Shown here: piece by piece, positions 1 through 64,000 of the stretch | Position numbering within the stretch: position 1 is the first letter of the stretch | How the letters are laid out: each line of letters starts with the position of its first letter | Virus record (IMG/VR): IMGVR_UViG_2571042390_000001 | Length of the DNA: 64,000 nt | Source: a virus | Taxonomy: Duplodnaviria > Heunggongvirae > Uroviricota > Caudoviricetes | Strand: one strand, 5' to 3' | Made by a program: the position numbers and the translations under genes | The notes under the pieces: generated by a model | Seen by the model: the letters and a program-made list of their open reading frames with translations, nothing else | Told to the model about the DNA's origin: nothing | Database searches by the model: none

Positions 1-16
1 CGGCAACGGAAGGAGC

Positions 17-2674
17 ATGGGTATCTGGCGTGCCTATGAGCAAGGGCAGGCGGATGAATATCGCCAGTACCTGATCGATCATGCAAAAGAGTTTGGTCTG
101 AATCCTGACGACATTTCACAAATGTCTATGCCCGTATTGGTGCGAGAAAGACTCACAGATGTAGACCGCGCACAATTTGCCCGCGATTCAAACATCAGCG
201 ATCTGCAAGAGATGGCTGCAAGTGAAAAAGCGTATGCGGATGCGCAATTTCTCACTGAGAGCGTCATGGCGCTATTTAATCCTTCAGATGATGGAAATCT
301 ACTGGCGCGGTCCAATGATGCGTTTATTCGTGCGTTTTTGCGCGAAATAGGTGATACGGCGACGGCAGGTTTGCTTACTGCCGATGGGCGTCCAACGAAA
401 CAACTTATCGACCGCATCCAGAATGCAATTTTTGCCAAAGCGTACAAGGATGAAAGGCTTGTTCGGCTGGTGGCGGAAGAGCCAGATCCGGAAATGCGTA
501 ACATTCTTACCGCATTAAATACGGCAGCCAGCGATTTTGCGCAAATGCAGTCGCTTTCAGGTGATGTTCACCATGACACGGTAACCGGACTGGTAGACGG
601 TATAGAGCAATTGAATGGTCTGGATAAACAGGCTATTGCCGCGCTACAGGAAGCAATTAACCTTGTTCGTGAAGCAAAAGATAACGGTCAGGCAGTAGAA
701 GAGGTGATCGCACAGCGTGGATTGTTTGGAGATAGCACTCCGGAAGCAGAAGCGCTTGCTCTGTTTATTGTTGCCAACAACCGAAGCGCTAAGCGAATGG
801 GGGCAGCTTTCAAGAAACTGGCGCAAAAAATTAACGATGAACTTATTCACCAGCAACAAGCGTTAGGCGATATGTTCGGCGGCGGAGATGTCGATCTGCG
901 TAGCATTTTATCTGCCGTTTCTGATGAAATTGAGGCTGAGTATGGCGAAGGTAAAGGGCTTAATTTCGCCATGTTTGAATCGGTTTCAGGAGAGGTCGAA
1001 CCATACATTTCAAAGCTAATTGCTGATGCGACCAGCGTGGAGGACTTGATCCGAATCGTGAAGGTGTCAGAAAAAATTAAGGAGTCCGCAAAAAAAATAA
1101 AGCGCAATGTATTTTTGGAACTTGGTTTTTATATTCGCAATGTCACCGTTAATGAGATTAAGGAGTGGGCTAAACGTTATGGATACAGCGACGCTGTGTT
1201 AACAACGATGTTATTGTCTTATCAACGCAGCAATTTTTATGCTAACGCACTGCGTGACGCGATTGAAAAAGGAGATGAAGCTCCTTCGCTCGCAGATGAA
1301 AGAAATATTGATTGTGATATTGAAACGTTTTGCAACATATCAGAAGAAGGCGTGCCCGCTGAACAATTTATACGTGTTTTACATAATGCAGCAAAACATA
1401 TTCCTGATGACTTTAGTATTGATGAATTGCGCAATGGTTGTCTTGTTTGGTTAGGTAACTATTTAAAATCTCCAGCGTCTATTGCAGAGAAAACAGCTTT
1501 AAGATTTAGAAAGGAAATGAATAAAGCTGGAAGCGCAGAAGAGATGGTGTGCATAATCCAAAATACTTTGAAGTTATTCAAAAAGAGCTTGCATAATATC
1601 GACGATATTATGGCGGCTGGTAGGAAAATAACAGCCAGTGTCGGAGTTAGCTCTGAACTAACGGCAGAGGAGATCGCTGATGCGTATATTGAGACACTTG
1701 TCAGGCTTAAGGAGATAGTGGAATTAGCAGAGCATTCCTCATATTACGGAATCAAGGAGCGTGTTGACTTTACTATAGAACAAATCAATAAAGTTAGGTC
1801 AAATAAGGAAAAACTCACTGACTACCTTGCTGAGGTTTTGCACCAGAATGATCATGGGATTGGATATGATCTGAAAAAAATGCTTGTTTTTAATCTGGAC
1901 ATACCGGAAGACTTGCAAGCAGAACTATATGAAATAGCTTCATTAACACGTGGACAAAAAGCCTATCCTAATGCGCTTGAAAATGTAGTACATAAAAAAG
2001 TCAGAGCCGCATTTGACATGATTCTTGAATCGTCAAATGTGTCACATGACCAGTCTAAGGAATGGAGTCGTGGGATTGCTATTTCTGATGAAGCAGAGCA
2101 GTTAAGTGGTCACGATAATGAAACTTTCTCCCGTAAAGCATACAGTATTCGCGAGACGATTGAAAAAGCCTATATTATTTCAGGAGGGACTTTATCTACA
2201 TTAAAAAATATTAACCACAAGAACAATGTTCGTGCTTTTGCAAGTCGAAATGGGAATATAACAATTGATGCTAATAGTGATCACGAGCGTGTATTATGGC
2301 ATGAAATAGGTCACCATATAGAACATTCAAATCCCCATCTATTGGAGAGGGCCAAAGCCTTCATTAAATCAAAAACTAACGGTAAAGTTTCTTATCATAA
2401 TATTGGTAGCCGTGGCAGTGCTGAGTATTTGGTGCGAACCGACCTAAGTCATGGATATATGTCTAAAATTTATATGGAAAATACGGTAAGTTCTGTCAGC
2501 GGCAGATTTATATCAAAGCCACCTGCATTAAGCAATTGCAGGGCGACTGAGATTTTTTCTATGGCCTTGCAGATGTATGCCGATCCGGAGCAGGCGACTA
2601 ACTCTGTATTAAACAATGACGGCGTGCTGGAATTTTTCTTGGGATGTATGAAGGAGTTGCAAAATGAAGTATAG
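17..2674 (+). CDS. Large hypothetical protein (885 aa) with zincin-like HExxH motif (HEIGHH); possible virion-associated or anti-defense protein
   Basis: Long ORF with AGGAG RBS just upstream of ATG at 17; HEIGHH encoded at about 2300-2317; no other domain recognised. Confidence 0.55.
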   Translation: MGIWRAYEQGQADEYRQYLIDHAKEFGLNPDDISQMSMPVLVRERLTDVDRAQFARDSNISDLQEMAASEKAYADAQFLTESVMALFNPSDDGNLLARSNDAFIRAFLREIGDTATAGLLTADGRPTKQLIDRIQNAIFAKAYKDERLVRLVAEEPDPEMRNILTALNTAASDFAQMQSLSGDVHHDTVTGLVDGIEQLNGLDKQAIAALQEAINLVREAKDNGQAVEEVIAQRGLFGDSTPEAEALALFIVANNRSAKRMGAAFKKLAQKINDELIHQQQALGDMFGGGDVDLRSILSAVSDEIEAEYGEGKGLNFAMFESVSGEVEPYISKLIADATSVEDLIRIVKVSEKIKESAKKIKRNVFLELGFYIRNVTVNEIKEWAKRYGYSDAVLTTMLLSYQRSNFYANALRDAIEKGDEAPSLADERNIDCDIETFCNISEEGVPAEQFIRVLHNAAKHIPDDFSIDELRNGCLVWLGNYLKSPASIAEKTALRFRKEMNKAGSAEEMVCIIQNTLKLFKKSLHNIDDIMAAGRKITASVGVSSELTAEEIADAYIETLVRLKEIVELAEHSSYYGIKERVDFTIEQINKVRSNKEKLTDYLAEVLHQNDHGIGYDLKKMLVFNLDIPEDLQAELYEIASLTRGQKAYPNALENVVHKKVRAAFDMILESSNVSHDQSKEWSRGIAISDEAEQLSGHDNETFSRKAYSIRETIEKAYIISGGTLSTLKNINHKNNVRAFASRNGNITIDANSDHERVLWHEIGHHIEHSNPHLLERAKAFIKSKTNGKVSYHNIGSRGSAEYLVRTDLSHGYMSKIYMENTVSSVSGRFISKPPALSNCRATEIFSMALQMYADPEQATNSVLNNDGVLEFFLGCMKELQNEV

Positions 2675-2957
2675 CATTGTGAGTCCCGCTGGGATTAGAG
2701 GGATTGTTGAATGCTCTGATGACGGCACATTGCGTATATTTGAAGGCGATATTTCGGAAGAAAATATTGCGCAAGATTTACGCTTTATCAACACAAATTC
2801 CGCAATGGGGATCGTGAATACCATTCATGCCGATGGGGTGTTTGTTCTGCGGAGCCTGGAAACTGTTGGCTGGGAGGTTGAGTGGCCAGAGGTGGAAGGA
2901 GATCCTGACGACGAAGACGATACTGGCGAATCATATCAAGACATTGATGTGAATTGA
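2664..2957 (+). CDS. Hypothetical acidic protein (97 aa)
   Basis: Start overlaps end of upstream ORF; acidic C-terminus; followed by terminator. Confidence 0.4.
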   Translation: MKYSIVSPAGIRGIVECSDDGTLRIFEGDISEENIAQDLRFINTNSAMGIVNTIHADGVFVLRSLETVGWEVEWPEVEGDPDDEDDTGESYQDIDVN

Positions 2958-2970
2958 TATGATTGATAAT

Positions 2971-2993
2971 CCCGCCGTCAGGCGGGTTTTTTT
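2971..2993 (+). terminator. Rho-independent terminator
   Basis: cccgcc/ggcggg stem with 4-nt loop followed by T7 run. Confidence 0.7.
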
Positions 2994-3255
2994 AGCGTGG
3001 TGTAAGAATAAATTCAGGATGCTCTCCAGCAAGCAATAACAGGTACTCAAATTCACCAGCCATAAGGCGTCTCGGTTTATTTCTATCTTCTTTGAATTGC
3101 CAAGCCCGGAGTTGATACCCCATTTTGTGGGCTAACTCCGTTTGCGTTAGCCCCATTCGCTGGCGGATTTCAATTATAGTTTCCGGGGTGTTTGGTGGGA
3201 GTTGTTTCACAATATGCCCTTTGCCAATGCTGTGATTCGCAACGAAGTATATCAT
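2992..3255 (-). CDS. HTH (XRE-like) DNA-binding protein
   Basis: IRQRMGLTQTELAHKMG helix-turn-helix signature. Confidence 0.5.
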   Translation of the reverse strand: MIYFVANHSIGKGHIVKQLPPNTPETIIEIRQRMGLTQTELAHKMGYQLRAWQFKEDRNKPRRLMAGEFEYLLLLAGEHPEFILTPR

Positions 3256-3267
3256 CGTTGAATCGAT

Positions 3268-3570
3268 TCACAGAGCTGCGCCGAATAGACCGCAGCATGG
3301 CATCCCTTCATCACAGTACCTGGCCCATTCTTTTTGGCATTCTTCTGTTTGCGCGTATTGGCTTAACGCGTCATCCAGCATATCCCAGGCCTTATAGGAA
3401 TCCTCTGCAACGCTAAACAAAGTCCTGCCTTCCCGGCTTAGAATTTGCAGATTGTAAATGTTTTCATTGCTCAGACATGCGCGGCTGATATGCATGTAAA
3501 CCGACCATGCAGGAACTCGATTTTTGATAGCAAGTTGGTGTAATTTGGAATTAATTAAAGAGCTTTTCAT
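3268..3570 (-). CDS. Hypothetical protein (about 100 aa)
   Basis: GGAG RBS 7 nt upstream of the ATG encoding MKSSLINSK; track ORF extends further to 3621. Confidence 0.4.
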   Translation of the reverse strand: MKSSLINSKLHQLAIKNRVPAWSVYMHISRACLSNENIYNLQILSREGRTLFSVAEDSYKAWDMLDDALSQYAQTEECQKEWARYCDEGMPCCGLFGAAL

Positions 3571-3753
3571 GGGATTTCTCCGCAGCAAAGTGGTCAACTT
3601 TTTCAATCTTAATGCGCACAATGTGCATATTCAAGTTTTATTCTTCACTTTGTTACGAGAGGGGCCAGCCAATATTTCTAGTTGAAAAGATCCATCATCA
3701 AAAATCACATACTGATTATGCTGCCGCAAACTGAAAACATTTCGCGGTGACTC

Positions 3754-5436
3754 ATGGCAACGAAAGACAAAAACAAAGGCTTTCTGTCGGCATTGAAGAA
3801 AGCCTTCAACAGTGGCGATGTCACGCCTGCCGATCCGGTCGTTTTTACGAGCGGTCATAGTGTCGTTGCGCGTTCTGGTCTGTCCGCTTTACGTCCGGGG
3901 ATACTGGGTGGCAATAGCGATGGCATGACAAGCGCGGCAGATACAGTATCAATTTCGGCAGAACTGCCCGGCGACCGCCTGCAAAAGTACAACATCCTGG
4001 AAACGATGGCTAAAAGCCCGACTATCTCGACGGCTTTAAATATTCACATTGCACATGCGCTTGCGCCTTCAAAAAAAACCGGACAAGCATTCATCCTTTC
4101 GCCAAAGGATGGTTCCGATGCCGAGGCAGTAAGTAGATGTGAAGAGTTAACCGCTGATTTGGGGACGATGATTAATGACGGACTTCCTTCATGGGCCATG
4201 ATTATGGCGATCTTTGGGGTGTCTTATGTCCGACCTTATGCTGAACAGGGCAGGGGGATAACAGGCATTGAGTCCAGTTATTACACTCTGCCACACTTCG
4301 TCCAGGAGTTTTATCGTGGTAGCCAGCTGGTAGGTTTCAGTGGTGATTACATTCTGGATACGCATAGTTTGCGCAGAGTAATAACCGAACCGTGGAATCT
4401 GGTTTCCATGAAAAATCCCTATTGGACGCCACAGCATAAAGTTATTCCGGTTAGCTACGGCACAAAAGGGTACTCACTGTTAAGTGATCAGGCTGATAAG
4501 CCGTTAATGGAGACGCAGAATTACGGAACTTCATTCCTGGAATACAGCTATGAACCTTACCTTAATTTATGTGCTTCGCTCGCCGCGCTGAAATCAACGC
4601 GAAATAATGCAGCCAAAATTGACCGCCTGATTGCTCTTACGACGAACACACTGGACCCGGTTAATGCGGCGAACTATACGCGTGGCGTCAGCCAGGCATT
4701 GAAGCGTCATAGTGACCTGGTGGCGCAAAGGTCGATTAATGCCAACGCTATTCCGACTGTGCTTAACCATCTGATACCTGTTATGGGAGACGGGAAGAAC
4801 GGCATCACCATTGATACGCAATCCATACCCGCAGATATCAGTGGTATCGAAGACGTTATGTTTCACCTCCGGCAGCTTGCTGCAAGCCTCGGCATTGACG
4901 CAACAATGCTTGGCTGGGCTGATCAGATGAGCGGAGGGCTTGGAGAAGGCGGCTGGCAGCAAACTGCTATCCAGGCTGCATTGCGTGCGAACTGGATCAG
5001 ACAGGCCGCCCAGCGAACTATTTATCGGCTTCTGGACATTCACCTCGCTTATAAATACGGCAAGGTTTACACCGAAACAAACCGCCCTTATGACGTGCAA
5101 TTCAACTCAATGAACACAGCTATCCAGGAAGAGGAAAACCGAGAACTGGATGCACGCGCCAACTTTGTTGCTGTCATCTCCCAAATTATGGACCAGATCC
5201 AGAACAACCCGAAACTGGCTGGTAGCGACGCGTTTATGCGTTATCTGTTCACTGAGCAGTTGCACATCGACGATGACACTCTCAACACCATGATCAAAGA
5301 GTTTAAGGCGAATGAATCAGAGCAAAACAACGAGCATGGTATGTACGAATCCGCGCCGTTGTCGTCCGGTGACGATCCGGAAAACTGGACGCCAGAACAG
5401 TTAATAAACTTTGCAAAATTTGTGATGAGCAATTAA
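3754..5436 (+). CDS. Hypothetical protein (560 aa); possibly a virion morphogenesis protein (portal-like by size and context only)
   Basis: Long ORF followed 13 bp later by a coiled-coil ORF; no diagnostic motif seen. Confidence 0.5.
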   Translation: MATKDKNKGFLSALKKAFNSGDVTPADPVVFTSGHSVVARSGLSALRPGILGGNSDGMTSAADTVSISAELPGDRLQKYNILETMAKSPTISTALNIHIAHALAPSKKTGQAFILSPKDGSDAEAVSRCEELTADLGTMINDGLPSWAMIMAIFGVSYVRPYAEQGRGITGIESSYYTLPHFVQEFYRGSQLVGFSGDYILDTHSLRRVITEPWNLVSMKNPYWTPQHKVIPVSYGTKGYSLLSDQADKPLMETQNYGTSFLEYSYEPYLNLCASLAALKSTRNNAAKIDRLIALTTNTLDPVNAANYTRGVSQALKRHSDLVAQRSINANAIPTVLNHLIPVMGDGKNGITIDTQSIPADISGIEDVMFHLRQLAASLGIDATMLGWADQMSGGLGEGGWQQTAIQAALRANWIRQAAQRTIYRLLDIHLAYKYGKVYTETNRPYDVQFNSMNTAIQEEENRELDARANFVAVISQIMDQIQNNPKLAGSDAFMRYLFTEQLHIDDDTLNTMIKEFKANESEQNNEHGMYESAPLSSGDDPENWTPEQLINFAKFVMSN

Positions 5437-5449
5437 CCGGAGGGAAATA

Positions 5450-6448
5450 ATGCAATCACTGAATACTGTTACGGATCGCTTCTCCCTGGTAGAGAAAATC
5501 CGCAAACACACACCGCAGAACAACCGAAATTACGTCATTCAGTCGGTACGAGACACATTCAACTCGCCAGAAACAAAAGAGCGTATCGCGCTGGGTGAGA
5601 TGTATGGTTATTACGGTCATGGTCGCCGGGCGATGCACTATAACAAAACGAAAAGCCTGAACTTGCCGGAAGTCTCTGTTGTGATGGTAGATGGGAAGCC
5701 TGTTGTATTGGAGAACGTGCCGTCAAACAGGACTATCGACATTTCGATTGACGACAACGGCATTGTTACTCATACGCAGGAAATACTGGATACAGACACC
5801 GGGCGTATTGTTCAGGGCATGATTAATTCTGGTGCTGGTGGTTGGTCGTGGGCTACATCTGGTCCAGATTCATCGGTATCCCTGGTAAAGTCTTTCCACG
5901 GCTTTGATTACGTAACTGTGCCTAACTATATCAGCCTCGACAAGAAAAGCCTGATGCTTGAATCAGCAGAAGAGCGCGATGCGGCTATTCATGCAGCACT
6001 TATCGAACAAGGTTTTACCGATAACGCTGCTACGGATCTGGTTCACCACTTTTCAGCAATGAAAAATCAGCAAGCCATGCTCGAATCTGCACATCGTGAA
6101 GCCCTGGAATCAGAATTGATGCTCCTTGAAGTGGAAAACATACAGCTTCGAGATAAGCTGCGCGCTCAAACAGCGATGATGGAAAGCCAGGGGGAAAATG
6201 CAAAGCAATACCGCCGGATTTTGCGTGAAGCTATCCAGGAAATGCCTGTTTTTATCAGCGCAGAACAGCGCCGGGCGCTCTGCCGTATGCAGTCTGAAGA
6301 TGATGCCCGCATAGTGGCTGCGATGCTTGAATCTCTTGGGGCAAATGCTACTTATGGCTTACCGGTATCAGGCAAGAAAGAACCAGAGTTATCACCGAAG
6401 GAGAACAAAAACACTACCCCGTTACTCTTCGTTTCCAGAAGGGGGTAA
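5450..6448 (+). CDS. Hypothetical protein with C-terminal coiled coil (possible scaffold or head-processing role)
   Basis: Heptad-like region LMLLEVENIQLRDKLRAQTAMMESQ; tight linkage to upstream ORF. Confidence 0.45.
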   Translation: MQSLNTVTDRFSLVEKIRKHTPQNNRNYVIQSVRDTFNSPETKERIALGEMYGYYGHGRRAMHYNKTKSLNLPEVSVVMVDGKPVVLENVPSNRTIDISIDDNGIVTHTQEILDTDTGRIVQGMINSGAGGWSWATSGPDSSVSLVKSFHGFDYVTVPNYISLDKKSLMLESAEERDAAIHAALIEQGFTDNAATDLVHHFSAMKNQQAMLESAHREALESELMLLEVENIQLRDKLRAQTAMMESQGENAKQYRRILREAIQEMPVFISAEQRRALCRMQSEDDARIVAAMLESLGANATYGLPVSGKKEPELSPKENKNTTPLLFVSRRG

Positions 6449-6466
6449 TCGCCTTGTTAAGTTAAA

Positions 6467-6475
6467 TTTCTAACA
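6467..6475. promoter_or_regulatory. Operator-like motif TTTCTAACA (candidate C1-type repressor site)
   Basis: One of about 15 intergenic copies of the same core; upstream of ORF 6649. Confidence 0.45.
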
Positions 6476-6562
6476 TAGTGTATTTATATACACTGTTGAT
6501 CCTGGTGGATGGGATCGAGTAGGATCGCGGTCACTGCTCCGGTAGCGACTGCCAAAAAAGCA

Positions 6563-6590
6563 AAAGCCGCTTCTCAGCGGCTTTTTGGGT
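6563..6590 (+). terminator. Rho-independent terminator (possibly bidirectional)
   Basis: aaagccgc/gcggcttt stem flanked by an A-run and a T-run. Confidence 0.6.
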
Positions 6591-6648
6591 GTATAAATCC
6601 ACTGCCATAGATTTATACGGTAGATAGATTTTTTCACGGAACTATCTG

Positions 6649-7611
6649 GTGAGTATTTTAAATTCAGTTTCAGTAACTTTCAACACTTCTGAGTATAAAA
6701 ACAACACTGAATACCACAAAAAAATCAAAGGTCATCAGTTGAGTTTTTTTGCTCGTCATAGCGGTCTTCTTTCCCCTTCACATAGCGCCATTATTGCCGA
6801 GTTCGCCAACCTGGCAGGGTCTACCGATGAATACATGATCCGTCGCTCATATGCTGATATGTCCGAGATTACAGGACGCAGTATTTCTACTGTGCGCCGG
6901 GCATTTGCTGAAGCGACGAAGTGCGGAATGCTTGTTAAGCAACATCAGGTAGCGAATAACAATGCCCAGGTGTGTAACGTATATCGGTTTACGACACAAT
7001 TTCTCCACTTCATTCATGTAGCAATGGAGATAGGGGGTAAGCAGGGCATCAAATTTGCCAACGCCACAAAACTGGTTAAGCAGTTGATTTCAAAGGTTCG
7101 TTATTTTTTTGAAACTGGGAACCCCCTGTTCAAATTGAACAAGTCCCCCCATGTTCAAAATGAACAGCCAATAGAAAATAAGAGTCACTCTATAGCCAAA
7201 AGAAGAGAAAGATCATGCGCGGTTCAGCCAAAGGCTTCACCTGCAGATAGTTCTCAAACGGATAACGGGGTACTGGATAAAAAACCAGTAATCAGGGAAG
7301 AACATACCAACCACTGCCTGGCGGCGGCAAAAGCGAGAGCTGCAAAGCGTCGTTCAGACGAGGGGCACGCAAAACGGCAGGCTCTGTATCGTACCGCTGA
7401 AAATCTGGCAAAAAAATTTGCATGGATACGTAGTGCCGCTACCGCAGTGAATAAGCCTAAACAATCCAGTGCCCTAGATTTCTCAATGGATTATTCTGGC
7501 TCCCAGGGGTGTGCAACCATTGGTGAAGCCTTTGACCTGATGAAACAGCGTGGCTATCGGTCTGAATTTGACCGTGAGGATTGGTCAATCCCTGCGGGAT
7601 TTAGGGGATGA
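6649..7611 (+). CDS. Putative DNA-binding protein (320 aa)
   Basis: HTH-like segment RSISTVRRAFAEATKCGMLV; operator-like motif upstream. Confidence 0.45.
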   Translation: MSILNSVSVTFNTSEYKNNTEYHKKIKGHQLSFFARHSGLLSPSHSAIIAEFANLAGSTDEYMIRRSYADMSEITGRSISTVRRAFAEATKCGMLVKQHQVANNNAQVCNVYRFTTQFLHFIHVAMEIGGKQGIKFANATKLVKQLISKVRYFFETGNPLFKLNKSPHVQNEQPIENKSHSIAKRRERSCAVQPKASPADSSQTDNGVLDKKPVIREEHTNHCLAAAKARAAKRRSDEGHAKRQALYRTAENLAKKFAWIRSAATAVNKPKQSSALDFSMDYSGSQGCATIGEAFDLMKQRGYRSEFDREDWSIPAGFRG

Positions 7612-7665
7612 CCTGTGTGTCTACAAAACATCCCAATGATCGGAAAATGCTCGGCCGATTATTTA

Positions 7666-7674
7666 TGTTAGAAA
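7666..7674. promoter_or_regulatory. Operator-like motif (TGTTAGAAA, reverse orientation) upstream of immI-like module 1
   Basis: Core motif plus variant TTTCTAAAA at about 7687-7696. Confidence 0.45.
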
Positions 7675-7899
7675 ATTAATTTGCTGTTTCTAAAACGGAA
7701 TGTATGATCTGCATCATCGACTGAAGTCATCCATTGCTGAAATTTTTAGTTGATCTTCCATGTTTTCAGGCTTATATTCATGCCGTCGTAGCAAATTCTG
7801 CGACCGGGTTTGACAGCCTGAATGTTAGTGCGGACAACCGCAGATTTCCGATATTGCGGTATTTTTGTGTCCGTAAACCGCGTTACGCCCGAATTATGG

Positions 7900-8000
7900 T
7901 GGGGCGTGATGGGGAGGCTTCGGCCTGCTGGTTTCACTAACGCCAGTCTGTCAACCCTGTCACGTCCTGCCACCTGTTTGACAGCGGGTGGCAGGTTGTT
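7900..8000 (+). ncRNA. Candidate c4-like antisense regulatory RNA (immI type), copy 1
   Basis: Non-coding region before icd-like gene; hairpin about 7966-7995; segments about 7921-7926 and 7935-7941 complementary to RBS region about 8007-8019. Confidence 0.35.
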
Positions 8001-8024
8001 AAACCTGTTAGTGAGGCCGTAACT

Positions 8025-8249
8025 ATGGTTAATGCCAATCCTTGCTCACGTCCAGAATTCATCTGGCGTTTCCACTCCCTGCAAAAACGCTGCGATCACT
8101 TCGCAATTGCCGCAACCGAAAAAGAAGCCCGTTCTCTGATCCCTGATCAGCATGGTGTTCTTACTGGTCGTTTCTCTACTTCCCCACAACCAAACACTAA
8201 TCCCTGGTATCGCAATATTACCAATCCCGGCATTGCGGAGGCTCACTGA
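8025..8249 (+). CDS. Icd-like small protein (host cell-division inhibitor Icd-like family)
   Basis: EFIWRF motif; stop overlaps start of the Rha/Ant-like gene; paralog at 48299. Confidence 0.55.
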   Translation: MVNANPCSRPEFIWRFHSLQKRCDHFAIAATEKEARSLIPDQHGVLTGRFSTSPQPNTNPWYRNITNPGIAEAH

Positions 8250-8956
8250 TGGGTATCTGCATTCTCGAAAAACTATCAATGACCAGCATTGAGATTGCGG
8301 AGCTGGTGGGAAGCCAACACTCTGACGTTAAACGTAGTATTGAGCGTATGGTTGCTCGAAGCATTATCCGAAAACCGCCAATGGCTGTTTTCGAAAAAAT
8401 CAATAACTTAGGATTGCGTCGTGGCGTTGAGGCTTACGTCTTCGAAGGCGAGCAAGGCAAACGAGACAGCATCATTGTCGTCGCGCAGCTCTCTCCCGAA
8501 TTCACCGCCCGGCTGGTGGACCGCTGGCGCGAACTGGAAGAACAAGTACGCCAGCCGTTGACCGAAATAGAGATGATCGCTGCAATGGCTGCGAATGCAG
8601 TTCAGCAGCAAAAGCTGATTCATGCTGTTGAGTCAAAGGTTAGCCAGGTCGCTGAAACCGTCGAGCAAATAAAGAAAGGCAATATTCCGGAAGGCTACAT
8701 TGGCTACCGCCAGTTGGCGGCGAAATGCGGCCTGACTGAAGCCAAATGCCGAAACCTTGTCAACGCTTACCGGATTCCCACCGATACACATGAGTTTTTG
8801 ACTCCAGAGGGGGTATTGTCGCGTCGTTCCATCGTGGCCTTATCTCCCTTCATGAATGCTTTTAACCGGATGATGTCGGAGGCTGAACACCGAGGAAAAC
8901 GCTGGTATCACCCCAAAATGGGGCAATTCCAGGTGATCGGTTGGGGAGGTGAGTGA
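8249..8956 (+). CDS. Rha-family phage regulatory / antirepressor-like protein
   Basis: N-terminal TSIEIAELVGSQHSDVKRSIERMVA Rha-type signature; occupies the ant position of an immI-like module. Confidence 0.6.
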   Translation: MGICILEKLSMTSIEIAELVGSQHSDVKRSIERMVARSIIRKPPMAVFEKINNLGLRRGVEAYVFEGEQGKRDSIIVVAQLSPEFTARLVDRWRELEEQVRQPLTEIEMIAAMAANAVQQQKLIHAVESKVSQVAETVEQIKKGNIPEGYIGYRQLAAKCGLTEAKCRNLVNAYRIPTDTHEFLTPEGVLSRRSIVALSPFMNAFNRMMSEAEHRGKRWYHPKMGQFQVIGWGGE

Positions 8957-9153
8957 TGGACATCATGCAGGCGGTAAAAAAAATCAGGGAAGGACAGGCT
9001 GAAGTGTGCCGCCGTAAAGCATGGAGTGTTGGTGTATGGGCCTGGCCTGATAATTACTCTACTACCGGATGGTTTTGTATTAATGGACTCCAGATCCGGG
9101 AAGTTGATTTATCGACGGCTGATATAGTCGGTAATGATTGGATCGTGACTTGA
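8953..9153 (+). CDS. Small DUF2829 (Tad2-family)-like protein
   Basis: AVKKIREGQAEVCRRKAW and C-terminal ADIVGNDWIVT signature; 4-nt overlap with Rha gene; same domain is fused to Rha in 48514..49455. Confidence 0.5.
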   Translation: MMDIMQAVKKIREGQAEVCRRKAWSVGVWAWPDNYSTTGWFCINGLQIREVDLSTADIVGNDWIVT

Positions 9154-9162
9154 AGCGTGATG

Positions 9163-9186
9163 CCCCGGCCTGGCCGGGGCTTTTTT
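9163..9186 (+). terminator. Rho-independent terminator
   Basis: ccccggcc/ggccgggg stem followed by T6. Confidence 0.65.
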
Positions 9187-9671
9187 CATGCCTCATTAGT
9201 TGAGGTTGCTGCGTCTCCGACTGGTAACAGGGCGGTATTGCGTGGTTCGCCAGCAGGCCAGCGATAGCCAGACACTCTTGATGTTGGGAATGCGCGAATA
9301 TTAACCGCATCCCCCTGGTTCCCACCCAGGACAAGCAGATCGCCATTGGCGCGGCGTCCGACAACGAAGCCTACGTGCCCACCGCCTACGCGGGTAAATA
9401 CAACGATACATCCGTATGCCGGTGTATCTAATTTCTCGCCCCAATCCAGATAGGATTTTGCCGACTCAAATCTTGTTGAGCGAATGCCTACACGTTCCAG
9501 CATTGCACCGACAAATGCTGCGCACCACGGCGTTTCATCGTCTTTAATTCCGCCGCGCTTGATGTCGCGCCAGAACTGAACGATTTCAGGGTTGTGTTTA
9601 GCGCCTTTTATTTCAGTCAAGCCAATGTGCTTACGGGCTTCAATTAGCCAGCGAGGTTCAATGTTTGCCAT
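9186..9671 (-). CDS. NlpC/P60-like (TIGR02594-type) putative peptidoglycan hydrolase
   Basis: Candidate catalytic Cys (PWCAAFV) and His (GGHVGFVVG) motifs. Confidence 0.5.
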   Translation of the reverse strand: MANIEPRWLIEARKHIGLTEIKGAKHNPEIVQFWRDIKRGGIKDDETPWCAAFVGAMLERVGIRSTRFESAKSYLDWGEKLDTPAYGCIVVFTRVGGGHVGFVVGRRANGDLLVLGGNQGDAVNIRAFPTSRVSGYRWPAGEPRNTALLPVGDAATSTNEA

Positions 9672-9822
9672 ATTTTTCTCCCGGTCATGGGTTAATAAGT
9701 AGGCAAACTATGGGGAGTATGTGATTTTGACGGTAGTATCGTCCCCCTGAAAATAACATTCTCCATACCCTCTCAACCGTACCGCATAGCGGAATTTTTT
9801 ACGGTTTAGAGGGGGAAATCCT

Positions 9823-12800
9823 TTGGACAAACTACTTCATTCAATCAGTGAAGCCTCCAGCTTAGGCGAACTGATTGAAATTGTTAGTCGGTTGCATAAA
9901 TTACGTGCTGTTGCGACCTTTGGCGTCAGGAAAGCCGATGGCGTCAGTATTCAGAAAACACGCCGGGCAGCAAACAATGCCGCAGTAAATCTTCTTAATT
10001 CCCTTCCGCCCGGCTTCGATGGGGCGAAATTAACTGACGAACAACGTCAGATTCTTGCTGGGTATACCGGTGAAGGCGGCCTGACAGATGGTGAGGGCAG
10101 CCAATACGAATACTACACGCCACAGTTTATGGCTGAAGGTATATGGGAGCTGTTTGCTGACTACGGTATTGATGGCGGTCACGTACTGGAACCATCAGCT
10201 GGCACGGGTATTTTCCAGGAGACAAAACGGCAGGGAATGATAATGACCAGCGCCGAGCTGTCTCCGATCTCCGGTCGAATCAACCAGCTGTTGCACCCGG
10301 AAGACGATGTGAACATTGGGGCGTTTGAGGCTCTGGCGGCGAAAGACGCAATGTATGACCACGCTGTTGGTAACGTACCGTTTGGCGAAGGCCGTTCCGG
10401 CGTTGCAGGGCTTGATCCGGCATATGCAAACGAGAAGAACGTTGGCAATTACTTTGTGCTGCGCACGATCGACAAGGTTAAACCTGGTGGGCTTATCGTA
10501 TTGGTGGTGCCGAATGGCATGACTGATGGTACGAAATACAAAAAATTGCGCGATAAAGTCAGCCGTAAAGCGGAATTTTTGGGCGCGCATCGTATGCCTT
10601 CCGGTACGTTCAGTGAATCAGGTACAGATACCGTGGTGGACGTATGGGTATTGCGTAAACACCCGGAAGCCTTCCTGGAGATGATCCCCGATACGGATGA
10701 TTCGACGCTCAAATCGGCAAACGTCCTTTGGGTTACCTTCCTCAAAGGGAAATGGTTTACAACCGAAGGGAAGCGATTTGTTTACGGCGACATGGAACGT
10801 ACCAGCTTCCGCAATACCCTAGTGGTGAAAAAAGACGGTCGTGTATCCAATGAGTCGATGAAAACCGCGCTATCTCGTCGCTTTGATAGTCGCATCAATT
10901 GGGATTTGCTCGGCGTAACTACTCAGGCATGGCAGGGCGCGAAAGTGGGCGATAAACGCCTTGTAGGCGGTATCTGGCATGAGTTTGATGGTCTGAAATG
11001 GGTTCAGGACACGACAACCAAATCCTCCGCGCTTGATGTAAGTCGATATGGTGTTTCGACGTTTGGCGATCTGCAGATCGCGTTCCAGTCAACAAACGGG
11101 ATTCTGGCTTTGTCATGGGACCAGATATCGGCGATCGCGTCCGACTATCCATCGGTTGTCAGTGATGAAGTGGCAGCAATGATTCGCTTTGCTGGCAAGC
11201 AGCGAGAAAAAGACAGGGAGCGCGTTATGCGCGGTGCACTGATAGGTCAGTTGATCAACAAGGCACTTGATTTGCGTAACCTGGGGGTGAACGTTGATGA
11301 CAAACTGGCAGATGCATCCCGCTTGGCGGCAGCAGAAGTTGCGAAGTATGGACCACCGCACGCGATTAAGCTGAATGGGCTTGCTGAAGCTGGCGCTAAA
11401 AACTGGATGACGTTCACTGGCAATGTGAAACAGGATGGTTCCACTTCTGACCTTCTGGCAGGGCGACTTGATGTAACGGATGGTGCTGCCGGTATTGACT
11501 TTACGCGTCCTGAACAAGTGATAGCACATCTTTTTAGTGATGTAGCCCTTAATCCTATAACGCTGGGCGACTTTCGTGAGGCGTTTGCTGGTGAACTGCC
11601 AGAGGACGACGACGCGGTCCTTGAATACCTGGCGAAATTTGATGATATCGCTATTGATGGGTATGGCTGTCTGCTGCCGATGGACCGCGCCACCAGCGGC
11701 GATGTTGCAACCAAAACAGCACTGCTGGTGGGCTGGCGTGATGCGTCAACAGGTGAGCAGAAAGCGAACTTTGAGCGTCAGTTGGCGAAAATCGAAGAGA
11801 AACGCATTTTCACGCCACTAAATAAAGTCACCGTTAATCTGAATGCCCGCTGGCTGGATCGCCGCTTGATAAAAGAGTTCCTGGCAGAGCAGGGCTATGA
11901 CGAGTTTAAGTACACTGAACCTGATCTGAAGGTCGTCGATGGCATTCTGGTATCTCCGGACGATTACGAAGGTAAGGACGGGGTATTTACCGGCTATCAG
12001 CTACGAACCGTAAACGGCAAAAACGGGAATGAGTTCAAGAAGGCCAACAATAAAGACGGCTTCCTGAACCAGTTAGAAAACTACCTGAACGGTGTTAAAC
12101 CGCGTGGGCAGAACGCTAACGAGTACCTGGATAAAATTGCTCAACTGGAAGTTAGCTTTAACGACTGGTTACGCACCCACCCGCAGGCGGATCAGATAGC
12201 CCGTGACTATAACGACGCATTCAATGGTTTCATTCCGTTCACACATTCTGACGCACCGCTTGGCCTGGAAGGGATTAGTGGAAAGCGCATTCCTCTGACT
12301 TATCAGAATGAAGAAGTTCGGCGCTTGTCAGAAGATGGGCGTGGCATCATGGGATTTGGTACCGGGCTGGGTAAAACCACGACCGCGCTTGCGCTTGAGG
12401 CGTATAACTTCGAAACAGGTCGCACTAAACGCACGTGTATTGTTGTTCCGAAGGCGGTTTATCAGAACTGGTATCACGAGGCACAGAGTTTCTACAGTGC
12501 TGATGCCTTCGCCAATATGATGTTTATCGGTTTGGATGAAGTTCGTGATGACAGCGGAAATATTCTGACCGCGCCGGTGCTTGATGAAAATGGCGAACCA
12601 CGCCTCGACAGTAACGGGCAGCCTCTTACCAGAAATGTTGTGAAAGAGTCCTCCAGCGCCGTTATCGTTCAGCGTATGAACATGATCCCGTCGTCAAATT
12701 GGCGAACGGTCATCATGACAAAAGAACAATTCGCGTCTATCCCGCTACGAGAAAAAACCATCGAGGAGAACTCACAGCAAGCTGTCTTTAATGCTGTGGA

Positions 12801-15800
12801 AATGGGGCGTCTTGACCTGGCGTCCGGTAAACACCGTGATGCGCAGAAGAAGAACAAGATTAAGGATCAGGCCGCGAATACCGGTACAACGAAGAAGCAG
12901 AATATCCCTTACTTTGAGGATATGAACTTCGATAGCGTGATTGCCGACGAGGGGCATAACTACCGCAACTCCTTTAATGCCGGGCGTGAAGCGGGACAAC
13001 TGGCATATTTGCCTAACCCGGCAGTATCCAAGATGGCCCGCGACATGGCTGTAAAAGCTGCGTACATGATGAAACGCAACAACGGGCGTGGTGTAGTCAT
13101 GCTGACGGCAACACCGCTGGTGAACAGTCCGATTGATGCCTTCAACATGCTGTCTACTGTCATTCCGCAGGAAGAGTGGATGCGTATGGGCATCATTACG
13201 CCTGATGATTTCGTTCGTGTGTTTGGCAAAACAGCCACAGTTCAGGTCCAGAAAATTTCCGGGGAAGTGGAAGAGAAGCAGGGGCTGGTGGGCTTCCAGA
13301 ACCTTGACGGCCTGCGTGGTATTTTCCATCGTTGGACCACTCTGAAGACTGCTGCAGATGTCGGAGCGACGGTTAAAATTCCCGACATCATCGAGAACAC
13401 CTTGCAGATCCCGATGACAGGGGAGCAGGAGACTGCTTATGAAGAGCTTCGTAAGCGTGCTCAGGAGTTAAGTCGCAATGATGAGCTGACAGTCGATGAA
13501 AACGGGCATATCACTAACGACAAACCGGATGATTTCATCTTCTCCATCATCCGTGACATGGATAAGGTTGCTATAGACCCGGATCTGTATGCCAGTGCGA
13601 TTACATTCCAGTTCCCCGTTGAGCTTGCAGACCAGGTAAAAGCTATTGCTGATGCCTTGCCAAAAGTAGCTGGCGGTAAAGTGGCAGATGATGTTGATGA
13701 GGCCGAGGAAGACGGCGCTGGCGGGCTGGTCAGTACGCGTACCAGCAAGGTAGTGAAGACCGCTTTTAGTGAACATCCGACGCATGTTGAAATACGTGCC
13801 AGCATTGAACTGGAAGCTGAAATACTGAAGGCCATTGCGGCTGCCGGCATTGATATGCAGCAGGTGTCGCACCCCATCCCGCCGAAGTATGCCGCGCTGA
13901 TCGAAAATCTTCGTGAAGGTCTGAAGAACGGTAAGCAGATCGTCTTTATTGATGAAAAAGCCCAGCACCAGAAGCTGCGCCGTATTATCGCCAGTGCACT
14001 GCAAATGCCGGAGCAGGAGATTGGCATTATCAATGCGACGACAGTTAGCCAGGCTGGTGGCATCAAGCTGAAGAAGGTGAATAAGCCGACCGAACCTACT
14101 CCAAACAAAAACGGTGAATACAAAGAAGGGGCATGGGAAACCTACTACAGCAAACTTGCCCAATATGAGGATTATCTCTCCGCTAAAAATGATGCTGGCC
14201 TTGAGGGCATGGAAGGTATTGCCGCCGACTATAACGAAGGTCGCACGCGCATCATAATCTGTAACAAGAAGGCTGAAGTAGGTATTAACCTGCACATCGG
14301 GACAACCGATATCCACCACCTGACACTACCCTGGACACCAGCCAGTATCGACCAACGAAATGGGCGCGGTGCGCGCGTAGGTTCACCGCAAGAAAAGGTC
14401 AATGTTCACTACTATTGTGGCAAAGGCACATTCGACGACTTCCGTCTGGATACGCTGAAACGTAAGAAAGACTGGATCAAGATGGTGATGACATCCGACA
14501 TGTCAGAGATCGCCAATGGTGATGCGGATGATGCTGATGAACGCGCCATTATGCTGGCGGCAAACCCGGAAGAACGCCGCGCAATCATGGCTCGCCAGGC
14601 GCAAGAGCGTGAAGAACGTCTGAAACTGAAAGCACAGCGCGAGGCCAACAATGCTCTCGATATCTACCTGAAAGCGGCAAACGCCGCCGGAAAAGATATC
14701 GGCATGATGGAGACAGAACTGAAAAGCGCGATGGAACAGATAGAGTATTACCAGCGCAATCTTGACGACCTGATAAAAGCGGGTACGAACAGGAATGGGC
14801 AAAAATACGCGCTTGAGCAGTTGAGTAGCTACAGAAAACGTGCGCGGGTGCTGCGGTTTGCGATCACCAGGGCAAAAGACGCGGATACCATAATGAAACG
14901 CTCTCGTGGTGATGTGGAGCGCGCTATTAAGTCTGGTGTGCTGGATATCAGTATCGATGTTATTCAGAACCCACAGGAATATATGCGCACTGACAAGAAT
15001 ATCCTGTTGCATAAAGGTAGTTATTACCGTGCAGTCATTGATGATCGCGAAACAACAGCGATTGTCCGGGTGGAAAAAATTGACGGTGAAAAAGCACAAT
15101 ACCTCTGCCGTATCGCCTGGCTGGATAGAGCAAGTCGTTACGCTCGAGCACCGGGGTCAATCGTTACATTGCCGTTTGACTCTGTGATTGAAGCGGTAAC
15201 TTTTGAAGAGGGGGTAGCTGAATCGCGCGCAACGGCTGCGCGTGGTGTTCAGTGCCACCAGCTATCAACAATACTTACTCGCGATCAGTTCTATGATGCT
15301 ATTCGCAATGGGGTAATGAATGTTATTGCTGGTAAACCTGGTAATGCATGGGGCGGTGGGTCAGCTATTAAATACTGGGCATATCGCACAGATGATGGTC
15401 AGATCGCGCTGTCATCGGCCTATGATGGCGTGATAGGCCAAAAAATCGGGCGAGCATCGGATATAGCACCTGAGCGATGGATATATCCTGATGGCAACGA
15501 CGAGGCGCTGAAGCGTGAAGTGGCAAAAATACAAGCCAGTGATAACCCGCTGAATATCGTGGACGGCGAGGGATTCCTCCAGGCATTGTATGGGTATGAT
15601 TACACCCAGGGAATGCAGGCATGGGGCGCACAGGCAACGATGGATGATGTTGCCCATGAGTTCGAAAACTGGATGGCTGGGCGTGGTCTGTCAGGTCGTT
15701 CGCTTAATAAAGTCACTTCTGAAGATATTCTTAGCTTGTTCCGCAAACCGTCCGGAGAAGGTCTGGAATCATTCTGGAGGACCGTGCTGGCATACCGTTT

Positions 15801-16659
15801 ATTCCAGGGCAGGATGAAAGCCTTTAGCAATATCGATGATATTGAACGGATGTTTAATCAGGTCAAGATCGCGAAAATTAAGGCGAAGATCGAAAAAACA
15901 CGTTCTGCGCTGGTGGCCTGGCGCGATGCATTGTTTGAGCAATATAAATCACTCAGTGATGCAGATGGATGGGCGGCATTGGAACAGCTGGCGAATAATG
16001 GGGTAGATGGAGCGAAACTCGCCATTGTTCAGGCTGATAACCCCCTGGAATCACCGGCAGCACAGTGGATTAAGGTGGGGGCTGTCATCAATGCATTTGA
16101 TGAAAAACACATTAGTAAGGACGATTTTGCTGATGCTGTTTCTGTTAATCGCCTGGTAGAAATGGCTACCCGCCGCGCCCGTGAGTTGAAAGACGGCGAC
16201 TATGTGAATGAGTTGCCGGATACGCTCAAATCGGCAACGTGGCAGGACTATGTATCGCTGAAAAACGGCGGGGCCACTGAATCAGAGATCGCGGAAAGGC
16301 TTGAGCAGGCTGAAAGCAAAAGAGAAGAGCAGGCGGCAGTGGCTGAAGCCAGAGCTGATGAAGCGGCGAATGATGACTATATCATTGTGGTTAATGATAA
16401 GCCGATTCGCGCTAAGGCGCGTGTTCGCGGGCGCTGGTGGAGCGTCAGCGAGGACGTTGGCGCGGTTTATCTCATTGCCGACCAACCAGGTTCCTCGACA
16501 ATACGGAACGCCAAAGACGCGATTAAGAAGATTGGCGGACGTTTCTGGAATTTTGAAGCAAACCCGGTTGCTGATGTGAACTTTGACCGTCCTGCATGGA
16601 TGGTATCTACGCGTTACTCGGTAGATGAACTGCGTAAAATAATCGCCGATGCGGCCTAA
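9823..16659 (+). CDS. darB: DarB-like antirestriction protein: N6-adenine methyltransferase fused to SF2 helicase (2278 aa)
   Basis: LEPSAGTG (SAM motif I), NVPFG (motif IV), Walker A GTGLGKT, DEGH box ADEGHNYRN, motif VI QRNGRGAR; TTG start with GAGGGGG RBS. Confidence 0.8.
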   Translation: MDKLLHSISEASSLGELIEIVSRLHKLRAVATFGVRKADGVSIQKTRRAANNAAVNLLNSLPPGFDGAKLTDEQRQILAGYTGEGGLTDGEGSQYEYYTPQFMAEGIWELFADYGIDGGHVLEPSAGTGIFQETKRQGMIMTSAELSPISGRINQLLHPEDDVNIGAFEALAAKDAMYDHAVGNVPFGEGRSGVAGLDPAYANEKNVGNYFVLRTIDKVKPGGLIVLVVPNGMTDGTKYKKLRDKVSRKAEFLGAHRMPSGTFSESGTDTVVDVWVLRKHPEAFLEMIPDTDDSTLKSANVLWVTFLKGKWFTTEGKRFVYGDMERTSFRNTLVVKKDGRVSNESMKTALSRRFDSRINWDLLGVTTQAWQGAKVGDKRLVGGIWHEFDGLKWVQDTTTKSSALDVSRYGVSTFGDLQIAFQSTNGILALSWDQISAIASDYPSVVSDEVAAMIRFAGKQREKDRERVMRGALIGQLINKALDLRNLGVNVDDKLADASRLAAAEVAKYGPPHAIKLNGLAEAGAKNWMTFTGNVKQDGSTSDLLAGRLDVTDGAAGIDFTRPEQVIAHLFSDVALNPITLGDFREAFAGELPEDDDAVLEYLAKFDDIAIDGYGCLLPMDRATSGDVATKTALLVGWRDASTGEQKANFERQLAKIEEKRIFTPLNKVTVNLNARWLDRRLIKEFLAEQGYDEFKYTEPDLKVVDGILVSPDDYEGKDGVFTGYQLRTVNGKNGNEFKKANNKDGFLNQLENYLNGVKPRGQNANEYLDKIAQLEVSFNDWLRTHPQADQIARDYNDAFNGFIPFTHSDAPLGLEGISGKRIPLTYQNEEVRRLSEDGRGIMGFGTGLGKTTTALALEAYNFETGRTKRTCIVVPKAVYQNWYHEAQSFYSADAFANMMFIGLDEVRDDSGNILTAPVLDENGEPRLDSNGQPLTRNVVKESSSAVIVQRMNMIPSSNWRTVIMTKEQFASIPLREKTIEENSQQAVFNAVEMGRLDLASGKHRDAQKKNKIKDQAANTGTTKKQNIPYFEDMNFDSVIADEGHNYRNSFNAGREAGQLAYLPNPAVSKMARDMAVKAAYMMKRNNGRGVVMLTATPLVNSPIDAFNMLSTVIPQEEWMRMGIITPDDFVRVFGKTATVQVQKISGEVEEKQGLVGFQNLDGLRGIFHRWTTLKTAADVGATVKIPDIIENTLQIPMTGEQETAYEELRKRAQELSRNDELTVDENGHITNDKPDDFIFSIIRDMDKVAIDPDLYASAITFQFPVELADQVKAIADALPKVAGGKVADDVDEAEEDGAGGLVSTRTSKVVKTAFSEHPTHVEIRASIELEAEILKAIAAAGIDMQQVSHPIPPKYAALIENLREGLKNGKQIVFIDEKAQHQKLRRIIASALQMPEQEIGIINATTVSQAGGIKLKKVNKPTEPTPNKNGEYKEGAWETYYSKLAQYEDYLSAKNDAGLEGMEGIAADYNEGRTRIIICNKKAEVGINLHIGTTDIHHLTLPWTPASIDQRNGRGARVGSPQEKVNVHYYCGKGTFDDFRLDTLKRKKDWIKMVMTSDMSEIANGDADDADERAIMLAANPEERRAIMARQAQEREERLKLKAQREANNALDIYLKAANAAGKDIGMMETELKSAMEQIEYYQRNLDDLIKAGTNRNGQKYALEQLSSYRKRARVLRFAITRAKDADTIMKRSRGDVERAIKSGVLDISIDVIQNPQEYMRTDKNILLHKGSYYRAVIDDRETTAIVRVEKIDGEKAQYLCRIAWLDRASRYARAPGSIVTLPFDSVIEAVTFEEGVAESRATAARGVQCHQLSTILTRDQFYDAIRNGVMNVIAGKPGNAWGGGSAIKYWAYRTDDGQIALSSAYDGVIGQKIGRASDIAPERWIYPDGNDEALKREVAKIQASDNPLNIVDGEGFLQALYGYDYTQGMQAWGAQATMDDVAHEFENWMAGRGLSGRSLNKVTSEDILSLFRKPSGEGLESFWRTVLAYRLFQGRMKAFSNIDDIERMFNQVKIAKIKAKIEKTRSALVAWRDALFEQYKSLSDADGWAALEQLANNGVDGAKLAIVQADNPLESPAAQWIKVGAVINAFDEKHISKDDFADAVSVNRLVEMATRRARELKDGDYVNELPDTLKSATWQDYVSLKNGGATESEIAERLEQAESKREEQAAVAEARADEAANDDYIIVVNDKPIRAKARVRGRWWSVSEDVGAVYLIADQPGSSTIRNAKDAIKKIGGRFWNFEANPVADVNFDRPAWMVSTRYSVDELRKIIADAA

Positions 16660-16695
16660 CAGATAAGGAGCGGCCCCAACTGGGGCCGAATTTGA

Positions 16696-17130
16696 ATGAC
16701 GACATTAATTGACACTGTAAAACCGACGGAATCCTACCTTGAGGACATTTTGCCGCAGGCGCTCAATGGCAGGAGTGAAGAGGCGTTTCTGGATGCATAT
16801 CTGAATGGCATGGTGGAAAGGCTGAAACGAGATCCACAGCTTTATCACCTTTATGGGCCGTGGTGGCCTGCGCTTAAAACGTTATTGCTGGAGCGCGGCG
16901 ACATATCATTTGGACAAGTTGTAGATAGTGATGTGGCAGAGATCTACAAAATGAGTCGCCCGGCGCTTACGGTTTTGGCTGGGCATCTGTATTCGAGCGA
17001 TCGCCTGGAAAATGACGCGGTATACAATCCTGTTCATGCTCTGGAAGTCGCACCTTATGCCGATGATACAGAGCCATACGTGTACACAAGTTACGACGAG
17101 TCTATAGAGAAATATCGAATTATGGGGTAG
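16696..17130 (+). CDS. Hypothetical protein (144 aa)
   Basis: ORF 37 bp after darB-like stop; probably same operon. Confidence 0.45.
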   Translation: MTTLIDTVKPTESYLEDILPQALNGRSEEAFLDAYLNGMVERLKRDPQLYHLYGPWWPALKTLLLERGDISFGQVVDSDVAEIYKMSRPALTVLAGHLYSSDRLENDAVYNPVHALEVAPYADDTEPYVYTSYDESIEKYRIMG

Positions 17131-17132
17131 CC

Positions 17133-17393
17133 ATGCGAAAGAATCGTAGGTTTACGGTCGAAGACCTAAAGGAATATTCCATATCGAAGGGGTATATCCT
17201 TGAGTTCCACCGATACAAGAAGGTTTTTACGCTGCGAAAAGCAGAAAACCCTGCGAACTGGAGCTGGATATACTTTCCTCACACCGATGATAAGTTGGTA
17301 GAACTTGTTGATGATTTAACCTATGAAGGTTGGTTGATCGCAATCGACAAGACAATCAAAGAATTATCCGAACAGGATAAAATAACCCTTTAA
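17133..17393 (+). CDS. Hypothetical protein (86 aa)
   Basis: Starts 3 bp after upstream stop. Confidence 0.4.
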   Translation: MRKNRRFTVEDLKEYSISKGYILEFHRYKKVFTLRKAENPANWSWIYFPHTDDKLVELVDDLTYEGWLIAIDKTIKELSEQDKITL

Positions 17394-17529
17394 AAATAAC
17401 AGGTTGGGTAAATGCCATGCGATTTACCCTCCTTGTTGATTAAGGTCACTCTTTACTCTAAAAGCAAATCCGACCTGTTGCATATAGACCATCCTTGAGT
17501 AGTATCTCTCTTGTTTTACAAATCTAACG

Positions 17530-18024
17530 TTGTTGTTATTATTTCGCATATTTACTATCAATGGGTGTGTTAGAAAAATAGCGCGAAAGAGAAGGCGTCG
17601 CAGTGAATATTCTGAAACATCCCCACATGCCGCAGCTCTTAGAGAACTGGAGAAAAACCCAGATCTAATCAAAAGGAACCATGAGCATTACGAGCAGGTT
17701 CGCGTCCTGGACTGGATGTATCGCAATATGCGTTATGTGTATGAGCATACTCACGCCACTCCAAACGGTGGCCTGCGAGGCATAAGGACGGCAATAAAAA
17801 TGGTGGCAGAGGGCCAAAAGAAGGGATATCCCGATCTTTCTATAGACCTTGCTTGTGGGGGATACCACGGAATGCGCATTGAGATGAAACATGGGAGAAA
17901 TCGCCTGACTCCCGAACAACTCGTCTGGATGACTCGCCTCACAGAAGCCGGTTACTACTGCTTTGAGGCGCGCAGTGCCGCTGAAGCCATAAAAGCTATC
18001 ACGGAGTATGTTTGTCTTGATTAA
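17530..18024 (+). CDS. VRR-NUC domain nuclease-like protein
   Basis: KKGYPDLSIDL ... RIEMKHGRNRLTPEQ PD-(D/E)xK-type motifs; true start is probably internal to the track ORF. Confidence 0.5.
   Translation: MLLLFRIFTINGCVRKIARKRRRRSEYSETSPHAAALRELEKNPDLIKRNHEHYEQVRVLDWMYRNMRYVYEHTHATPNGGLRGIRTAIKMVAEGQKKGYPDLSIDLACGGYHGMRIEMKHGRNRLTPEQLVWMTRLTEAGYYCFEARSAAEAIKAITEYVCLD
17568..17576. promoter_or_regulatory. Operator-like motif (TGTTAGAAA)
   Basis: Core motif in 5' region of the VRR-NUC ORF. Confidence 0.4.
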
Positions 18025-18038
18025 ACGGAGAAATCGTT

Positions 18039-18239
18039 TTGCGGTTACTTAACGTGGCAGAACTTATCCCTGCAGGAACTAATGCTATCGCTCGTCGTCG
18101 CTCATGGCAGCAGGCTCTATGTATTGAGATCTCGAAACGTATCAATGGAAGTTTTGAAGCTCGCAATATTGTTACTGGCGATAAGGTTCACATAACCCCG
18201 GAAAGTGCAAGCGCTGATGATTGGGAGTTTGTACATTGA
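18039..18239 (+). CDS. Hypothetical protein (66 aa)
   Basis: Short ORF between nuclease-like gene and next ORF. Confidence 0.3.
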   Translation: MRLLNVAELIPAGTNAIARRRSWQQALCIEISKRINGSFEARNIVTGDKVHITPESASADDWEFVH

Positions 18240-18535
18240 GCAAAAAATATTATGTGAGTCTGGCGTTCGCTGACGATGCGGGGAGGACGCGGAGTATCAC
18301 GTTGAGCACACCGGTTAAGGCTGTGACAGCGCCGTTAATCCGTGAAGCTCTCAGAGAGCTGGAATTGGGGGAAAACTCGGCACTGTTGTCGGTTAGTTGG
18401 TTCGGGAAAATGTCAGAGAAACAATACGTGGATGGAGTTACCCCAATAACAGTAATGAGGCTACTTTCATTGCTGCAATGGGCCATCGTACCTGTATTTA
18501 TCGCGTATCTTATTTATCAGGCTGCAACACAGTAA
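18221..18535 (+). CDS. Hypothetical protein with C-terminal transmembrane helix
   Basis: Hydrophobic C-terminus LLQWAIVPVFIAYLIY; terminator follows. Confidence 0.4.
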   Translation: MGVCTLSKKYYVSLAFADDAGRTRSITLSTPVKAVTAPLIREALRELELGENSALLSVSWFGKMSEKQYVDGVTPITVMRLLSLLQWAIVPVFIAYLIYQAATQ

Positions 18536-18543
18536 TTGCATAA

Positions 18544-18569
18544 AAACCCGCCAATTAGCGGGTTTTTTG
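18544..18569 (+). terminator. Rho-independent terminator
   Basis: aacccgc/gcgggtt stem followed by T-run. Confidence 0.65.
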
Positions 18570-18610
18570 TTTATTGCATCTTTCGATACTGTCATCAAAC
18601 TAATAAAATA

Positions 18611-18619
18611 TGTTAGAAA
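18611..18619. promoter_or_regulatory. Operator-like motif (TGTTAGAAA)
   Basis: About 30 bp upstream of ORF 18649. Confidence 0.45.
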
Positions 18620-18648
18620 AATAATTTAACAAAGTAACGGGAATAGCA

Positions 18649-19857
18649 ATGAGTCAACACACTGATACTTCTAATCTGGAAATTATCTCGACAGCAATTG
18701 AAACGCTGCGCACACAAATCGCTCTTATACAGAAACGGAATCCGGGTGATGACCTGTCAAAGCGACTGCACGAGAGTGTCATTGCCACTACAGATAACCT
18801 GGTGGCGGAAATCAACAAGCTGCTTGATGATGGGGCAGTTGATTACAATAAGCTGGTGGATCAGTTTGAGGAATACCAACAAGCAGTTAATGATGGCTTG
18901 ATCCGTTTTTCACAAGTCACAGGCGTATCAGCGACAGTTGAAAGCCTGGGTGATGCAGTTAATCAATTTGCCGCGAATATGCGTAATGAGATCGGCAATC
19001 TGGAAGCGCGTCTTGAACAGGCAAATACACTGCGTAAATCTGCCGAAGCCGATTTGAACCGTTACAAAAAAGACTATCCGCCAAGCCTGACAAAGCGGCT
19101 GGATGTTGCGGAGAAGGATAACCGCACGCTGAAAAGAGAGCGCCGGGAACTAAAAGAGCGTTTAACCAAGCTCAATCAGCAATGCATTGATTATCAAGGC
19201 GAAGGCGTCACACTGCGTAAAAAGTTGGCTACAGCGCAGAGCATTATCGAAACATTAAAGCGAGAGTGCTCACAGCTTGGTCACGATCTGAACCGTGCTT
19301 GTGGCATGGGACAAAGACCAGAGACATTTCCACTTATGTATGATGGAAGGGATGCCATTGCCTACATCCATGAGTATCCGCACGGCCTGGTTGCGGAAAC
19401 TGGGCAGCGTGGCGAAGCACTGCTGACGGCTAATTACCATCAACAAATCAGAACCAATCGCCTGTTAACGATGGATGTGATCCCATCGGTATGGGGAACG
19501 CCGCTTTACTATCGCCTGCCGGGCTTCGAAAAGGACTGGAATACCGACATAGACGAATGTCTCGCAGATAAAATTATGGCGTATCTGGAGACGGATTTTC
19601 CGCGCTTATATCGCCGGATTATGGACTCTAAGGATGCGCCAATCGATGAATTAAAAATGCGTCCGGAGACGCTGGAGGCAATCAAGCAGACGGAGTTTGA
19701 TACTGTATTCAGTGTGGCCTGCATTCCAAGCTGTTTCCATGAAAGCATCCCGTTCATGCAAGGAGATCGTCGTCAGGAAATCATTGACGCTTGCCGGGTA
19801 TGGGCGAACGAATGGGATAAGAAGAATGGGGGTGTAGAAGATCTTTATGGGAAATAA
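18649..19857 (+). CDS. Hypothetical coiled-coil protein (402 aa)
   Basis: N-terminal heptad-rich half, globular C-terminal half; operator-like motif upstream. Confidence 0.5.
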   Translation: MSQHTDTSNLEIISTAIETLRTQIALIQKRNPGDDLSKRLHESVIATTDNLVAEINKLLDDGAVDYNKLVDQFEEYQQAVNDGLIRFSQVTGVSATVESLGDAVNQFAANMRNEIGNLEARLEQANTLRKSAEADLNRYKKDYPPSLTKRLDVAEKDNRTLKRERRELKERLTKLNQQCIDYQGEGVTLRKKLATAQSIIETLKRECSQLGHDLNRACGMGQRPETFPLMYDGRDAIAYIHEYPHGLVAETGQRGEALLTANYHQQIRTNRLLTMDVIPSVWGTPLYYRLPGFEKDWNTDIDECLADKIMAYLETDFPRLYRRIMDSKDAPIDELKMRPETLEAIKQTEFDTVFSVACIPSCFHESIPFMQGDRRQEIIDACRVWANEWDKKNGGVEDLYGK

Positions 19858-20509
19858 TGTGTTAGAAATCTAAAATCACAATTCGAATGTATTGATTGTG
19901 AAGATAACTTAACATAGAATTTTCCTTGCTGGTGGGCGGTACCCACGTTTCGCTTGCTGGGCTTGATAGTCACTTATTGGTTATTGTTCGCCCACCAGCA
20001 TTTAACAAATTAAAGTGTTAGAAATGTATAGTAATGCAAGAGCACGCTTTGGCACCGTGCAGGCCAAAGTTCAGCAGGTTTAGTGCGGAAAGTGGTTTCA
20101 GAGAGAGCACTTTGCGGAGTAAACGACAATACATGTTGAGCCACGGAAGGTCTTTTTAAGGTGTTCATTGATGATGGTCCGGCAGAGAGTAACGGTACAT
20201 GCTGCATCTAATCATCAATGCACATCTTCAACATTAAGGAGGCATAGGGATTTTTGTGGCGGTTACCTTTTGCCCTGAGTCTCCTTAATGTTGCGGTAAT
20301 GCACCTATGCGGATGTGGCCTTGCATTGTGTCTTGAAAGAATGGGGTAAGGCCGGGGATATCCCCAGGGGGAGGCACCCCCGCTGCAACGAACAGCCACA
20401 GACGGCAGTCGAGTGATGGAAACGTGTAAAGACTTTAAACCTCGTTACGGCTGGCGTGGCAAACGCGACAACCGAGACAGAGCGGTGACGGGCGGAGAGA
20501 GTGCCGCAT

Positions 20510-20631
20510 CAAGAAAGAAGCCGACTTGTGATCCCTTTCAGCGGGCATTTGAAAGTGAATCCAGCTCAGGCAGTCGGCTTCTTTCTTGTGTGAGATGTAG
20601 CGTATTTGCCCATCTTCGGGTGGGCTTTTTT
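20510..20631 (+). ncRNA. Candidate structured small RNA (long hairpin plus intrinsic terminator)
   Basis: 17-bp stem caagaaagaagccgact/agtcggcttctttcttg with nested hairpin, then gcccatc/ggtgggc stem and T6. Confidence 0.3.
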
Positions 20632-21092
20632 AGGGTTTTCGTCATGGTTAGCGACTTTGCGGCGGTTTAGAAACTGACCATTAAAGTAAATGCAAACGAT
20701 GATCTGATGATGGTAGCGGCCTAAGAAGCCAGACGCCACGGGGTATGAGTCGTCCCCCGTCAAAAAAATCGACCGCAGAGTGTCCCCGTCTGTGTATTAG
20801 GGAACGGGGAGGCATAACAGGCAAGGGCGCTGGTGTGATTAACCAGATGAATGAGAAGGGTCAGGTCTTTCTGGTCAGCGCCCTTACCTGTTGCGTCCTT
20901 CCCGCGTAACAGCCATTGCTTAATGGCATCCTGGGAGAACTTCTTGTAACGGGTATATCCCGTCATGCTGAAGGCGCTAATCACGCTGGAAGCCAGGGTT
21001 GTGCATCCCCTGTTACCGAATTGCAGCCAGGGCGCGGTGCGCCGAAAAGCATACGGAGGTGGAAGCCCTCGCCGGAGACGTACCCGGCAAGT

Positions 21093-21167
21093 GATGGTGT
21101 AGCTCAGCGGTAGAGCAGTTGGCTGTTAACCAACTGGTCGGTGGTTCGAATCCACCCACCATCGCCA
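21093..21167 (+). tRNA. tRNA-Asn (anticodon GTT)
   Basis: Cloverleaf: acceptor GATGGTG/CACCATC, T-arm GGTGG-TTCGAAT-CCACC, anticodon loop CTGTTAA, 3' CCA. Confidence 0.8.
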
Positions 21168-21172
21168 ATTTA

Positions 21173-21259
21173 GGGGAGTTAGTCCGTAGGGGTAGCGGGG
21201 TAGACTGTAAATCTACTGTCATTGCGACTCGGGTGGTTCGACTCCATCACTCCCCACCA
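21173..21259 (+). tRNA. tRNA-Tyr (anticodon GTA), long variable arm
   Basis: Acceptor GGGGAGT/ACTCCCC, anticodon loop CTGTAAA, type II variable arm, 3' CCA. Confidence 0.7.
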
Positions 21260-21263
21260 AATT

Positions 21264-21339
21264 GCCGGTTTAGCTCAGTTGGTAGAGCAGTCGCTTTGTA
21301 AGCGAATGGTCAGCGGTTCGATCCCGTTAACCGGCACCA
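21264..21339 (+). tRNA. tRNA-Thr (anticodon TGT)
   Basis: Acceptor GCCGGTT/AACCGGC, D-arm TAGCTCAGTTGGTAGAGC, anticodon loop TTTGTAA, 3' CCA. Confidence 0.8.
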
Positions 21340-21408
21340 ACACAACAGGTAAGAGCATTTGTAGAGTTCGACTCTCTACCGTGGGCTTTTTCCCGCGATG
21401 CGAGCCAT

Positions 21409-21439
21409 AAATGCTCTTACCGTTGTGATGAAGTGCAGC
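21409..21439. repeat. tRNA-array-associated repeat, copy R1
   Basis: aaatgctcttaccgttgtgatgaagtgc; 3' strand of a long hairpin that follows tRNA-Thr. Confidence 0.4.
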
Positions 21440-21650
21440 TCTTTGAAGCAACCAGAAGATAAGCATCTGGCTTCACAACATAAACCGCAGGAACGACCAA
21501 TAAACGGTAGTCCGTATGGAGAACACCCCGTTGAGGAAGAGGTCTGGCCGGAACCGTAACCGGCACTACAACGTTGAGAACACTGGCGTAACGGGGTCAT
21601 ATCCCAATCTACGAATAAATGTTGCGTTGCAGCGTGACAACCAGTGTTCT

Positions 21651-21674
21651 CAACATTGTGGTGAATGCGCAGGC
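21651..21674. repeat. tRNA-array-associated repeat, copy R2
   Basis: caacattgtggtgaatgcgcaggc; preceded by inverted repeat gttgagaacactgg/ccagtgttctcaac. Confidence 0.35.
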
Positions 21675-21793
21675 TGATGCGCGAAAGACATTGCAGCTAT
21701 TGCGGAAAAGAGCTGTTCGGCGGGGCAATTAAACGCCCGTGAGAGTCTGAAATAACCGCAAGCCGGAGATCAGCACCGGTCGCCACAATAACG

Positions 21794-21880
21794 GGAGAGT
21801 AGGGAGCATGGTGCTCAAGCGGTCTTGAAAACCGTCCCATTGCGCAAGCGATGATGGTTCGATTCCATTACTCTCCGCCA
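21794..21880 (+). tRNA. tRNA-Ser (anticodon TGA), long variable arm
   Basis: Acceptor GGAGAGT/ACTCTCC, anticodon loop CTTGAAA, type II variable arm, T-loop TTCGATT, 3' CCA; position 8 atypical. Confidence 0.6.
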
Positions 21881-21974
21881 GTGCAACATTAAGGGTATTT
21901 GGCTAATTAAGCGAATGCCGGAAGCAGAACCGGATCACCAAATGCGTACAGGCGTCATCGCCGCCCAGTCAGCC

Positions 21975-22004
21975 AAATGCTCTTACCATTGCGGTGAATG
22001 CGGC
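21975..22004. repeat. tRNA-array-associated repeat, copy R3
   Basis: aaatgctcttaccattgcggtgaatgcggc; follows tRNA-Ser. Confidence 0.4.
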
Positions 22005-22171
22005 TAAGCGCACGCGGAACAGTTAAAACAGTAAAGGTGGTCTTTTTACTGGCGTAACGAGAATCCATAAGTGATCCGGCGTTAATTGTTAACTGGTTAA
22101 CGTCACCGGGAGGCGCCCGGCACCGCAACCTAACAGCAATGGCGTTTTGTCTTAAAAGGTGGCTGCAAGTG

Positions 22172-22300
22172 ATGGATTTTTGGGCGTTTGCCGATAAAAA
22201 CCCGGAGTGGACATTATTGTTTCTGCTGGTGGTTGCATACGGGGTAGAGCAAGCGGCAAAAGCCTTACGCGGTTCTGGCAAAAAGCGTAAGCGTAATTAA
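22172..22300 (+). CDS. Small hydrophobic ORF (42 aa) inside the tRNA cluster
   Basis: AGGTGG RBS 8 nt upstream of ATG; predicted TM segment WTLLFLLVVAYGV and basic tail; below track size cutoff. Confidence 0.25.
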   Translation: MDFWAFADKNPEWTLLFLLVVAYGVEQAAKALRGSGKKRKRN

Positions 22301-22309
22301 CAGTAATCT

Positions 22310-22385
22310 GGCCCTTTAGCTCAGTGGTTAGAGCGGGCGACTCATAATCGCACGGTCACCGGTTCAAGTCCGGTAGGGGCCACCA
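22310..22385 (+). tRNA. tRNA-Ile2-like (anticodon CAT; may read AUA after lysidine modification, or be tRNA-Met)
   Basis: Near-identical in outline to E. coli ileX-type tRNA: GGCCC(T)TTAGCTCAGTGGTTAGAGC ... CTCATAA ... GGTTCAAGTCC ... CCA. Confidence 0.75.
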
Positions 22386-22607
22386 CATTTGGTTGTAACA
22401 CGGCGTATGGCACATGCGTCGTTAGCGGTCTGGTGTAGCTGTTAGGTACCTTTTACTAACACTGCATGGGCACACCAGGTAGCCGGAATGTGCAAGCCCC
22501 GTTCATAGCGTCGGACTGCGGATTCACCATCCTGGCGATTCGGTGTGACAGCCGGAAGAGCACGGCGCACAACAGGAAAAGGCGTTTAATTAGCGTGAGC
22601 GCCGTTT

Positions 22608-22633
22608 CCGTTGTGGTAATTGCGGCTATGCGC
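22608..22633. repeat. tRNA-array-associated repeat, copy R4
   Basis: ccgttgtggtaattgcggctatgcgc; downstream of tRNA-Ile2. Confidence 0.35.
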
Positions 22634-22837
22634 TCGTGACGAAGCCATTTTCATTCACTACGTTCTGATAAGTGACGTCGCCAGGAGTGGCTAACCTGGC
22701 AGGTGGAGGCACCACCGCCACAACTCCTTTCAATTCATCATATAGCCGCTCAGGCTGTACCCCTTAATTAATACGAAGTTACGACATCACTACCGGTACT
22801 TCCGGGGGATAGTCGCGCGTGTAAAAAAGGAAACGTT

Positions 22838-23413
22838 ATGTTAATGGCGAACGATAACGCATATACAGAAGAAGATCTCATTTTGAGTGACTTCATAGGG
22901 AAGCGTGAACGCTGGACCCAAAAGCGAGAGGAAATTTACGCCTCATTAGTTCGCAAAGGCGTCAATATCGAAACCGCACAGAGCGGCGATATGACAGTGG
23001 TAAGCGTTGGATTGCACGGTGTAAGCGTGTCAGCAATCAATCATGAGCCATACGTTGCGTTATCCGAGTCAATGGTAAGGTTAGTTAAGTTCCTGAAATA
23101 CACAGAAGCGAATAATGTAATCATTGGCAAAAAGAATATCCCTTTTTCCTCGGCTTTTTACTGGATGATGAAAGGGCTTGATGCCCGGCGGACATCATGG
23201 CCCAAAGGGAGCTATATATCGATGTTCCGTGGCAGTATTGGCAGCAAAGAAAAGCTCTTCGAATTCTTGCCGGAAGAGGCATTCGATATTGTGGAAGGGT
23301 GCGATGTGATGGTGATGCCTCGCCTGGTAATGATGAATGGGGATTTACAGGCGCAGACAGACTGGTTTGCAACTGGTGTGGATATTATCGCGACTGACTG
23401 GGAGGCTTTCTGA
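22838..23413 (+). CDS. Protein with C-terminal DUF2829 (Tad2-family)-like domain (191 aa)
   Basis: C-terminal AFYWMMKGLDARRTSW ... DIIATDWEAF matches the DUF2829 pattern. Confidence 0.5.
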   Translation: MLMANDNAYTEEDLILSDFIGKRERWTQKREEIYASLVRKGVNIETAQSGDMTVVSVGLHGVSVSAINHEPYVALSESMVRLVKFLKYTEANNVIIGKKNIPFSSAFYWMMKGLDARRTSWPKGSYISMFRGSIGSKEKLFEFLPEEAFDIVEGCDVMVMPRLVMMNGDLQAQTDWFATGVDIIATDWEAF

Positions 23414-23805
23414 TGTACGGGACTACCAAATTAAGCACTCAACAGGCCACCAATATGGAGTGGTCTATCGCTAACTGTAAGATCGAGTCATGCAATGCCA
23501 CGCGTACTGATGTGGGCCATAAAAGCACTATAACAGGCTATCTAGTAATGACCACCAGGGGGATAAGGGTTAGATTTCGCTGGAAAGCAGAGCAAGTAAC
23601 CCCATTCAGAGAGCCATCAATGCCGCTGCAGGTTGAGCAGGATTATCTATGTTTACCAGAAATAGATGGAGGAATGCTGGTGGAGTCTGATGGTAGTAAG
23701 GCTGATTTTGAAGCCAATTTGAAGCTGGCACAGGCCGTAATCAATAGTTATCGCGGACAGTGGATCGCAAAAGTGAAACATGTTGTTCGTTTGTCTCGCT
23801 GGTAG
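23413..23805 (+). CDS. Hypothetical protein (130 aa)
   Basis: Start overlaps upstream stop. Confidence 0.4.
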   Translation: MYGTTKLSTQQATNMEWSIANCKIESCNATRTDVGHKSTITGYLVMTTRGIRVRFRWKAEQVTPFREPSMPLQVEQDYLCLPEIDGGMLVESDGSKADFEANLKLAQAVINSYRGQWIAKVKHVVRLSRW

Positions 23806-23826
23806 CATTAGATATTTAGTATTAAT

Positions 23827-23835
23827 TTTCTAATA
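23827..23835. promoter_or_regulatory. Operator-like motif variant (TTTCTAATA) upstream of lpa-like gene
   Basis: P1 lpa is a known C1-controlled gene; same position here. Confidence 0.4.
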
Positions 23836-23913
23836 CATTCATCTTTTTACCAGTCTATACAGTTTTAACATTCTCATTATCATCCCCTCGGTCATTTCCT
23901 GCCCGGGGGATTA

Positions 23914-24306
23914 ATGGAACAAATCAGCAGCGCAGAAATTGCGGATATCATGATCAGGGCTGACTGCTATCTGACAGTCACTGAAATTACCACTCTCGCC
24001 AAAGAAAAATACCCTCATCTCCATGTTTCACGAGTAAGTGTAACTAACATCATTCGTCATTTTGTTCGTTCAAGCAGGGCAATCTGTGAGCTTGATGATC
24101 GTGTTTACCCACGAAAATACTGGTTGCATGGCCTGAACGGATATCAGTTCAAGGTGCGTGGGCGAACCCCTGAATATGGCAGTTTACTGGTTAAAAACTG
24201 TAGCAGGAAATCAGTCGAACAGGCGCGAAAAGAGCAACGAGAGCTGGTGGACATGGCGAATAAGCTGTGGAATGCCGCCGTTAAAAAGCGTGGTGTTGCT
24301 TTATGA
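23914..24306 (+). CDS. Hypothetical protein; possible late-promoter activator (Lpa-like) by synteny only
   Basis: Immediately upstream of pacA-like/pacB-like genes, as lpa is in P1; operator-like motif upstream. Confidence 0.4.
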   Translation: MEQISSAEIADIMIRADCYLTVTEITTLAKEKYPHLHVSRVSVTNIIRHFVRSSRAICELDDRVYPRKYWLHGLNGYQFKVRGRTPEYGSLLVKNCSRKSVEQARKEQRELVDMANKLWNAAVKKRGVAL

Positions 24307-25667
24307 GTCTGGTTAATTGGGAGGAGCACCGCGCCCGCTTTATAGCGTTGCGTGAAGAAAAAGGGATCACTGTAAAGGAATACTGTGAGGAGCATGGCCT
24401 TAGCTTCAATACAGCCAGAAAGCATCTCAATATGAAAAAAAATGAGGTGCGGTCGCAGGTAAAGACAACAAAAAAAAGCACCAAATCACCTGAAAAAAAA
24501 CGGGCGGGAAGAGCAACAAAAAAGCTGGAAGAGGGTGCAGAAAAAACAAAATTTACAGAAATTGACAATTCGCAGGGCGCAGGTTCTTTCCGAAGTATGC
24601 CGAGAAAGAAAACTTCGGATCATGAAAATAATTCAAATAATAACAATGAGATAAAAGAATCTGTCAGGAGATCATTGCGCGAAAAAATGGCGAAAATGAT
24701 CCCCGAAGAAGATAAAAACGCCCCAAAAATTGAGGGATCTTCTGCAATGATCCCTGACGGTGCTGTGCAGCGTGCCACATTGCCAACTACGAATGTGGCT
24801 CGCGATATGATGAAGAACGGCGCAGAAGAACACCTGCGGTTAGCAATTCAAATGGCGCAAGAGCGCGCACTTCAGTATCAAAGCATTGTTGATCAGGAGG
24901 CCGAACGTCTACAGGCGGAAATAGACGCCTTGGGCGATAAAGAGCCAGAAGGAATGCACCCTGGGCAGCGCCTTCTCGGTCTAATCAGTGACGCGGCCTA
25001 CTACATGAATGATTTTATCAGTAGGTTGGCAGCTATATATCAGTCCGAACAAAAGCTGCGACAGGGGGATGAAAAGCTTCGTCAGAGCGCTCGCCAGCAA
25101 GCATTCAAAGAGGCTGAGGCCAGAGAAAAACTCGAATTAGCACGCCTACAGGCCGAACAGCGTGGCAAAGAGATTGAATATCGCATTGGCGCTGACGCAC
25201 GCGCAGCCAGAGTTATCGCCGCCGCTATACGTATGCGTGAGCGCGAGGAACTGGATGATATCGGTGTTGCTGAATACATCGAGCGCCAGGGTGTCAGCGT
25301 CCCGGCTATCCTCGCGGCGCGCGCGGCGAAAGCTATCACTCTTCTCGAACCACCTGTTTCTGACGTCAATGATGTTGATGATGAACAGCTGGACAAAGAG
25401 GCAAGGGAGTTTGCAACGCTTCAGGCTAACCATCCGCAATGGCTGGCAGAGCGCCGGGCGGATGTGGCAACCATTGTTGAAGAATTGGGGTGCGGAGATT
25501 ACGACCGCAATGGCGAGCGTAAAGCTGGAGAATTCGAGGCCAACGACGAAGAGCTGGATATTGACCCTTCGGCAACGGCTGAAATTTACGGTGATTATGA
25601 TGCATCTGATGCAGGGTATGACGCCGGAGATGATGATATCGCGATAGAACCGCCGGAGGATGATTAA
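24303..25667 (+). CDS. pacA: Terminase small subunit, PacA-like
   Basis: N-terminal HTH-like region, charged/acidic C-terminus, stop overlaps start of the large subunit; internal GATC cluster. Confidence 0.55.
   Translation: MSLVNWEEHRARFIALREEKGITVKEYCEEHGLSFNTARKHLNMKKNEVRSQVKTTKKSTKSPEKKRAGRATKKLEEGAEKTKFTEIDNSQGAGSFRSMPRKKTSDHENNSNNNNEIKESVRRSLREKMAKMIPEEDKNAPKIEGSSAMIPDGAVQRATLPTTNVARDMMKNGAEEHLRLAIQMAQERALQYQSIVDQEAERLQAEIDALGDKEPEGMHPGQRLLGLISDAAYYMNDFISRLAAIYQSEQKLRQGDEKLRQSARQQAFKEAEAREKLELARLQAEQRGKEIEYRIGADARAARVIAAAIRMREREELDDIGVAEYIERQGVSVPAILAARAAKAITLLEPPVSDVNDVDDEQLDKEAREFATLQANHPQWLAERRADVATIVEELGCGDYDRNGERKAGEFEANDEELDIDPSATAEIYGDYDASDAGYDAGDDDIAIEPPEDD
24610..24760. other. 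Candidate pac site (cluster of GATC-containing hexamers inside pacA-like gene)
   Basis: Five GATC sites within about 135 bp, including repeated AATGATCCC. Confidence 0.3.
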
Positions 25668-27175
25668 TGGCTGGCGGGCGCAAGATTAAATGCGTCACCA
25701 GCGATCCACGCTGGCGCGATATGGTAATCAAATACCGCTACAACTTTACCCAGGCTGTAGTCGATATTTTTGGGATGTTCCCCTCCCACCAGCAGCAGCA
25801 GATCATTCAGTCAGTGCAGGAAACGGGGAGTAGGACGACCGTCACGTCCGGACACGGAACGGGGAAGTCGTCCCTTACCGCGATGTTGCTGTTGATTTTT
25901 ATGATCCTGTTCCCCGATGCCCGTGTCATCATTGTTGCTAACAAGATAGGCCAGGTAAAAACAGGCGTATTCAAATACGTTAAACAGTATTGGGCGAATG
26001 CAGTTAAGCGTCATGGGTGGTTGCAGACCTATTTTGTCCTCTCTGACACCATGTTTTATGAGCGCTCCCGTAAGGGGATTTGGGAAGTTCTCTGCAAAGG
26101 TTATCGACTCGGCAACGAAGAAGCGCTGGCGGGGGAACACGCGGCACATTTGCTTCTAATTCTGGATGAAGCATCTGGTATATCTGATAAGGCGATCGGC
26201 GTAATGACCGGTGCTCTTACTGAAGAAGATAACCGGATGTTGATGCTATCCCAGCCAACAAGGCCAAGTGGTTATTTCTACGATTCGCACCATTCTCGAG
26301 CAAAAACCCCAGACAACCCGAAAGGGATCTGGACAGCAATTGTTCTTAACTCGGAAGAATCACCGTTCGTCACACCACAATTCATCAAGGAGAAGCTTCT
26401 GGAATATGGTGGGCGCGATTCTATTGAGTACATGGTCAAGGTGCTTGGTCAGTTCCCACGAGAAATTAACGGCTATTTGCTTGGTCGTGATGAATGCGAT
26501 CGCTCTGCTCGCCGCAAGGTGTTGTTGGAGAAAAACTGGGGATGGGTGGCAACGGCTGACGTTGGTAATGGGCGAGATAAGTCGGTCCTCAACATCTGCA
26601 AGGTATCAGGTCACAGGGATAAGCGGCGCGTTGTTAACTTTAAGGTAATGGAGATGCCTGGCACTATGGACCCATTGGCCTTTGCTGACTTCATATATAA
26701 CGAATGTACGCCGGAAAAATACCCGAATATAACAATCGCGGTTGATGCTGATGGTTTTGGTTCTGATACGTGTGCGCAGTTGGTGCGTCGTGGTGCGAAC
26801 CCGGTACGTATTCGGTGGGGAAAACCCATGTTTGCGAACAAAGACAGGGAGCGATTTGTTAATCAGCGTGCCTACGCAAATATTATGGCGCGAGATGCCA
26901 TAAAGTCAGGGCGTATGCGGATAGACAGTGACCCTAAAACGGCAGAGCAAGCGTCAAAAATCCCCTTTTTACTGAATGAAGAAGGGAAAATGGCGATGAT
27001 GCGCAAAGAGCACATGCGGCAAAAGCTAAACATCAAATCGCCTGACCGATGGGATACCTACTGCTTCACTATGCTGGTGGACTATGTGCCTGCTAATGAA
27101 GATATTGGTGCCGAAATGGCAACTTTCCGAGATCAGGTTCTGGCGGATATCGAAATGCCGGATCTGGATATATAA
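25667..27175 (+). CDS. pacB: Terminase large subunit, PacB-like
   Basis: Walker A SGHGTGKS and Walker B LLILDEASGISD. Confidence 0.8.
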   Translation: MAGGRKIKCVTSDPRWRDMVIKYRYNFTQAVVDIFGMFPSHQQQQIIQSVQETGSRTTVTSGHGTGKSSLTAMLLLIFMILFPDARVIIVANKIGQVKTGVFKYVKQYWANAVKRHGWLQTYFVLSDTMFYERSRKGIWEVLCKGYRLGNEEALAGEHAAHLLLILDEASGISDKAIGVMTGALTEEDNRMLMLSQPTRPSGYFYDSHHSRAKTPDNPKGIWTAIVLNSEESPFVTPQFIKEKLLEYGGRDSIEYMVKVLGQFPREINGYLLGRDECDRSARRKVLLEKNWGWVATADVGNGRDKSVLNICKVSGHRDKRRVVNFKVMEMPGTMDPLAFADFIYNECTPEKYPNITIAVDADGFGSDTCAQLVRRGANPVRIRWGKPMFANKDRERFVNQRAYANIMARDAIKSGRMRIDSDPKTAEQASKIPFLLNEEGKMAMMRKEHMRQKLNIKSPDRWDTYCFTMLVDYVPANEDIGAEMATFRDQVLADIEMPDLDI

Positions 27176-27176
27176 A

Positions 27177-27193
27177 GCCCCGCGATGCGGGGC
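27177..27193 (-). terminator. Terminator-like hairpin between convergent pacB-like and c1-like genes
   Basis: gccccgc/gcggggc stem; A/T-rich run on the minus-strand 3' side. Confidence 0.4.
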
Positions 27194-27202
27194 CGGTTGT
27201 GA

Positions 27203-28240
27203 TTACCAGAGCTTCGCGGCGTACTGCGTTTGGGGGAATGTGTATCCGTAACGTTCTTCGATTGCTTTGCCGTATTTTTTACGAGCTTCATTCAGTTTTA
27301 TGCCGGTCAGGTCGTCTCCAGAGGCCATCATTACGTCTAACAATTCCAGATCCATTTTATCCAGCCTTGCCATTGCTTCACGTGATGTACGTATCTTACG
27401 CTCAATGATATGGCGAATAGCCGGATCGGCATCCTCCAGCATCTTAGCGGATTTCTGCTTAAGGCTTTCATTGCGAATATCGATGTTCCTTAAGATGTAC
27501 GACTTCGCAACGTAGCTTGGCTGGTGTTTTTCCAGGTCACGAACACGATATAAGTTAAAATCGCCGAGAAGGCTGCAAGGTACCGATTCGACGCCAGAAT
27601 AAATTGTAATGCTCCGGCGCTCACCAACATTATTGACAACGGGGATCGTTGTCTTCGGTAGTCTTGCGAAAACCAATGCGCCATGTGCGCCAACTCTAAA
27701 GCGAGAAAGGGCATTGCTGCCTTCGATGTTTGTTGTCAGCACAACATCTGTATATGCCTCTTTACGCGCCCGGTAGATCTCGCCTTCAGGCTCAGCTTCA
27801 AAGAAGCGCTGTTCTTCTTCAAGAGCACCTACGATTTGAGAAAAAACCCTATTTTTCAGGCTTTTCTTTATGATTTTGTCGTATTTTTTGAGCAATTGTT
27901 CACGTGTAAATGTACGTGTTGTTGTAGCGCTTTGCACAACAACATGCGTGCTTTGATTGGTGTCCTCAATGATGAATGGGATCGGAGAATATACAGACTC
28001 AACAATGTTCGACGCTTTGCCGTCGGCATCGCGGCACATGTCAACGAAGGCTTTCCATTCAGCAAGACATTTTTCAGCTTCTTCTAATATGTTTTGGTCA
28101 TGCGTTAATGCAACATGGCGGAATTCCTCGCCAGCATAACTGGTATCATGGAAAACAGAGTTTGCGACCACCAGCTCTTTCCACCGTTCAGCGGTTTGCA
28201 GGAACCGTTTGTACTCTTTCTCGATCGACTTCTTACTCAT
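27203..28240 (-). CDS. Hypothetical protein (345 aa); candidate C1-like repressor by position
   Basis: Sits between pacB-like and lox-cre as c1 does in P1; operator-like motif directly upstream; no sequence-level confirmation. Confidence 0.4.
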   Translation of the reverse strand: MSKKSIEKEYKRFLQTAERWKELVVANSVFHDTSYAGEEFRHVALTHDQNILEEAEKCLAEWKAFVDMCRDADGKASNIVESVYSPIPFIIEDTNQSTHVVVQSATTTRTFTREQLLKKYDKIIKKSLKNRVFSQIVGALEEEQRFFEAEPEGEIYRARKEAYTDVVLTTNIEGSNALSRFRVGAHGALVFARLPKTTIPVVNNVGERRSITIYSGVESVPCSLLGDFNLYRVRDLEKHQPSYVAKSYILRNIDIRNESLKQKSAKMLEDADPAIRHIIERKIRTSREAMARLDKMDLELLDVMMASGDDLTGIKLNEARKKYGKAIEERYGYTFPQTQYAAKLW

Positions 28241-28259
28241 TATTCCTACTCGATTTAGT

Positions 28260-28268
28260 TTTCTAACA
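28260..28268. promoter_or_regulatory. Operator-like motif TTTCTAACA in the c1-like / cre divergent region
   Basis: About 20 bp upstream of the c1-like start codon. Confidence 0.45.
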
Positions 28269-28449
28269 TAAAATTACTATGACAAATTTATGTCGAATAA
28301 CAGAGTGAGTAAAGGATCGAACTGTGATTTTTTGTCATCAAATTTAGAAAACCAACTGTATAAACCACGCTTCGCAAATTAAAGACCATGAAGGCAACGT
28401 GTTACTGGTCAGAATCAATCTGTGATGGATTAAAAAAAATCGCCATTTT

Positions 28450-28483
28450 ATAACTTTAAATAATTGGCATTATTTAAAGTTAG
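28450..28483. other. lox-like recombination site (13-bp inverted repeats around an 8-bp asymmetric spacer)
   Basis: ATAACTTTAAATA-ATTGGCAT-TATTTAAAGTTAG, arms 12/13 complementary; same outline as loxP (ATAACTTCGTATA-N8-TATACGAAGTTAT); about 150 bp upstream of cre homolog. Confidence 0.6.
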
Positions 28484-28634
28484 GCTATAATTATGGGTAG
28501 ATGATCAGTATTGACATCACTGAAAATACGCGCCTCGAATCAAAGGCTTGAATCTTGAAAATTAACTTATAGCTACCCTGTCATTTTTATATTTTTCGCG
28601 TAGCGTTATCTGTATATAGAGGTTAAATAGTTTC

Positions 28635-29663
28635 ATGAGTGAATTAATTATCTCTGGCAGCTCCGGTGGTTTTCTGCGCAACATTGGCAAAGAGTACCAG
28701 GAGGCCGCAGAAAACTTTATGCGGTTCATGAATGACCAGGGGGCTTATGCGCCGAATACTCTGCGCGACCTCCGGTTGGTGTTTCATTCATGGGCGCGCT
28801 GGTGTCACGCTCGCCAGCTTGCCTGGTTTCCGATCTCACCAGAAATGGCCCGCGAGTATTTTCTTCAGCTGCATGATGCCGATCTGGCTTCGACCACCAT
28901 TGATAAGCACTACGCCATGCTGAATATGCTGCTTTCGCATTGTGGCCTTCCGCCACTTTCGGATGATAAAAGTGTTTCTCTGGCTATGCGGCGCATCCGG
29001 CGCGAAGCGGCAACTGAAAAAGGCGAACGAACAGGCCAGGCTATACCGCTTCGGTGGGACGATCTGAAACTGCTCGACGTCCTGTTGTCCAGGTCAGAAC
29101 GGCTGGTGGACCTGCGCAACCGGGCTTTTCTCTTTGTTGCATACAATACGCTGATGCGTATGTCGGAAATCTCGCGTATTCGTGTAGGAGATCTGGACCA
29201 AACAGGTGACACTGTCACGCTACATATTTCACACACGAAGACAATAACGACCGCCGCCGGGCTTGATAAGGTGCTTTCCCGTCGCACTACCGCTGTGCTG
29301 AATGACTGGCTGGATGTTTCCGGGCTTCGCGAACATCCTGACGCAGTGCTGCTCCCGCCGATACACCGTAGCAATAAGGCCAGGATCACGACAACGCCCC
29401 TTACTGCACCTGCAATGGAGAAAATATTCAGCGACGCCTGGGTGTTGCTGAATAAAAGAGATGCTACGCCAAACAAAGGAAGATACCGGACGTGGACCGG
29501 GCATAGTGCACGCGTCGGGGCCGCTATTGATATGGCTGAAAAGCAGGTGTCTATGGTGGAGATCATGCAGGAAGGAACCTGGAAGAAACCGGAAACACTT
29601 ATGCGGTATCTTCGCCGTGGCGGCGTGTCTGTGGGGGCTAATAGCCGCCTGATGGATTTGTAA
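28635..29663 (+). CDS. cre: Cre-like tyrosine recombinase
   Basis: WTGHSARVGAAIDMAEKQVSMVEIMQEGTWKKPETLMRYLR parallels the Cre C-terminal catalytic region (WSGHSARVGAARDMARAGVSIPEIMQAGGWTNVNIVMNYIR). Confidence 0.85.
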   Translation: MSELIISGSSGGFLRNIGKEYQEAAENFMRFMNDQGAYAPNTLRDLRLVFHSWARWCHARQLAWFPISPEMAREYFLQLHDADLASTTIDKHYAMLNMLLSHCGLPPLSDDKSVSLAMRRIRREAATEKGERTGQAIPLRWDDLKLLDVLLSRSERLVDLRNRAFLFVAYNTLMRMSEISRIRVGDLDQTGDTVTLHISHTKTITTAAGLDKVLSRRTTAVLNDWLDVSGLREHPDAVLLPPIHRSNKARITTTPLTAPAMEKIFSDAWVLLNKRDATPNKGRYRTWTGHSARVGAAIDMAEKQVSMVEIMQEGTWKKPETLMRYLRRGGVSVGANSRLMDL

Positions 29664-29668
29664 ATTAA

Positions 29669-29677
29669 ATTTCTAAC
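29669..29677. promoter_or_regulatory. Operator-like motif TTTCTAACA downstream of cre
   Basis: Upstream of ORF 29737. Confidence 0.4.
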
Positions 29678-29736
29678 ACATCTTTTTAGATTAACGCCTT
29701 TGCTGTAAAGTACCCTCGCCTATTTAGGAGGGTGCT

Positions 29737-30081
29737 TTGCAGAGCCAAATCACGGAATCAAGACGCTTCAAGGTGGATGGTTACACCGTAACCTTCGCCG
29801 CTGGTGTTAAGAACAGTCATGCTGTTGTTGTGTTCGGCATCATGACCGGGCTTGAGGCCGTCCCTGTGTTTACCCTCGAAAAAAACTGGCGAAATCTGGA
29901 GGAAGCAGAAAGCTACGTCCGGAAAGTAACCATCATTGCCGCCGAAAAACTCCTGGCCCACTATCAGGAAAATTATCGCACTATGGTCGAGAAGATTAAT
30001 CTCGCTTTCACTCGCCCCACTACCGGCTTTATTGCACCGAATACTAATGCAGGTCGATATCCGGCAAGGGGGCGTCGGTGA
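29737..30081 (+). CDS. Hypothetical protein (114 aa)
   Basis: TTG start with AGGAGG RBS. Confidence 0.45.
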   Translation: MQSQITESRRFKVDGYTVTFAAGVKNSHAVVVFGIMTGLEAVPVFTLEKNWRNLEEAESYVRKVTIIAAEKLLAHYQENYRTMVEKINLAFTRPTTGFIAPNTNAGRYPARGRR

Positions 30082-30554
30082 AAACTTATTACCCATCTCT
30101 GAATTGTTACCCGTCTTCCTATCCAGAATTATCCGGGAAGCTGTTAGCTCTATTAGCTAAAGCACCTACGGAATGGTTTAAGCCAGTCGTTATCAATCCA
30201 CACTTCCTGGATTACGGATCTGTTCGCACTCGTAACGAACTCAAAAACCTACTGGCGCATGGATTCATTCGACACCGTTCCGGTAAAGGCTATCAGTTAG
30301 CGATTGCGCCAGAAGAGGCCGTGCGGCTATTCGCATATCGTGACAGCCAGACAAAAGCTCGGGTAATAGCTCAAATACTTCATAACGGCAGCACCTATGC
30401 CCGCCAGTTTGGCGGCGACACGTCGCAGTTCTTGCGGGCGGTGCGATCGCTGGAGGAGCAAGGAATTATTGAAAGTTCCTGTCTTCCTGTTCCTACCGTT
30501 CCACATATCAAACGTCGGGTTTACACCTTCACGCAGAGAGCTAAAAAACAATGA
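30078..30554 (+). CDS. Hypothetical protein (158 aa)
   Basis: GTG start overlapping upstream stop. Confidence 0.4.
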   Translation: MKTYYPSLNCYPSSYPELSGKLLALLAKAPTEWFKPVVINPHFLDYGSVRTRNELKNLLAHGFIRHRSGKGYQLAIAPEEAVRLFAYRDSQTKARVIAQILHNGSTYARQFGGDTSQFLRAVRSLEEQGIIESSCLPVPTVPHIKRRVYTFTQRAKKQ

Positions 30555-31045
30555 TTTACGTAAAAGTGAAACGCCTACATCCGGCAGCAAAACTTCCAGC
30601 TTATGCCACCTCCGGATCGGCGGCGATGGATTTTGAGGCTGTTGAAATAAAACCATGCGTCGATAGCAATGGTGCAATTTCCTCAAGCTGGTGGGTGTAT
30701 ACCGGACTGGCTATGGAGATCCCGCCCGGCTGGTGTCTGAAACTCTATCCGCGATCCGGATTGGGCTGCAAAAAACATACTCGCCTGGCTAACTGCGTAG
30801 GAATTATCGACTCCGATTATCGCGGCGAAATCATGGCAAAACTGATTACTGATCCCGGCGGGGAAGGCGTTTGTCTCAAGCCTGGAATGGCGGTCATGCA
30901 AGGCATTTTTGAGCGTGTTGAACCGGTATCGCTGGTAGAAGTTGATGAACTCGATGAAACAGAGCGAGGTGCTGGTGGCTTTGGTAGCACATCGGAAGAC
31001 CGCATTGAAATCAAGCGTACACCGCTTCAGTACGAAAAGTTTTAA
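30551..31045 (+). CDS. dut: dUTP diphosphatase (dUTPase)
   Basis: Conserved dUTPase motifs AYATSGSAAMD, PRSGL, GIIDSDYRGE, RGAGGFGSTS. Confidence 0.85.
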   Translation: MIYVKVKRLHPAAKLPAYATSGSAAMDFEAVEIKPCVDSNGAISSSWWVYTGLAMEIPPGWCLKLYPRSGLGCKKHTRLANCVGIIDSDYRGEIMAKLITDPGGEGVCLKPGMAVMQGIFERVEPVSLVEVDELDETERGAGGFGSTSEDRIEIKRTPLQYEKF

Positions 31046-31059
31046 GTAGAGGAAAGATT

Positions 31060-31722
31060 ATGGCCAGCACTTTTCAGGTGTTCCCCAAATACAAAAGCCA
31101 CAGCATCATTCGGGCATCGAAAATCAAAGATATTGTTATTGTCGGCGAAGCTTATGCGCCCATTTTTGGCAGTATCGAAGTCGTTGAGCCAAAAGGAATG
31201 ACGCTTCGTGTTGATGGTGTGTTCTTGGAAAAATTCCGACCGCAAATAGGAGGATATCTCGTCACTGCTGAAAATGGCTATCTGGTCTATGTGCCAGAGA
31301 AAGCATTTGAAAAATGCTATAGCCGGGTTAACGACGCCTCCGAAAATGGGGTATCGCTCAGCATTGAAGGTCACAATGGGGTGACATTCATTACAGCCAG
31401 GGACGTAACTATTTCTGCTGGCGGTATCGCTACTCTACAAGAAGAAATCGACCTTGAAGCAGCCGACTTTTCTGACGCGCTGATGTGGCTGAAGGATGGC
31501 AAGAAAGTTGCCCGACGTGGGTGGAACGGCGAAAACCAATTCTGCTGGCTGGTTCCCGAAGGACAGTACCCGGCACGAATGGAAGCCATTAAGGGATATT
31601 TCCCCGGCGATCTCGTTCCGTATGGTGCTTATTTCGCCTTAAAAAATGCACAAGGTGTAGTTGTTCCGTGGGTTCCTTCTGTAGGCGACTTACTGGCATG
31701 TGACTGGTTTGTGGTGGAGTGA
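31060..31722 (+). CDS. Protein with C-terminal DUF2829 (Tad2-family) domain (220 aa)
   Basis: ALMWLKDGKKVARRGWNGENQF ... VPWVPSVGDLLACDWFVVE, a close match to the DUF2829 signature. Confidence 0.6.
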   Translation: MASTFQVFPKYKSHSIIRASKIKDIVIVGEAYAPIFGSIEVVEPKGMTLRVDGVFLEKFRPQIGGYLVTAENGYLVYVPEKAFEKCYSRVNDASENGVSLSIEGHNGVTFITARDVTISAGGIATLQEEIDLEAADFSDALMWLKDGKKVARRGWNGENQFCWLVPEGQYPARMEAIKGYFPGDLVPYGAYFALKNAQGVVVPWVPSVGDLLACDWFVVE

Positions 31723-31728
31723 TTTAAC

Positions 31729-32496
31729 GTGGAAAATACTAAAGCAATTCAATACCGCTTGCGTAATGGCCTGCTGGTGGCTGTTAACGCCGACATGTCA
31801 CTGCCGTTTGACACGATTGAACGCACTATCATGACGTATCTCGGCTTTAATGAAGAACTGAATGAAGAGCATGGCGTAGCTATATGGAACGATGCAGATA
31901 ACGGCGCTCGTCGTCATATTACAGCCAGAGGAAAAGACTACTCTCTGGAAGAACTGTTTACCCTTGCACAGTCTTTCGAATGTGTAGCATTGGACCTGTT
32001 TAATGATCATGCTATAGCGCAACGACTTATCCGCGAGCTTGGGCTGTCCGTTACCCCAATCATCTTTAGAAATGGCAGCCTGACTGGCACATGGCGCGTA
32101 GAACGCATCTCAAACTACCTTCCATATAACCGACTGTTAAATGGAGTAATCTCCGGCGTTAATCAGCCCGTAGCGTGTGAAAATGTAAACCTGGTTGTCG
32201 CTGTTTTGGCAACCGCATGTCGTGTTATCGGTTTGGCTAAACAGGCATTTATTCATTTCCCAAATGGTGCAGAAGGTAGCGCAGAGATTATCGCGTGTGA
32301 TTTCGAATTTACCTGGATGCTACGAGAATATCTGGACCAAACAGTGTTCCGCGCCGAAGAACTGGATATGTATATCACGTCAACGATTCCTGATGATGTG
32401 CGTGCTGAAGCAATCGCTACAGCAAGGGCCAAATGCCGTGCGGCGATTGCAGAGCAGGCCAAAGAAGAAGTTAAGGAAGTGGCAGATGGCGACTAA
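31729..32496 (+). CDS. Hypothetical protein (255 aa)
   Basis: GTG start; in operon with dut and the DUF2829 gene. Confidence 0.4.
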   Translation: MENTKAIQYRLRNGLLVAVNADMSLPFDTIERTIMTYLGFNEELNEEHGVAIWNDADNGARRHITARGKDYSLEELFTLAQSFECVALDLFNDHAIAQRLIRELGLSVTPIIFRNGSLTGTWRVERISNYLPYNRLLNGVISGVNQPVACENVNLVVAVLATACRVIGLAKQAFIHFPNGAEGSAEIIACDFEFTWMLREYLDQTVFRAEELDMYITSTIPDDVRAEAIATARAKCRAAIAEQAKEEVKEVADGD

Positions 32497-33580
32497 GAGC
32501 AATATTTATAAAGATCCGCGCTGGCTGTCGCTGGTGGAGAAATATAAAGACAATTGGGTTCTGGCAGCAAAAGAATTGTTTGATATTGATTTAAGCCACC
32601 AGCAACAACAAATTGTTGAAGCTATACAGCCCAATAATGCAAAAGCTACTGTCACCACTCCGCATGGGATCGGACGACCGCAAGTGCTTGCTGTTATTAG
32701 TACCCTTTATACGATTATGTATCCTGATTCCCGGACAGTAATTGTTTATCCAAAATCAAATGCTTGCAAAAAAGGAATTGTTGCATATGTGTGGCAATGT
32801 TGGGAGGCATTACTGAAAAAACAACCTTTTATCATTGAGTATTTTAAGGTCGGTGATAGCGGTCTGATGTTCAATGAATTTTGGGGAATGTGCTTTTGTA
32901 ACTACCGCCTTAACTATGAAGATAGCATTGCAGGTCACTACGCCGACCATCTGTTATTCATTATTGTGGATTCCGCACATATCAGCGATCGGGCATACAG
33001 TATTGTGTGGGCAAGCATGACTAGTGGTGATTCACGCATATTGCTCACTTCAATTCCGTCACCAGAGGAAATAGGATTTTTTTATGATTCTCATCATGGG
33101 CGTGCTTTAGCTGAAGATAATCCGAGTGGTGCCTATAAAGCCATTAAGCTGAGTGCTGAGGATTCACCATTTATTACCCAAGAATATCTTGATCATTTTG
33201 CCGAAAGGTATGGCGGGCGAAATAGTGATGACTACCGTCGTATGATTCTTGGTGAGTTCCCTGGTATTAGGGAGGCTGTTCTTGAATCAGATATGCCGAA
33301 GACAATGCGCTTTTCGATGCCTGATGGTAGTGAATGGACAATACCATTACGAGTGATAGCCCGGCATCATGCGCAGCACCACGCCAAAAAACATGGCGTC
33401 ACGACATTAGAATGGTTGAAATCGCACACCATTCCACTCTTCACTGCAGATCACAATGCTATCGTTGAGTGGGCAAAAACAATTCCGTGGGAGAATGTCG
33501 CTGAATACGCCCACATGCTAAAACCGCCGAAAGACAGGCAAGAAATTAGCTGGCTGACAGCAGAAAAAATCATTGAGTGA
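32486..33580 (+). CDS. Terminase large-subunit ATPase-domain paralog with degenerate Walker motifs
   Basis: Homologous to PacB-like N-terminal domain (DPRW, HQQQQI, FYDSHH blocks) but P-loop is PHGIGRP and Walker B is IIVDS; no nuclease domain; ATG at about 32486. Confidence 0.55.
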   Translation: MATKSNIYKDPRWLSLVEKYKDNWVLAAKELFDIDLSHQQQQIVEAIQPNNAKATVTTPHGIGRPQVLAVISTLYTIMYPDSRTVIVYPKSNACKKGIVAYVWQCWEALLKKQPFIIEYFKVGDSGLMFNEFWGMCFCNYRLNYEDSIAGHYADHLLFIIVDSAHISDRAYSIVWASMTSGDSRILLTSIPSPEEIGFFYDSHHGRALAEDNPSGAYKAIKLSAEDSPFITQEYLDHFAERYGGRNSDDYRRMILGEFPGIREAVLESDMPKTMRFSMPDGSEWTIPLRVIARHHAQHHAKKHGVTTLEWLKSHTIPLFTADHNAIVEWAKTIPWENVAEYAHMLKPPKDRQEISWLTAEKIIE

Positions 33581-33587
33581 TAGTAAG

Positions 33588-33618
33588 AAGCCCGCCTGGT
33601 TGAGCGGGCTTCTTTTCA
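33588..33618 (+). terminator. Rho-independent terminator (between convergent genes)
   Basis: gaagcccgc/gcgggcttc stem followed by T-run. Confidence 0.55.
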
Positions 33619-33996
33619 AATATTGGAACCATATAGTTCACGTAGTTTTTTCGCTACTGAAGATACGGGGATTTCACCAGTTGCAGCCCCCACTGCAAGC
33701 TCCACCAGCACGGGATCATCATATACCTGTATACCGTTACGGCGTAGAAATAGCAGCGCACTGTTTAGCGCGGTACGCTTATTGGCATCATTGAATATAT
33801 GCCCTCTCGCCGTAGCCACCAGGTAGGTGGCGGAGACTTCGAAAAGGTCGGTGATCTCTTCGTAGGCAACTCTGGCCTGAACTCTCCCGATAATGGCCTC
33901 TGCCCTACCCGGATCTGACATTCCCGGCAGGCCGCCGTAGCGGCTTATATTCGCATCATGAAGCGCAATAAGTTCTTCCGGTGATATATGCCTCAT
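33616..33996 (-). CDS. doc: Doc toxin (Fic/Doc family, death-on-curing)
   Basis: Sequence recalled as near-identical to P1 Doc ([25 protein letters not shown] ... [19 protein letters not shown]). Confidence 0.9.
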
Positions 33997-34217
33997 TATC
34001 GGTTAACCAGTTCCTTGTTGGTGGAGTCCAGGGTGTCAAACAGGGATGCAAATTCAGCATCCAGCGCCGCCTTTTTGTAGGCTTCGAAAGTAGCCTTGCT
34101 GACAATTACTGCTGGTTCACGGCCTCTGCGGGTGATTTCAACCTCTTCCCCGGCTTCAACATTGTTGAGCAATTCAGAAAGGTTGCCGCGCGCGGTACGG
34201 AAGTTAATAGATTGCAT
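33996..34217 (-). CDS. phd: Phd antitoxin (prevent-host-death)
   Basis: [15 protein letters not shown] ... matches P1 Phd as recalled; start taken at the ATG two codons inside the track ORF. Confidence 0.9.
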
Positions 34218-34289
34218 AAACACCTCGTGTACTCGTTATGTGTACACAATCATAAACCTCACAGGCATAAAGCACCAGCACTTTGCAGC

Positions 34290-34679
34290 TTAAATAACCG
34301 GACAATCATCAAACTCCCCACTTCGGGCATCATTGATGACATGAGTGATCACACCAAAAACAGCATTACTGCCCGTGCATCCATCGTCATCTACTGGTAA
34401 CGCCTCTTTCTTCCCGGTGCTTAAATCCTCCAGGTGCTGGCGCGGATACTTTCGGTATCTCTTTATGCGATATTCTCCCTCCATAGCGCACACAAGCAGC
34501 GAACCATCAACCGGAGTAAGCGAGGAATCAACCACCAGCAAAGCACCCTGCAATATTCCCTCACGGTGATGGCTATCAGCTGCCCGCATGAAGTAGGTCG
34601 CTGAAGGATGTCTAATTATCTGCTGATCAAGAGAAATTCGGCTTTCAACATAATCCGCCGCAGGAGAAGGGAAGCCCAT
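34290..34679 (-). CDS. humD: HumD (UmuD' homolog, translesion synthesis accessory protein)
   Basis: UmuD-like LLVVDSSLTPVDGSLLVCAMEGEYRIKRY region; SOS box upstream; P1 synteny humD-phd-doc. Confidence 0.8.
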   Translation of the reverse strand: MGFPSPAADYVESRISLDQQIIRHPSATYFMRAADSHHREGILQGALLVVDSSLTPVDGSLLVCAMEGEYRIKRYRKYPRQHLEDLSTGKKEALPVDDDGCTGSNAVFGVITHVINDARSGEFDDCPVI

Positions 34680-34698
34680 AGCGTTTTACCTCAATGAT

Positions 34699-34715
34699 AC
34701 TGTTTATTCATACAG
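34699..34715 (-). promoter_or_regulatory. LexA (SOS) box upstream of humD
   Basis: taCTGTttattcatACAGta matches CTGT-N8-ACAG; about 20 bp upstream of humD start. Confidence 0.6.
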
Positions 34716-34802
34716 TATACATTGAAAAGGCATAGTTTGTGAAAGCGGGGTTTGTAGGCGCGCCACGCTGGGGGCTAATCACATTTCTCCCCCATCTTGC
34801 CG

Positions 34803-35054
34803 TTATTTTTTTGGTGCATCCTCGTTCTGATACACCGGATCGCTCCCTTTTGGCAACTGGAGGTTTAACTGCCGGTAGTGCCGTAGCCGTTCCATGAAAT
34901 AGGCGCGCAGGTTTTCCGGTTGCTCACGGGCCACCTGCTCTGCAATCACAGGTATATTCAGCCGTTCTTTGTAAGCAACGCCGCTGGCGGCAAGGTCTAC
35001 GTTCACCTTGTCTCGCTCTTCCTGGCTTTTAGCTGCTATATTTCGATCTGACAC
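34803..35054 (-). CDS. Hypothetical protein (83 aa); lxr-like position upstream of humD
   Basis: Position matches P1 lxr; no motif evidence. Confidence 0.4.
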
Positions 35055-35086
35055 AAGAAACCTCCAGGAGTTAGTGGATCAGGCAC

Positions 35087-35437
35087 ATGCACAACAACGT
35101 TCTCAATGTTAGCCGTTCAATTCAGACAATCAGAGACTGCACCAGTGTGGTGGCATCAATCCCATTGCGAAACAGCATAGACGAACTGCAAATTCGTGTA
35201 TTGAATCTGAATCAGGCTAATAAGCAATTGCGCTTTATTTTGACGCTGAAAAGTGAAACAGAGGGGATAAAGCACAGCGTAAAAGTGTTTTCTGAGGCCA
35301 TTCTGCTTCATGGGACGCTCCGGCATCTGGTAAGGCCAGAACGTCAATATCCTGACGTCCTGGCGCGTGAAAAAGACCTTCTTTCCGAAGTTCAGAATAG
35401 GGTGATCGATTTCGTTAAATGCCACCCACTACAATGA
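35087..35437 (+). CDS. Hypothetical protein (116 aa)
   Basis: Isolated plus-strand ORF between minus-strand genes. Confidence 0.3.
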   Translation: MHNNVLNVSRSIQTIRDCTSVVASIPLRNSIDELQIRVLNLNQANKQLRFILTLKSETEGIKHSVKVFSEAILLHGTLRHLVRPERQYPDVLAREKDLLSEVQNRVIDFVKCHPLQ

Positions 35438-35493
35438 TTTGTAGTAACCAGGGGTACTGCGGGTAGCCAGAACTACAAGCTCACCAGTCATCA

Positions 35494-36309
35494 TTAATAC
35501 CGGCATTCATAGCATGAGTATCTCCACTGTTCATGGTCAAAGCACCAGAATGCTTCCCTGGGCAGATTGTGTTTGTTCATTAGCGCCAGAACTTGCGTAG
35601 GCGTATTCGCGGGAATTTCTGGTAATAAAGCCTTCGCCATTTCATGAACCAACATGGCATCAATGACGCCTAGCGTATGGCCTGCCTTAATCTTTAATGC
35701 AGTTTCAAGATAGCTCCTTTCCAGAGTTGTGCTTACTCTTGGCTTCGGCACCTCTTGTGGATGAGTATCCAGACGGTTGCCAGATTCATAGGCTACCCGC
35801 AGCCAGTGCATGAATGTTTCAGTAGACACACAACCGCAGTCCAAGTCGATTTTTTCGCGTTGTTGCCCCAGCCATTGCTCAAAATTTAACTTATTGGATG
35901 CTTCAAGAGCCTCTTCGTATTGTTTGCGCGAAATTATTTCCGTGTATTCCTCGCGATCAAGGTTACTTATCGGAAGCCTGACCTCAAGGCAAAAATTGCG
36001 CCCACGCGGGCTTTTCGCTGGATCAGAGCCAAAAGCAAAGAAACCATATGATGGTTCACAGCAGTCCTCTCTAACCATGCGACAATCGAGCACATCATCA
36101 GGCCACCCTCCACGCTTTGGCAGCTCCTGCACCAACAAGTCAATCAGCTTTATACTCTCACCGTCTTTGCAGGTTGCTAACGCTATTTGGGCAAGCTCCA
36201 ATACCTCATCTGCCGTGTATCCAGCGCCGTGTCCATACATTTCGATGCGTGCAATAATCTCTGATATGCGAAATTTAGTGATTTTAGTCATAGTTTTATT
36301 TCCTTGCAT
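35494..36309 (-). CDS. Hypothetical protein (271 aa)
   Basis: First gene (3' end) of the minus-strand accessory array. Confidence 0.45.
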   Translation of the reverse strand: MQGNKTMTKITKFRISEIIARIEMYGHGAGYTADEVLELAQIALATCKDGESIKLIDLLVQELPKRGGWPDDVLDCRMVREDCCEPSYGFFAFGSDPAKSPRGRNFCLEVRLPISNLDREEYTEIISRKQYEEALEASNKLNFEQWLGQQREKIDLDCGCVSTETFMHWLRVAYESGNRLDTHPQEVPKPRVSTTLERSYLETALKIKAGHTLGVIDAMLVHEMAKALLPEIPANTPTQVLALMNKHNLPREAFWCFDHEQWRYSCYECRY

Positions 36310-36497
36310 GGTTCGCCTTTACGGCATATAGCTGCACGGTCATTTCTTACATTAACCACGGTCACCGTTCCGTCATCGCATTGAATAACGATGAAAGGGT
36401 GTTCATTCTCTTTTGTGCAATGTTGCTGTTCCCCTGCTATAACAGTGAGGGGAATTAATAAAATAATAATTACTGCGAATTTACTAAATGTTGCCAT
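36288..36497 (-). CDS. Small secreted/membrane protein (69 aa)
   Basis: N-terminal signal-like hydrophobic segment FAVIIILLIPLTVIAG. Confidence 0.3.
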   Translation of the reverse strand: MATFSKFAVIIILLIPLTVIAGEQQHCTKENEHPFIVIQCDDGTVTVVNVRNDRAAICRKGEPCKEIKL

Positions 36498-36521
36498 AGC
36501 AATCTTTCTTTCTGTTTTTCA

Positions 36522-36815
36522 TTATGGTTGAATCCAGTTATCTTCAATAGCAATGCTCAATCTTTGTAACCATTCTGCTAATTTCAGCATTGCTTCTCTT
36601 TCGCTTAAACCACGAGGAAAATCATCAAGCGATATTGTTGGCTTGAAGTTTCCCAAATTATCCATTTCAACGGTCAGATTTTGCTCCAGCACGGTATTCC
36701 TTACGCGGCTATTGTGCCGAAGCAAATATACTGAACGTGATTTATTGGTTTTGTGGTCGAGCTGATATTCGGTAAGTATCATCTGGCTTCCGCCATGATT
36801 ATTACCGCGCCACAT
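36522..36815 (-). CDS. Hypothetical protein (97 aa)
   Basis: ORF in minus-strand array. Confidence 0.35.
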   Translation of the reverse strand: MWRGNNHGGSQMILTEYQLDHKTNKSRSVYLLRHNSRVRNTVLEQNLTVEMDNLGNFKPTISLDDFPRGLSEREAMLKLAEWLQRLSIAIEDNWIQP

Positions 36816-36838
36816 AATTACTCCGTGTTAATTGAAAT

Positions 36839-37141
36839 TTAGCTATTAATCTTCACTTTTATCGCGAACACCTTTACCGGTTTATCACCGAAGTGCGGAT
36901 GTGTGATTGTCTTGATTTCATATCCACCATACGGAACATCAATTCTGCGACTGGAATCGTCGCGCTTCGGATATCCCTTTGTGATAATCAGGCGGTCATA
37001 CTTACGGTTAACGAGGCGCTTATTCCAGTAGTCATTACACAGGCGATACTCTTCCGTTTTATCTCCGCGAATCATGGCATCGAAGTATTCACCTTTGACG
37101 GCAAGTTGCAGGTTAGCCATTACCTCACCTCCAGTCTCCAT
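36839..37141 (-). CDS. ASCH/DUF3850-like protein
   Basis: LQLAVKGEYFDAMIRGDKTEEYRLCNDYW resembles ASCH-type N-terminus. Confidence 0.4.
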   Translation of the reverse strand: METGGEVMANLQLAVKGEYFDAMIRGDKTEEYRLCNDYWNKRLVNRKYDRLIITKGYPKRDDSSRRIDVPYGGYEIKTITHPHFGDKPVKVFAIKVKINS

Positions 37142-37380
37142 ACCGCCTGACCAATCCGGCTGGCATGGGTATCTTTGGATACTGTTCCGTCTTTAGCCAG
37201 CTCCATAAGAATTTTGCGCAAATCTGCCGAGCGCCATTCTTCATCAGGAAATTCCTTCTCCATTGCCAACCGCAGATTCCAGGTTGCTATCGTGAATGGA
37301 TATTCACCGCCGAGAGCTTTCTCTTGTAGGGCAGCACGGGAACGCATCACCTGCAAAACCTTCTCTTTTACATCCATCAT
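37120..37380 (-). CDS. Hypothetical protein (86 aa)
   Basis: ORF in minus-strand array. Confidence 0.35.
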   Translation of the reverse strand: MMDVKEKVLQVMRSRAALQEKALGGEYPFTIATWNLRLAMEKEFPDEEWRSADLRKILMELAKDGTVSKDTHASRIGQAVWRLEVR

Positions 37381-38066
37381 TACGCCTCCTTCGGCGGTTC
37401 TGGTAGCGGCATCCAGTGGGTTACTTCTTTGAGATGCAGGTCTTCGCCATCACCGTCATCCCAAGTGGGATTGCCATCATTAAACCAGTCGCCATATACG
37501 CCGACCTGAGTGTTGGGGATGCTTGGTGGGTAGTTGTTTTTAAAGTCAGCTGCTAACACATAGTATTGTCGCTCTCCCATTTCTGGCATTCGATCACTAC
37601 AGCTTATCCAACCATCCGGAGTTACCGGAGAGTTGGTTGACGTTTCCGCAATTTCCCGAAAATTATTGGTTGACGAATTCGCGTTTTTCCGAAAGTTTCC
37701 GGCATGAAGCATAGCCGCGCGGCAGGCATTCCACCCCTTCACATAACCGAACGCCATCAACTGATCACTCATGGCGGGCAGCATTGTGTGGGTCGTACTG
37801 ATTTCTTCCGGCACTACCGGCGCTGGCGGGGCGATGCGTCCAAGCAACTTATTTACCTCTTTCGCCATCGCGTCATATTTATCTAAATGGCGATTAGCTT
37901 CTAAGCAGACTCGGCGCATCTGATCTGAGTTAACTCGTTTAACTGGATCTGCTTCCAGCGATGCCAGCGCAATCCGTGCCAGTTCCATTTGTTCACCACG
38001 GGTAAGCCCGTTTTCAAGCGGATTTTTAATGAACAATTCAATACGTTCTTTGGTAATAGTGGTCAT
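37380..38066 (-). CDS. DUF551-like protein
   Basis: C-terminal GWISCSDRMPE ... THWMPLPEPP signature; N-terminus shared with 38836..39285. Confidence 0.5.
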   Translation of the reverse strand: MTTITKERIELFIKNPLENGLTRGEQMELARIALASLEADPVKRVNSDQMRRVCLEANRHLDKYDAMAKEVNKLLGRIAPPAPVVPEEISTTHTMLPAMSDQLMAFGYVKGWNACRAAMLHAGNFRKNANSSTNNFREIAETSTNSPVTPDGWISCSDRMPEMGERQYYVLAADFKNNYPPSIPNTQVGVYGDWFNDGNPTWDDGDGEDLHLKEVTHWMPLPEPPKEA

Positions 38067-38076
38067 GTGTTACTCC

Positions 38077-38340
38077 TTAACCCGCAGTGCTTTCAACTGA
38101 TGAGGGGAACAAAATCTTTTCATCAAACCCTGCATTCATATCATGAACAGCAACACACCAATCCATCGACGAACGATTATCAAGAGTCTCCATGATTTCA
38201 TCCATGCGGCGCAGGTCATACAGGTAAATGCTTTTATCGCCAATGGTGTAAAAACCAATTTTTTTCGGTGATGGACAGCGATCAAGAACGTCCTGTAATT
38301 CGCTCAACCATGCTTGTTCTTTTTTTGTCAAAGTTGCCAT
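38077..38340 (-). CDS. Hypothetical protein (87 aa)
   Basis: ORF in minus-strand array. Confidence 0.35.
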   Translation of the reverse strand: MATLTKKEQAWLSELQDVLDRCPSPKKIGFYTIGDKSIYLYDLRRMDEIMETLDNRSSMDWCVAVHDMNAGFDEKILFPSSVESTAG

Positions 38341-38341
38341 A

Positions 38342-38872
38342 TCACTCTCCTTTGATGCGAATGCCAGTGGTACTCATTCTCCTGATTTCCCAGAGCACAC
38401 GAGGAACACCACCGTTTCCGACCGGATCGCGTTTACTCCGCAGGGCGACGCTTGATTCCGCCCAGCTTTTTCTTGGAGGAAGCTCTTTCACACGAACAAA
38501 ACCAGCTGCGCGGAGAGATGCTCCTGATTCATCTGCCTGGGTGTACGTAATACAACGTTGATAACCCATAGCCTTTGCTGCCCGCCAGACAGCACCATAA
38601 AGCGCGCTGTTAGCGTTGCGTTCTCCTGTGGTACATGTGCGATTTACTTCAAGCGTTAATCCATCGTCCAAATGTCGTGCAACAGGTCTACCGGCTGTCG
38701 CCACACCTATCAATTCTCCGGCATCATTTCTCAGACCAATGCTGAATTTATGCCCCACTGGTGGTTTATTGTGTCGGTGATGTCTGGATATAAACGCCTT
38801 CGCAACACGAAGAGTAACCGGTGAAATTTGCATTCTCACTCTCCTTTGATGCCAATGTTTACAGACTGGCAA
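38342..38872 (-). CDS. Hypothetical protein (up to 176 aa; start uncertain)
   Basis: ORF in minus-strand array; internal Met may be true start. Confidence 0.35.
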   Translation of the reverse strand: MPVCKHWHQRRVRMQISPVTLRVAKAFISRHHRHNKPPVGHKFSIGLRNDAGELIGVATAGRPVARHLDDGLTLEVNRTCTTGERNANSALYGAVWRAAKAMGYQRCITYTQADESGASLRAAGFVRVKELPPRKSWAESSVALRSKRDPVGNGGVPRVLWEIRRMSTTGIRIKGE

Positions 38873-39285
38873 GCCTCTTTGAGCACCCAGTCAACAGCGT
38901 CTTTCCATGCTCCGGTTTCGACTGGCGGATTCTCACGCTTAACTTGTTCATAGAAACGCACGGCTTTAACCAGTCCTTCTGATGTCACCGGGACTGGCGG
39001 GGCAGTGAATAAGGCCTGAATCTCATAGCTCGGCCTGTCGTTGCAATCCTCTTTTGTCGGTACATATTTCCAGTCACCAACCCACGGCTCCCCCTGAGAG
39101 TCCGTAACGCCTTTTTTCACGTAGCGATATCGCCACGCGACTGGCTCTGCTTCCAACGATGCCAGTGCGATACGAAACACATTGGCAAGCAGACTGCTTG
39201 AAGATTGGTTATCGTGCGCCGGGTCGCTCAGGAAACCAGTGATGAATGATTTAATTTCCGCGTTTTCTCTGGTAATAGTGGTCAT
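38836..39285 (-). CDS. Hypothetical protein sharing N-terminal module with DUF551-like protein
   Basis: MTTITRENAEIKSF ... FRIALASLEAEP parallels MTTITKERIELFIK ... ARIALASLEADP. Confidence 0.4.
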   Translation of the reverse strand: MTTITRENAEIKSFITGFLSDPAHDNQSSSSLLANVFRIALASLEAEPVAWRYRYVKKGVTDSQGEPWVGDWKYVPTKEDCNDRPSYEIQALFTAPPVPVTSEGLVKAVRFYEQVKRENPPVETGAWKDAVDWVLKEACQSVNIGIKGE

Positions 39286-39542
39286 TTATTAATCCTCAAA
39301 ACTTTATGCCCGGGCGCAAAAGCACGTGTTTTGTCTTTGCTTATTCGCCAGCCATCCTTGCGCGCCTCTTTTGCACAGCCAGCCCATGACGTACCGATAT
39401 ACTCACCGAAGTCTGGCGTTTGATATTTACCATTTGTACACTGGCGACAATCACAGTAGAGATGCATGGTGTAACTTGCAGCGATAGCCACATCACTCTC
39501 CTTTAGTACGCAAGTGGTTTTTCCAGCGGTTTTGCGCCGCAC
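39282..39542 (-). CDS. Small Cys-rich hypothetical protein
   Basis: ORF in minus-strand array. Confidence 0.3.
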   Translation of the reverse strand: MRRKTAGKTTCVLKESDVAIAASYTMHLYCDCRQCTNGKYQTPDFGEYIGTSWAGCAKEARKDGWRISKDKTRAFAPGHKVLRINK

Positions 39543-39685
39543 TGGGCTTTTTGCAACAACTGTTACCCATCACCCCGCAACACCCCGCCAACCTCACTCG
39601 TCTGTTACTAATCCTCAACCAGCGCCAGATCCCAACACCGTTTCTGCGAGCTAACAGAATTTTTGCTTTACGGTTTTTCATCGCT

Positions 39686-40351
39686 TTACTCTTCTTCCTC
39701 ACGCCCAAGATATGAAAGAGATGTGACTGCTGTTGCATGGAAACCACAAACCTTGCTAAGTGCGCTTTTAAACTCTTCAAGGTCGGATTGCGATTTGATT
39801 CTGAAAGGTGACTGCGCAATCCCGGACATGGTAATGCCACTAACATTGCTCACTGCGTTGTAGTGATATACGTGCCTATTAGCTGATTGAGTCACGCGTT
39901 CCTGTTGGCTGTTTATATTGGCATCCTGCCCTGTGGTGGTCTTCTCCAACTCTTCGATACGTTCAGCCATCGCAGCACACTCTTCAAAGTTGCTTGATGC
40001 TTTTCTCTCCCATTCGGCGCATTGTTTTCCAAGCTCTGCAATCAGCTTGTCTTTGCCTTCAAGCTCAACACGCAGCTTCCCTACCGTTAGCGCAATATCC
40101 TCGTTCTCCTGGTCGCGAGATTTGATGTATTGCTGGTTTCTTTCCAGTTCATCCAGTAATGCCAAAGCAACCTTTGGATTAAAGGCAGCAATAAATTCAG
40201 CGTTGTTTTTCAGAACGTGTTGCGCAATGGCCTGACCACTTAGTCGGACCTTATAACCACGTGCGCCACGGTGTGGTTTATATGAGTCCCAGTCTCCCCA
40301 CGTTGCTTTCTCTGCCGCCTCACGCAGTGCCTGGTAATTAATTTTGCTCAC
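39686..40351 (-). CDS. Ead/Ea22-like protein
   Basis: N-terminal YQALREAAEKAT motif typical of lambdoid Ea22-like proteins; central coiled coil. Confidence 0.5.
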   Translation of the reverse strand: MSKINYQALREAAEKATWGDWDSYKPHRGARGYKVRLSGQAIAQHVLKNNAEFIAAFNPKVALALLDELERNQQYIKSRDQENEDIALTVGKLRVELEGKDKLIAELGKQCAEWERKASSNFEECAAMAERIEELEKTTTGQDANINSQQERVTQSANRHVYHYNAVSNVSGITMSGIAQSPFRIKSQSDLEEFKSALSKVCGFHATAVTSLSYLGREEEE

Positions 40352-40883
40352 TGACTGCCTCCTTCTTAATCAGTTTACACAGGTGCTCCACAGCCACAGA
40401 GAGTGCATCCACCGCTCGTTTATCCAGACGCGGGGCCAGAGCAAGCAGTTCATTTATTGCAATCTGAATACCATGCTCCGCCGCCAGCGCCGCGCGATTG
40501 CTCTCCAGCTCTGCAATGCGCTGTTTTGCGGTATCAAGTTCAATCGATAATTTTTCCAACTGCTCTTTATGCTTCTTGTATTCCTGATATGCGTGCCAGG
40601 ACTGACCTTTGCGCACACTATCAGTAATATCAGTAATCTGTTCTGGTGTTAGAGTGGTCAGTGGCTGTGCTGGGAAAATCAGCACTTTCCCGGAATCCCA
40701 ATCAAAACCAGCGTGAATTGACTGAACCTCAACTGAGGGTGTTGAACCAATGCTGCCAGGCGAATGAACAACGATCGTTACATCCATATCGCGACGATGG
40801 CTGTGGTTGTTGGACAAAATACGATTCAACAAAATACGATTCACCAACTCAGAAAATTTGGAGAATTTCATGCGGAGCCTCAA
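40338..40883 (-). CDS. Hypothetical coiled-coil protein (181 aa)
   Basis: ORF in minus-strand array. Confidence 0.35.
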   Translation of the reverse strand: MRLRMKFSKFSELVNRILLNRILSNNHSHRRDMDVTIVVHSPGSIGSTPSVEVQSIHAGFDWDSGKVLIFPAQPLTTLTPEQITDITDSVRKGQSWHAYQEYKKHKEQLEKLSIELDTAKQRIAELESNRAALAAEHGIQIAINELLALAPRLDKRAVDALSVAVEHLCKLIKKEAVSEQN

Positions 40884-41290
40884 TATGCAAAATAGACCGT
40901 TGCCACGCCGTTATAGTGATCAAACGATACGGCGTTTACTTCATAACTGGCCGGGAGCTTCGAGCCAAGAACGTATCCGGGCCACGTTTTCCATGGAATT
41001 TCTCTATTCTCACTACCCCCATATACCGTACATCCAAGTGAACCTACAGCTTCATTAGAACGCGTGCCGCACGTTATGAATCCCAGATTTTGCTTACTGC
41101 TCTTAATGGTGATTGAGTGAACGCTGGCTGATGCATTAGCAGCACGCTGTGCCTGTTGGTTTGCGATATTCGCAGAGTTCGCAGCAGCTACAGCAGCCGT
41201 AGTCGCGGCGGTAGAGGCTACAATAGCTGCTGAAGCATGCACTTGTTGGATATTCACCAACAATGCCGCGATAAAAATCATCTTCTTCAC
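40880..41290 (-). CDS. Secreted hypothetical protein with signal peptide
   Basis: MKKMIFIAALLVNIQQVHA signal-like N-terminus. Confidence 0.4.
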   Translation of the reverse strand: MKKMIFIAALLVNIQQVHASAAIVASTAATTAAVAAANSANIANQQAQRAANASASVHSITIKSSKQNLGFITCGTRSNEAVGSLGCTVYGGSENREIPWKTWPGYVLGSKLPASYEVNAVSFDHYNGVATVYFAY

Positions 41291-42009
41291 TTGTCAGCTC
41301 CTTTGCGAATCTGTTCCGCCCATTCTTCAAGGGATTTCTCCGCATATTCACCAGACAGGCCATCAATCGGATGCGCTTCATTAGCCAACTCTTCTTTCGC
41401 TGACAAAATCATGCGTGTAACGTCGAAAACTTCACGCAAAGACTTATTGATAAATCCGTGATTGAACGCAGCAGCAAGACGGCTGGCGGTATAGTTAACT
41501 CCCTCGTTGCGTGCTTCCGCACGAATTTCAGCCAGAAAAGCATCGGTGGCTGGCATATTTCCTGTTGCCTTCATGGCCTCCAAAATAACCAGAACGCCAT
41601 CTCGCCCAACCTCCTCAGCGATAACCTCGGTGTTGTCGCCAACAACATCGCAGAATGCCTGAACTGCCTTACGAGCCAGTTCATTCTCCGCCGCCAGCGC
41701 CGCGAGATTAGTCTCAAGCTCTGCAATTCGACACATAGCATCAATATTTGTGTCCTCCAGGCGCTTAATTTCACCAAGAAGCTCCAGTGCAACCTTTGGG
41801 TTGAACGCGGCAACATAACGAGCGTTGTTCTCTGCATTTTTCTGTCCATCAAAGCCGGTCCATTTGATAACGTCTTCACATCGTTCATCACCGGGCGTGT
41901 GCACCGCATAAGTACCAGTATCCGTCGAAATAAATGCGACCCATTCGTCTGGTGTTGCCTTTTCTGCCGCCTCACGCAGTACCTGATAGTCAATTGTCAT
42001 TCTCGCCAT
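41287..42009 (-). CDS. Ead/Ea22-like protein (paralog)
   Basis: YQVLREAAEKATPDEW and AAFNPKVALELL motifs shared with 39686..40351. Confidence 0.5.
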   Translation of the reverse strand: MARMTIDYQVLREAAEKATPDEWVAFISTDTGTYAVHTPGDERCEDVIKWTGFDGQKNAENNARYVAAFNPKVALELLGEIKRLEDTNIDAMCRIAELETNLAALAAENELARKAVQAFCDVVGDNTEVIAEEVGRDGVLVILEAMKATGNMPATDAFLAEIRAEARNEGVNYTASRLAAAFNHGFINKSLREVFDVTRMILSAKEELANEAHPIDGLSGEYAEKSLEEWAEQIRKGADK

Positions 42010-42641
42010 CCTTCACAGTTGTAATCACGACAGCCTTCAAAATCATATGGGCTGTACTGCCAGGTTATTTTTCCGCAATGCGGACAATTCCAACGCACCT
42101 TCCCGCTTCGCGACTTCTTTCTTCTGTTCTGCTCTTTCAACCAGTCAGGCATGACCAAACCTGCGCCCTGAACCATTGTTCTGCGGTTAAAGTTATTGAT
42201 ATTGAACGTCCGGCGCTTTGCTGCATCAGCAATGGAAAATGGCAACCAAACTATTCCTGGTTCGTTTTTGTTGGCGAAGCTAAAGATGGTCGCTTTACTG
42301 AAGTCATCTGTTGGCAATCCACCGTGTTGAAGCCAGTAAACATCGTTGCCGTTCCAGCTACCTTTTTTGTAGGCCACATACTCAGTGCAATCTGACTCAA
42401 TCAGGCTTTCTGTAGGGATGTACTGGCAATCAACGTGCCACACAGCCATTGCATCCACACTATCGGCACAAACAGGCTGATCGATATCTCGCCCACAATT
42501 CCAGGCTTTTTGGGCTTCTTCCAGCGTGTAAATATGAGCGCGATCGATATCAGAACTGTAACCATTGCCGTTATGGCAATGGAATGAGGCGTTATTACCC
42601 ACAGTTTCACGCAAGCACATCATGTAAAAGCGGTTATTCAC
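41997..42641 (-). CDS. Cys-rich hypothetical protein (214 aa)
   Basis: C-terminal CPHCG ... C ... C cluster. Confidence 0.4.
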   Translation of the reverse strand: MNNRFYMMCLRETVGNNASFHCHNGNGYSSDIDRAHIYTLEEAQKAWNCGRDIDQPVCADSVDAMAVWHVDCQYIPTESLIESDCTEYVAYKKGSWNGNDVYWLQHGGLPTDDFSKATIFSFANKNEPGIVWLPFSIADAAKRRTFNINNFNRRTMVQGAGLVMPDWLKEQNRRKKSRSGKVRWNCPHCGKITWQYSPYDFEGCRDYNCEGWRE

Positions 42642-42927
42642 TGGTTGCCTCCGCTTCCCACGTTTTCAGACTTTCACCACAGAATGGGCAAAATGAAACT
42701 CGAATAGGCGATTTAGAAAATTCACCAGACCGCAGCATGATCAGGTCTTGTGAATGAATTAATTCATGGTTATAGATTTTGTATTTCAGCAGACCTTTCC
42801 GCGTCGTGTATTCAGCATCCTGCTCCAGAGATTGTGCCAACGCCGCGCACGGTTCTATTTTTTTGTCATTAATCAAACAAGTGGAGATTCTGCACTTTGC
42901 AGCTCCGTCACCATTACCTTGACTCAT
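42634..42927 (-). CDS. Small Cys-containing hypothetical protein
   Basis: ORF in minus-strand array. Confidence 0.3.
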   Translation of the reverse strand: MSQGNGDGAAKCRISTCLINDKKIEPCAALAQSLEQDAEYTTRKGLLKYKIYNHELIHSQDLIMLRSGEFSKSPIRVSFCPFCGESLKTWEAEATSE

Positions 42928-42940
42928 TGCATTGCTCCCA

Positions 42941-43936
42941 TCAGTTATTGAACGTGATCACTCCGCGCTCAATGGCGAAGTCGAAAAGCTGGTTAGCGGC
43001 TACGTAAAGGCGTATGCCATGTGCTTTTTCCCATGCCCGGACATCGTTTTCTGCGCTTCTGGCGCAGTCATCGCAAAGAGGAACAGTCCAGCGGTCGTGT
43101 TCGTTTAACGAGCGGGCGCGGTACATGAATGGGTGATTAACCTTGCCGCCGCAGCCTACACACGGGCGAGACACCACAAACCGGAGATAAGCCGGGCTTT
43201 TTCCGAGTAAGGTTTTTGGACGGCGCATATATAGGAGGCCAGAATCTTCATCGACGGACAGATTGACGATCTGCTCTGCGGAAATATCCACCAGCTCGCG
43301 GGTACTATGCTCCCAAGTAATATCCGACTCTTTCAGAGTGCCGGTAGGGATTTCAGTTTTTGGCTGACAAAATGCAATGCGACCAGCTTCATCAGGCAGT
43401 TCGTCTTTAAGATTCCGGCGAATGGCCCAAAAGGTGAGTTCAACCATGCTCAGATCGCGATCTGGCGGAAGTTTTAACTCGCTGGCAGCCCAGTTCATAA
43501 TCCAGTTGGCGCGATTCAGTGACAGTTGGTCTTCCAGCTTGCCGTATCCCTTCATCATGTATTCCGCATCATGCTTCCAGCACAGGCGAACGGCAGAACC
43601 GTTATAGAAATGGGTGGTTAGCTGGTGGCTGCAATCGCGCTTATCATGCACCTGGCAATCGTGAATGTTGGTGCTAACCCAGTGAACGAGAGAATCCTCA
43701 CCACCTAACGCGTTAAATACGCGCTCACTTTGAAAAAAGGGTGCCAGTGACTGGTTGGCAACCAGTGAATAATTCAGGTCAACGACACCATCAGGGGTGT
43801 TTTCAGCCTGTTCACGCGGCAATGGGGATATAAGAAAACGGCGTCCTGCGCCGATGTAATTGCTGGTGGGCTTATCTACAGGAAAGACAGCCACACCAGT
43901 TTCATTTACGACATATGGGGTGATTATTGCACTCAT
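42941..43936 (-). CDS. Hypothetical protein (331 aa) with C-terminal Cys/His cluster (zinc-finger or HNH-like)
   Basis: CVGCGG ... NHPF ... VPLCDDC; paired operator-like motifs upstream. Confidence 0.45.
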   Translation of the reverse strand: MSAIITPYVVNETGVAVFPVDKPTSNYIGAGRRFLISPLPREQAENTPDGVVDLNYSLVANQSLAPFFQSERVFNALGGEDSLVHWVSTNIHDCQVHDKRDCSHQLTTHFYNGSAVRLCWKHDAEYMMKGYGKLEDQLSLNRANWIMNWAASELKLPPDRDLSMVELTFWAIRRNLKDELPDEAGRIAFCQPKTEIPTGTLKESDITWEHSTRELVDISAEQIVNLSVDEDSGLLYMRRPKTLLGKSPAYLRFVVSRPCVGCGGKVNHPFMYRARSLNEHDRWTVPLCDDCARSAENDVRAWEKAHGIRLYVAANQLFDFAIERGVITFNN

Positions 43937-43978
43937 AATGCATACCGACTCTGTTTTGTTCCGATCGGTAAAATAATA

Positions 43979-44007
43979 TGTTAGAAAACTAAAATCAATG
44001 TTCTAAC
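43979..44007. promoter_or_regulatory. Paired operator-like half-sites (TGTTAGAAA ... TTCTAAC) upstream of ORF 42941..43936
   Basis: Two inverted copies of the core spaced about 13 nt apart. Confidence 0.45.
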
Positions 44008-44164
44008 GTGATTTTGAGTGCGTAAATGATTTGATCAGACTTTAAGCTGCCCTCCCTTCACCTGCATTAGCGTCAGATTTCCGCTAAAAACCGCGCCCGT
44101 GTCTAGTTTCTATAGCCAGAACCATCAATACGGCTATATAAATTCACTTCATGCAGAGCCTGGG

Positions 44165-44476
44165 TCATGCGGCAACCTTCTCACGCAGCCAGATACAAAC
44201 CGGACCATCTTCAGTGTCATGAATAGAGCCAACAAACCAGCCTTCACCCTCTGGTCGCTCCGGTTCCCAGGCGGCAATATCGGGACCAGCTGCGTCCAGA
44301 TCAAAATCATCTTCATCCATACTGCGAATAGTCCACTGAAGATTATTTTCCTTCATCCAGGCGTCAAATTCCTCAGTGGAAATATATTCACGACCTGCGC
44401 AAAACTTCTCATACTCCGGATGTGTCCAGCAGCCATATTCATCACGTTCTACCGGCATTTCTTTAATTGTGTTCAC
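44165..44476 (-). CDS. Hypothetical protein (103 aa)
   Basis: ORF in minus-strand array. Confidence 0.35.
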   Translation of the reverse strand: MNTIKEMPVERDEYGCWTHPEYEKFCAGREYISTEEFDAWMKENNLQWTIRSMDEDDFDLDAAGPDIAAWEPERPEGEGWFVGSIHDTEDGPVCIWLREKVAA

Positions 44477-44697
44477 TCTTCATCCTCCAAATCAGCAACC
44501 GCGTCCATCACATCAGAACCGCGAATAACTTCAAAAGCGCGGCAGGCCATTTGAAATACCCGTTGCTCTTGCGGGTGCGGAGACTCCCAATATTTGAAGC
44601 CTGGGCGATGCGTGTACCCCATCATGGAATAAAAATCGCCAGCAAGTTCAATCGCGGCATCAACAAGTTCGCGATTTGTCATCGTCTGTTCTGTCAT
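44473..44697 (-). CDS. Hypothetical protein (74 aa)
   Basis: Overlapping start/stop with neighbours. Confidence 0.3.
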   Translation of the reverse strand: MTEQTMTNRELVDAAIELAGDFYSMMGYTHRPGFKYWESPHPQEQRVFQMACRAFEVIRGSDVMDAVADLEDEE

Positions 44698-44969
44698 TTG
44701 GTTTTCTCCTGTCTGAACATCACTATCATCAGGTCGCCTTTTGTCGCTATTCTGGCTGTTGTGCCTGGTTCAATGCGGCTAAGTTCAAATGCGTCATAGA
44801 ACGCTTCTAATGCCTTCTGGCGTAGTTCCTGTTTGCGCCGTTTTTTCCACTCTTTTAGGAAAATGGAACCCAGCCATCGCCAGGTACGGGACATGATGTA
44901 AAGCCAACCAAGAAGTGCCAGACCGGTATTTAGGGCCGTATCGAGCGTTATCGTGGTGTCGATATTCAC
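44694..44969 (-). CDS. Small membrane hypothetical protein
   Basis: Predicted TM segment LALLGWLYIM. Confidence 0.3.
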   Translation of the reverse strand: MNIDTTITLDTALNTGLALLGWLYIMSRTWRWLGSIFLKEWKKRRKQELRQKALEAFYDAFELSRIEPGTTARIATKGDLMIVMFRQEKTK

Positions 44970-45214
44970 TGTGGTGGTTCCTGCTTTTCTGCCTTCAATA
45001 CCATGCGAGAACCATCATCCAGCTCCCAATTAATTTCACCGCCTTCTGCCATGACCAGATGCCAGACGAGTTGAGCGGCCTCGTTGGTTACATCACGACC
45101 GCGATCATTGCCAACACGACGTTTTGTTCCATCCCCTAAGTCACGCATTTTTGCCAACACGATGGTTTTTGATAGCGGTGAAAAACCAAGCTGTAGTCGT
45201 GCGGTATTACTCAC
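44966..45214 (-). CDS. Hypothetical protein (82 aa)
   Basis: ORF in minus-strand array. Confidence 0.3.
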   Translation of the reverse strand: MSNTARLQLGFSPLSKTIVLAKMRDLGDGTKRRVGNDRGRDVTNEAAQLVWHLVMAEGGEINWELDDGSRMVLKAEKQEPPQ

Positions 45215-45217
45215 TGT

Positions 45218-45721
45218 TTACCTTCCTTTTCTAAGCTGTTCGGCGATATCTTCGAGAACGCCATCAGAGAATGAGCGGTCAAAATCGCCTTCCCGCGCAT
45301 TAGCCATAAACTCAGTAGAGGTAAGAATCATCCGGGCAATATCCGCGGCGTTCTTCGCAGTATCATCAATAAAACCAGCTTCCCAAGCAGCCAGCATCCT
45401 GTTCGCCACAAAGTAAGCGCCCTCCTTGCGTGCTTCAGTCTTCACTTCATCCAGGAAAGTGTCGGTCGCAGGAGTGGTTTTTTGTGGTGATAGGGCGAGA
45501 CGAATTGTTTCGAGAGCTGGATCTATTTCCACTGTTGGCACCTTGATAAAGCCAAGCTGCACGCCATTCATAATGAACGTGCGGCGATCCTCACATATCG
45601 CATTCAGTCTCGCATTCTCCGCCGCCAGCGCAGCACACGCTTTCTCAAGTCGGGAAATTTCCGTTACATACTCAGCGTTACGCTCTGCCAGTTGTGCTGG
45701 CGTTAAACCTTCAGACTTCAT
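45218..45721 (-). CDS. Hypothetical protein sharing C-terminal domain with Ea22-like paralog
   Basis: TDTFLDEVKTEARKEG ... ARMILTSTEF parallels the C-terminus of 41287..42009. Confidence 0.4.
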   Translation of the reverse strand: MKSEGLTPAQLAERNAEYVTEISRLEKACAALAAENARLNAICEDRRTFIMNGVQLGFIKVPTVEIDPALETIRLALSPQKTTPATDTFLDEVKTEARKEGAYFVANRMLAAWEAGFIDDTAKNAADIARMILTSTEFMANAREGDFDRSFSDGVLEDIAEQLRKGR

Positions 45722-46028
45722 GTACTCTCCTTTCGAAATAAACGTACTGATTAATCATGCCCAGGGGCATTTCGAGTTTTTCCGCGATCTCACGGCGGGG
45801 AACACCACACTGATGAAGCTGCCGCGCCAGTTCTATATCGCTCTGCCGGAATTTGGCTGACGGATGAAAGTCTCCTTTCAGAATCATGCTGATCCCCAAC
45901 TCCCGCGCTTTAGTCCTGACGGCATCACCGGTACGACCGATCAGCTTCCCAATACTCTCGACCGTCATAGTTCCGGCGCACTGGCGGAGTATCATGATTT
46001 CTGCCCTTCCCCATCCCCGCCAGCTCAC
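45711..46028 (-). CDS. Hypothetical protein, possible HTH
   Basis: ORF in minus-strand array. Confidence 0.35.
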   Translation of the reverse strand: MSWRGWGRAEIMILRQCAGTMTVESIGKLIGRTGDAVRTKARELGISMILKGDFHPSAKFRQSDIELARQLHQCGVPRREIAEKLEMPLGMINQYVYFERRVHEV

Positions 46029-46663
46029 GCAGAACTCCTTCTAACCAAAAGAACGCCATCTTCAGAAACAACGTTGCAGGACTTCAGGTAATTCATTGCC
46101 TCTTTCGGTAATGGATTCTTTGGATCGGCGTTTGCCAGGGATTTCGATAACCTCATGATAAATTTGATCATTACCTTCTGGCGGAGCTTGTGCTCATGAG
46201 ATAAAGACAGGTAATAGGAAATGGTATGGGCTAAACGCTCACGAAGCTGTTCTGTGCCGTGATATACAGCAGCGATATCACGCAGTGCATTGACCAGTTC
46301 CCGGTAAATATGCGGAGCAACCTGGCATTCAATGTTGGTTGGTGACTCATAAATTACAGTCAGCCCCAGCTTTTCAGCCAGCGCGTGCTCTGCGCGAGCA
46401 CCAACCGATTCTTCCCATCGATTGAGCAAGTAGATCGCATCAGCAGAACGCACCATTGCCAGGCAAATATCCATGTATTCACTCTGACAAAGGCCACCAG
46501 GTAACATAGCTGGATTCAGAACGATATGCCCTTCAGCCATCAACTCGCTCGCTTTCGCATTAAACGCCGCACGGTTGTAATCTGGATAACCAGTCATCGG
46601 CCCCGCGATGTAAATTTTCAAAACACGTTTCACCATCAAAATTTCCCCAGAATCGTGACGCAA
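46025..46663 (-). CDS. DUF4406-like (nucleoside 2-deoxyribosyltransferase-like fold) protein
   Basis: KIYIAGPMTGYPDYN motif near N-terminus. Confidence 0.45.
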   Translation of the reverse strand: MRHDSGEILMVKRVLKIYIAGPMTGYPDYNRAAFNAKASELMAEGHIVLNPAMLPGGLCQSEYMDICLAMVRSADAIYLLNRWEESVGARAEHALAEKLGLTVIYESPTNIECQVAPHIYRELVNALRDIAAVYHGTEQLRERLAHTISYYLSLSHEHKLRQKVMIKFIMRLSKSLANADPKNPLPKEAMNYLKSCNVVSEDGVLLVRRSSA

Positions 46664-46830
46664 AACATAAGCACTGCGAAAAGCTCAATACCAAGCTCAA
46701 GTAGCGCCAACGCCCCGAAAAACAACACATAGAACAGGCCAATCTCATTCACAGATGGCTGGTGGATCGCACTTAAAGCTATAAGCATCATGTCCTCCAA
46801 ACAGTTATCAGGAATGATATTAATGTTTTG

Positions 46831-46860
46831 TGTTAGAAAATCAATTTTGAATATCTAACC
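46831..46860. promoter_or_regulatory. Paired operator-like motifs in the divergent region upstream of ref
   Basis: TGTTAGAAA at 46831-46839 plus ATCTAACC at about 46853-46860; P1 ref is C1-controlled. Confidence 0.45.
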
Positions 46861-46908
46861 ATTTTGATCAATCATAGAAAAATCGTTGAAAAGTAAGAGA
46901 CTGCCATC

Positions 46909-47487
46909 ATGCAGAAACAGAGTTATTGGGAGAAACAGAGACAAAAAGCCATGCAAAAATTGGCTGACCCGGCCTGGCGAGAGGAACAAAGGGCAAAGCG
47001 CCTTCAACAAGCTCAACGCCAGCAGCAGCGAGCGAGAGAAAAAGCCGCATCGCCTGAATATCGGCAAAAGAAAATTGAAAAAGCAAAGCAATATGAACAG
47101 CGGAGAAAAGATAAAGCTGTATCCGCTCCGTCCAAAAAAACACGCACGTCACGCGGCCTGAAAGGCAGATCACTCACAGCCGATGAACGCCGGATACAGA
47201 CCGCTATCGGTGCTCTCCCCTGCATTGCCTGCCATATTCACGGGCAACATAGCCCAGTGGTATCCCTGCACCATATCTTCGGGAGAACGGCAGAGAACGC
47301 GCATAAATATGTCCTCCCTTTGTGTAAATGGCACCACCAGTACGCAGCGCCAGCCGAGGTCAGAGAACAATATCCCTGGCTGGTCCCTGTTCATGCTGAC
47401 GGAAAAATAGGCGGAAAAGCAGATTTCATGCGGCACAATGCCGATGAAATGACGTTGTATCAGATGGCGATTGAGTTGATAAATTAG
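46909..47487 (+). CDS. ref: Ref-like HNH endonuclease (recombination enhancement function)
   Basis: Highly charged N-terminus followed by Cys/His core ALPCIACHIHGQH ... LPLCKWHHQ; operator-like motif upstream. Confidence 0.6.
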   Translation: MQKQSYWEKQRQKAMQKLADPAWREEQRAKRLQQAQRQQQRAREKAASPEYRQKKIEKAKQYEQRRKDKAVSAPSKKTRTSRGLKGRSLTADERRIQTAIGALPCIACHIHGQHSPVVSLHHIFGRTAENAHKYVLPLCKWHHQYAAPAEVREQYPWLVPVHADGKIGGKADFMRHNADEMTLYQMAIELIN

Positions 47488-47488
47488 T

Positions 47489-47497
47489 TTTCTAACA
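47489..47497. promoter_or_regulatory. Operator-like motif TTTCTAACA
   Basis: Immediately after ref stop, upstream of immI-like module 2. Confidence 0.4.
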
Positions 47498-48091
47498 TTT
47501 TAAGTTGAATTGAAAAACTCTCCGATGTACATTCACTACCGATTGGCACACCGGTCAACTTTTTGAGACAAACTGTTTAGTTTTTCGTATTATTGCCTCC
47601 GCCATACCTATGGCGGTGCAATATAGGTGGCTGAAAAGCCCCCGTTGACTCACGGTGTTCCAGCCTTTATTGCGCCGCCACCAGACCGTGGAACAGTCGA
47701 TGGCGGCTCCGAAAGCAAGGAGTCACAACACTATGAACAACTACAGTCTTTTCCCATCACTCGTCTTCCACCACTCACGCGATAATCTGCATTCTTTGCT
47801 CGCGCCGGGGGTGTCAAAATGACTGTTCGCTACCTCAACTTTCAAATCAAGAACATTACTGGCGGTTGCTATGACTGGTTTGTCACTCTCGGAAAAGAAG
47901 TGATCACCGGGAAGCTGGATGAAGTGAAAGCTAAAGCAATGGCCTACGCCTGCAAGCAAGTCAGGAAGAAATCCGCCAAAGCATAAAATACTGACTGTTG
48001 CGCCCTGGCATTATCGTGGGGTATATTTCTACGGCACCTTAGAAAAACGGGTGCCGGGATTGGAACCCCGGATAATGTCAAAGGCGACACA

Positions 48092-48113
48092 GACGCCGAA
48101 CGCGTCTTTTTTT
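48092..48113 (+). terminator. Rho-independent terminator
   Basis: gacgc/gcgtc stem followed by T7. Confidence 0.5.
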
Positions 48114-48149
48114 GTGTCATGCCATCGCACAGCCATACTTAGCGTTTAG

Positions 48150-48260
48150 CTCAGAGATCAATGGTAGTGCTGGCTGGGCTGCCGAAAGGCAGGCCGGTTC
48201 CCTTTGACGCCGGTAGTTCCAACCCAGTCAGTGCTACCGCCATTGAGATTGGAACCTCAC
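48150..48260 (+). ncRNA. Candidate c4-like antisense regulatory RNA, copy 2
   Basis: Segments at about 48187-48191 and 48200-48206 complementary to RBS region of icd-like gene 2 (about 48280-48294). Confidence 0.35.
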
Positions 48261-48298
48261 GCGGTAGCTCCTTAACTTAGTCAAAGGAGGCTGCCAAT

Positions 48299-48514
48299 AT
48301 GGCTACTATCCCTACCCCAACTCATTCTGAATTTATCTGGCGTTTCTATTCCTGCCAAAAACACCTGTATATCTGCGTCATGGCTGCTACCGAAGCAGAG
48401 GCGCGCTCATACCTTCCCGAAGAACCCTGCATTTTTGCTGCTCGCTTCACTCTTGATGCGATGGAGATCCTCAATTACTGGAATCTGCCGATGAACTGCG
48501 TGGAGGTGCACTGA
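48299..48514 (+). CDS. Icd-like small protein (paralog of 8025..8249)
   Basis: SEFIWRFYSCQKH motif; stop overlaps start of downstream gene. Confidence 0.55.
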   Translation: MATIPTPTHSEFIWRFYSCQKHLYICVMAATEAEARSYLPEEPCIFAARFTLDAMEILNYWNLPMNCVEVH

Positions 48515-49455
48515 TGAATCTGTCCATCTCTCAAAAAGCGACAATGACCAGTATTGAGATCGCGGAACTGGTGGGAAGTCGTCACTCTGATGTTAAACGC
48601 AGCATCGAAAGACTTGTTGCTAAAGGAGTTATCCAACATACGCCATTGGCTACAGTTGAGAATAATCAATCACTTAGCCCTAATAAATACACAAAAGCCT
48701 ATTTCTTCGAAGGCGAACAAGGCAAGCGCGATAGTATTGTCGTCGTCGCGCAGCTCTCTCCCGAATTTACCGCCCGGCTGGTGGACCGCTGGCGCGAACT
48801 GGAGAATGCCCGGGTACAGTTAAAATCAAAAGCCGAAATCCTGGCTGAAATGGCGCAAATGCATCTTGAGCATGAACGCCGGATCAACGCCGTAAATGCC
48901 CAGGTAGCCGAGGTATCGGCACAAGTGTCCAGGGTCGCTGAAACCGTTGAGCAAATCAAGAAAGGCAATATGCCGGAAGGCTACATTGGCTACCGCCAGC
49001 TGGCGGCGAAATGTGGCCTGACTGAAGCCAAATGCCGTAACCTTGTCAACGCTTACCGGATTCCCACCGATACACATGAGTTTTTGACCCCCGATGGCTT
49101 GCTTGCGCGACGCTCCATTGTGGCCCTTGCCCCCTTCCGGAAAGCCTTTAAGCAGGTGATGTCGGAGGCAGAACCACGCAATAAACGCTGGTATCATCCA
49201 AAGATGGGGATGTTTCAGGCAATCCACCATCCTGTGCCTGAAAGCCCAAAGGATAATCTGTCACTACATACCGCCAGAGAGAAGATCAGGACTGGATACG
49301 CAACAGTGTGTCGTCGTTCTTCCTGGCCTGAAGGTATATGGGTGTGGCCCGAAGGTGGATCACGAAAGCACTGGCGCACCATCCGTGACGGGAAAATCCA
49401 TGCTATTGATTTAGCTCCAGAGGATGTTATTGCTATGGACTGGATTGTTAGTTAA
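48514..49455 (+). CDS. Rha/antirepressor-like protein fused to C-terminal DUF2829 (Tad2-family)-like domain
   Basis: N-terminal TSIEIAELVGSRHSDVKRSIERLVA; C-terminal VCRRSSW ... EDVIAMDWIVS aligns with separate ORF 8953..9153. Confidence 0.6.
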   Translation: MNLSISQKATMTSIEIAELVGSRHSDVKRSIERLVAKGVIQHTPLATVENNQSLSPNKYTKAYFFEGEQGKRDSIVVVAQLSPEFTARLVDRWRELENARVQLKSKAEILAEMAQMHLEHERRINAVNAQVAEVSAQVSRVAETVEQIKKGNMPEGYIGYRQLAAKCGLTEAKCRNLVNAYRIPTDTHEFLTPDGLLARRSIVALAPFRKAFKQVMSEAEPRNKRWYHPKMGMFQAIHHPVPESPKDNLSLHTAREKIRTGYATVCRRSSWPEGIWVWPEGGSRKHWRTIRDGKIHAIDLAPEDVIAMDWIVS

Positions 49456-49514
49456 ATGCTGCATCCCCGGCGACGCCGGGGATTTAACTGCCAAATAATC
49501 GGATTATCCGCACG

Positions 49515-49826
49515 ATGAAAAAAATAGATTTCACTTATTCTGCCGCCACACTTGAGCGGCGCTTCACCCTCATTAGAGAGTTGGAACTGTCAAAAGTCTG
49601 GTATCAAATCCTACTGGATGAAGAGTTTTCACTGATGGTTATAGCAGAAAAATTGGCTATGCCTAATGACCGGCACAAGGTCATAGCCAGCCTCGATCTG
49701 GTGACAAACAGATACTGGGAAACAGAGGAACTACATGAGGCGGGAGTAATTCGTGACCTGATGGAGAATTCCGTTCCCCGCCGCTATCGTGCAGGGAACG
49801 GCATCTCCGTGGTTAAAGGTGTTTAA
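49515..49826 (+). CDS. Hypothetical protein (103 aa)
   Basis: ORF after immI-like module 2. Confidence 0.35.
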   Translation: MKKIDFTYSAATLERRFTLIRELELSKVWYQILLDEEFSLMVIAEKLAMPNDRHKVIASLDLVTNRYWETEELHEAGVIRDLMENSVPRRYRAGNGISVVKGV

Positions 49827-50215
49827 AGCTCACCTGCGCGCTGTTTTTCAAGCACAGATTTAACATTTGGCGCTTTCCCTTTAAAAGAATGGAAAGTGCC
49901 ACATTTTTCTGTTTTAACCTCGCGCAGAGCTTCGCCATCGGCGTTCTGCCATTGATGGGATAATGTCATATCACCGCGAGAAGGAACATCCAGCGAGTAC
50001 AGCGTGTAAGTTCCCCCCATCTCCGCATACTCCTGGAACACATAGCTCATTACGTCAGATTCAGTTTTTCGGTGTGCGTTATCAACCTTATTCCCATTCA
50101 GAAATATGGCATCTGGATAGATTTTTATATCAAACCTACCGCACTTAACTTGTAAATTTCCGGCGCTCGCGATCAAAGGGAAAGACGCCAGTAAAGCAAT
50201 AGCCAATCTTTTCAA
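49823..50215 (-). CDS. Secreted (periplasmic) hypothetical protein
   Basis: Signal peptide MKRLAIALLASFPLIASA. Confidence 0.5.
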   Translation of the reverse strand: MKRLAIALLASFPLIASAGNLQVKCGRFDIKIYPDAIFLNGNKVDNAHRKTESDVMSYVFQEYAEMGGTYTLYSLDVPSRGDMTLSHQWQNADGEALREVKTEKCGTFHSFKGKAPNVKSVLEKQRAGEL

Positions 50216-50235
50216 TTCTGCCTCCGCTGCGTAAC

Positions 50236-50859
50236 TTATTGCCCGTATTTTTTACACCATTGCTCTGCCATTTGTTTGGCTAAAGGCCCGGCTACTGCAC
50301 TGTATTCTGCTGTTTTACTTTGCACACATGAAGCAGATGGTTTTTTATTTCGCTGCTCGGTTAGTTTGCGCTCATAAGCCATCATGCTATCGAACCCGGC
50401 AATATCACTTTGGCGAAGCATTCCCTTTTTAACCAAAAATTGCTGCCCCTCGGGCACCAGCGCAAGCATAAAAAGTGGTTGTAATAACTCACCTAATCCT
50501 TGCTGGCGATACACTTCGAATTGCTGCCATCCCTGACTTAATCTGGAAAGAGTATCTTTGGTTGAATAACCTGTTTTTGTTATAGCTTTGTCCGTCAGAT
50601 ATGCTGTATATGCAAAAACGCAAAAGTCAGTTTTACCAATAAACTGAGTTCCAACAGGCCGTAATGGAATGCCCTCTCTCTTGCAAAAGTCCATAATTGC
50701 CGCTTGTGAATGATCCCCACCAGCGTTATTCATAACCTGCTGCCCTGCCCTGAATTGTGCAGGTAACGCAGTTGCATTGGCTGTATTAACAGATACGCAT
50801 CCCAACATAGCCGCGAGCGCGGTCCCTAAAACCCTTAACTTCACTACACCGTCCTTCAT
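50236..50859 (-). CDS. Secreted protein or lipoprotein, hypothetical
   Basis: Signal peptide with possible lipobox-like LGC. Confidence 0.5.
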   Translation of the reverse strand: MKDGVVKLRVLGTALAAMLGCVSVNTANATALPAQFRAGQQVMNNAGGDHSQAAIMDFCKREGIPLRPVGTQFIGKTDFCVFAYTAYLTDKAITKTGYSTKDTLSRLSQGWQQFEVYRQQGLGELLQPLFMLALVPEGQQFLVKKGMLRQSDIAGFDSMMAYERKLTEQRNKKPSASCVQSKTAEYSAVAGPLAKQMAEQWCKKYGQ

Positions 50860-51076
50860 GTAAACAAAATGAAGTTTTATGTTACAAAAACAATCAACTA
50901 CATCAACATGATTTAGGCCAAATTTCGGTCAAAAAATAAAATCCACAAAAAGTGGTTGACACTATTTTGGAAATCACAAACTGCACATAATCCATCGCGC
51001 TAACGGCTCCCGTTGAAGGTTCTTTTGACGATTAACTTTCAGCCGAAGCGCGGTAGGGAGTCATAACGCCAAAGCA

Positions 51077-51100
51077 GGCCGCCATGTGCGGCCTTTTTTT
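51077..51100 (+). terminator. Terminator-like hairpin with T-run
   Basis: ggccgc/gcggcc stem followed by T7. Confidence 0.45.
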
Positions 51101-51127
51101 GTATCCGTCATCCGTGGAGGAAGGACA

Positions 51128-51781
51128 ATGGAGAAGATAGCAATATTCAGCCTGACCACCAGCAAACCGCAAATGCTCACTGCAATACTGAAAGACGGTG
51201 CTCTCGTGATTAACGAAGTAAAACCCCTTCCCGCGTCAGCATTGGAACAAAAGCAAAAGATTCCTCCAGCTATAGCAGCCCTGCGGAAAAGCAAATTTAA
51301 GGTGCTGGTAGACGAAATTACGCCAACGATCTCCGCTGGCACCGGAGCAAGCCAGGTAACACTCAAGACACGTCATGCCGACGGCAGAGCTGCGATCATC
51401 GTAGGGATGGAAAGATACAGAGAGCTAAAACTCCAGAAGCTATTATCCCTGCCGCAAAACAATAAAGGTGCTTTCGAAATTCCCGACTCCATCGTTGACA
51501 CCGAATACAACGGTAACGGAGAAGAAGTTTACCGGGTGAACTGGCAGGATATTAGGCCGGAACATATTTTGATGATCCTGTGTTGCTACGCGACCGTATA
51601 CCACAATGTTGCCAGTGCGGATTACGTAGAGCAGATGACCGGTACAGTCGAGAAAGAGCAAAAAACAGGCATACTCGCTTCGTTCCTGTCCATTATTGGG
51701 CATGAAAAAGTTAAAGCAGGCACCTCCCAGCCAAAGTCGCTGACTGGGAAAGAAGTTGATGAAGATACCGTGATACTTTGA
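51128..51781 (+). CDS. Hypothetical protein (217 aa)
   Basis: ATG with GGAGGAAGG RBS; track ORF starts further upstream. Confidence 0.45.
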   Translation: MEKIAIFSLTTSKPQMLTAILKDGALVINEVKPLPASALEQKQKIPPAIAALRKSKFKVLVDEITPTISAGTGASQVTLKTRHADGRAAIIVGMERYRELKLQKLLSLPQNNKGAFEIPDSIVDTEYNGNGEEVYRVNWQDIRPEHILMILCCYATVYHNVASADYVEQMTGTVEKEQKTGILASFLSIIGHEKVKAGTSQPKSLTGKEVDEDTVIL

Positions 51782-52117
51782 TCACATTAGTAGCTTTGTT
51801 AACTCCCTCAATACCAGGTAGAAGAGTAACAAAAACACTGACGTGGATACCTGCTGAGTTAAAGAAGCACTAATAAATTTATTCAATAAATCAATCAGCT
51901 TATTAAAAATATTCATCTTTTCGAATCCATTCGATCGGTAAATAACACCCAGCTCACTATCGAGCTGGTCCACGCCTTAAGATTAATGAAAGTCACTTGT
52001 TGACAGTCAATAAATTCCAGGGTGGCGAAAAAACTCTGTCTATACGGATAGTGCTTGCATTTTACTCTTTCTGTGTGTAGCGTATATACACAGGTTGCAC
52101 GCACGAATGGAATTATT

Positions 52118-52399
52118 TTGATTAAGTCATTTCGCCATAAAGGGCTTGAACGCTTTTTCAAGACAGGTTCAACCGCAGGCATTCAGGCCAAACATGCGGT
52201 TAAGCTACGCATTCAATTGACTGCGCTTAATACAGCTAAACGCCCGGACGATATGTCTGCGCCTGGATGGGAATTGCACCCTCTAAAGGGGGCGGACCTT
52301 AAAGGTCACTGGGCAATATCGGTAAACGGTAACTGGCGACTTACCTTCCGATTTGAAGGAGAAGACGCAATTCTAGTTGACTATCAGGATTATCATTGA
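52118..52399 (+). CDS. higB: HigB-type toxin (RelE/ParE superfamily)
   Basis: [14 protein letters not shown] ... [10 protein letters not shown] ... [11 protein letters not shown] ... VDYQDYH; probable TTG start. Confidence 0.75.
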
Positions 52400-52689
52400 G
52401 GAACACTATGAGTCGCATGCATAATCCCGCGCATCCAGGCGCGGTTCTTCGTGAATATTTGGGAGACATGTCAGTCACAGACGCCGCTGCGGCATTAGGC
52501 ATTACTCGCACGGCGCTTTCCCGAATTCTGAATGAAAAAGCAGGTATATCTGCTGATATGGCACTTCGTCTGGAGTCCGCTCTTGGAACCAGTGCCGAAA
52601 TGTGGACCGGTATGCAATCCCAGTATGAGCTTTGGGTTGCTTCGCAAACCACTCGCCCAAACATCCGTCCATTATTTTTCCACGCATAA
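52396..52689 (+). CDS. higA: HigA-type antitoxin (XRE-family HTH)
   Basis: [10 protein letters not shown] ... [25 protein letters not shown]; overlaps higB stop. Confidence 0.75.
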
Positions 52690-52694
52690 TTTCA

Positions 52695-52727
52695 CAGCGT
52701 CACCAGGCCTGGTGACGCTGCTTTCTC
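52695..52727 (+). terminator. Terminator-like hairpin after higA
   Basis: 10-bp stem cagcgtcacc/ggtgacgctg; weak T-run. Confidence 0.45.
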
Positions 52728-52781
52728 GCATTTCACACCCTGCATACAGTTTCCCCCAGGTTATGACTGAGGGGCTTTGTT

Positions 52782-53111
52782 ATGGGCTATAGCAGACTCG
52801 ACGATAGGTACATTGAAGACGATATTTTTCGTGCGCTGTTTCACCAGGAAATGATTAAGCGGGTATCGGAGTATCACTCTGATAATTTCCAGTACACGAT
52901 AAAGATTGATGAAGTATATCGTTCAGACCTTGCAGCCTACAGGGCGTATGGCAATGCAGATTTGCGCTGGGTATTCCGGGTGCTGGTGGGCCATGAGTCA
53001 GAAATGGAAGAAATGCCCGCAGGGACCACGTTAACTCTTCCTGATGTGGCATGGCTGAGGAACAAGATCCGTGATTACGCAAGCGCGGAACCGGAGATAG
53101 AAAATGCCTGA
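52782..53111 (+). CDS. Hypothetical protein (109 aa)
   Basis: Overlaps start of downstream SWIM-like gene (operon). Confidence 0.4.
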   Translation: MGYSRLDDRYIEDDIFRALFHQEMIKRVSEYHSDNFQYTIKIDEVYRSDLAAYRAYGNADLRWVFRVLVGHESEMEEMPAGTTLTLPDVAWLRNKIRDYASAEPEIENA

Positions 53112-54297
53112 TTTCCTGAAAAACCAGGACGGGCGCTATATCACTGACGGTCTGTCCTCTAAGGACTTCACGCGTATATTCGAGCTTATCAGGAAAGAAC
53201 AAACCCGTAAGCGCCGACAAGCTCACCGGACGCTGACGCCAGGTAGACTGAGGAACAAATCCGCCGAAGATATTCTCAAGTTAGGGAAGAAAAAAGGCGG
53301 CACGTTCTTCACGCGAGACGACCTGAAAGGTTTCGAAAAGCTACGGAGTAAAACACGCGAAAAATATGACAGCAAGACGGCTGGCATCACATACGCCCAG
53401 CTGGTGGCATCCAGCCAGGCAATCGATATTAAGCGTGCAAATAACGCCGTGGATGACGGATCTGGTATCAAAAGAGCTACCCCCGTATCTCTTCGCCACA
53501 ACGTGATTAATATCCGCGTAGAAGCATCGGATATATCCGTCCACCAGCACCATATCGTCCGGATACGCTTTGAAGAATGGGATCAGATGGTCGATGACAT
53601 CGCAGAAGACGATAAATCAGCTCTCAAAATCACTAAATCACTGTGCGCCGGGCGAGTGTCTTTCGATTGTGACTGTGGTCGTCATCAATACTGGTATCGT
53701 TACATCGCTACTGCGGGTAACTTTGCCCTGGCCCCGCCAAAAGAATACGCCTATCCAAAAGTTCGTAACCCTAAGCTACAAGGCGTCGCCTGTAAACACG
53801 TGATCCACTCAATGACGCGGTTACAGTCCGCAAGTTGGCAAATGAGTATTGCTCGTGCACTACAAAAGGCTGCAACGCAAATTGCATTTGGTGACGATCG
53901 CCGCCGTACAACCAAACACTTCTCAAAAGAAGACGAGAAGGAGTTTAATCGCAATCGTAGCAGTAAAACGAACGTTGACGCTGCCAAGCGAGAATGGAGA
54001 CTCTATCAGAAGCGCCAGGCCGCTTTAAGCACAAAACTGGCAAAGGACAACGGCAAGATTGACAAGCTACGTGACCAACTGACCAAGGCCAGAAAGTTGT
54101 CAGACGCACAGAAAAAACGGGCGGCAGCAAAAGAAGCGGCGTTGCAACGTGAGAAACAGAAAAACAAGGAGCTTCAGCAACGCCTGGCCGATCAGTTCGC
54201 ACTGAAGAAGCAGGCGTTTATTGATGCGCTTGTCATGGCAGGAACGCCACAAGAACATGCTGAAAAAATGTTTATGGCGTATGTAAAAAAAGCATAA
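53104..54297 (+). CDS. SWIM-like zinc-finger protein with basic coiled-coil tail (397 aa)
   Basis: CDCGRH ... (37 aa) ... CKHVIH CxC...CxH arrangement; Lys/Arg-rich C-terminus. Confidence 0.45.
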   Translation: MPDFLKNQDGRYITDGLSSKDFTRIFELIRKEQTRKRRQAHRTLTPGRLRNKSAEDILKLGKKKGGTFFTRDDLKGFEKLRSKTREKYDSKTAGITYAQLVASSQAIDIKRANNAVDDGSGIKRATPVSLRHNVINIRVEASDISVHQHHIVRIRFEEWDQMVDDIAEDDKSALKITKSLCAGRVSFDCDCGRHQYWYRYIATAGNFALAPPKEYAYPKVRNPKLQGVACKHVIHSMTRLQSASWQMSIARALQKAATQIAFGDDRRRTTKHFSKEDEKEFNRNRSSKTNVDAAKREWRLYQKRQAALSTKLAKDNGKIDKLRDQLTKARKLSDAQKKRAAAKEAALQREKQKNKELQQRLADQFALKKQAFIDALVMAGTPQEHAEKMFMAYVKKA

Positions 54298-54308
54298 ACC
54301 ACACATAT

Positions 54309-54340
54309 AGCCTGGTGGTCTATGCCAGGCTTTCACTTTT
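54309..54340 (+). terminator. Terminator-like hairpin between convergent genes
   Basis: agcctgg/ccaggct stem followed by T-rich run. Confidence 0.45.
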
Positions 54341-55112
54341 CTGATAAATCAGTTTGCATTTCAGAATACAATCGAGAAATATCAGAGAACAATTCATTAA
54401 AATCAGTACTATAGAATGATGTTTTCTTTATTGCTGCAATAAAATCATATAAATCCTGCGGAGTTTCAATTTTACATTTCCTATTCTCATACAGAGTAGG
54501 CAAAATGTGAATATTTTTATATGTAAGCGTTATGGCATCATCAAACCTTTCTTTCATTTTATCATATTTTTCTTTTTCATCTTCTATTTTGTTTAAAATG
54601 TCTTCCAGTTCTTTTTTTCTTTCATCCAGCTTTTGTTGGCTATAGCTAGCCTCTATTTCACGCTCAGCTCTTTTCTTGGCTCTTTTTGCTAATTTCTCTT
54701 TCTCGTTTTCGTCTGTTTTATTGTCCAAAATTTTTATTTTATAGTACACCTTAGTTGTAATGCAAGATACCGCAAGTGTAATTACTGGTGCCACAATCGA
54801 CGCAATCACACCATAGAAAAACGGCAAGAAAAAGTGGGCAAACCAAGGAGGTAAAATCTCGCCATCAAGAAATTGTATTTTTTCACCGGTAAAAACTATT
54901 GACAGAGTATATAGAACATCTTCTTTTGATTTGAACAAAATTAATATATCTCTCCAGTTAACAACCAGAAAAGATATAAAAATATATGCAAAAAGCTTAT
55001 TAAATACTTTATCTTTTATAACATATTCCATTGTATTCTTGACGGAATCAACAACGGACTCATTTTCTTTATCTGATTCAGATGTCTTCTTTACTGATGA
55101 ATCTGTACTCAT
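54333..55112 (-). CDS. AT-rich membrane protein with C-terminal charged coiled coil; candidate toxin or abortive-infection effector
   Basis: Long ORF in AT-rich DNA; predicted TM segments (FAYIFISFLVVNW; FFLPFFYGVIASIVAPVITLAV); K/E-rich heptads; directly downstream of HigA-like gene. Confidence 0.5.
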   Translation of the reverse strand: MSTDSSVKKTSESDKENESVVDSVKNTMEYVIKDKVFNKLFAYIFISFLVVNWRDILILFKSKEDVLYTLSIVFTGEKIQFLDGEILPPWFAHFFLPFFYGVIASIVAPVITLAVSCITTKVYYKIKILDNKTDENEKEKLAKRAKKRAEREIEASYSQQKLDERKKELEDILNKIEDEKEKYDKMKERFDDAITLTYKNIHILPTLYENRKCKIETPQDLYDFIAAIKKTSFYSTDFNELFSDISRLYSEMQTDLSEK

Positions 55113-55175
55113 ATATGCTACCAAATTTCTAGTATCTATTTTTTATAAAAACAGCGGTCATCCAGACCGCAAAAC

Positions 55176-55535
55176 TCAAACGCCAACCAGGCTTTCCAGT
55201 GGAATACCAAACTGGGCATGTAAACGACGAATCATAGGTAACGTCAAATTTCGTGTCCCATTAAGCACTTCGTAAACACGGTTTGACTTACCAATTGCCG
55301 GTTCCAGATCCTTCACGGTCAGTCCTTGCAGTTCCATACGGAATTTAATGGCCTCAATAGGTGATGGTGGCTCAATTGGGTAATGTTTTTTCTCGTACTC
55401 CTCAATGAGAAGACACATAACCTCAAAGAAATCACCTTCCGGAGTATTCATTTCCGGTTCGTTATCGAACATCGGTTCGACCGCACGCAGTGCGGCCTCA
55501 TAATCTTGTTCTGTACGGATAGGTTTAATGTTCAT
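55176..55535 (-). CDS. HigA (E. coli YgjM-type)-like antitoxin/HTH regulator, no cognate HigB adjacent
   Basis: C-terminal IGKSNRVYEVLNGTRNLTLPMIRRLHAQFGIPLESL parallels E. coli HigA (IGSKSMVSRVLSGKRKLTLEHAKKLATRFGISPALF) as recalled. Confidence 0.6.
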   Translation of the reverse strand: MNIKPIRTEQDYEAALRAVEPMFDNEPEMNTPEGDFFEVMCLLIEEYEKKHYPIEPPSPIEAIKFRMELQGLTVKDLEPAIGKSNRVYEVLNGTRNLTLPMIRRLHAQFGIPLESLVGV

Positions 55536-55591
55536 TAATTACAAAGGAAAGCCCACTTGCTAAGTGGGCTTTTTGTATGTGTTTTACTATA

Positions 55592-55930
55592 TCAGGCTGC
55601 TTTTTTATTCAGGTTCCGCTGAGAAATAAATTTTTCAGCAGTATTGATACGACTTAACTCTTCCTGAACGCGCATATCATTTTCGACTTCCCACAGATCT
55701 ACTGCGGTCTGAAGATTAATCCAAAAATCTACAGAAGTATCGAATGCTTTTGCCAGGCGATATGCCATATCCATCGTTAGCTTACGATTATTATTAACAA
55801 GAGCACTTACGGTGTTACGATGAACATGAAGTATTTCTGCTAACTCGTTGATCTTCAGCTCTAACGGCTCCAGGTATTCGTACAGCAGGATATCACCTAC
55901 GGTCGTCGGTTTTCTGGTTGCCTGTTTCAT
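55592..55930 (-). CDS. higA: HigA-family antitoxin (XRE HTH)
   Basis: TVGDILLYEYLEPLELKINELAEILHVHRNTVSALVNNNRKLTMDMAYRLAKAFDTSVDFWINLQ. Confidence 0.7.
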   Translation of the reverse strand: MKQATRKPTTVGDILLYEYLEPLELKINELAEILHVHRNTVSALVNNNRKLTMDMAYRLAKAFDTSVDFWINLQTAVDLWEVENDMRVQEELSRINTAEKFISQRNLNKKAA

Positions 55931-56000
55931 TTTTTGCCCTTACTAGCGTGCGTATTAAGTGGACTCTGGTCAGAACCCGGTCCGTAACCGGGTATCTGTT

Positions 56001-56303
56001 TTAGTATTTGTGAGGGTCGAGATACAAGTCCTCGGCCTTTCCGTTAACCCACTTAAAAATTAACCTATATTGCTTATTCACCCTTACTGATGAATAGCCA
56101 TTTAGCTTCCCTGACAGTTCCTCATACCGATTACCTGGTGGTGATCTTAAATCCTTACAGGTAGTTGCGGCATTGATAATGTCCAACTTCCGTGACAATG
56201 TCATATGAATATCAGGAGGTATCTTTCTATGTGGTGTTGAAAATTCAAAAAAATCATCAAGCCACGCATCCCTGAAATCCTTTATGTTAATTTTTTTGGT
56301 CAT
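56001..56303 (-). CDS. higB: HigB-like toxin (RelE/ParE superfamily)
   Basis: PPGNRYEELSGKLNGYSSVRVNKQYRLIFKW ... LYLDPHKY; upstream of its HigA. Confidence 0.7.
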   Translation of the reverse strand: MTKKINIKDFRDAWLDDFFEFSTPHRKIPPDIHMTLSRKLDIINAATTCKDLRSPPGNRYEELSGKLNGYSSVRVNKQYRLIFKWVNGKAEDLYLDPHKY

Positions 56304-56465
56304 TAGTCATTTGATCCTCCGTGATGATTACCGAATGCCATAACTATAGCGCACCGTTGCACTGTGCGCAAGTGCATTTTATGAATTCCCCCTCCTTCAT
56401 CCAAAATCACAATCTCCCGAAAATCTTCCTTTCGATACCTGACAGATCGACCTTTGAGGATGCTT

Positions 56466-57257
56466 ATGGGCCGTTTTGACGAATGGTTTGCTGACGATGC
56501 AAACCTGGCAAGTAAGGAGTCAGAACATGACAGCACGCAGAGAGAAACGCCAGCGCCGATTGAAGCGAATGCAGGAGGCGCGCCGGAACATGGCAATACC
56601 GGTTCGGATTCATTCAGCATTCTGGAAGAGCAACCCGCCGCCAAAGCTGATAGCCATGATAATTTTGCTGATAGCAACGGTGGCCTTACTCCGGATGCTG
56701 GCGAATCAGATATAGCCATACTTCCATCTTCCCTGGCTGGCAGAGAACCGACTCCACAGTTAAAAGCACGCTATAACGGGCATAAAGCCTTTAACGACCA
56801 AATCCGCGCAGACTGGATGCTGATTATTGAATCCAGCCCAGACGCGTTTCAGGCTCTCTTATATCGACCAGATGTTGGCACATATGGGGTAGTCAGCGAC
56901 GAAACAGGAGAAGAGTCATTCACTGAACTGGATAACAACCAACGCGAACTGACTTACCAGGAACCTGAAATCGTTTATGTGCTGGATAACCCTGACGGGC
57001 GTGACTCTTTCCATGCGATTGACGCAGACGGTGAGCAGGATGGCTTAACCGATGATGTTCTGATTCTGCGTATTGCAGCAAATAACGTCCCCGTCGGCTC
57101 AATTCTTGAATGGAATGAAGAGATGGTAAACGGCGTAGCGCGCCGCTGGTGGTACGTGCACCGTATTTTTAGCTACGGCACACAGCATGTTGGTTCGCTT
57201 TACTACTGCATACCTGCCAGGAATTTTGATACGACTCAAAACGGAGTGATCGAATGA
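56466..57257 (+). CDS. Hypothetical protein (acidic N-terminal half)
   Basis: ATG with GAGGA RBS; first of four tightly linked plus-strand ORFs. Confidence 0.4.
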   Translation: MGRFDEWFADDANLASKESEHDSTQRETPAPIEANAGGAPEHGNTGSDSFSILEEQPAAKADSHDNFADSNGGLTPDAGESDIAILPSSLAGREPTPQLKARYNGHKAFNDQIRADWMLIIESSPDAFQALLYRPDVGTYGVVSDETGEESFTELDNNQRELTYQEPEIVYVLDNPDGRDSFHAIDADGEQDGLTDDVLILRIAANNVPVGSILEWNEEMVNGVARRWWYVHRIFSYGTQHVGSLYYCIPARNFDTTQNGVIE

Positions 57258-58021
57258 CTTCAAATAAAACCCTCCTGGCGCGAACAGGTGAATGGCAAAC
57301 CTCACGCACAGGAAAATTCCAGACCACGGGCTTTGAAAACGTGGATAACGCGTTTGCGACGCTAATCAGCAACATTTTTTCTGATATCTTACTGGTGGCC
57401 CCCGCGCCGGAAGAAAAACGCTTTGCGTCATTCCTGAATCGTCCACCAGCAGAGCGTGTCTATGTGGCCCGTTTCGACAATGCGATCGAGTTTCTTAAAG
57501 CAGTTCGTCGCGCAAATGCCGGGCAAGGGAGAAAACCTGAAAACCAGAACATTAACCGGGATGCTCTCCCCCTGGTCAATATCTCACGCACTATGGATAT
57601 CAATTATATCAACGATGATCAGCAGATTGACCGCAAAAAAGTAGCCAGTTTTTGCGAACCGGATACCGGAATGCCTTTAGCAGAACTGGAATACACCCAG
57701 GCCATTCTGACGTATGACGTTACGTTAATGGCAACTGATAAAGCGACCATGAGTCTGATGTGTAATTCGCTGGGCGCACGGCTTCGCCTGATGACAGGTA
57801 CACAATTTGAAGCAACCACTCACCTTGTTCGTGTCCCGGTCCCGCTGATTTGCTCGATACAGGATGCCAAAGAAGTCGGCTTTACGGATGTTTCAGCACC
57901 AATTGGAGAAGAGCGTATTTATGCCACACAAGCGCCGATAAGTGTGATTGCAGACGTGATCACAGCATGGGAGTTGGACGCAAAACGTATTATTACCGAA
58001 ACCTCGATATCTATGGGGTGA
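57254..58021 (+). CDS. Hypothetical protein (255 aa)
   Basis: Start overlaps upstream stop. Confidence 0.45.
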   Translation: MTSNKTLLARTGEWQTSRTGKFQTTGFENVDNAFATLISNIFSDILLVAPAPEEKRFASFLNRPPAERVYVARFDNAIEFLKAVRRANAGQGRKPENQNINRDALPLVNISRTMDINYINDDQQIDRKKVASFCEPDTGMPLAELEYTQAILTYDVTLMATDKATMSLMCNSLGARLRLMTGTQFEATTHLVRVPVPLICSIQDAKEVGFTDVSAPIGEERIYATQAPISVIADVITAWELDAKRIITETSISMG

Positions 58022-58024
58022 TAA

Positions 58025-59005
58025 GTGGCCCAGGAGTTACAACAATATTTTCTACAGTCAGTGCTCATTAACGATAACAAAGTGCCTCGAGACTGGATTT
58101 TTACCGCAGTATATGTAGAAAAAACCAGCCTCAAAGCCCCTTTGCTAAAACTGGAAATTCATGACGCTACCGGCACCGTAATTGATGACTGGAAAGCCAA
58201 ATACGGTGCATCGCTGGTGGCTGAAATGGGCGATCCAAACGGTAATGCAGGCACTTTTAAAACAGATTTCTTTGTTACGTCTGCAATGCTGGCTGGTGAT
58301 GTTGTTACCGTTATTGCTGTCAGTGAAGACGTGCGCAGGTTTAAGATCCCCTCCCCGCGCACAAATTTACATACCAACAAAACACCAGACGCTATATTCA
58401 AGGCATATTCCGGCAAGCTTAAAATTACCAGCAGCGTGCTAAAACGCGCAGTTACATATCATCTGAATGCCGGTGACAAACCGTCAAAAATGCTTTCGGA
58501 GATAGCGCGAGACAAAGGTGCATTATGTTGGGTATGCCGGGGGGAATTTAACTTTTACACCCTGGCTGATCTGATGAAGCAAACGCCATCATTTACCTAC
58601 GAGGGGAATAACCCTAAAGCAGAATACACTTTGTCCAAAATGCGCCTACTCCAACAGGAACATGCGACAACAGCAAAGAATCAATATCGTTTTGTTGGGT
58701 ATTCCATGACCGATGGCTACGTCGAATATGGCGATAGCTCACTCCCAGTGCGTTATATATCCGACTCTGATATGGAAACTCTTCGCAATATGCAGCTGTC
58801 TCTCGTCCCCAAAATGGATATAGAAGTCGCAGGCAATCCTGATATAAAACCGGGGATGGTAATAGAGATTATCGTATACCGCTATGACCAGGAAAACCGC
58901 ATTGATGAATCAATGCCCCGTAAGCTGATAGTAAAAAATGTTGCGCACTTTGAGGACCGCGTAGGCTACACAACACGAATGATATTAGGAGTGCCGAACA
59001 AATGA
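58025..59005 (+). CDS. Hypothetical protein (326 aa), possible baseplate/tail-associated
   Basis: Context only: immediately upstream of gpV-like spike ORF. Confidence 0.45.
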   Translation: MAQELQQYFLQSVLINDNKVPRDWIFTAVYVEKTSLKAPLLKLEIHDATGTVIDDWKAKYGASLVAEMGDPNGNAGTFKTDFFVTSAMLAGDVVTVIAVSEDVRRFKIPSPRTNLHTNKTPDAIFKAYSGKLKITSSVLKRAVTYHLNAGDKPSKMLSEIARDKGALCWVCRGEFNFYTLADLMKQTPSFTYEGNNPKAEYTLSKMRLLQQEHATTAKNQYRFVGYSMTDGYVEYGDSSLPVRYISDSDMETLRNMQLSLVPKMDIEVAGNPDIKPGMVIEIIVYRYDQENRIDESMPRKLIVKNVAHFEDRVGYTTRMILGVPNK

Positions 59006-59655
59006 AGCGTAGAGCGCAAATTGTTGGAACTGTGCACCCGGCAGGGCTTATGCGTGCTCAAGTCCGTGTTTTACCTGACTGGAATGGCGTTCCTGATGAC
59101 GATCTACCCTGGGCGGAATACCTGTTACCCATCGGAAACGCTTTTGTACCCACAGTCAAAGGTGACCTGGTCTGGGTAGAGTTTCCTTATTTAGATGTTA
59201 ACGGTCGAATAGACACCAGACGCCCAATGATAGTTGGTGCCGCTCAGGATGCACCGGGAGGAATTCCAAACGTTGCACCAGAAGCATCTGGCAAAGGCAA
59301 CGGCTGGACGCCGCCGGAAGTAGATGGAGCACCTCCCCGCCCCCAAATCTCAGCAACGAAAGACTTCGTTATTCACCGCAACAATATTCTTGAAGTACGA
59401 ACTGCTGGTGGCGGCTATGAAATTGCCAATACGGCAGCAGGCTCAAGGATTGGCATGAATGAGTCCGGGCAGATATATATCATTGGTCCGGCTGATGTAA
59501 TCGTGAATGCAGGAGGGAGTGTTAACGTCAAATCAGCCAACAACATCAATGTTAATGGGGAAAATATTGCTGTCACCGCTAACGGGGACATAGCTTTCAA
59601 GGCAGGGGGAACCTTTCAGGCCACTGCTGGCAACTTCGATTTCAAGAAAGGATAG
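59002..59655 (+). CDS. gpV/gp5-like baseplate spike-type protein
   Basis: N-terminal VKGDLVWVEF ... RRPMIVGAA OB-fold-like motif and C-terminal G/N/V-rich beta-helix-like repeats. Confidence 0.5.
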   Translation: MKRRAQIVGTVHPAGLMRAQVRVLPDWNGVPDDDLPWAEYLLPIGNAFVPTVKGDLVWVEFPYLDVNGRIDTRRPMIVGAAQDAPGGIPNVAPEASGKGNGWTPPEVDGAPPRPQISATKDFVIHRNNILEVRTAGGGYEIANTAAGSRIGMNESGQIYIIGPADVIVNAGGSVNVKSANNINVNGENIAVTANGDIAFKAGGTFQATAGNFDFKKG

Positions 59656-59664
59656 AAAATGCAC

Positions 59665-59708
59665 CCATTTGTGTTAGATAATTAACGCGTATTTTCTAAC
59701 ACAAATGG
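59665..59708. promoter_or_regulatory. Palindromic operator-like site upstream of hrdC-dmt
   Basis: ccatttgtgttaga ... tctaacacaaatgg perfect inverted repeat containing the core motif twice. Confidence 0.55.
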
Positions 59709-59714
59709 TGAGAA

Positions 59715-60620
59715 ATGAGATCAGTCGCTTTCAAAAATATCTTCATCTATCGTCTTTCACGCGAAGTTAGCTGGGATACTGCAGAAGTAAATGCAGCCCT
59801 TAGCAAGTTTGTGTTTACCCCATGCGGTTCTCAGGATATGGCTAAAGCTGGTTGGACCTCCGTTCTTGGTGACAACCTCACACATGAATACCAGGGTTTT
59901 CTGCTAATACAGCATAAGCGAGAAGAAAAAATTCTCCCCTCGCAGGTGCTCAAGGAAGAGTTGCAGAAAAAAGTCCTGAAACTCGAAGAAGAGCAAGCCC
60001 GCAAGCTGAAGAAAACGGAAAGAGACAGTCTTAAAGATGAAGTCCTGCATTCACTTTTGCCTCGCGCGTTCACGAGAAAATCACTTGCCAAAATCCTGAT
60101 CGACCGCAGCAACCATCTGGTATTCGTTGAGGCAAGCAGCGCCAAAAAGGCAGAGGACCAGCTGGCTTTATTGCGAAAATCGCTCGGCAGCCTGCCTGTC
60201 ATTCCATTCACACCACGCGAACCGCTGGAAATTACAATGACCGAGTGGTTTAAAAGCGGCTTCCCTGCCGGATTTACAGCAGGTGAAGACGCCACATTAA
60301 AGGGTCTGCTCGATAATGGTGGTGCCGTTCGCTGCAACAAAGTTGATCTACAGTCCGACGAGATTATGTCTCACATTGAGGCGGGGAAAGTAGCTACGAC
60401 CGTTGCAATTAACTGGATGGAACGCGCGTCGTTCAGAGTCAACGATGATATGAGTATCAAAGCCCTGACATTCTGTGATGATCTCTATGACCAGAATGAC
60501 GATATCGACCGGGAGGATGTAGCACAACGATTTGATGCTGATTTCGTGCTCTTTACGGGCGAATTATCTGCACTGTTTAACGCGCTGGTGGAGGCCATTG
60601 GCGGTGAAGCAGAACGTTAA
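59715..60620 (+). CDS. hrdC: RdgC homolog (P1 hrdC-like recombination-associated protein)
   Basis: N-terminal [12 protein letters not shown] ... [14 protein letters not shown] matches the RdgC family; precedes dmt as in P1. Confidence 0.7.
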
Positions 60621-62760
60621 CCTTCGATATGGTTCAGTTTGCAGTGGAATTGAAGCCGCGAGCATTGCCTGGGAACCGTTGGGTATGCGTCCGGCGTGGT
60701 TTGCTGAAATTGAGCCTTTTCCATCTGCCGTTCTTGCGCACCGCTGGCCTCATATCGCCAACCTTGGCGATATGACAAAACTTGCCAAAAAAGTCCTGGC
60801 TGGGGAAATCGAATCCCCTGATGTGCTCGTCGGGGGAACACCTTGTCAGGCATTCAGTATCGCGGGATTACGTGGTGGGCTTGATGATGAGCGCGGCGCG
60901 CTAACTTTGAAGTATGTGGAGCTTGCAAATGCAATTGACGACAAACGGTCTGAGTCCTTCCTCAAACCGACAGTTATCGTCTGGGAAAATGTCCCAGGAG
61001 TCCTGTCATCGGCAGATAACGCCTTCGGATGTTTCCTTGCCGGATTGGCTGGAGAAGATGCACCATTTGAACCAGGTGATCGACCTGAATCAGGAAAAAG
61101 TAACGCGTTCTGGCGGTGGGATGGCAAAACCGGTTGCCATGCTCCAAAGTGGCCGCAGTGTGGTTGTATTTATGGACCGCAGCGAAAGGTGGCCTGGAGA
61201 ATACTTGATGCCCAATACTTCGGAGTGGCACAACGACGCCGACGCGTGTTTGTTGTCGCAAGTGCTCGAACAGACCTCGATCCCGCAACGGTACTTTTTG
61301 AGTTCGAAGGCGTGCGCCGGGATATTGCGCCGAGCAGAGGCGAGGGGAAGGAAGTTGCCGGAAATGTTGGAAATGGCATTAAAAGCGGGAGCCATTGGGA
61401 TAACCCTGTAAATCCTCACCCGACACTTGCCCGATCGCACAATACCGGCGGGACGGGTGCAAGCAACCAGGAGATTTTTTCACAGCGCGGAAGTGGGCTT
61501 GTCGGTGCTTACCGGATGGTAGCATTTGGTGAGTATGCGGATGATGAGGCGGCTTCCACGGTCAAGGCCAGAGATTTTAAGGATGCAACCGACCTGGCTG
61601 TTTTTGACAGTGCGAACGTCGGAGTGGCAGTACGTCGCTTAACGCCTGTCGAGTGCGAACGCCTGCAGGGCTTTCCTGACGGGCACACGTTGATCCCTAC
61701 GGAAAAGCGTAAAAAAGTTTCTTCAGATGAACTGGCATACCTTCGCAATCACTATCCAGATTTAAGCGAAGAAGAGGCCGCGATGCTTGCAGCTGACGGA
61801 CCGCGTTACAAAGCGATCGGCAACAGCATGGCAGTTCCTGTTATGCAATGGATAGGGTGTCGCATTCTTGCGACCGTAGCGGATAAACAGCAAAAAACAA
61901 TAAATACCATTACCTACACAAGAAAACTCCGGACTCCGGATGAATATGAACGCCCAATATTCAAATGGGTAGGCGGTAAATTCTCAGAGTTGCCTACAGT
62001 GCTTGAGCATCTACCACACGGCAAGCGGTTAATAGAACCATTCGTTGGTGGCGGTTCCGTATTTACGAATGCAGGATTTCGCCACAACCTGCTTAATGAT
62101 ATTAACGGTGACCTGATTAACTTCTATCAGACATTGCAGCGAGAGGGACATTCGCTCGTCACGCTGGCATATAGTTTTTTCAAAAATTACAACAACGCTG
62201 ACGCTTACCTCGAAGTGCGCGAGGCATTTAACAGAGGAAAGTATGACCAGCTACATCATGCTGCCGCCTTTTTGTACCTTAATCGGCACTGTTTTAATGG
62301 CGTAACGCGGTACAACCAAAATGGCGAGTTCAACGTGGGGTATGGCAAATACAAAGCGCCCTACTTCCCACATGCAGAGATGGAGGCATTTTTGGCTGAT
62401 GACGTACTCAAAAACACGTCCTTTGTATCAGGTGACTTTGCTGGCGTCATCGAGGCGGCTGGTGAAGGCGATGTGATTTTTTGCGATCCGCCGTATGAAC
62501 CGCTGCCGGATACAGAAGGGTTTACCAGTTATTCAGGAAATAGCTTCCGTTTCGACGAACAGAAACGGCTGGTATCTCTATTGGTGGAAGCCCACCAGCG
62601 CGGCGCTAAGGTAGTGATAACAAATAGTGGTGCGCCAAACATCCGTGAACTATATGAACGAAACGGGTTTAAAGTACATCATATGGCAGCCAGACGGTCG
62701 GTGTCCTGCAAGGCGTCAACACGTGTAGTTGCTAACGATATAATTGCAATAATGAAGTAA
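60604..62760 (+). CDS. dmt: Dmt-like bifunctional DNA methyltransferase (C5-cytosine domain fused to Dam-like N6-adenine domain)
   Basis: N-terminal [11 protein letters not shown] (motif IV) C5-MTase; C-terminal KWVGGK and DPPY Dam-type motifs; probable GTG start with GGAGG RBS. Confidence 0.8.
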
Positions 62761-62762
62761 AA

Positions 62763-62791
62763 AACGCCGCAGTAGCGGCGTTTACTTTTTT
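62763..62791. terminator. Bidirectional rho-independent terminator between dmt and glnS
   Basis: aacgccgc/gcggcgtt stem flanked by A-run and T-run. Confidence 0.65.
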
Positions 62792-62808
62792 ATGTGGCGA
62801 AATACCTA

Positions 62809-64000
62809 TTAACCTAACTTCGCCCAGGTATCACGCAGCCCAACGGTGCGGTTAAATACCGGTTTTTCCGCCGTAGAATGGCGGCTGTCGAGGCAGAAAT
62901 AACCTTCACGCTCAAACTGGAATGCTTTACCCGCTACCGCTTCTTTCAGCGACGGTTCAGCAAAACCCTGTTTGATCACCAGCGATTCCGGGTTAATCAC
63001 CGACAGGAAATCATCCGCAGCACCTGGGTTCGGCACGCTGAACAGACGATCGTACAGGCGGATTTCAACCGGCAGCGCATGTGCCGCGCTCACCCAGTGA
63101 ATAACGCCTTTCACTTTACGACCATCTGCCGGATCTTTGCTTAAGGTGTCGGCGTCATAAGTACAGAAGATGGTGGTGATATTGCCTTCGGCATCTTTCT
63201 CCACGCGTTCAGCCTTAATGACGTAAGCATTACGCAGACGCACTTCTTTACCCAGCACCAGACGTTTGTACTGCTTGTTAGCTTCTTCGCGGAAATCGGC
63301 GCGGTCGATCCAAATCTCACCGCTAAACGGCACCTGACGGCTACCCATTTCCGGTTTGTTTGGATGGTTCGGCATGGTGACCATTTCGCCTTCGCCCTGG
63401 TAGTTTTCGATAACCAGTTTCACCGGATCGATAACCGCCATTGCGCGCGGCGCATTTTCGTTGAGATCTTCACGGATGCAGGATTCCAGCGACGCCATCT
63501 CAATGGTGTTGTCCTGCTTGGTCACGCCGATGCGTTTGCAGAACTCACGAATAGAAGCCGCAGTGTAACCACGACGACGCAGACCGGAAATGGTCGGCAT
63601 ACGCGGGTCATCCCAGCCTTCAACGTGCTTGTCGGTCACCAGCAGGTTAAGCTTACGCTTGGACATCACAGTGTATTCCAGATTCAGGCGCGAAAATTCG
63701 TACTGGCGCGGGTGAACAGGAATGGTGATGTTGTCCAGTACCCAGTCATACAGACGACGGTTGTCCTGGAACTCAAGCGTACACAGAGAGTGCGTAATAC
63801 CTTCCAGCGCATCGCTGATGCAGTGGGTGAAGTCGTACATCGGGTAGATGCACCACTTGTTGCCAGTCTGGTGATGTTCAGCAAACTTAATGCGGTACAG
63901 CACCGGGTCGCGCATCACGATAAACGGCGAAGCCATGTCGATTTTCGCACGCAGGCAGGCTTTACCTTCTTCAAAACCACCGGCACGCATTTTTTCGAAC
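62809..64000 (-). CDS. glnS: Glutaminyl-tRNA synthetase (3' portion; gene continues beyond window end)
   Basis: Near-identical to E. coli GlnRS C-terminal region as recalled ([13 protein letters not shown]); host chromosomal gene. Confidence 0.9.

Follow-up and report, generated by a model that had tools for sequence, protein, structure and literature searches.

Organisation of the ulx-pmgS block downstream of darB in a D6-clade, P1-family phage-plasmid

What do the genes that follow darB in this viral DNA encode, and how might their expression be divided? The window, that is, the whole 64,000-nucleotide stretch analysed here, carries on the + strand 3′ of a darB-like gene five small open reading frames (144, 86, 164, 66, and 99–104 aa), a strong terminator, and a 402-aa open reading frame (Table 1). 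The original prediction described this layout with exact coordinates, held that none of the products has an assigned role, and suggested that a nuclease encoded next to a packaged anti-restriction protein could serve DNA repair, recombination, or host DNA attack. We read the region as part of a D6-clade, P1-family phage-plasmid, an ordinary conserved block whose genes have been annotated before and which comprises three transcription units, and place the probability of this reading at roughly 85%. These units would be the tail of a darB-ulx-orf86 unit, a pmgM-orf66-pmgR unit, and pmgS alone.

A conserved block with P1 counterparts

Across the whole of positions 16696–19857 the window is 99.3% identical in nucleotide sequence to phage D6, whose annotation names ulx-, pmgM-, pmgR-, and pmgS-like genes here. 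The region is 100% identical in an Escherichia coli plasmid (NZ_CP117014.1), and the block is carried by 112 plasmids of about 88–96 kb, 111 of them non-mobilizable. Its gene order, darB-ulx-small-VRR_NUC-small-pmgR-pmgS, is kept in five distant relatives. Four of the proteins are homologues of named P1 gene products (Ulx, PmgM, PmgR, and PmgS), and on sequence comparison the remaining two, orf86 and orf66, are specific to the D6 clade. Given the D6 annotation and these homologies, the claim that no product has an assigned role does not hold. The original prediction had also named homology to characterised P1 morphogenesis or lysis genes as evidence against itself; such homology was found for two genes, and for pmgM and pmgS it is nominal, these being named "putative morphogenetic" yet non-essential in P1.

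Table 1. Features of the darB-pmgS region, in window coordinates.
Feature	Position	Strand	Basis or remark
darB-like gene, 2278 aa	9823–16659	+	Open reading frame heading the first transcription unit; context
GC-rich hairpin between darB and ulx	16671–16688	+	No T-run; −16.2 kcal/mol, z = −3.3
ulx-like gene, 144 aa	16696–17130	+	Putative Dar anti-restriction accessory component; P1 homology, PHROG match
orf86, 86 aa	17133–17393	+	phrog_6844 (unknown function); D6-clade-specific
Hairpin 3′ of orf86	17398–17437	+	Weak T-rich tail; terminator scan; −17.1 kcal/mol, z = −3.7
Candidate promoter of pmgM-orf66-pmgR	17478–17505	+	TTGCAT-16-TAGTAT; putative, read from sequence
pmgM-like gene, 164 aa	17530–18024	+	TTG start; standalone VRR-NUC / PD-(D/E)xK nuclease
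Weaker operator-like copy	17568–17584	+	Within codons 13–18 of the annotated pmgM-like frame; PWM score 22.8
orf66, 66 aa	18039–18239	+	phrog_7206 (unknown function); D6-clade-specific
pmgR-like gene, 99 aa (104 aa from 18221)	18236–18535	+	TTG start overlapping the orf66 stop codon
Intrinsic terminator of pmgM-orf66-pmgR	18542–18567	+	10-bp stem, 5 GC pairs, then TTTTTTG
pmgS promoter/operator region	18581–18627	+	Candidate promoter plus top-scoring PWM motif copy
Candidate pmgS promoter	18581–18586 (−35); 18604–18609 (−10)	+	TTTCGA, 17-nt spacer, TAAAAT
pmgS-like gene, 402 aa	18649–19857	+	Putative transcription unit of its own; phrog_1660, E 1e-146
Part of pmgS for (HhH)2 domain	19639–19803	+	Residues ~331–385; like RNA polymerase alpha-CTD and RAD51 N-terminal domain
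Operator-like copy directly 3′ of the pmgS stop codon	19860–19876	+	PWM score 30.0

The first unit is readily related to the Dar anti-restriction system. The darB-like product shares 43% identity with P1 DarB over 2000 aa (tblastn), the D6 record labels its gene "similar to P1 gene darB," and by this homology the protein would shield injected DNA against type I restriction. The ulx-like product is 46% identical to P1 Ulx (E 8e-39) and matches phrog_1629, "Ulx-like anti-restriction" (E 2e-59). In P1, Ulx is a member of the Dar system (PMC12810830) and its gene is non-essential (PMC10695390); by homology, the protein encoded here would be a capsid-internal Dar component that promotes DarB incorporation. 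The hairpin separating the two genes, GGCCCCAACTGGGGCC followed by GAATTTGA, is probably not a full terminator. Next comes orf86, which sits where lxc (bof) stands in P1; homology to P1 Lxc/bof was looked for and none was detectable. Among phages orf86 was found by tblastn in D6 only, and it is kept at the same position in five distant relatives. The hairpin behind it, which none of 200 shuffles equalled in stability, likely marks the end of the unit. We infer the unit boundaries and any part that orf86 and orf66 play within them.

The VRR-NUC gene and its neighbours

The nuclease motifs originally noticed in the 164-aa product are borne out. It matches Pfam VRR_NUC at 27.0 bits (E 5e-6), above the curated cut-off of 23.8 bits, and retains the invariant PD...ExK residues D102, E118, and K120. 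It is 57% identical to P1 PmgM (E 7e-42), and its closest solved relative is psNUC (PDB 4QBL; E 9e-14 over residues 55–163), a dimeric Holliday-junction resolvase that leaves linear duplex DNA uncut (PMC4103454). We infer a structure-specific endonuclease of the Holliday-junction type, which would trim branched intermediates of replication or recombination; this role is dispensable in P1, where pmgM is entered as non-essential from a knockout survey (PMC10695390).

How the gene begins is less certain. The protein's N-terminus is doubtful, with an unusual TTG start and no clear ribosome-binding site; in relatives the protein begins about 13–17 codons further on, at positions where the window has no start codon. 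The AGTAGTAT element of the unit's candidate promoter is conserved in relatives and a AAGTAGTAT block in two of them (L008 and L010), both of which have an operator-like sequence 3′ of the conserved −10-like element and 5′ of the start codon. A consensus promoter scan favours instead TTTACA-16-TATTAT at 17515–17542, a promoter that would initiate transcription 3′ of the sole in-frame pmgM start codon.

Could the nuclease rather form an accessory module with packaged DarB, attacking host DNA or repairing injected DNA? Its gene lies only 871 bp 3′ of darB on the same strand, and this adjacency is kept across the D6 clade. Moreover, some type VI secretion effectors reportedly carry VRR-Nuc domains (PMC9635880), so that the fold is usable as a toxin. 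In P1, however, some 60 kb separate the orthologous pmgM from darB-ulx, and the two belong to different operons; the adjacency in the D6 clade is therefore a lineage-specific rearrangement. Within the window itself, orf86 and pmgM are parted by a hairpin and by separate promoter- and operator-like signals. A P1 knockout survey found 24 of 29 single-gene mutants free of plaquing defects, with anti-restriction activity unchanged (PMC9024508), and it is from this survey that pmgM is entered as non-essential. The relationship to a junction resolvase that spares linear duplex DNA likewise argues against such a module. The proposed cooperation found no support beyond adjacency, and we regard it as very improbable.

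The pmgM-like gene is better read as the head of a unit in which pmgM, orf66, and pmgR are tightly spaced or overlapping and which a strong terminator closes. Orf66 was found among phages in D6 only (tblastn) and is kept in four distant relatives; its likeness to the Tad2-like/DUF2829 domain falls short of significance. The pmgR-like product is 31% identical to P1 PmgR (E 3e-6, BLASTP) and matches the family of the latter, phrog_3177 (E 2e-6). Deletion of pmgR in P1 leaves heads and tails unjoined (PMC9024508), and the protein encoded here may, as a homologue, be a head-completion factor joining filled heads to tails. All six D6-clade PmgR proteins carry a C-terminal hydrophobic tail (KD19 of 1.99 here vs. 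0.88 in P1). This tail fits poorly with a soluble head-completion role. The terminator has a folding energy of −15.1 kcal/mol (z = −4.6 vs. shuffles) and an equivalent in all relatives, in keeping with the original placement of a terminator before the 402-aa gene.

PmgS and the operator-like motif

The 402-aa protein aligns over its full length with P1 PmgS (hhalign probability 99.1%, E 5e-19, residues 8–398 vs. 12–416), and its start is right for the window, as the GTG called 15 nt upstream by D6 and RefSeq plasmids is GTA here. Its AlphaFold model (mean pLDDT 83) shows long helices over residues 7–217, a small beta-rich region at about 226–280, and a C-terminal helical part that holds an alpha-CTD-like domain. 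The original description as a coiled-coil protein stands as far as the long helices are concerned, with matches to coiled-coil families falling below threshold. For the C-terminal module, the family profile retrieves alpha-CTD, RAD51-NTD, Brr2, and NusA HhH domains from the PDB (E 1e-7 to 1e-4), 4 of 43 family members match Pfam RNA_pol_A_CTD (best E 5e-7), and local superposition of the model on alpha-CTD chains gives 1.8 Å over 56 columns (probability 0.96–0.99); Foldseek E-values for the whole model are not significant. The G-h-G motif has been lost from this domain's second hairpin in the D6 lineage (PFMQGD), so that DNA binding may not be retained.

These features bear on the label "putative prohead scaffolding protein" that the GenBank D6 record (MF356679) gives to this protein. 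PHROG 1660 is placed in the category "head and packaging," and long helices make up the N-terminal half, as in many scaffolds. The alpha-CTD-like HhH domain, by contrast, is not a scaffold feature and argues against the label; pmgS does not adjoin portal, protease, or capsid genes, and it is preceded by a repressor-operator-type promoter in the window and by annotated C1 operators in P1. Deletion and CRISPRi both show pmgS to be non-essential in P1 (PMC10695390), and in two structural studies it is the N-terminal domain of the P1 major capsid protein that is credited with scaffolding (PMC9024508; PMC12810830). Nor does the P1 virion proteome paper mention PmgS in its main text. A scaffolding role thus appears improbable. 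PmgS may instead have an early function associated with DNA or with RNA polymerase, its N-terminal helical half probably dimerising and its C-terminus forming the (HhH)2 alpha-CTD-like domain.

Upstream of pmgS lies the motif TGTTAGAAA-NN-TAAnTT, of which the window holds about 15 copies (15 sites by PWM). The 17-mer TGTTAGAAANNTAANTT occurs 10 times with at most two mismatches vs. 0.59 expected, a count that none of 100 shuffles reaches; the claim of an operator-like motif before the 402-aa gene is upheld. The copy at 18611–18627 has the best PWM score in the window (32.7) and no mismatches to the 17-mer pattern. The pmgS −10 hexamer is flanked by a degenerate left half-site, AAACTAA (18597–18603), and by this 17-mer, TGTTAGAAAAATAATTT. 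Relatives have TTTCTAA-TATAAT-(N2-3)-GTTAGAAA at the same place, three of them (L008, L010, and L017) with a −35 element of TTTACA or TTTACT 16 nt upstream, and the palindromic form bracketing TATAAT is kept in relatives with only 45–55% PmgS identity. The copy behind the pmgS stop codon, kept there in four relatives (L008, L010, L016, and L017), is the first element of a conserved regulatory region before the tRNA cluster.

Placement of the copies, read by colinearity with the D6 annotation, suggests what they might bind. Copies precede c1, lpa, repL, both icd/ant modules, ref, hrdC-dmt, and the tRNA cluster, with a further one between cre and orf117. In the P1 record, C1 operators are marked for ref, dmt, ban/tRNA, pmgL-M, pmgR-S, lpa, and c1, those upstream of pmgR-pmgS being Op86a/b. 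By this placement and by analogy with P1, the 17-bp motif is a putative D6-type C1 operator, in which case pmgS would be off in the prophage and on once C1 is inactivated; the motif does not, however, match the P1 operator consensus (no hit within three mismatches). Alternatively, the motif could be the recognition element of D6-type, Lpa-dependent late promoters. A −10-like hexamer, TAAnTT, closes the motif, and in P1 late promoters, too, a 9-bp box is combined with a −10; the P1-type late box AAGTGACTT shows no enrichment in the window (14 matches vs. 13.6 expected), so that D6 late promoters must look different. However, motif copies stand before c1, lpa itself, repL, the two C4/icd/ant immunity modules, ref, and hrdC-dmt, which in P1 count as early or immunity operons, whereas none was found before the packaging or tail operons that the window contains. 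A number of the sites also form palindromic pairs flanking a −10 hexamer, the geometry of a repressor operator. A late-promoter element is accordingly hard to credit, and a C1-type operator is preferred.

Comparison with known systems

Phage D6 (NC_050154 / MF356679) carries the same six open reading frames in the same order (orf14–orf9), and elsewhere, too, the window is largely colinear with it. The window is nonetheless a mosaic relative and not D6 itself, with indels and 77–98% identity in matched blocks elsewhere; unlike D6, it has extra tRNA-Tyr and tRNA-Met(CAT) genes and lacks tciA/tciB.

At the level of single proteins, the active-site stretch GYPDL...YHG.RIE.K, including GYPDL...RIEMK, is conserved between psNUC and the PmgM-like protein, each of which consists of a single domain and is of similar size. 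The phage protein, whose activity and dimerisation are putative, is extended at its N-terminus by a basic segment of about 45 residues, and it is without the roughly 18 further C-terminal residues of P1 PmgM. The likeness of the PmgS family to alpha-CTD and RAD51-NTD proteins is limited to its last module of about 55 residues, here joined to some 210 residues of coiled coil and to a small beta-rich region, both absent from those proteins.

In both P1 and the window, ulx lies directly 3′ of darB on the same strand, but the P1 darB-ulx-lxc operon is followed by mod/res and its counterpart here by pmg genes. P1 pmgL-pmgM stands under LPpmgL / Op82, whereas pmgM of the window belongs to a tight unit with orf66 and pmgR, with no pmgL. 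As in P1 pmgR-pmgS (Op86a/b), pmgR is immediately 5′ of pmgS; here, however, a terminator plus a promoter/operator is inserted between them, the operator departs in sequence from the P1 consensus, and the PmgR-like protein has an added hydrophobic tail. Control of the repressor-operator type, annotated in P1, would then be shared by the two systems.

Gene content and provenance of the block downstream of darB

Over the six plus-strand ORFs that follow the darB-like gene (window 16696-19857), identity to the P1-like plasmid prophage Escherichia phage D6 is 99.3%, and the ORFs correspond in order to D6 orf14 to orf9, namely, a ulx-like gene, a hypothetical, a pmgM-like gene, a second hypothetical, a pmgR-like gene, and a pmgS-like gene. 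Outside the block, the window is mosaic with respect to D6, to which it is related without being the same phage. The block is present in 112 records of a plasmid collection, nearly all non-mobilizable and 88-96 kb in size, whose hosts are E. coli, Salmonella, and Shigella, and plasmid NZ_CP117014.1 carries it at 100% identity. RefSeq plasmid records label its ORFs 'olxA', 'VRR-NUC domain-containing protein', and 'DivIVA domain-containing protein'. Annotated in D6, furnished with P1 counterparts, and found in more than 100 sequenced plasmids, the block is already known; as a discovery it matters little, and its value lies in the annotation of D6-like phage-plasmids, which are widespread in E. 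coli and Salmonella. The incremental points are a candidate D6-type C1 operator, the affinity of PmgM to junction resolvases, and an alpha-CTD-like domain in PmgS.

The original prediction described real features: its ORF coordinates downstream of darB match the ORFs found, and the terminator that it placed before the 402-aa ORF is a good intrinsic terminator by stem, T-run, folding energy, and z-score. Its statement that none of the genes has an assigned role is wrong, because the ORFs are annotated in D6 and data are known on P1 Ulx, PmgM, PmgR, and PmgS; the correction is itself a gain in annotation. Ulx and PmgR are homologs of characterised P1 genes; for PmgM and PmgS, named 'putative morphogenetic' in P1, this holds in name only. 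No known RNA family lies within 16696-19857 (Rfam), and scanning the six proteins against PADLOC and NCBIfam gave only coiled-coil noise, far under the cut-offs.

Coordinates of the block and of features discussed with it (window numbering; L-numbered D6-clade relatives in their own numbering)
Feature	Coordinates	Strand	Description
ddrB-like region	1-978		
C4 antisense-RNA module	7772-7977		c4-a1b1 target match
66-aa ORF	8953-9153		after ant
CHAP-domain gene	9186-9671	-	divergent, just upstream of darB
darB-like	9823-16659	+	2278-aa ORF
Weaker hairpin	16671-16688	+	between darB and ulx-like ORF
ulx-like	16696-17130	+	144-aa ORF
Weaker hairpin	17398-17437	+	after orf86
orf86	17133-17393	+	86-aa ORF, second after darB
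pmgM-like	17530-18024	+	164-aa ORF, TTG start
orf66	18039-18239	+	66-aa ORF
pmgR-like	18236 or 18221 to 18535	+	99-104 aa ORF
Intrinsic terminator	18542-18567	+	10-bp stem and T-run, -15.1 kcal/mol, z-score -4.6
pmgS-like	18649-19857	+	402-aa ORF
Sigma70-like promoter	19892-19920		TTGATT-17-TAGAAT
Stem-loop	19927-19999		-33.8 kcal/mol
tRNA cluster	21093-22385	+	five genes
Tad2-like ORF	22838-23413		191-aa ORF
c1 homologue	27203-28240	-	345 aa
C4 antisense-RNA module	48034-48244		isrK match
D6-clade pmgR-like genes	18236-18535 (window); L008 9599-9892; L010 9604-9897; L015 3572-3868; L016 3581-3874; L017 3595-3897		
Tn3-family transposons	L011 199-7392; L008 13603-16800		adjoin the cluster
Pentapeptide-repeat, ABC-transporter, and YcaO genes	L015 6406-9254		downstream of pmgS

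Ulx, PmgR, and the PmgM-like nuclease

The first ORF encodes a protein 46% identical to P1 Ulx over 138 aa (E 8e-39) and belongs to phrog_1629 (E 2e-59, full length covered); DarB is 43% identical to its P1 namesake over 2000 aa, and the two genes adjoin on the same strand in the order seen in P1. The P1 Dar set comprises six proteins, among them Ulx, which enhances the incorporation of DarB (PMC12810830, PMC10695390). Packaging of Ulx into the capsid, and the need for it in DarB incorporation or in protection against EcoK and EcoB, are known for P1 only (PMC12810830, PMC10695390). The element holds other dar genes as well, with a ddrB-like region at the start of the window, beside which D6 annotates ddrA and darA. 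Separately, a CHAP-domain protein (E 2.7e-7), termed 'baseplate hub subunit and tail lysozyme' in the D6 RefSeq record, is encoded next to darB, a position kept in L008, L009, and L010, the relatives for which that flank was covered.

The two hypothetical ORFs, orf86 and orf66, have D6 as their sole match among 50,697 phage records (tblastn, E <= 1e-3) and no P1 counterpart. The idea that orf86 is the D6 counterpart of the P1 Lxc/Bof co-repressor is unsupported. It agrees with P1 lxc only in position and similar size; BLASTP gave no alignment, and hhalign a probability of at most 1% with 3- and 13-sequence profiles, the Lxc profile being without depth as the relatives retrieved are near-identical to each other. 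Comparison of orf66 with the Tad2-like/DUF2829 family (PF11195) yielded no Pfam match for the window protein, a weak one in one of five family members (E 0.15), and a faint hhalign match (probability 8-16% over 23-24 columns) to the Tad2-like domain of another ORF in the window.

PmgR-like aligns with P1 PmgR at 31% identity over 61 aa (BLASTP, E 3e-6) and matches phrog_3177, the family of P1 PmgR itself (E 2e-6). The P1 protein is small (72 aa) and devoid of hydrophobic segments, whereas the 99-aa PmgR-like protein has a C-terminal hydrophobic stretch, with a Kyte-Doolittle 19-residue maximum of 1.99 versus 0.88. All six D6-clade PmgR-like proteins share this stretch (maxima 1.67-2.45). Such a transmembrane-like end is odd for a presumed head-completion factor.

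The identification of the 164-aa ORF as a VRR-NUC/PD-(D/E)xK protein is borne out by a Pfam VRR-NUC match (PF08774, residues 45-150; E 5e-6) whose 27.0 bits exceed the gathering score of 23.8, and by the presence of the catalytic residues. The protein is 57% identical to P1 PmgM (E 7e-42), and neither P1 PmgM nor two distant relatives depart from it at D102 (of GYPDL) or at E118 and K120 (of IEMK). Its one match among solved structures is psNUC (4QBL, E 9e-14), in which GYPDLIIDIARGAYHGLRIEIK lines up with the active-site stretch GYPDLSIDLACGGYHGMRIEMK and the corresponding residues read GYPDL...IEIK. Dimeric, symmetric resolution of four-way junctions is documented for psNUC, stNUC, and saNUC, and the psNUC dimer binds such junctions with sub-nanomolar affinity and cuts them symmetrically, with no cutting of linear duplex DNA (PMC4103454). 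Given this match and the junction specificity of psNUC, the PmgM-like protein is predicted to be a junction- or branch-specific endonuclease, dispensable in P1, where deletion and CRISPRi alike show pmgM and pmgS to be non-essential (PMC10695390). The psNUC E value and a single-domain architecture would further suggest a dimeric four-way-junction resolvase, and likely junction-resolvase activity can be added to the annotation of PmgM.

The start of pmgM-like merits caution in annotation. The TTG at 17530/17533 is the sole in-frame start and has no obvious ribosome-binding site; in relatives the protein starts 13-17 codons later, at codons that are GTT or GCG in the window and hence not start codons in the D6 lineage. 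Among RefSeq records the annotated length differs (98, 157, 163, or 164 aa), and a copy of the operator-like motif described below lies inside codons 13-18 (start region 17530-17584).

The PmgS family and a candidate operator of the D6-type C1 repressor

PmgS has diverged to 21% identity with P1 PmgS (tblastn), and the relationship is recovered over nearly the whole length by hhalign (368 columns aligned at probability 99.1% and E 5e-19) and by assignment to phrog_1660 (E 1e-146). The two proteins share an architecture in which an N-terminal coiled coil is joined to a conserved C-terminal region. A word-indexed search gave nine full-length close relatives, and a second such search from a PmgS alignment gave no further homologues; an exhaustive search of 1.84 billion proteins with a profile of the C-terminal half returned 45 cluster representatives. 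Most of these measure 350-470 aa, a few being fragments or longer, and the conserved part is C-terminal. There, 4 of 43 family members match Pfam RNA_pol_A_CTD (best E 5e-7), and a profile of the last ~100 residues matches the RNA polymerase alpha-CTD, the RAD51 N-terminal domain, and the helix-hairpin-helix (HhH) modules of Brr2 and NusA in the PDB (E 1e-7 to 1e-4); the PmgS sequence itself found nothing significant in the PDB.

An AlphaFold model from 43 sequences reached a pLDDT of 83, compared with a poor first model from 9 close homologues (62). Four long helices span residues 7-217, followed by a small beta-rich region (~226-280) for which model searches gave no structural match. Whole-model Foldseek searches gave none at E <= 0.001, the only meaningful matches being local, to alpha-CTD and RAD51-NTD; superposition on alpha-CTD structures reached 1.8 A over 56 columns (probability 0.96-0.99). 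Profiles and model together point to a putative (HhH)2 domain near the C-terminus of PmgS, at residues ~331-385 of the window protein. A hairpin motif (e.g., IKGMGxKTA) is kept in distant members, and the D6 lineage has PFMQGD instead.

These features bear on how D6 records name the gene: GenBank has 'putative prohead scaffolding protein', RefSeq 'PmgS-like head morphogenesis'. [quoted passage not shown] In the window, pmgS lies ~12 kb from prt/pro, behind a putative operator-type early promoter. Its architecture, the non-essentiality of the P1 orthologue, and the early-type promoter argue against a scaffolding role and against 'prohead scaffolding' as a name for D6 orf9 and its relatives.

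The operator-like site at that promoter is one of a wider set. The repeated element TGTTAGAAA occurs 12 times in the window, and a position weight matrix built from these sites finds 15, 14 of them intergenic. The 17-mer TGTTAGAAANNTAANTT with at most 2 mismatches is observed 10 times against 0.59 expected, a count reached in none of 100 shuffles. The 17-bp consensus of the P1 C1 operator, ATTGCTCTAATAAATTT, has no match in the 64 kb with up to 3 mismatches, and the two motifs have only a TCTAA/TTAGA core in common; a P1-type late-promoter box is not enriched in the window. Placed by colinearity with the D6 annotation and by the window's own ORFs and RNAs, the sites fall in the pro-repL and cre-orf117 gaps and precede lpa, ref, and each of the two C4-RNA/icd/ant modules. 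One stands 12-28 bp upstream of the c1 start codon, hrdC-dmt is preceded by two that overlap as an inverted pair, a further two precede the tRNA cluster, one is located at the pmgM start, and the top-scoring site lies before pmgS. Inverted pairs are located at 7666/7687, 43979, 46831, and 59672/59701.

The P1 record annotates C1-controlled operators at ref, dmt, ban/tRNA, pmgL-M, pmgR-S, lpa, and c1, and says of Op86a/b that it 'controls expression of pmgR and pmgS'. More generally in P1, repL and the immI (icd/ant) region are likewise under C1. By analogy, we infer that the D6-type C1 repressor has this motif as its candidate operator and that pmgS would be silent in the prophage and turned on once repression is lifted. 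In most of five relatives whose PmgS is 45-55% identical, the pmgR-pmgS spacer holds a terminator and then TTTCTAA-TATAAT-(N2-3)-GTTAGAAA, an inverted repeat around the -10 hexamer, with a -35 of TTTACA or TTTACT 16 nt upstream in L008, L010, and L017; the exceptions are L015, with a weaker -35, and L016, with a degenerate right half-site. The D6 operator motif may have been described already. A candidate 17-bp operator of this immunity type would allow mapping of the C1 regulon in D6-like phage-plasmids.

Collectively, these observations favour a DNA- or transcription-associated early function for PmgS. A fuller reading, to which we assign a probability of about 0.3, is that the PmgS family of P1-like and D6-like phage-plasmids, labelled 'putative morphogenetic' or 'scaffold', is non-structural: an early, C1-repressed coiled-coil dimer with an alpha-CTD-like (HhH)2 domain that would target DNA or the transcription apparatus of the host, for instance as a mimic of the RNA polymerase alpha-CTD, in the lytic switch or in plasmid maintenance. 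If so, the D6-type operators would delimit a second full C1 regulon to set beside that of P1.

Flanking regions and organisation relative to P1

Several observations concern the surroundings of the block. Directly after pmgS, at 19858-20035, operator-like copies at 19860 and 20016 enclose a sigma70-like promoter and a stem-loop, a layout kept upstream of the tRNA cluster in five distant relatives, L015 being without a clear first operator copy and -10. The region has no Rfam match and may be a counterpart of the P1 Oban/dicF-like region or a small RNA gene. The tRNA cluster comprises Asn-GTT, Tyr-GTA, Thr-TGT, Ser-TGA, and a Met/Ile2-type CAT, two more than the three annotated in D6, on the opposite strand, and the D6 tciA/tciB segment has no counterpart in the window. 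The two separate C4 antisense-RNA immunity modules each lie upstream of an icd/ant pair and are each preceded by an operator-like site. The 191-aa ORF, hypothetical in D6, matches the Pfam domain Tad2-like (Thoeris anti-defence 2-like, DUF2829) over the cut-off (E 9.5e-10), and the 66-aa ORF after ant resembles this family weakly, below the threshold (E 0.034).

Among relatives, the order darB, ulx, small ORF, VRR-NUC, small ORF, pmgR-like, and pmgS is kept in Raoultella and in several metagenome assemblies. Transposons adjoin the cluster in L011 and L008; in L011 a transposon with SIR2_2 and DUF87 genes stands in place of darB through pmgM, so that only a 76-aa ORF, pmgR-like, and pmgS are retained. 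The genes downstream of pmgS in L015 resemble part of a microcin B17-type gene cluster, here on a phage-plasmid.

The proximity of the nuclease to DarB had been read as a possible functional link in DNA repair, recombination, or host DNA attack. This link is unsupported: darB and pmgM are close only in the D6 clade and lie ~60 kb apart in P1. In the block, pmgR-like directly precedes pmgS-like with a terminator and candidate promoter/operator put between them, unlike in P1, where pmgR ends 2 nt before pmgS. Three blocks that are separate in P1 are joined in the D6 clade, and the resulting cluster is a rearrangement of known parts rather than a new system.

Follow-up and report, generated by a model that had tools for sequence, protein, structure and literature searches.

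The stretch in front of the tRNA genes of this element raises the question whether a long perfect hairpin and the terminator-like hairpin that follows it (20510-20631, plus strand) make up the gene of a structured small RNA, as a first-pass annotation had proposed, or whether they are parts of a larger arrangement with another function. The window, by which we mean the whole 64,000-nucleotide stretch that was analysed, is, judging from its 99.1% identity to phage D6, a D6-like P1-family phage-plasmid.

Setting of the locus

The hairpin and the terminator are housed in a 1.24-kb gap without any conserved ORF, which runs from a pmgS-like gene to tRNA-Asn and carries two C1-operator-like motifs and two promoter-like sites upstream of the hairpin. 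The leader is followed on its 3' side by a tmRNA-like element, then by tRNA-Asn, Tyr, Thr, Ser and Met, and then by the tci genes, and in P1 the same place is occupied by Pban/Op72 and an annotated 'dicF-like region' that is closed by the same terminator. Structure is concentrated here, since 600 nt of leader fold with a z of -5.4 and the interval 20155-21663 holds 6 of the 14 longest inverted repeats found in the window. In the literature searched, nothing relevant was found on P1 dicF, the ban operon or phage tmRNA-like RNAs. The putative control elements are the following.

19859-19875, plus strand: C1-operator-like motif 1, GTGTTAGAAATCTAAAA, directly 3' of the pmgS-like stop codon
19892-19920, plus strand: sigma-70 promoter-like site TTGATT-17-TAGAAT, from a consensus scan
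20002-20032, plus strand: second promoter-like site, TTAACA ... TATAGT, hexamers read from the sequence

The operator-like sequence GTGTTAGAAA occurs at 19859 and 20015, each copy standing beside promoter-like hexamers. The motif (A/G)TGTTAGAAAAnTAAttt has 17 matches in the window against 4.1 expected, a number reached by none of 100 shuffles, and the earlier placement of the hairpin 3' of two operator-like motifs is upheld. This D6-specific 17-bp motif is also present as inverted pairs, at 7665/7687 and at 59671/59693. It may be the binding site of the C1 repressor, which we infer from the analogous P1 operator ATTGCTCTAATAAATTT and Op72 at Pban. Motif 1 is retained in the MIN14 and HX138 variants despite their diverged flanks, as are both hexamers of the site at 19892-19920 (the second reads TAGAAT in MIN14 and TAAAAT in HX138). 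Motif 2 (20015-20031) lies inside the spacer of the second promoter-like site, whose HX138 counterpart is TTAACA-17-TATAAT, and this layout would seem to resemble that of P1 Pban/Op72ab.

A hairpin maintained in an untranslated leader

The hairpin has the following parts.

20510-20588, plus strand: the hairpin, with outer stem 20510-20526 / 20572-20588, found as an inverted repeat and in the fold
20530-20532 / 20559-20561, plus strand: middle helix, from the fold
20535-20540 / 20550-20555, plus strand: predicted inner (nested) helix CTTTCA / TGAAAG
20566-20571, plus strand: invariant unpaired TCAGGC, from the comparison of variants

The perfect 17-bp stem with its nested hairpin lies exactly where it had been described. 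Its arms, CAAGAAAGAAGCCGACT (20510-20526) and AGTCGGCTTCTTTCTTG (20572-20588), are each 17 nt long, 100% complementary and 45 nt apart, and they form the sole perfect inverted repeat of at least 17 nt within 150 nt in the 64 kb, where by our own estimate about 6e-4 would be expected by chance (64000 x 150 x 4^-17). Beyond the 17 perfect pairs the stem continues with 4 more across a 1-nt bulge, to 22 bp with this extension. The fold energy of 20505-20592 is -39.1 kcal/mol, and a 136-nt stretch folds with a z of -3.8, which was equalled by none of 200 shuffles.

The fold is kept in 11 distinct hairpin variants from three lineages, in which 97.2% of the cells are paired as compared with 36-51% in slid controls. 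The pSa1423 sequence, which is error-ridden and has many single-base indels, was discarded. Seven pairs have changed on both sides among the 11 variants, a number not reached by any of 500 shuffles, and since this covariation comes from three lineages only, it represents few independent events. The upper stem AAGCCGA / TCGGCTT is invariant. We regard the hairpin as a real, evolutionarily maintained RNA structure in an untranslated leader, as judged from these sequence comparisons.

It could be argued that selection acts on the DNA instead, through a palindrome bound by a protein, a cruciform or a site of recombination by which modules are shuffled, given that the inverted repeat is perfect, that modules come and go at this mosaic junction, and that the A-T to T-A and G-C to C-G exchanges in the hairpin are strand-neutral. 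The U.G pair of the HX138 hairpin and the many G.U pairs of the sister hairpins and the terminator fit a plus-strand RNA only, since the other strand would show A.C mismatches in their place; the nested, asymmetric interior is conserved as well, and no further copies were found in the E. coli chromosomes of 5426 complete genomes. We therefore consider an element acting at the DNA level very improbable.

A small protein gene is more improbable still, whether in the form of short minus-strand ORFs or of the only sizeable ORF across the site (20413-20670), which spans it with 85 codons from a GTG start. Stop codons leave only 4 or 34 codons of this ORF in 7 of the 16 variants. It has lost its 5' half in HX138, is interrupted by a 112-nt insertion in the MIN14 type, and is annotated neither in the D6 record nor by PGAP, so that the earlier verdict of no convincing ORF holds.

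The hairpin is restricted to D6-like plasmids, being present in 98 of the 5426 complete E. coli genomes, and P1 is without it. Conservation in P1-like genomes, which had been named as a check, is hence found in part: the fold persists through three lineages, but P1 itself lacks the structure and manages without it, so that the operon does not require it for expression. A pattern scan of GTDB species genomes for distant relatives gave 2 chance matches, a scan of JGI metagenomes gave 119 stretches of which those of the right length added one new single-base variant only, and IMG/VR scans and a locus search based on the pmgS protein returned the same lineages with no further ones. An Rfam scan, likewise proposed as a check, placed no known family on the hairpin, DicF included, either over the whole window at the gathering score or in permissive scans of 19850-21100. 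STnc240 (minus strand, 25 bits) and MicA (22 bits) appeared there as chance-level matches and were rejected.

Terminator, linker and the small-RNA question

Two further features complete the proposed small RNA.

20589-20607, plus strand: linker of 19 nt, TGTGAGATGTAGCGTATTT, unpaired in all folds
20608-20631, plus strand: intrinsic-terminator-like hairpin GCCCATC-TTCG-GGTGGGC followed by T6, from a stem scan and the fold

The canonical terminator described about 20 nt 3' of the stem is present and conserved. Its stem-loop (20608-20625) has 7 bp with 5 G-C pairs and a TTCG loop, is followed by TTTTTT and folds with -12.5 kcal/mol, and it thus has the G+C-rich stem, short loop and run of at least 5-6 U of an intrinsic (Rho-independent) terminator. 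The pairing is kept across all P1-family lineages, with changes from G-C to G.U and from U.G to C-G. P1 has the terminator too, the homology with P1 (92%) beginning at 20605. The loci of this family comprise 46 of D6 type, 83 of P1 type, 18 of MIN14 type and 1 of HX138 type, plus two minor classes. The order of hairpin, linker and terminator is nearly invariant in the 46 D6-type loci, whereas the linker is the most variable place of the region, with 124 of 158 alignment columns varying, many of them by way of an inserted module. Since a module of 105-130 nt splits hairpin from terminator in the MIN14-type and HX138-type lineages, and since P1 has the terminator without the hairpin, the two are separable and not one conserved gene unit, as far as sequence comparison goes. 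Of the small RNA proposed at the outset, then, the conserved and covarying plus-strand structure stands, while its unity with the terminator does not, and the variable linker and the lack of an Rfam match likewise speak against it.

A small RNA that stands on its own and acts in trans, either at a length of about 120 nt or as a 3' fragment of about 43 nt left by cleavage, might nevertheless pair with host or phage mRNAs in the manner of DicF, which acts on ftsZ by base-pairing. A stable 5' hairpin, an A/U-rich single strand and a strong six-U terminator would suit such an RNA, as would the near invariance of the D6-type loci, and the same terminator closes the 'dicF-like region' of P1, while the homologous slot in the Qin prophage holds DicF itself. 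Compared with Hfq-type small RNAs, the terminator and U-tail are present, but the consensus promoter scan gave no promoter-like site immediately 5' of the hairpin, and a conserved seed is missing because the linker that would bear it is hypervariable and is split in two lineages. DicF is furthermore not what is found here: the Rfam model (RF00039), which describes a 53-nt RNA of a 5' stem-loop plus terminator and scores the Qin DicF at 76.7 bits as a positive control, finds nothing in the whole window at the gathering score and, with the cut-off relaxed to E <= 10, nothing in 19850-21100. Taken together, we find a self-contained small RNA unlikely.

The comparison with Qin also bears on the label in P1, since the 'dicF-like region' (NC_005856 68791-68892) has no RF00039 match either. 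The P1 match covers positions 1201-1281 of the Qin sequence, in which DicF lies at 1306-1357, and what is shared is a three-hairpin module with the invariant loop GGTTGACCATRCGCYTAAG just 5' of DicF, found in Qin, P1, MIN14 and HX138 and absent from the window and D6. The label in P1 thus denotes sequence that flanks dicF, and the small RNA itself is not what it names. In Qin this module matches the insert between hairpin and terminator of MIN14 and HX138, and Qin thus has both DicF and the upstream module where the window has neither, whereas Qin and P1 have no counterpart of the long hairpin of the window. The D6 hairpin module and the dicF-upstream module are alike over only about 25 nt. 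Nonetheless the loci are comparable, in that the DicF locus of Qin, in the dicB operon, is likewise an untranslated stretch of a repressor-controlled operon, and the Qin sequence that separates DicF from dicB is matched with 77% identity by window positions 21990-22127. The comparable Qin locus does yield a small RNA, and work by Faubladier et al. in 1990 is said to have found that RNase III and RNase E release DicF from a long transcript. The locus is a mosaic slot, at which phage-plasmids and lambdoid prophages exchange RNA modules.

A second comparison is offered by the C4 antisense RNA of P1 and P7. This phage family excises C4, a small regulatory RNA, from the leader of a C1-controlled operon, which shows that phages of the P1 type do use processed leader RNAs. 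The window has two copies of C4 (RF01695; 7892-7977 and 48157-48244). C4 differs from the hairpin in having a target pair, a1/b1, with none comparable known for the hairpin, and the two have no likeness in sequence or structure, the Rfam C4 model being without a match at 20510-20631.

Bracket hairpins and a proposed role in RNA processing

The further inverted repeats reported upstream were recovered as two leader hairpins.

20155-20231, plus strand: leader hairpin I2, inverted repeat with arms 20155-20175 / 20211-20231
20229-20293, plus strand: leader hairpin I3, inverted repeat with arms 20229-20249 / 20273-20293

Both are kept in 16 variants, with exchanges of G.U for A.U or G.C and with compensatory changes such as A-U to G-C at pair 207/267 and G-C to A-U at pair 222/252. 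Long stems with hypervariable inserts also flank the tag element described below and recur through the tRNA region here, and similar ones are found in HK620, in N4-like phages and in others. The arms of the 20510-20588 hairpin agree with this family of stems, by eye, at 10 of 17 positions (12 of 17 in HX138), which is a weak resemblance. Whether the hairpin is one of a series of 'bracket' hairpins in the approximately 1.2-kb leader of a repressor-controlled stable-RNA operon is in our estimation evenly balanced.

Hairpin and terminator are more likely to serve as a module for processing or as a boundary than to be a small-RNA gene of their own. In a lysogen, a D6 C1-type repressor bound at the two operator-like motifs would keep both promoters off, and upon induction or infection rightward transcription would presumably proceed through the structured leader. 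The perfect 17-bp duplex may then serve as a cis-acting, double-strand-specific signal of RNase III type for processing and stabilisation, resembling in this the stems on either side of rRNAs or the T7 early-RNA sites, while the 7-bp/UUCG/U6 hairpin 20 nt downstream would halt part of the transcripts and might mark the 5' border of the next module. As DicF from the dicB-operon transcript, small stable RNAs are plausible products of such processing, candidates being the hairpin of about 85 nt and a linker-plus-terminator piece of about 43 nt; such RNAs we regard as by-products or lineage-specific riders and not as a conserved function.

Known RNase III stems are those that flank 16S and 23S rRNA in rrn operons and the R1-R5 sites of T7. 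Like them, the hairpin is a long duplex, near-perfect over about two helical turns, that would lie in an untranslated part of a polycistronic stable-RNA transcript, and by structure alone (about 20 bp of coaxial dsRNA within a longer transcript) it has the form of an RNase III site. The likeness extends to the presence of several stems in series, and to the related stems here that bracket variable inserts and adjoin functional modules. A boxA-like TGCTCTTT is found on some of the 3' arms here and is degenerate (GCTTCTTTC) in the 20510-20588 hairpin. The hairpin differs from the rrn stems in bracketing only 45 nt with no known functional RNA, and from a plain RNase III site, which would not need them, in its invariant upper stem and TCAGGC bulge, which suggest additional recognition by a sequence-specific partner.

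A tmRNA-like element next to the terminator

Adjoining the terminator is an element that we rate as a more interesting object than the hairpin.

20634-20825, plus strand: tmRNA-like 'mRNA-like domain', from sub-threshold Rfam tmRNA matches and a phage alignment
20692-20724, plus strand: tag frame ANDDLMMVAA*, from GCA at 20692 to GCC at 20721 with the stop at 20722-20724, from the reading frame

The 190 nt that lie 3' of the terminator are conserved in 326 phage records from unrelated families, and the element is alignable across four phage families, the tag frame being followed by a hairpin or pseudoknot and then by a hairpin with a conserved loop. The frame has exactly 10 codons plus stop in 205 of 212 matches, indels 5' of the GCA destroy any longer frame, its 32 nucleotide versions encode 19 peptides, and its entropy by codon position is 0.77 / 0.46 / 1.12. 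The element thus has the start-less frame, alanine resume codon, hydrophobic ending with Ala-Ala-type residues and protein-level selection of a tmRNA tag frame. Indeed its start-less 10-codon frame GCA AAC GAx ... GCx TAA yields ANDDLMMVAA, to be compared with the E. coli tag ANDENYALAA. Further tmRNA-like traits are an A-rich context 5' of the resume codon, a stop codon that lies within the loop of a small hairpin, and a hairpin or pseudoknot 3' of it.

The rest of a tmRNA is not apparent. ARAGORN at default settings found no tmRNA in the window, P1, HK620, ECBP1, phiMAM1 or 19 representatives, and relaxed runs gave mutually contradictory placements of a tRNA-like domain, which were discarded. 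The Rfam tmRNA families score 21-33 bits on the element against thresholds of 47-50, and a canonical tRNA-like domain (a 7-bp acceptor stem with G3.U70, a T-arm and a 3' CCA) was not found. In contrast to tmRNA, the element has no T-arm next to the stem, no G3.U70 and no encoded CCA, and only about 190 nt of it are conserved. Two candidate closing helices were also set aside: a long-range helix 20634-54 / 20975-94, which closes a 360-nt domain in the single-sequence fold, is not defining because one P1-family variant is without the whole distal part, and a P2-like helix is good in P1 and not retained in ECBP1 and the siphophage type. RNAalifold recovered only three helices from 19 representatives of the element, owing to the poor quality of the automatic alignment in its 3' half. 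In a 2014 census phage tmRNAs came only from mycobacteriophages and Bacillus phage G (PMC4131195), and no description of the element was found in the tmRNA literature searched.

The element bears on the terminator, since in other phages a long stem stands 5' of the tmRNA-like element, and the 3' arm of this stem can be aligned with the 3' half of the terminator, which may accordingly mark a structural boundary no less than a site of termination. This opens the notion that the 'terminator' serves above all to close the 5' side of a tmRNA-like RNA, much as the joined acceptor stem does in a permuted precursor, while the long hairpin would be an accessory of that precursor. The two would then form the 5' edge of a phage device for trans-translation. 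A stem that links the sequence immediately 5' of the element to a partner further upstream recalls permuted tmRNA precursors: GGTGGGCTTTTTTAGGGTTTTCG aligns to AGTGCTCTTTCC-AGTTTTCG of other phages, among the 19 representatives 13 pair that stretch with a partner 40-91 nt upstream in a covarying stem of 15-18 bp, and the P1/D6 stem has exactly 7 bp. The protein-level selection on the tag frame is also in agreement with such a role. The missing tRNA-like domain, the sub-threshold Rfam scores and the absent T-arm are in poor agreement with it, as is the wobble pair, which is G2.U71 instead of G3.U70 and is lost in the MIN14 type, and a hairpin followed by U6 is a textbook terminator in any case. 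In this strong form we consider the notion rather improbable.

A broader reading, which we put forward as tentative and on balance somewhat doubtful, is that hairpin and terminator mark the 5' edge of a widespread, undescribed phage RNA that has an SsrA-type tag frame and no canonical tRNA-like domain, the 'terminator' being a reduced closing stem that is long in HK620-like, N4-like, Vi1-like and other phages, and the 17-bp hairpin a member of the same bracket family.

Implications

By the hairpin alone, the P1/D6 family gains an RNA module of conserved structure that had not been annotated, and the processing or boundary function favoured here provides a testable model of phage tRNA operons as arrays of modules spaced by long stems. 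The tag element is common to hundreds of enterobacterial phages from unrelated families, in which it lies beside tRNA genes and is missed by ARAGORN and by the Rfam thresholds. If the broader reading were true, phages would bring along their own trans-translation template or a tmRNA-SmpB decoy together with their tRNAs, and the products of stalled ribosomes could be re-tagged or spared during infection. If the element is indeed functional, phage manipulation of ribosome rescue would be directly testable in P1, which is among the phages studied best.

Hairpin, terminator and upstream sites

The element in question, which the first-pass annotation proposed to encode a small RNA, consists of a long hairpin, a 19-nt linker and a terminator-like hairpin.

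Features of the locus (window, + strand coordinates)
18649-19857: pmgS-like scaffold gene
19859 and 20015, + strand: operator-like sites (A/G)TGTTAGAAAAnTAAttt
19892-19920: promoter-like site TTGATT-17-TAGAAT, 3' of the first operator-like motif
20002-20032: promoter-like TTAACA ... TATAGT, with the second operator-like motif within the spacer
20155-20231 and 20229-20293: leader hairpins I2 and I3
20510-20526 / 20572-20588: arms of the long hairpin
20608-20625 plus T6: terminator
20634-20825: tmRNA-like tag element
21093: tRNA-Asn

The architecture is as originally described: the inverted repeat has perfect 17-nt arms separated by 45 nt, with a nested hairpin inside, the terminator is found by a consensus scan for terminator-like sites, and the further inverted repeats I2 and I3 are likewise present. 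With a 4-bp extension over a one-base bulge, the repeat folds at -39.1 kcal/mol. The long hairpin belongs to a series, since 20155-21663 holds 6 of the 14 local inverted repeats that are longest in the whole window of 64 kb. Compared with shuffled versions, the 600-nt leader (20036-20635) is furthermore far more structured on the + strand (z = -5.4), and its complementary strand is also structured (z = -4.6). Of 16 variants, 7 shorten the sole sizeable ORF over the site (85 aa, GTG, 20413-20670) to 4 or 34 codons, and in the divergent HX138 locus it is partly deleted, in agreement with the earlier view that no convincing ORF exists; the site is not a protein gene, and the chance of a coding role is next to nil.

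Immediately 5' of the hairpin lies a 200-nt block (20300-20507) that is near-invariant, with 3-5 variable columns per 50 nt, and holds the GC hairpins GGGGATATCCCC and GGGGGAGGCACCCCC, while its flanks diverge by up to 18% between lineages; HX138 carries a clean deletion of about 130 nt of it (about 20390-20509). This could be a mosaic block or a constrained element.

The operator-like motif noted previously, GTGTTAGAAA, occurs 17 times in the window with at most one mismatch against 4.1 expected, and extends to about 17 bp. Besides the two sites near the hairpin, it is found at the following positions.

Further sites of (A/G)TGTTAGAAAAnTAAttt
7665/7687: inverted pair next to a C4 RNA gene
59671/59693: inverted pair
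17567, 18610, 29670, 46830: other examples among the 17

By analogy with P1 the motif is probably the D6-type C1 operator; it differs from P1's ATTGCTCTAATAAATTT. In HX138 the second promoter-like site reads TTAACA-17-TATAAT.

A conserved RNA structure on the + strand

Eleven distinct hairpin sequences align without gaps, and for a structure that we specified (outer stem, 3-bp middle helix and 6-bp inner helix) 97.2% of cells are paired, with changes on both sides in 7 of 26 pairs, values that none of 500 shuffles reached. When partners were slid by 1-3 columns as a control, pairing fell to 36-51%.

Exchanges at hairpin pairs
10/82: G-C, G.G (MIN14, intermediate), C-G (HX138)
14/78: G-C, A-U, C-G
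12/80: A-U, U-A
35/49 and 36/48 (inner helix): both exchanged in HX138
37/47: A-U, U.U, U-A

This covariation rests on three lineages and hence on few independent events. Because HX138 has a U.G at pair 22/70, because I2, I3 and the terminator show many exchanges of G.U to A.U or G.C that on the opposite strand would be A.C mismatches, and because the tRNAs lie on the same strand, we can conclude that the hairpin is a conserved RNA structure of the + strand, and that it should act at the DNA level instead is very unlikely. The upper stem AAGCCGA / TCGGCTT and the unpaired TCAGGC beside it are invariant in all lineages, which a purely structural role does not account for.

Locus types and distribution

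Over 20000-21100 the window shares 99.1% identity with Escherichia phage D6, a plasmid prophage of the P1 family in which the element falls in an unannotated gap with the scaffold gene on one side and tRNA-Asn on the other, and from 20605 on it is about 92% identical to P1, P7, SJ46, RCS47 and relatives. The P1 counterpart comprises the C1-controlled promoters P1ban/P2ban with the operator Op72ab, followed by an annotated 'dicF-like region' (68791-68892), which some 450 unannotated bases separate from trnA. Since the homology of window and P1 starts exactly at the terminator of the element, this terminator is the hairpin that closes the dicF-like region of P1.

P1-family loci, anchored on conserved sequence 3' of the terminator, have four main upstream configurations, with two minor classes outside the table, one formed by two P1-like loci whose module is a variant and the other by pSa1423, whose sequence is error-ridden.

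Main locus types
D6 type, 46 loci: hairpin, 19-22 nt linker, terminator
P1 type, 83 loci: Pban/Op72, three-hairpin module, terminator; long hairpin absent
MIN14 type, 18 loci: hairpin, three-hairpin module, terminator
HX138 type, 1 locus: MIN14 arrangement, greater divergence

By these configurations, conservation of the hairpin holds for the D6-like lineages, and P1 itself lacks it. The terminator-like hairpin is conserved, the setting is non-coding, operator-like motifs and promoter-like sites lie upstream, and modules have been gained or lost between hairpin and terminator, which are separable. The leader is found on 113 PLSDB plasmids, nearly all of about 90 kb, non-mobilisable and from Escherichia, Salmonella or Shigella, and in complete E. 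coli genomes, where 98 of 5426 have it, each time on a plasmid, with no chromosomal copy and unannotated in all. D6 is the sole GenBank phage with the leader, and no deeper relatives emerged when IMG/VR, GTDB species genomes and JGI metagenomes were scanned.

The window also has two separate C4 antisense RNA genes (7772-7977 and 48034-48244 including neighbours; 77 and 69 bits), one with an a1/b1 target element (7772-7824) and the other with isrK RNA just upstream (48034-48112), which looks like two immI-like regions within one 64-kb window. ARAGORN furthermore calls an 87-nt tRNA-Tyr(GTA) at 21173-21259, with a weak Rfam score (41.9 bits), that has no annotation in the D6 GenBank record, whose tRNAs are Asn, Thr and Ser.

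Relation to DicF and the Qin dicB operon

An Rfam scan of the element, as advised in the first-pass annotation, returned no family at threshold; the DicF model did not match it even at E = 10, nor did it match the dicF-like region of P1, while giving 76.7 bits on DicF of the Qin prophage as a positive control. The P1 region does match the E. coli K-12 chromosome just 5' of DicF (1201-1281 of the Qin locus L033, DicF being at 1306-1357), and P1 and Qin have a unit of three hairpins in common. In the third hairpin the stem covaries (GGGTTGTCA, GTTGCCA or GGTGATCA in Qin, P1 and HX138), and the loop of 19 nt, GGTTGACCATRCGCYTAAG, is invariant and common to Qin, P1, MIN14-type and HX138-type elements.

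Hairpin with loop GGTTGACCATRCGCYTAAG
L002 (P1): 2937-2985
L033 (Qin): 1240-1285
L004 (another locus): 1790-1830
L034 (another locus): present

Mostly through this hairpin, a P1 query matches 4019 of 5426 E. coli genomes. The three-hairpin unit is absent from the window, where the only stretch resembling its first hairpin is the roughly 25 nt before the long hairpin. The slot 3' of the unit is taken by DicF in Qin, but by a variable linker and the common terminator in P1-family elements. Window 21990-22127, upstream of the tciA-like region, shares 77% identity over 139 nt with the part of Qin that separates DicF from dicB (L033 1379-1502), a second link of the P1/D6 tRNA region with the dicB operon. 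The locus belongs to a mosaic shared with the Qin dicB operon, and as these links are present and a DicF match is absent, the label 'DicF-like' is right for the locus and wrong for the RNA.

A tmRNA-like tag element downstream

Directly downstream lies a tag-encoding element. A permissive Rfam scan gave weak tmRNA matches just 3' of the terminator (permuted tmRNA, 23.8 bits, E = 0.015), caused by the frame GCA AAC GAT GAT CTG ATG ATG GTA GCG GCC TAA (20692-20724). Frame (20692-20721) and stop (20722-20724) read ANDDLMMVAA*, to be compared with the E. coli SsrA tag ANDENYALAA. Queried with 20632-21092, a sensitive search gave matches, almost never annotated, in 326 phage records of unrelated families.

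Records matching 20632-21092
P1, P7, D6
P22-like phage HK620
N4-like Gamaleyaviruses, e.g. ECBP1, IME11
Ackermannviridae phiMAM1, PhiSH19, PhaxI, Ag3, Magnus, Menlow
Many 46-49-kb Klebsiella, Salmonella and Escherichia phages; Aeromonas pAh6-C

In the three records whose surroundings we examined, the element lies between pR'/qut and the late terminator (HK620), 12 nt 5' of an aberrant tRNA (ECBP1) and within the tRNA cluster (phiMAM1). These copies are thus neighbours of tRNA genes or part of a late-operon leader. About 190 nt, window 20634-20825, are retained in an alignment that spans four families.

Among 212 loci fetched with the pattern GAAAC-N12-14-AAATGCAAACGA, the tag is exactly ten codons plus stop in 205, and there are 32 nucleotide versions and 19 peptides, among them ANDDVVLMAA (in eight different nucleotide spellings), ANEEMYLAVA, ANDEQFLAVA, ANDDLMLMAA and ANEERFLMAA. 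Synonymous sites vary: variability peaks at the third codon position (1.12 bits) and is lowest at the second (0.46 bits). The frame closes with TAA or TAG and has no start codon before it, and a longer conserved frame is ruled out by indels between an upstream in-frame UAG and the GCA. To judge from these patterns, the frame is what a tmRNA tag template would look like, and we know of no other explanation for it. The tag is followed by a hairpin with a covarying stem (pairs 124-126/141-143, 4-6 double changes each) and another with a covarying stem and the conserved loop GTGTGATTAATAA; by inspection, a pseudoknot seems to form between the loop of the former hairpin and sequence further downstream (CCGA/TCGG, CCAG/CTGG, GTCG/CGAC).

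A canonical tRNA-like domain did not turn up: run at default, ARAGORN reports no tmRNA for any of the tag loci, relaxed settings place the domain in contradictory ways, and Rfam tmRNA families reach only 21-33 bits, under the Rfam thresholds. Aberrant tRNA-like genes with poor anticodon stems, called 'tRNA-Ala(cgc)' and 'tRNA-Cys(aca)' by ARAGORN, flank the element in N4-like and Vi1-like phages, namely ECBP1 (L278 1310-1381, 1673-1751) and phiMAM1 (L279 1280-1371); in ECBP1 the tRNA model finds nothing, and one such gene has a small match to positions 347-363, at the 3' end of the standard tmRNA model. These genes may supply a separate acceptor piece. A 2014 census lists phage tmRNAs from mycobacteriophages and Bacillus phage G only (PMC4131195), and a 2025 database paper counts 79 phage sequences without a list (PMC11915505). 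We found no description of the tag element in the tmRNA literature searched, and do not claim novelty outright.

Bracket stems

In 13 of 19 representative phages the 18 nt right 5' of the tag element's GTTTTCG pair 40-91 nt upstream, giving a stem of 15-18 bp that covaries between phages and encloses a hypervariable insert of 22-73 nt.

Covarying stems 5' of the tag element
TATCAGGTAAGAGCATT with AATGCTCTTTCCGATA
TATCAATGAGTACACTT with GAGTGTACTCTTTGATA
CTGTTTGGGCATTAGAC with GTCTTGTGCTCAAACAG

In P1 and D6 this position is occupied by the terminator. Because the stems elsewhere align through their 3' arm (AGTGCTCTTTCC-AGTTTTCG) with the 3' half of the terminator and its U-run (GGTGGGCTTTTTTAGGGTTTTCG), the terminator looks like a reduced version of 7 bp in which a UUCG loop replaces the insert. 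To read the terminator mainly as a stem that closes the tmRNA-like RNA is doubtful; this reading, the most novel, is compatible with the cis-acting role favoured below. Similar stems recur elsewhere.

Bracket stems
Window 20813-20892, 21341-21430, 21564-21663, about 21979-21996 and 22568-22618: interspersed with tRNA genes
HK620 (L277) 1411-1497 and 1655-1770: on both sides of the tag element

Their consensus is CACAACAGGTAAGAGCAyT ... ArTGCTCTTwCCGTTGTGG with variable inserts. The 3' arm contains the boxA-like TGCTCTTT, and a small hairpin, GTGAATGCGCAGGCTGATGCGCG, often comes after the arm. Other phages have these stems, and even these inserts, at positions of their own, and one HK620 insert is that of the hairpin before the tag element in another phage. 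The arms of the long hairpin are, by eye, only weakly alike to this family (10 of 17 positions, 12 of 17 for HX138). The architecture matches, with some tens of nt inserted in a stem of 17-18 bp and a GTTGTGG-like tail.

Functional implications

The element is real and the small-RNA idea partly right; a self-contained trans-acting small RNA is a possible, if rather improbable, reading, but hairpin and terminator are not kept as one unit, the would-be seed is the most variable part, and look-alike stems flank other modules in many phages. For these same reasons we favour, at about an even chance, a role in cis, as a processing site or a boundary within a polycistronic operon of stable RNAs. The D6 C1 protein would repress such an operon, early transcription would run rightward, the transcript may be processed at the long duplex, and termination at 20631 would be partial. 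By itself the element is a lineage-restricted variant of a familiar kind, and it is valuable chiefly because it points to the neighbouring tmRNA-like element and to the way bracket stems organise phage tRNA regions.

Follow-up and report, generated by a model that had tools for sequence, protein, structure and literature searches.

What the repeated elements between the tRNA genes of a phage represent is the question raised by positions 21,093 to 22,633 of a 64,000-nucleotide stretch of DNA from a virus of the Caudoviricetes (IMG/VR record IMGVR_UViG_2571042390_000001), the whole of which is referred to below as the window. An initial annotation of this region described five tRNA genes, three of them each followed by a related repeat, and proposed that the repeats are processing or termination signals, or remnants of the duplications that built the array. 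The observation itself was confirmed, while the interpretation was partly supported. The spacer repeats are real and belong to four copies of a two-part conserved RNA unit. The first part, H, is a long hairpin with the closing helix CACAAC/GUUGUG. The second part, S, is a domain that has GUUGUGGUG/CACCACAAC as its closing helix and encloses a pair of conserved hairpins.

The tRNA genes and their genomic setting

A tRNA gene was accepted on the basis of a cloverleaf with a 7-bp acceptor stem, anticodon loop and T-arm, together with a match to a curated tRNA model. ARAGORN found exactly five tRNA genes in this region of the window, all on the plus strand with 7-bp acceptor stems and an encoded CCA, which are the Asn, Tyr, Thr, Ser and Ile2-like genes that had been claimed. 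Four of them score above the gathering score of the Rfam tRNA model (RF00005): tRNA-Asn(GTT) (21093..21167; 75.5 bits), tRNA-Tyr(GTA), a class II tRNA with a long variable arm (21173..21259; 41.9 bits, threshold 29), tRNA-Thr(TGT) (21264..21339; 67.2 bits) and the tRNA with a CAT anticodon (22310..22385; 66.7 bits). The class II tRNA-Ser(TGA) (21794..21880) is seen by Rfam only as tRNA-Sec, with 43.5 bits under a threshold of 47. It is, however, a homologue of an annotated tRNA-Ser of D6, and is ~87 % identical to DNA annotated as tRNA-Ser, -Tyr or -Arg in coliphages of ~140 kb, which we take to be rV5-like. Both the Tyr and the Ser candidate are upheld. The CAT tRNA is homologous to P1 trnI, which is annotated as tRNA-Ile2 and described by its annotators as 89 % identical to E. 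coli ileX. Assignment to Ile2 rather than Met would call for a CAT anticodon in an ileX-homologous body and for lysidine modification by TilS; the gene is typed here as putative Ile2 (ileX).

The window is a D6-like member of the P1 family of plasmid-prophages and not P1 itself. Homologous blocks shared with D6, P7, P1 and six further plasmids or phages place the array in the tRNA-tci hotspot of the P1/D6 family, recognized by tRNA-Asn(/Arg)-Thr, spacers, tci genes and a CAT tRNA on the strand of the flanking operon. As in the tRNA-tci-ban region of P1, P7 and D6, the order is Asn/Thr tRNAs, spacers, Ser (in P7 and D6), tci genes and the Ile2-type tRNA, and the shared blocks are 82-97 % identical. 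In contrast to these genomes, a Tyr gene has been added and tciA and tciB are absent. The flanks are of D6 type, pmgS-like upstream and with orf6, orf5 and lpa-like genes downstream, where P1 has dmt and ban instead. A P1-type C1 operator was not found in the window.

The relatives of the window carry 3-5 tRNAs at the same place, so the tRNA array itself was already known. Four tRNAs have been reported for D6-like prophages (PMC6799933). The closest plasmids have five, the first position being taken by either Arg(tct) or Asn, and P7 also carries the Ser gene, which is unannotated there. The tRNA-Tyr gene occurs in Ro157c2YLVW and D6-like plasmids and is missing in P1, P7 and D6. The set does exceed the three tRNAs of P1, but its description as an expanded set therefore amounts to normal variation in a known hotspot, D6-like relatives holding four or five.

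Several smaller elements complete the array. Just 5' of tRNA-Asn lies a small plus-strand hairpin, GCCGGAGACGTACCCGGC (21071..21088), which resembles the P3 hairpin of the S domains and is part of a leader segment common to other phages; the stretch GGTGGAAGCCCTCGCCGGAGACGTAACCGG is also found in viral contig L089, and CCGGAGACGTAACCGG in phage Tyrion, 3' of promoter-like sequences. The 42-aa ORF that had been noted between tRNA-Ser and the Ile2-type tRNA (22172..22300, plus strand) exists, and its translation identifies it as a small hydrophobic homologue of TciC by comparison with P1 TciC and P7 Upf69.6. It shares 13 of 35 residues with P1 TciC and directly precedes the CAT tRNA, as in P1. 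This ORF is the sole remnant here of the tciABC cargo and is a hypothetical CDS in the closest plasmid. A structured spacer follows the CAT tRNA (segment D; 22387..22567, plus strand), which is 79 % identical to positions 2263-2437 of mEp460 (contig L010) and lies directly 5' of an H-S unit in other phages. The mEp460 counterpart is situated between operator-like repeats, which come after a CI-like repressor gene, and the H-S unit.

The H hairpins

A repeat search recovered the first three repeats (R1, R2 and R3) as one family (D3; 21409, 21642 and 21975) and R3 and R4 as another (D4). It also found the matching 5' arms (family D5; inverted pairs I1, I2 and I5). These arms, together with the fold energies, bear out the proposal that the repeats are the 3' strands of long hairpins. 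The unit had been perceived incompletely, with only its 3' third seen: each repeat is the junction of H and S, and the S domain downstream was missed.

All four H hairpins are on the plus strand. The LPR2-like H1 (21341..21427) has the arms CACAACAGGTAAGAGCATTTG/CAAATGCTCTTACCGTTGTG and folds with -44.4 kcal/mol (z -6.0). Its loop contains a GC hairpin and the stem-loop GTAGAG-TTCGACT-CTCTAC; this T-arm-like element had been recognized at 21350-21370 and is indeed present, slightly further to the right (21361-21379) and inside the H1 loop. H2 (21564..21663; arms CACTACAACGTTGAGAACACTGG/CCAGTGTTCTCAACATTGTGGTG; -57.8 kcal/mol, z -6.0) corresponds to inverted repeat I2, is 91 % complementary, and is kept in P1 within the annotated plp ORF. 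It is directly preceded by a small CCGG hairpin, CCGGAACCGTAACCGG (21548..21563, plus strand), and the motif of a CCGG hairpin followed by CACNACAAC recurs at the ends of S domains. H3 (21883..21992; -49.3 kcal/mol, z -2.7) includes G-U pairs. H4 (22568..22615; CACAACAGGAAAAGGCG...CGCCGTTTCCGTTGTG; -32.6 kcal/mol, z -1.7) is a short version of the hairpin that contains the direct repeats D4 and D5 and is conserved in D6 and D6-like plasmids. The statement that tRNA-Thr, -Ser and -Ile2 are each followed by a repeat holds for the first two, with H1 and H3 starting 2-3 nt past the tRNA, but not for the third, as H4 lies 182 nt past the CAT tRNA. R2 has no tRNA in front of it, as described.

Pairing in H was studied in an alignment (A1) of 56 arm pairs from unrelated contigs and the window. 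In total 93.1 % of the cells pair, a level reached in 0 of 500 shuffles and to be compared with 30-61 % in slid controls, although this percentage is inflated by the placing of 5' arms by best duplex, a concern partly answered by a cross-locus test in which the own 3' arm binds the upstream region with -17.05 kcal/mol versus -12.76 for foreign arms. Changes on both sides were found at 14 of the 18 pairs. At four loci (L028, L130, L111 and L101) the arms are wholly different in sequence yet complementary. U-G is the commonest pair at columns 21-42 of the alignment (35/56), so that the H structure fits the plus strand only. Stem length is 18-22 bp, and the internal loops always occur at the same positions.

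Three known kinds of element were considered for the hairpins. For intrinsic terminators, taken as a GC-rich hairpin with a T run directly after it, the scan of 21000-22800 lists the H4 stem alone, followed by the weak T-run tail GTTTCC, with a total count not above that of shuffles; the suggestion that the repeats are termination signals was abandoned on this ground. Integron attC sites, which require R''/R' cores (RYYYAAC/GTTRRRY) and a nearby integron integrase, were rejected: CACAAC and GTTGTGG fit the core sites in part, and no integron integrase is annotated near the arrays of relatives. Lambdoid nut or rrn-type boxA elements, recognized by a conserved single-stranded CGCUCUUA/UGCUCUUUAACAA followed by a boxB hairpin, were likewise rejected, as the UGCUCUU(U/A) that most 3' arms contain is engaged in base pairs. 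Several members have an unrelated sequence in its place, matched by a compensating change of the 5' arm. A role of H as a processing signal is plausible.

The S domains

Each H is followed on the plus strand by an S domain. S1 (21422..21479) is short and its fold is closed by GUUGUGAUGAAG/CUUCACAAC; the stretch that spans it (21412-21485) shares 82-85 % identity with non-coding sequence from Sashavirus and P22-like phages. S2 (21655..21789; -44.8 kcal/mol) is canonical. Its P1 helix is formed by AUUGUGGUG (21655-21663) and CGCCACAAU (21781-21789), its P2 hairpin is GCGCAGGCUGAUGCGC (21667-21682) and its P3 hairpin is GCCGGAGAUCAGCACCGGU (21762-21780). The tRNA-Ser gene starts 4 nt past its end. 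The early-left leaders of mEp460 and Stx2 phages match S2 with 95-99 % identity, and the P2 core of S2 occurs as an exact 23-mer in 102 species-representative genome stretches. S3 (21989..22128; P1 helix UUGCGGUG/CACCGCAA; -50.0 kcal/mol) is STnc100-like, matching Rfam family RF02076 with 39.1 bits (E 2e-7; model positions 31-147 of 206), below the gathering threshold of 47 bits. S1, S2 and S4 match no Rfam family. In S4 (22610..22724; -42.4 kcal/mol) the closing helix GUUGUGG/CCACAAC is formed and the last hairpin, GGUGGAGGCACCACC, is of the STnc100 type.

In the folds, a downstream complement matches all four window repeats, and CACCACAA lies within 300 nt at 77 of 88 viral sites versus a background of 0.19. 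The five bases that precede GGUG differ between genomes (44 variants), with an exact downstream complement at 31 % of the sites versus 0.3 % for foreign variants. Covariation of the S closing helix extends over Alpha-, Beta- and Gammaproteobacteria. The 3' hairpin GCCGG-AGAUCAGCA-CCGGC is conserved, and the stretch between the two conserved hairpins ranges from 6 to >150 nt. The loops GCUGA and UCAGC are complementary to each other; no covariation was obtained for pairing between them. A scan of the window region found no terminator or U-tail after any of S1-S4, which therefore lack the kind of 3' end that Hfq usually binds. An obvious site for 3' processing is present in S2 alone.

Distribution and genomic contexts

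Lambda, P1, lambdoid and other phages also contain H-S units, as do prophages of many, also distant, Proteobacteria. In lambda one unit directly follows tR'. In P1 three copies are covered by plp and upl, doubtful ORFs on the minus strand. DNA resembling H2/S2 (window 21560-21793) is present in 1107 of 5426 complete E. coli genomes, about a fifth, and is never annotated. The 23-nt S core is identical across the three proteobacterial classes. The occurrence of the units in so many phages and prophages rules out that they are mere remnants, although the array was indeed shaped by duplication, as had been suggested, and by recombination between repeats.

Most sites (76/88 viral and 89/102 genome sites) are not near a tRNA. 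Where tRNAs are near, they are on the strand of the unit in 13 of 16 cases, and the orientation of the unit always follows flanking genes and tRNAs. In other contigs tRNA-Ser or tRNA-Asn begins 3-10 nt past the S domain, in Massilia the whole interval from tRNA-Gly to tRNA-Pro is taken up by an S domain, and in L041 the 3' end of tRNA-Ser plus UA runs directly into the S core. Elsewhere, S domains occupy early-left leaders, where they come after genes for CI-like repressors (HTH plus Peptidase_S24), and late leaders, where they are flanked by Q antiterminator genes on one side and holins on the other. In mEp460 and Tyrion, S lies between promoter/operator-like sequences and a strong terminator before the first gene, and in some contigs a promoter-like TTGACA-17-TACATT ends a few bases before the S core. 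A hairpin with a T run, resembling an intrinsic terminator, follows S at 43 of 60 viral sites versus 2 of 45 in the control stretch, at a median distance of 69 nt (quartiles 52-81). Free-standing sRNA genes are usually built in this way.

Islands of 40-150 nt with 92-99 % identity occur in otherwise unrelated phages. P1, Ro157c2YLVW and pGMI14 cease to be homologous at 21682, where P2 ends, and the slot for cargo (tciAB, an SPFH gene or no gene at all) opens at 22127-22133, where S3 ends. The Salmonella relative pGMI14-002_2 has the same modules in another order, with breakpoints at module edges.

Possible functions of the units

The structures described above are conserved, covarying and strand-specific, they recur in defined contexts, and the lambda H hairpin is the target of the LPR2 probe (see below). 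We give about even chances to the reading that the region is transcribed as a single array, with structured RNAs of LPR2-like and STnc100-like form alternating with the tRNAs, and is cut into its parts by processing. Co-transcription at this locus, cleavage sites, enzymes and any trans-acting function are what we infer for it. The region would form one long, mostly untranslated stretch of a plus-strand operon of a D6-like plasmid-prophage. Each cassette would contain an H part, a hairpin of ~50-110 nt of the LPR2 family, and an S part of ~60-140 nt with a 7-10-bp closing helix and two or more hairpins, in the architecture of STnc100/PasD. An upstream promoter would transcribe the whole array, and H would fold before S because its 5' arm is made first. 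Maturation would cut beside each tRNA, by RNase P at the 5' side and by RNase E or exonucleases at the 3' side, and an endonuclease would cut the base of H, RNase III being the natural candidate, given a stem of 18-22 bp whose internal loops keep their positions. The transcript would split into tRNAs, free hairpin RNAs and S-domain RNAs, and loss of the basal CACAAC/GUUGUG helix of H would free GUUGUG for the closing helix of S. The released RNAs may be stable sRNAs (Hfq-associated in the cases studied) acting on host or phage transcripts, and S domains left 5' on downstream mRNA (tciC, orf6-like genes) would protect it. The module ends, which are nearly identical in many phages, therefore double as recombination points for swapping tRNAs and cargo genes.

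Against this reading stand the missing terminators and U-tails of S1-S4 and the Rfam results, with S3 under the STnc100 threshold and the other three S domains in no family. The identity of the 23-nt core in three classes also speaks against it, being more conservation than is normal for the scaffold of a base-pairing sRNA, and hints at binding to a conserved host machine. It is possible, though not probable, that S is a cis-acting leader RNA, either a put-like antiterminator that binds RNA polymerase or a riboswitch-like sensor controlling the terminator that usually comes after it, with H as an accessory or insulating element. Such a core would be expected for docking on a conserved enzyme; S domains head operons whose transcription has to pass terminators, both early-left and late, and the promoter-like sequences before it and terminators 50-80 nt after it would fit. 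A 1.7-kb untranslated tRNA array before protein genes would also need resistance to terminators and to Rho. The closing helix, two hairpins and complementary loops resemble compact aptamers, and the size is near that of the ~70-nt put RNA (PMC9378689). However, comparison with the HK022 putL region gave no similarity in sequence, no terminator follows S1-S4 of the window, and late-operon S domains come after tR' and a Q-modified polymerase, where a second antiterminator seems unnecessary. The variable stretch between the hairpins is unusual for a ligand pocket, the loop-loop pairing did not yield covariation, and the relative PasD accumulates as a discrete Hfq-bound sRNA, STnc100 being described as an sRNA as well. 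We consider it unlikely that S constitutes a new class of cis-acting leader RNA of temperate phages of Alpha-, Beta- and Gammaproteobacteria, docking on a conserved host machine, of which RNA polymerase would be the likeliest, or alternatively acting as a small-molecule- or tRNA-sensing switch ahead of the terminator that usually follows S. STnc100 and PasD would then be diverged free-standing offshoots of the same fold. If S is a put-like antiterminator, it would be a second and far more widespread kind, protecting untranslated or terminator-studded phage operons including tRNA arrays.

The position of H1 and H3 right behind tRNA 3' ends, and stems with fixed internal loops like those of known RNase III substrates, also fit hairpins that serve only as processing or stability signals for the tRNAs and the downstream mRNA, the excised pieces being functionless. 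T7 R1.1 and the lambda N leader are RNase III substrates of comparable stem form, and structured RNA 5' ends protect from RNase E. This restriction to processing is quite doubtful, as most members are far from tRNAs, conservation extends beyond what the stem needs (CACAAC/GUUGUG, the AAU junction and both loops), and lambda H accumulates Hfq-bound with specific partners (PreS, fliC). That the repeats are DNA-level linkers at module boundaries, or duplication scars kept by phage recombination without any RNA function, is highly improbable: the near-identical islands in unrelated phages, the P1-family breakpoints at repeat edges with one reshuffled relative, and the nature of the region as a cargo hotspot (tciABC, SPFH gene, extra tRNAs) agree with it, but compensatory changes preserve both helices while the sequence drifts, G-U pairs make the structure strand-specific, orientation always matches flanking genes and tRNAs, and for at least one member the RNA has been detected. 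A use in recombination is compatible with a function as RNA.

Comparison with known systems

The proposed co-transcribed array of tRNAs and structured RNAs can be compared first with lambda. LPR2 is a ~63-nt, Hfq-bound RNA of the lytic cycle, located in the late operon next to 6S RNA, with PreS and fliC as partners (bioRxiv 10.1101/2024.10.31.621285). Its northern probe (Table S5) maps to lambda 44816-44850, within the lambda H hairpin (44787-44862), which is ~64 nt long without its 6-bp basal helix. The first 19 nt of H1 are identical to lambda 44787-44805 (19/19), and 62 of 93 aligned columns are identical between H1 and the lambda hairpin. The H3 loop (21905-21968) is 98.4 % identical to lambda 44866-44929. 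H1 is thus LPR2-like by sequence, and H2-H4 are linked to LPR2 via the closing helix and arm pattern. Lambda H has the closing helix, bulged A and AAGAGCA/UGCUCUU arms of H1-H4 and an S domain after it. LPR2 was known from lambda alone and had not been tied to a covarying family, a two-part unit or tRNAs, whereas the window has four putative copies with different loops in a tRNA array. One module, whose helices are backed by covariation, connects LPR2, an orphan sRNA of lambda, with STnc100/PasD, an orphan family in Rfam, and with the so far unexplained spacers in the tRNA arrays of phages, and suggests that such arrays carry regulatory RNAs besides tRNAs. The module is unannotated in lambda and P1, the two best-studied temperate phages, and it gives annotators reason to drop ORF calls across the spacers.

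STnc100 and PasD have been reported as prophage sRNAs of pathogenic E. coli and Salmonella, PasD having been found in EPEC through Hfq RIL-seq and confirmed there on northern blots. They share with S the 5' (U/C)GGUGAAU, a first hairpin, a variable middle, a last hairpin of CCGG type and a 3' CACC(A/G). The cmscan alignment of S3, the folds of S2-S4 and family-wide conservation revealed the same architecture, with closing helix GGUG/CACC, AAU junction, first hairpin and terminal CCGG-type hairpin. The sites are also alike, in prophage late regions, with STnc100 downstream of stx2 and PasD near Q. The commonest S type differs from STnc100 in its loops, which are GGCUGA and AGAUCAGCA and very conserved, and its host range is far wider than that of the enterobacterial STnc100. 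The window copies are without terminators. This main S type is in no Rfam family.

The put RNA of HK022 is a ~70-nt two-hairpin RNA that comes after early promoters and before terminators and requires no dedicated phage protein (PMC9378689). Many S domains are placed like put RNAs. Membership of this class would call for similarity to putL/putR and cis antitermination via the zinc-binding domain of RNA polymerase beta', and neither the window nor the mEp460 leader resembles the HK022 nun-cI region in sequence. In contrast to put, S has a closing helix and a variable insert, and it is also found after tR' and between tRNAs.

Precedents for punctuation by tRNAs are the mitochondrial model, the E. 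coli 3'ETS-leuZ and the T4 tRNA cluster with two stable RNAs. As proposed for the window, functional RNAs lie between tRNAs in one transcript and are freed by tRNA-processing enzymes. The window is unrelated to these systems in sequence, and its spacers belong to a conserved mobile family that is mostly found without tRNAs.

Identity of the window and the region upstream of the tRNA array

The window stretch showed 99% identity to E. coli plasmid prophages and 91% identity to phage D6. The flanking genes are of the D6 type and all encoded on the plus strand (pmgS-like upstream; orf6-, orf5- and lpa-like downstream). Because of these sequence identities and neighbour genes, the window was assigned to a D6-like member of the P1 family and not to P1 itself. 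The P1 C1 operator consensus ATTGCTCTAATAAATTT had no match with up to 3 mismatches in the whole 64-kb window, and the repressor of this phage presumably acts at another site. For this reason the Pban/Oban arrangement of P1 cannot be carried over to the window.

Between the pmgS-like gene and tRNA-Asn lie 1.2 kb without a convincing ORF (19858-21092). This region harbours a promoter-like TTGATT-17-TAGAAT (19892-19920), a strong terminator-like hairpin (20605-20631) and, near 19860 and 20016, two copies of GTGTTAGAAAT, a possible D6-type operator. Matches to tmRNA-like Rfam models at 20619-20777 were weak and far under threshold, and fall outside the tRNA-array finding. A 74-aa ORF on the minus strand (20760-20984), annotated in the closest plasmid as hypothetical protein WP_000622155.1, lies within a non-coding leader 5' of tRNA-Asn that is conserved and also present in P1, and its coding status is doubtful. 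Elsewhere in the window two separate C4 antisense RNA genes were found, in the regions 7772-7977 and 48034-48244 (77.1 and 68.8 bits), the first with an a1/b1 target element upstream (7772-7824) and the second preceded by an isrK-like RNA (48034-48112). The two C4 RNA genes suggest that a single element has two antirepressor control regions of the immI type.

The tRNA genes and their variation in relatives

All five plus-strand tRNA genes of the initial annotation were found by ARAGORN at the same positions, each with a canonical acceptor stem and an encoded CCA. The Tyr and Ser candidates were thus both accepted by ARAGORN, but the Rfam tRNA model passed four of the five genes and not Ser. 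This class II gene matched solely the tRNA-Sec model of Rfam, slightly below threshold. In D6 the same gene carries the annotation tRNA-Ser, and it is ~87% identical to DNA annotated as tRNA-Ser, tRNA-Tyr or tRNA-Arg in ~140-kb coliphages, which we take to be rV5-like.

The array had been described as expanded compared to P1. The count holds, with five genes against the three of P1 (Asn, Thr and Ile2), but the site varies throughout the relatives. P7 and D6 carry Asn, Thr, Ser and Ile2 (Ser is unannotated in P7 and Ile2 in D6), Ro157c2YLVW carries Asn, Tyr, Thr and Ile2, and the closest plasmids carry Arg(tct), Tyr, Thr, Ser and Ile2. Four tRNAs have already been described for D6-like prophages (PMC6799933). 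Judged from these differences and the earlier description, the array is a known variable hotspot and its five-gene version one state. The 42-aa ORF in the array is a TciC homologue in the same position as TciC in P1; the tciA/tciB cargo is present in D6 and absent from the window.

A two-part unit in the tRNA spacers

The ~25-30 nt spacer repeats R1-R4 proved real in a repeat search, and side-by-side reading of the sequences revealed that they are half of a larger two-part unit. Each repeat is the junction between a long hairpin (H1-H4, 21341-22615, plus strand) and a downstream domain (S1-S4). At the base of H, CACAAC pairs with GUUGUG. Beyond a bulged A come two pairs and then, past a 1x1 internal loop, roughly ten further pairs; the interior is variable. 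H1 and H2 fold far better than shuffled sequences (z -6). S begins within the 3' arm of H and is closed by a helix of (G/A)UUG(U/C)GGUG with CACC(A/G)CAA(C/U), 60-140 nt downstream. This helix encloses an AAU junction and a first and a last hairpin, with a variable middle between the two. A downstream partner of this kind exists for all four repeats of the window, and each S alone is predicted to fold in this way (S1, 21422-21479; S2, 21655-21789; S3, 21989-22128; S4, 22610-22724; all plus strand). The H base and the S closing helix use the same GUUGUG and compete for it. A T-loop-like GTTCRANNC occurs within H at 10 of the 88 viral sites listed, against a background of 0.027. The string CCGTAACCGGCAC before H2, which resembles the 3' end of tRNA-Thr, was rejected as a tRNA remnant because a motif of a CCGG hairpin plus CACNACAAC recurs at S-domain ends in many phages and because none of the tRNA models matched there, even at E = 10.

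Conservation of the H structure was analyzed in an alignment (A1) of the two H arms from 56 different copies, with a GAAA linker between the arms. Standard pairs were found in 93.1% of the cells, and 14 of the 18 pairs change on both sides; these values were attained by none of 500 shuffles, and pairing fell to 30-61% when one strand was slid by 1-3 columns. The 5' arms had been found by best duplex, and the preference for the own arm was checked for that reason: pairing with the own 3' arm gave -17.05 kcal/mol, compared to -12.76 for dissimilar arms. At several loci the arm sequences are wholly different and still complementary. At one position U-G is the commonest pair (35/56), with G-U at other positions. 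Since on the opposite strand such pairs would turn into A-C mismatches, the structure belongs to the plus-strand transcript.

For S, 44 forms of the five bases before GGUG were found among the genome sites. The exact complement of a site's own nine bases occurs within 330 nt downstream at 31% of the sites, against 0.3% for foreign variants (58% against 7.7% if one mismatch is tolerated). GCCGG-AGAUCAGCA-CCGGC, the last hairpin, is conserved; of 90 distinct ends, 57 show pairing in fixed register, compared to 0-3 in slid registers. The UCAGC core of its loop and the GCUGA in the loop of the first hairpin are complementary, and both are almost invariant in the collected sequences. All family members were collected by exact words, so that invariance of those words reflects this selection.

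Distribution in phages and bacterial genomes

The two-part unit is widespread, and BLAST of the spacers alone gave matches in many unrelated phages. S2 with the pre-Ser spacer shares 95-99% identity with the early-left leaders of mEp460 and Stx2 phages, the H3 loop is 98.4% identical to lambda 44866-44929, and matches to the segment after Ile2 were obtained in mEp460, Stx2c and podovirus lambdoids. In mEp460 this segment is contiguous with an H and an S2-type domain, and the three are flanked by operator-like repeats that follow the CI-like repressor gene and by a strong terminator that precedes the first early-left gene. Lambda (J02459) has one complete H-S unit directly 3' of tR' (44787-44941; 1122-1276 in L011, the stretch compared), with H at 44787-44862 and S, with the compensated P1 helix GUUGUGCUG/CAGCACAAC, at 44857-44941. 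Phage P1 has three H-S units from tRNA-Thr to tciA, beneath the minus-strand ORFs plp and upl.

Several annotated ORFs coincide with these units. The lambda unit overlaps the end of 'orf-64'. In P1 (NC_005856, 69472-70041; 1769-2338 of locus L001) plp and upl lie exactly over the three plus-strand units, and plp, annotated as 'putative lipoprotein', overlaps the 3' end of tRNA-Thr; both ORFs may be annotation artefacts. Small ORFs annotated as hypothetical proteins also run across the H-S leader in mEp460 (gp36 and gp37, opposite strand; L010 2218-2771) and Tyrion (gp54; L012 2444-2605), and these are probably spurious on the same grounds.

An exact-word scan of IMG/VR for TTGTGGTGAATGCGC returned at least 120 matches, with the extended motif in 100 among the matches listed. 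The 23-mer GGTGAATGCGCAGGCTGATGCGC was found in 102 stretches of species-representative genomes, belonging to Enterobacterales, Pseudomonas, Marinobacterium, Salinicola, some Alphaproteobacteria and many Burkholderiales (Massilia, Janthinobacterium, Achromobacter, Comamonas, Polynucleobacter); the few matches in MAGs assigned to other phyla may be binning errors. Of 5426 complete E. coli genomes, 1107 contain DNA similar to window 21560-21793, in every case without annotation. No H or S unit was found in the Q-to-holin regions of the K-12 cryptic prophages DLP12 and Qin.

Genomic context and possible functions

The reading preferred here, to which we give an even chance, is that LPR2-like hairpin RNAs and STnc100-like domains are interleaved with the tRNAs and transcribed together with them. 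The array would be split by tRNA-processing enzymes and cut at the base of H, which would release stable and active small RNAs; the module ends would have a second role as linkers in recombination.

At the sampled sites S was found downstream of CI-like repressors (HTH + Peptidase_S24) and in the region from Q antiterminators (PF06530, PF03589) to holins. In Betaproteobacteria the recognisable neighbours are, by eye, what we take to be RecT-like or terminase genes. With a home-made detector, a terminator-like hairpin and T run were found after S at 43 of 60 viral S domains (median 69 nt, quartiles 52-81), compared to 2 of 45 in the control stretch and 10 of 60 on the opposite strand. This position before terminators, together with the extraordinary conservation of S, would fit a cis-acting leader element, a put-like antiterminator or switch. 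However, S is also present after tR', and the array of the window is without terminators, which makes this main rival rather unlikely.

At 12 of the 88 viral sites listed and 13 of 102 genome sites a tRNA lies within 600-800 nt, and almost all of these tRNAs share the strand of the site. In the window tRNA-Ser starts 4 nt after S2, and in another stretch (L041) the 3' end of tRNA-Ser plus UA leads straight into the S core. In the betaproteobacterium Massilia sp. TS11 (L136 4485-4793) the spacer that separates tRNA-Gly from tRNA-Pro is taken up exactly by an S whose 23-nt core is identical, the same 'tRNA-S-tRNA' layout as in the window. A reading as pure processing signals explains less than the small-RNA array or the leader element and is improbable.

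Within the P1 family, homology is interrupted at 21682, where the first S2 hairpin ends, at the R3 island (21976-22017) and at 22127-22133, where S3 ends. At the last of these points relatives have an insert: tciAB, an SPFH gene or a 230-nt piece. In one Salmonella plasmid these modules are arranged in a different order. Given these breaks at module edges and the reordered modules, the conserved module ends act as crossover points, whatever other role they have. A reading of the repeats as pure DNA linkers likewise explains less than the small-RNA array or the leader element and is very improbable.

Comparison with known RNAs

Several known elements were considered and rejected. Y RNA (YrlA), tmRNA and other tRNA-like families had no Rfam match in the array at E up to 10, nor in seven other loci at E up to 0.05. 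UGCUCUU, within the 3' arm of H, was rejected as a boxA/nut element, since this arm covaries and is replaceable. A hammerhead core (CUGAUGA...GAAA) around GGCUGAUGCGCGAAAG was dismissed on inspection, as the GAAA is not kept in Tyrion or EPP-1 and A9 is a C. The cores fit attC-like recombination sites poorly and are without an integrase, and no similarity to HK022 put was found. The main S type matched no Rfam model at the loci of the window, mEp460, lambda, Tyrion, Massilia, Achromobacter and Polynucleobacter, and a full-text search for the motif strings found no publication in the library covered.

The module ends are C/A-rich strings of the CACAACA type (21341-21347, 21781-21789, 22568-22574), and the R cores at 21422-21433 and 21655-21663 are G/U-rich strings of the GUUGUG type. 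These strings may resemble the target consensus of GcvB (CACAACAU) and its R1 seed. A prophage sRNA, AgvB, reportedly mimics GcvB.

LPR2 of lambda, described in a 2024 RIL-seq preprint (bioRxiv 10.1101/2024.10.31.621285), is a ~63-nt Hfq-bound RNA from the late operon that is made chiefly during the lytic cycle; PreS and fliC are its reported partners. The probe used for it in northern blots (Table S5) lies at lambda 44816-44850, within H. Without its six-pair base, H measures ~64 nt, and a cut at the H bulge would yield an RNA of the observed size of LPR2 and free GUUGUG for the S helix. The S part of the lambda unit is not described in the lambda RIL-seq preprint (bioRxiv 10.1101/2024.10.31.621285). 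S3 scored 39.1 bits with the STnc100 model of Rfam (RF02076; threshold 47), in an alignment spanning the closing helix and the hairpins. STnc100 and its relative PasD are reported prophage small RNAs: STnc100 is located downstream of stx2, and PasD, which was detected in EPEC through RIL-seq with Hfq and confirmed there on northern blots, lies near Q.
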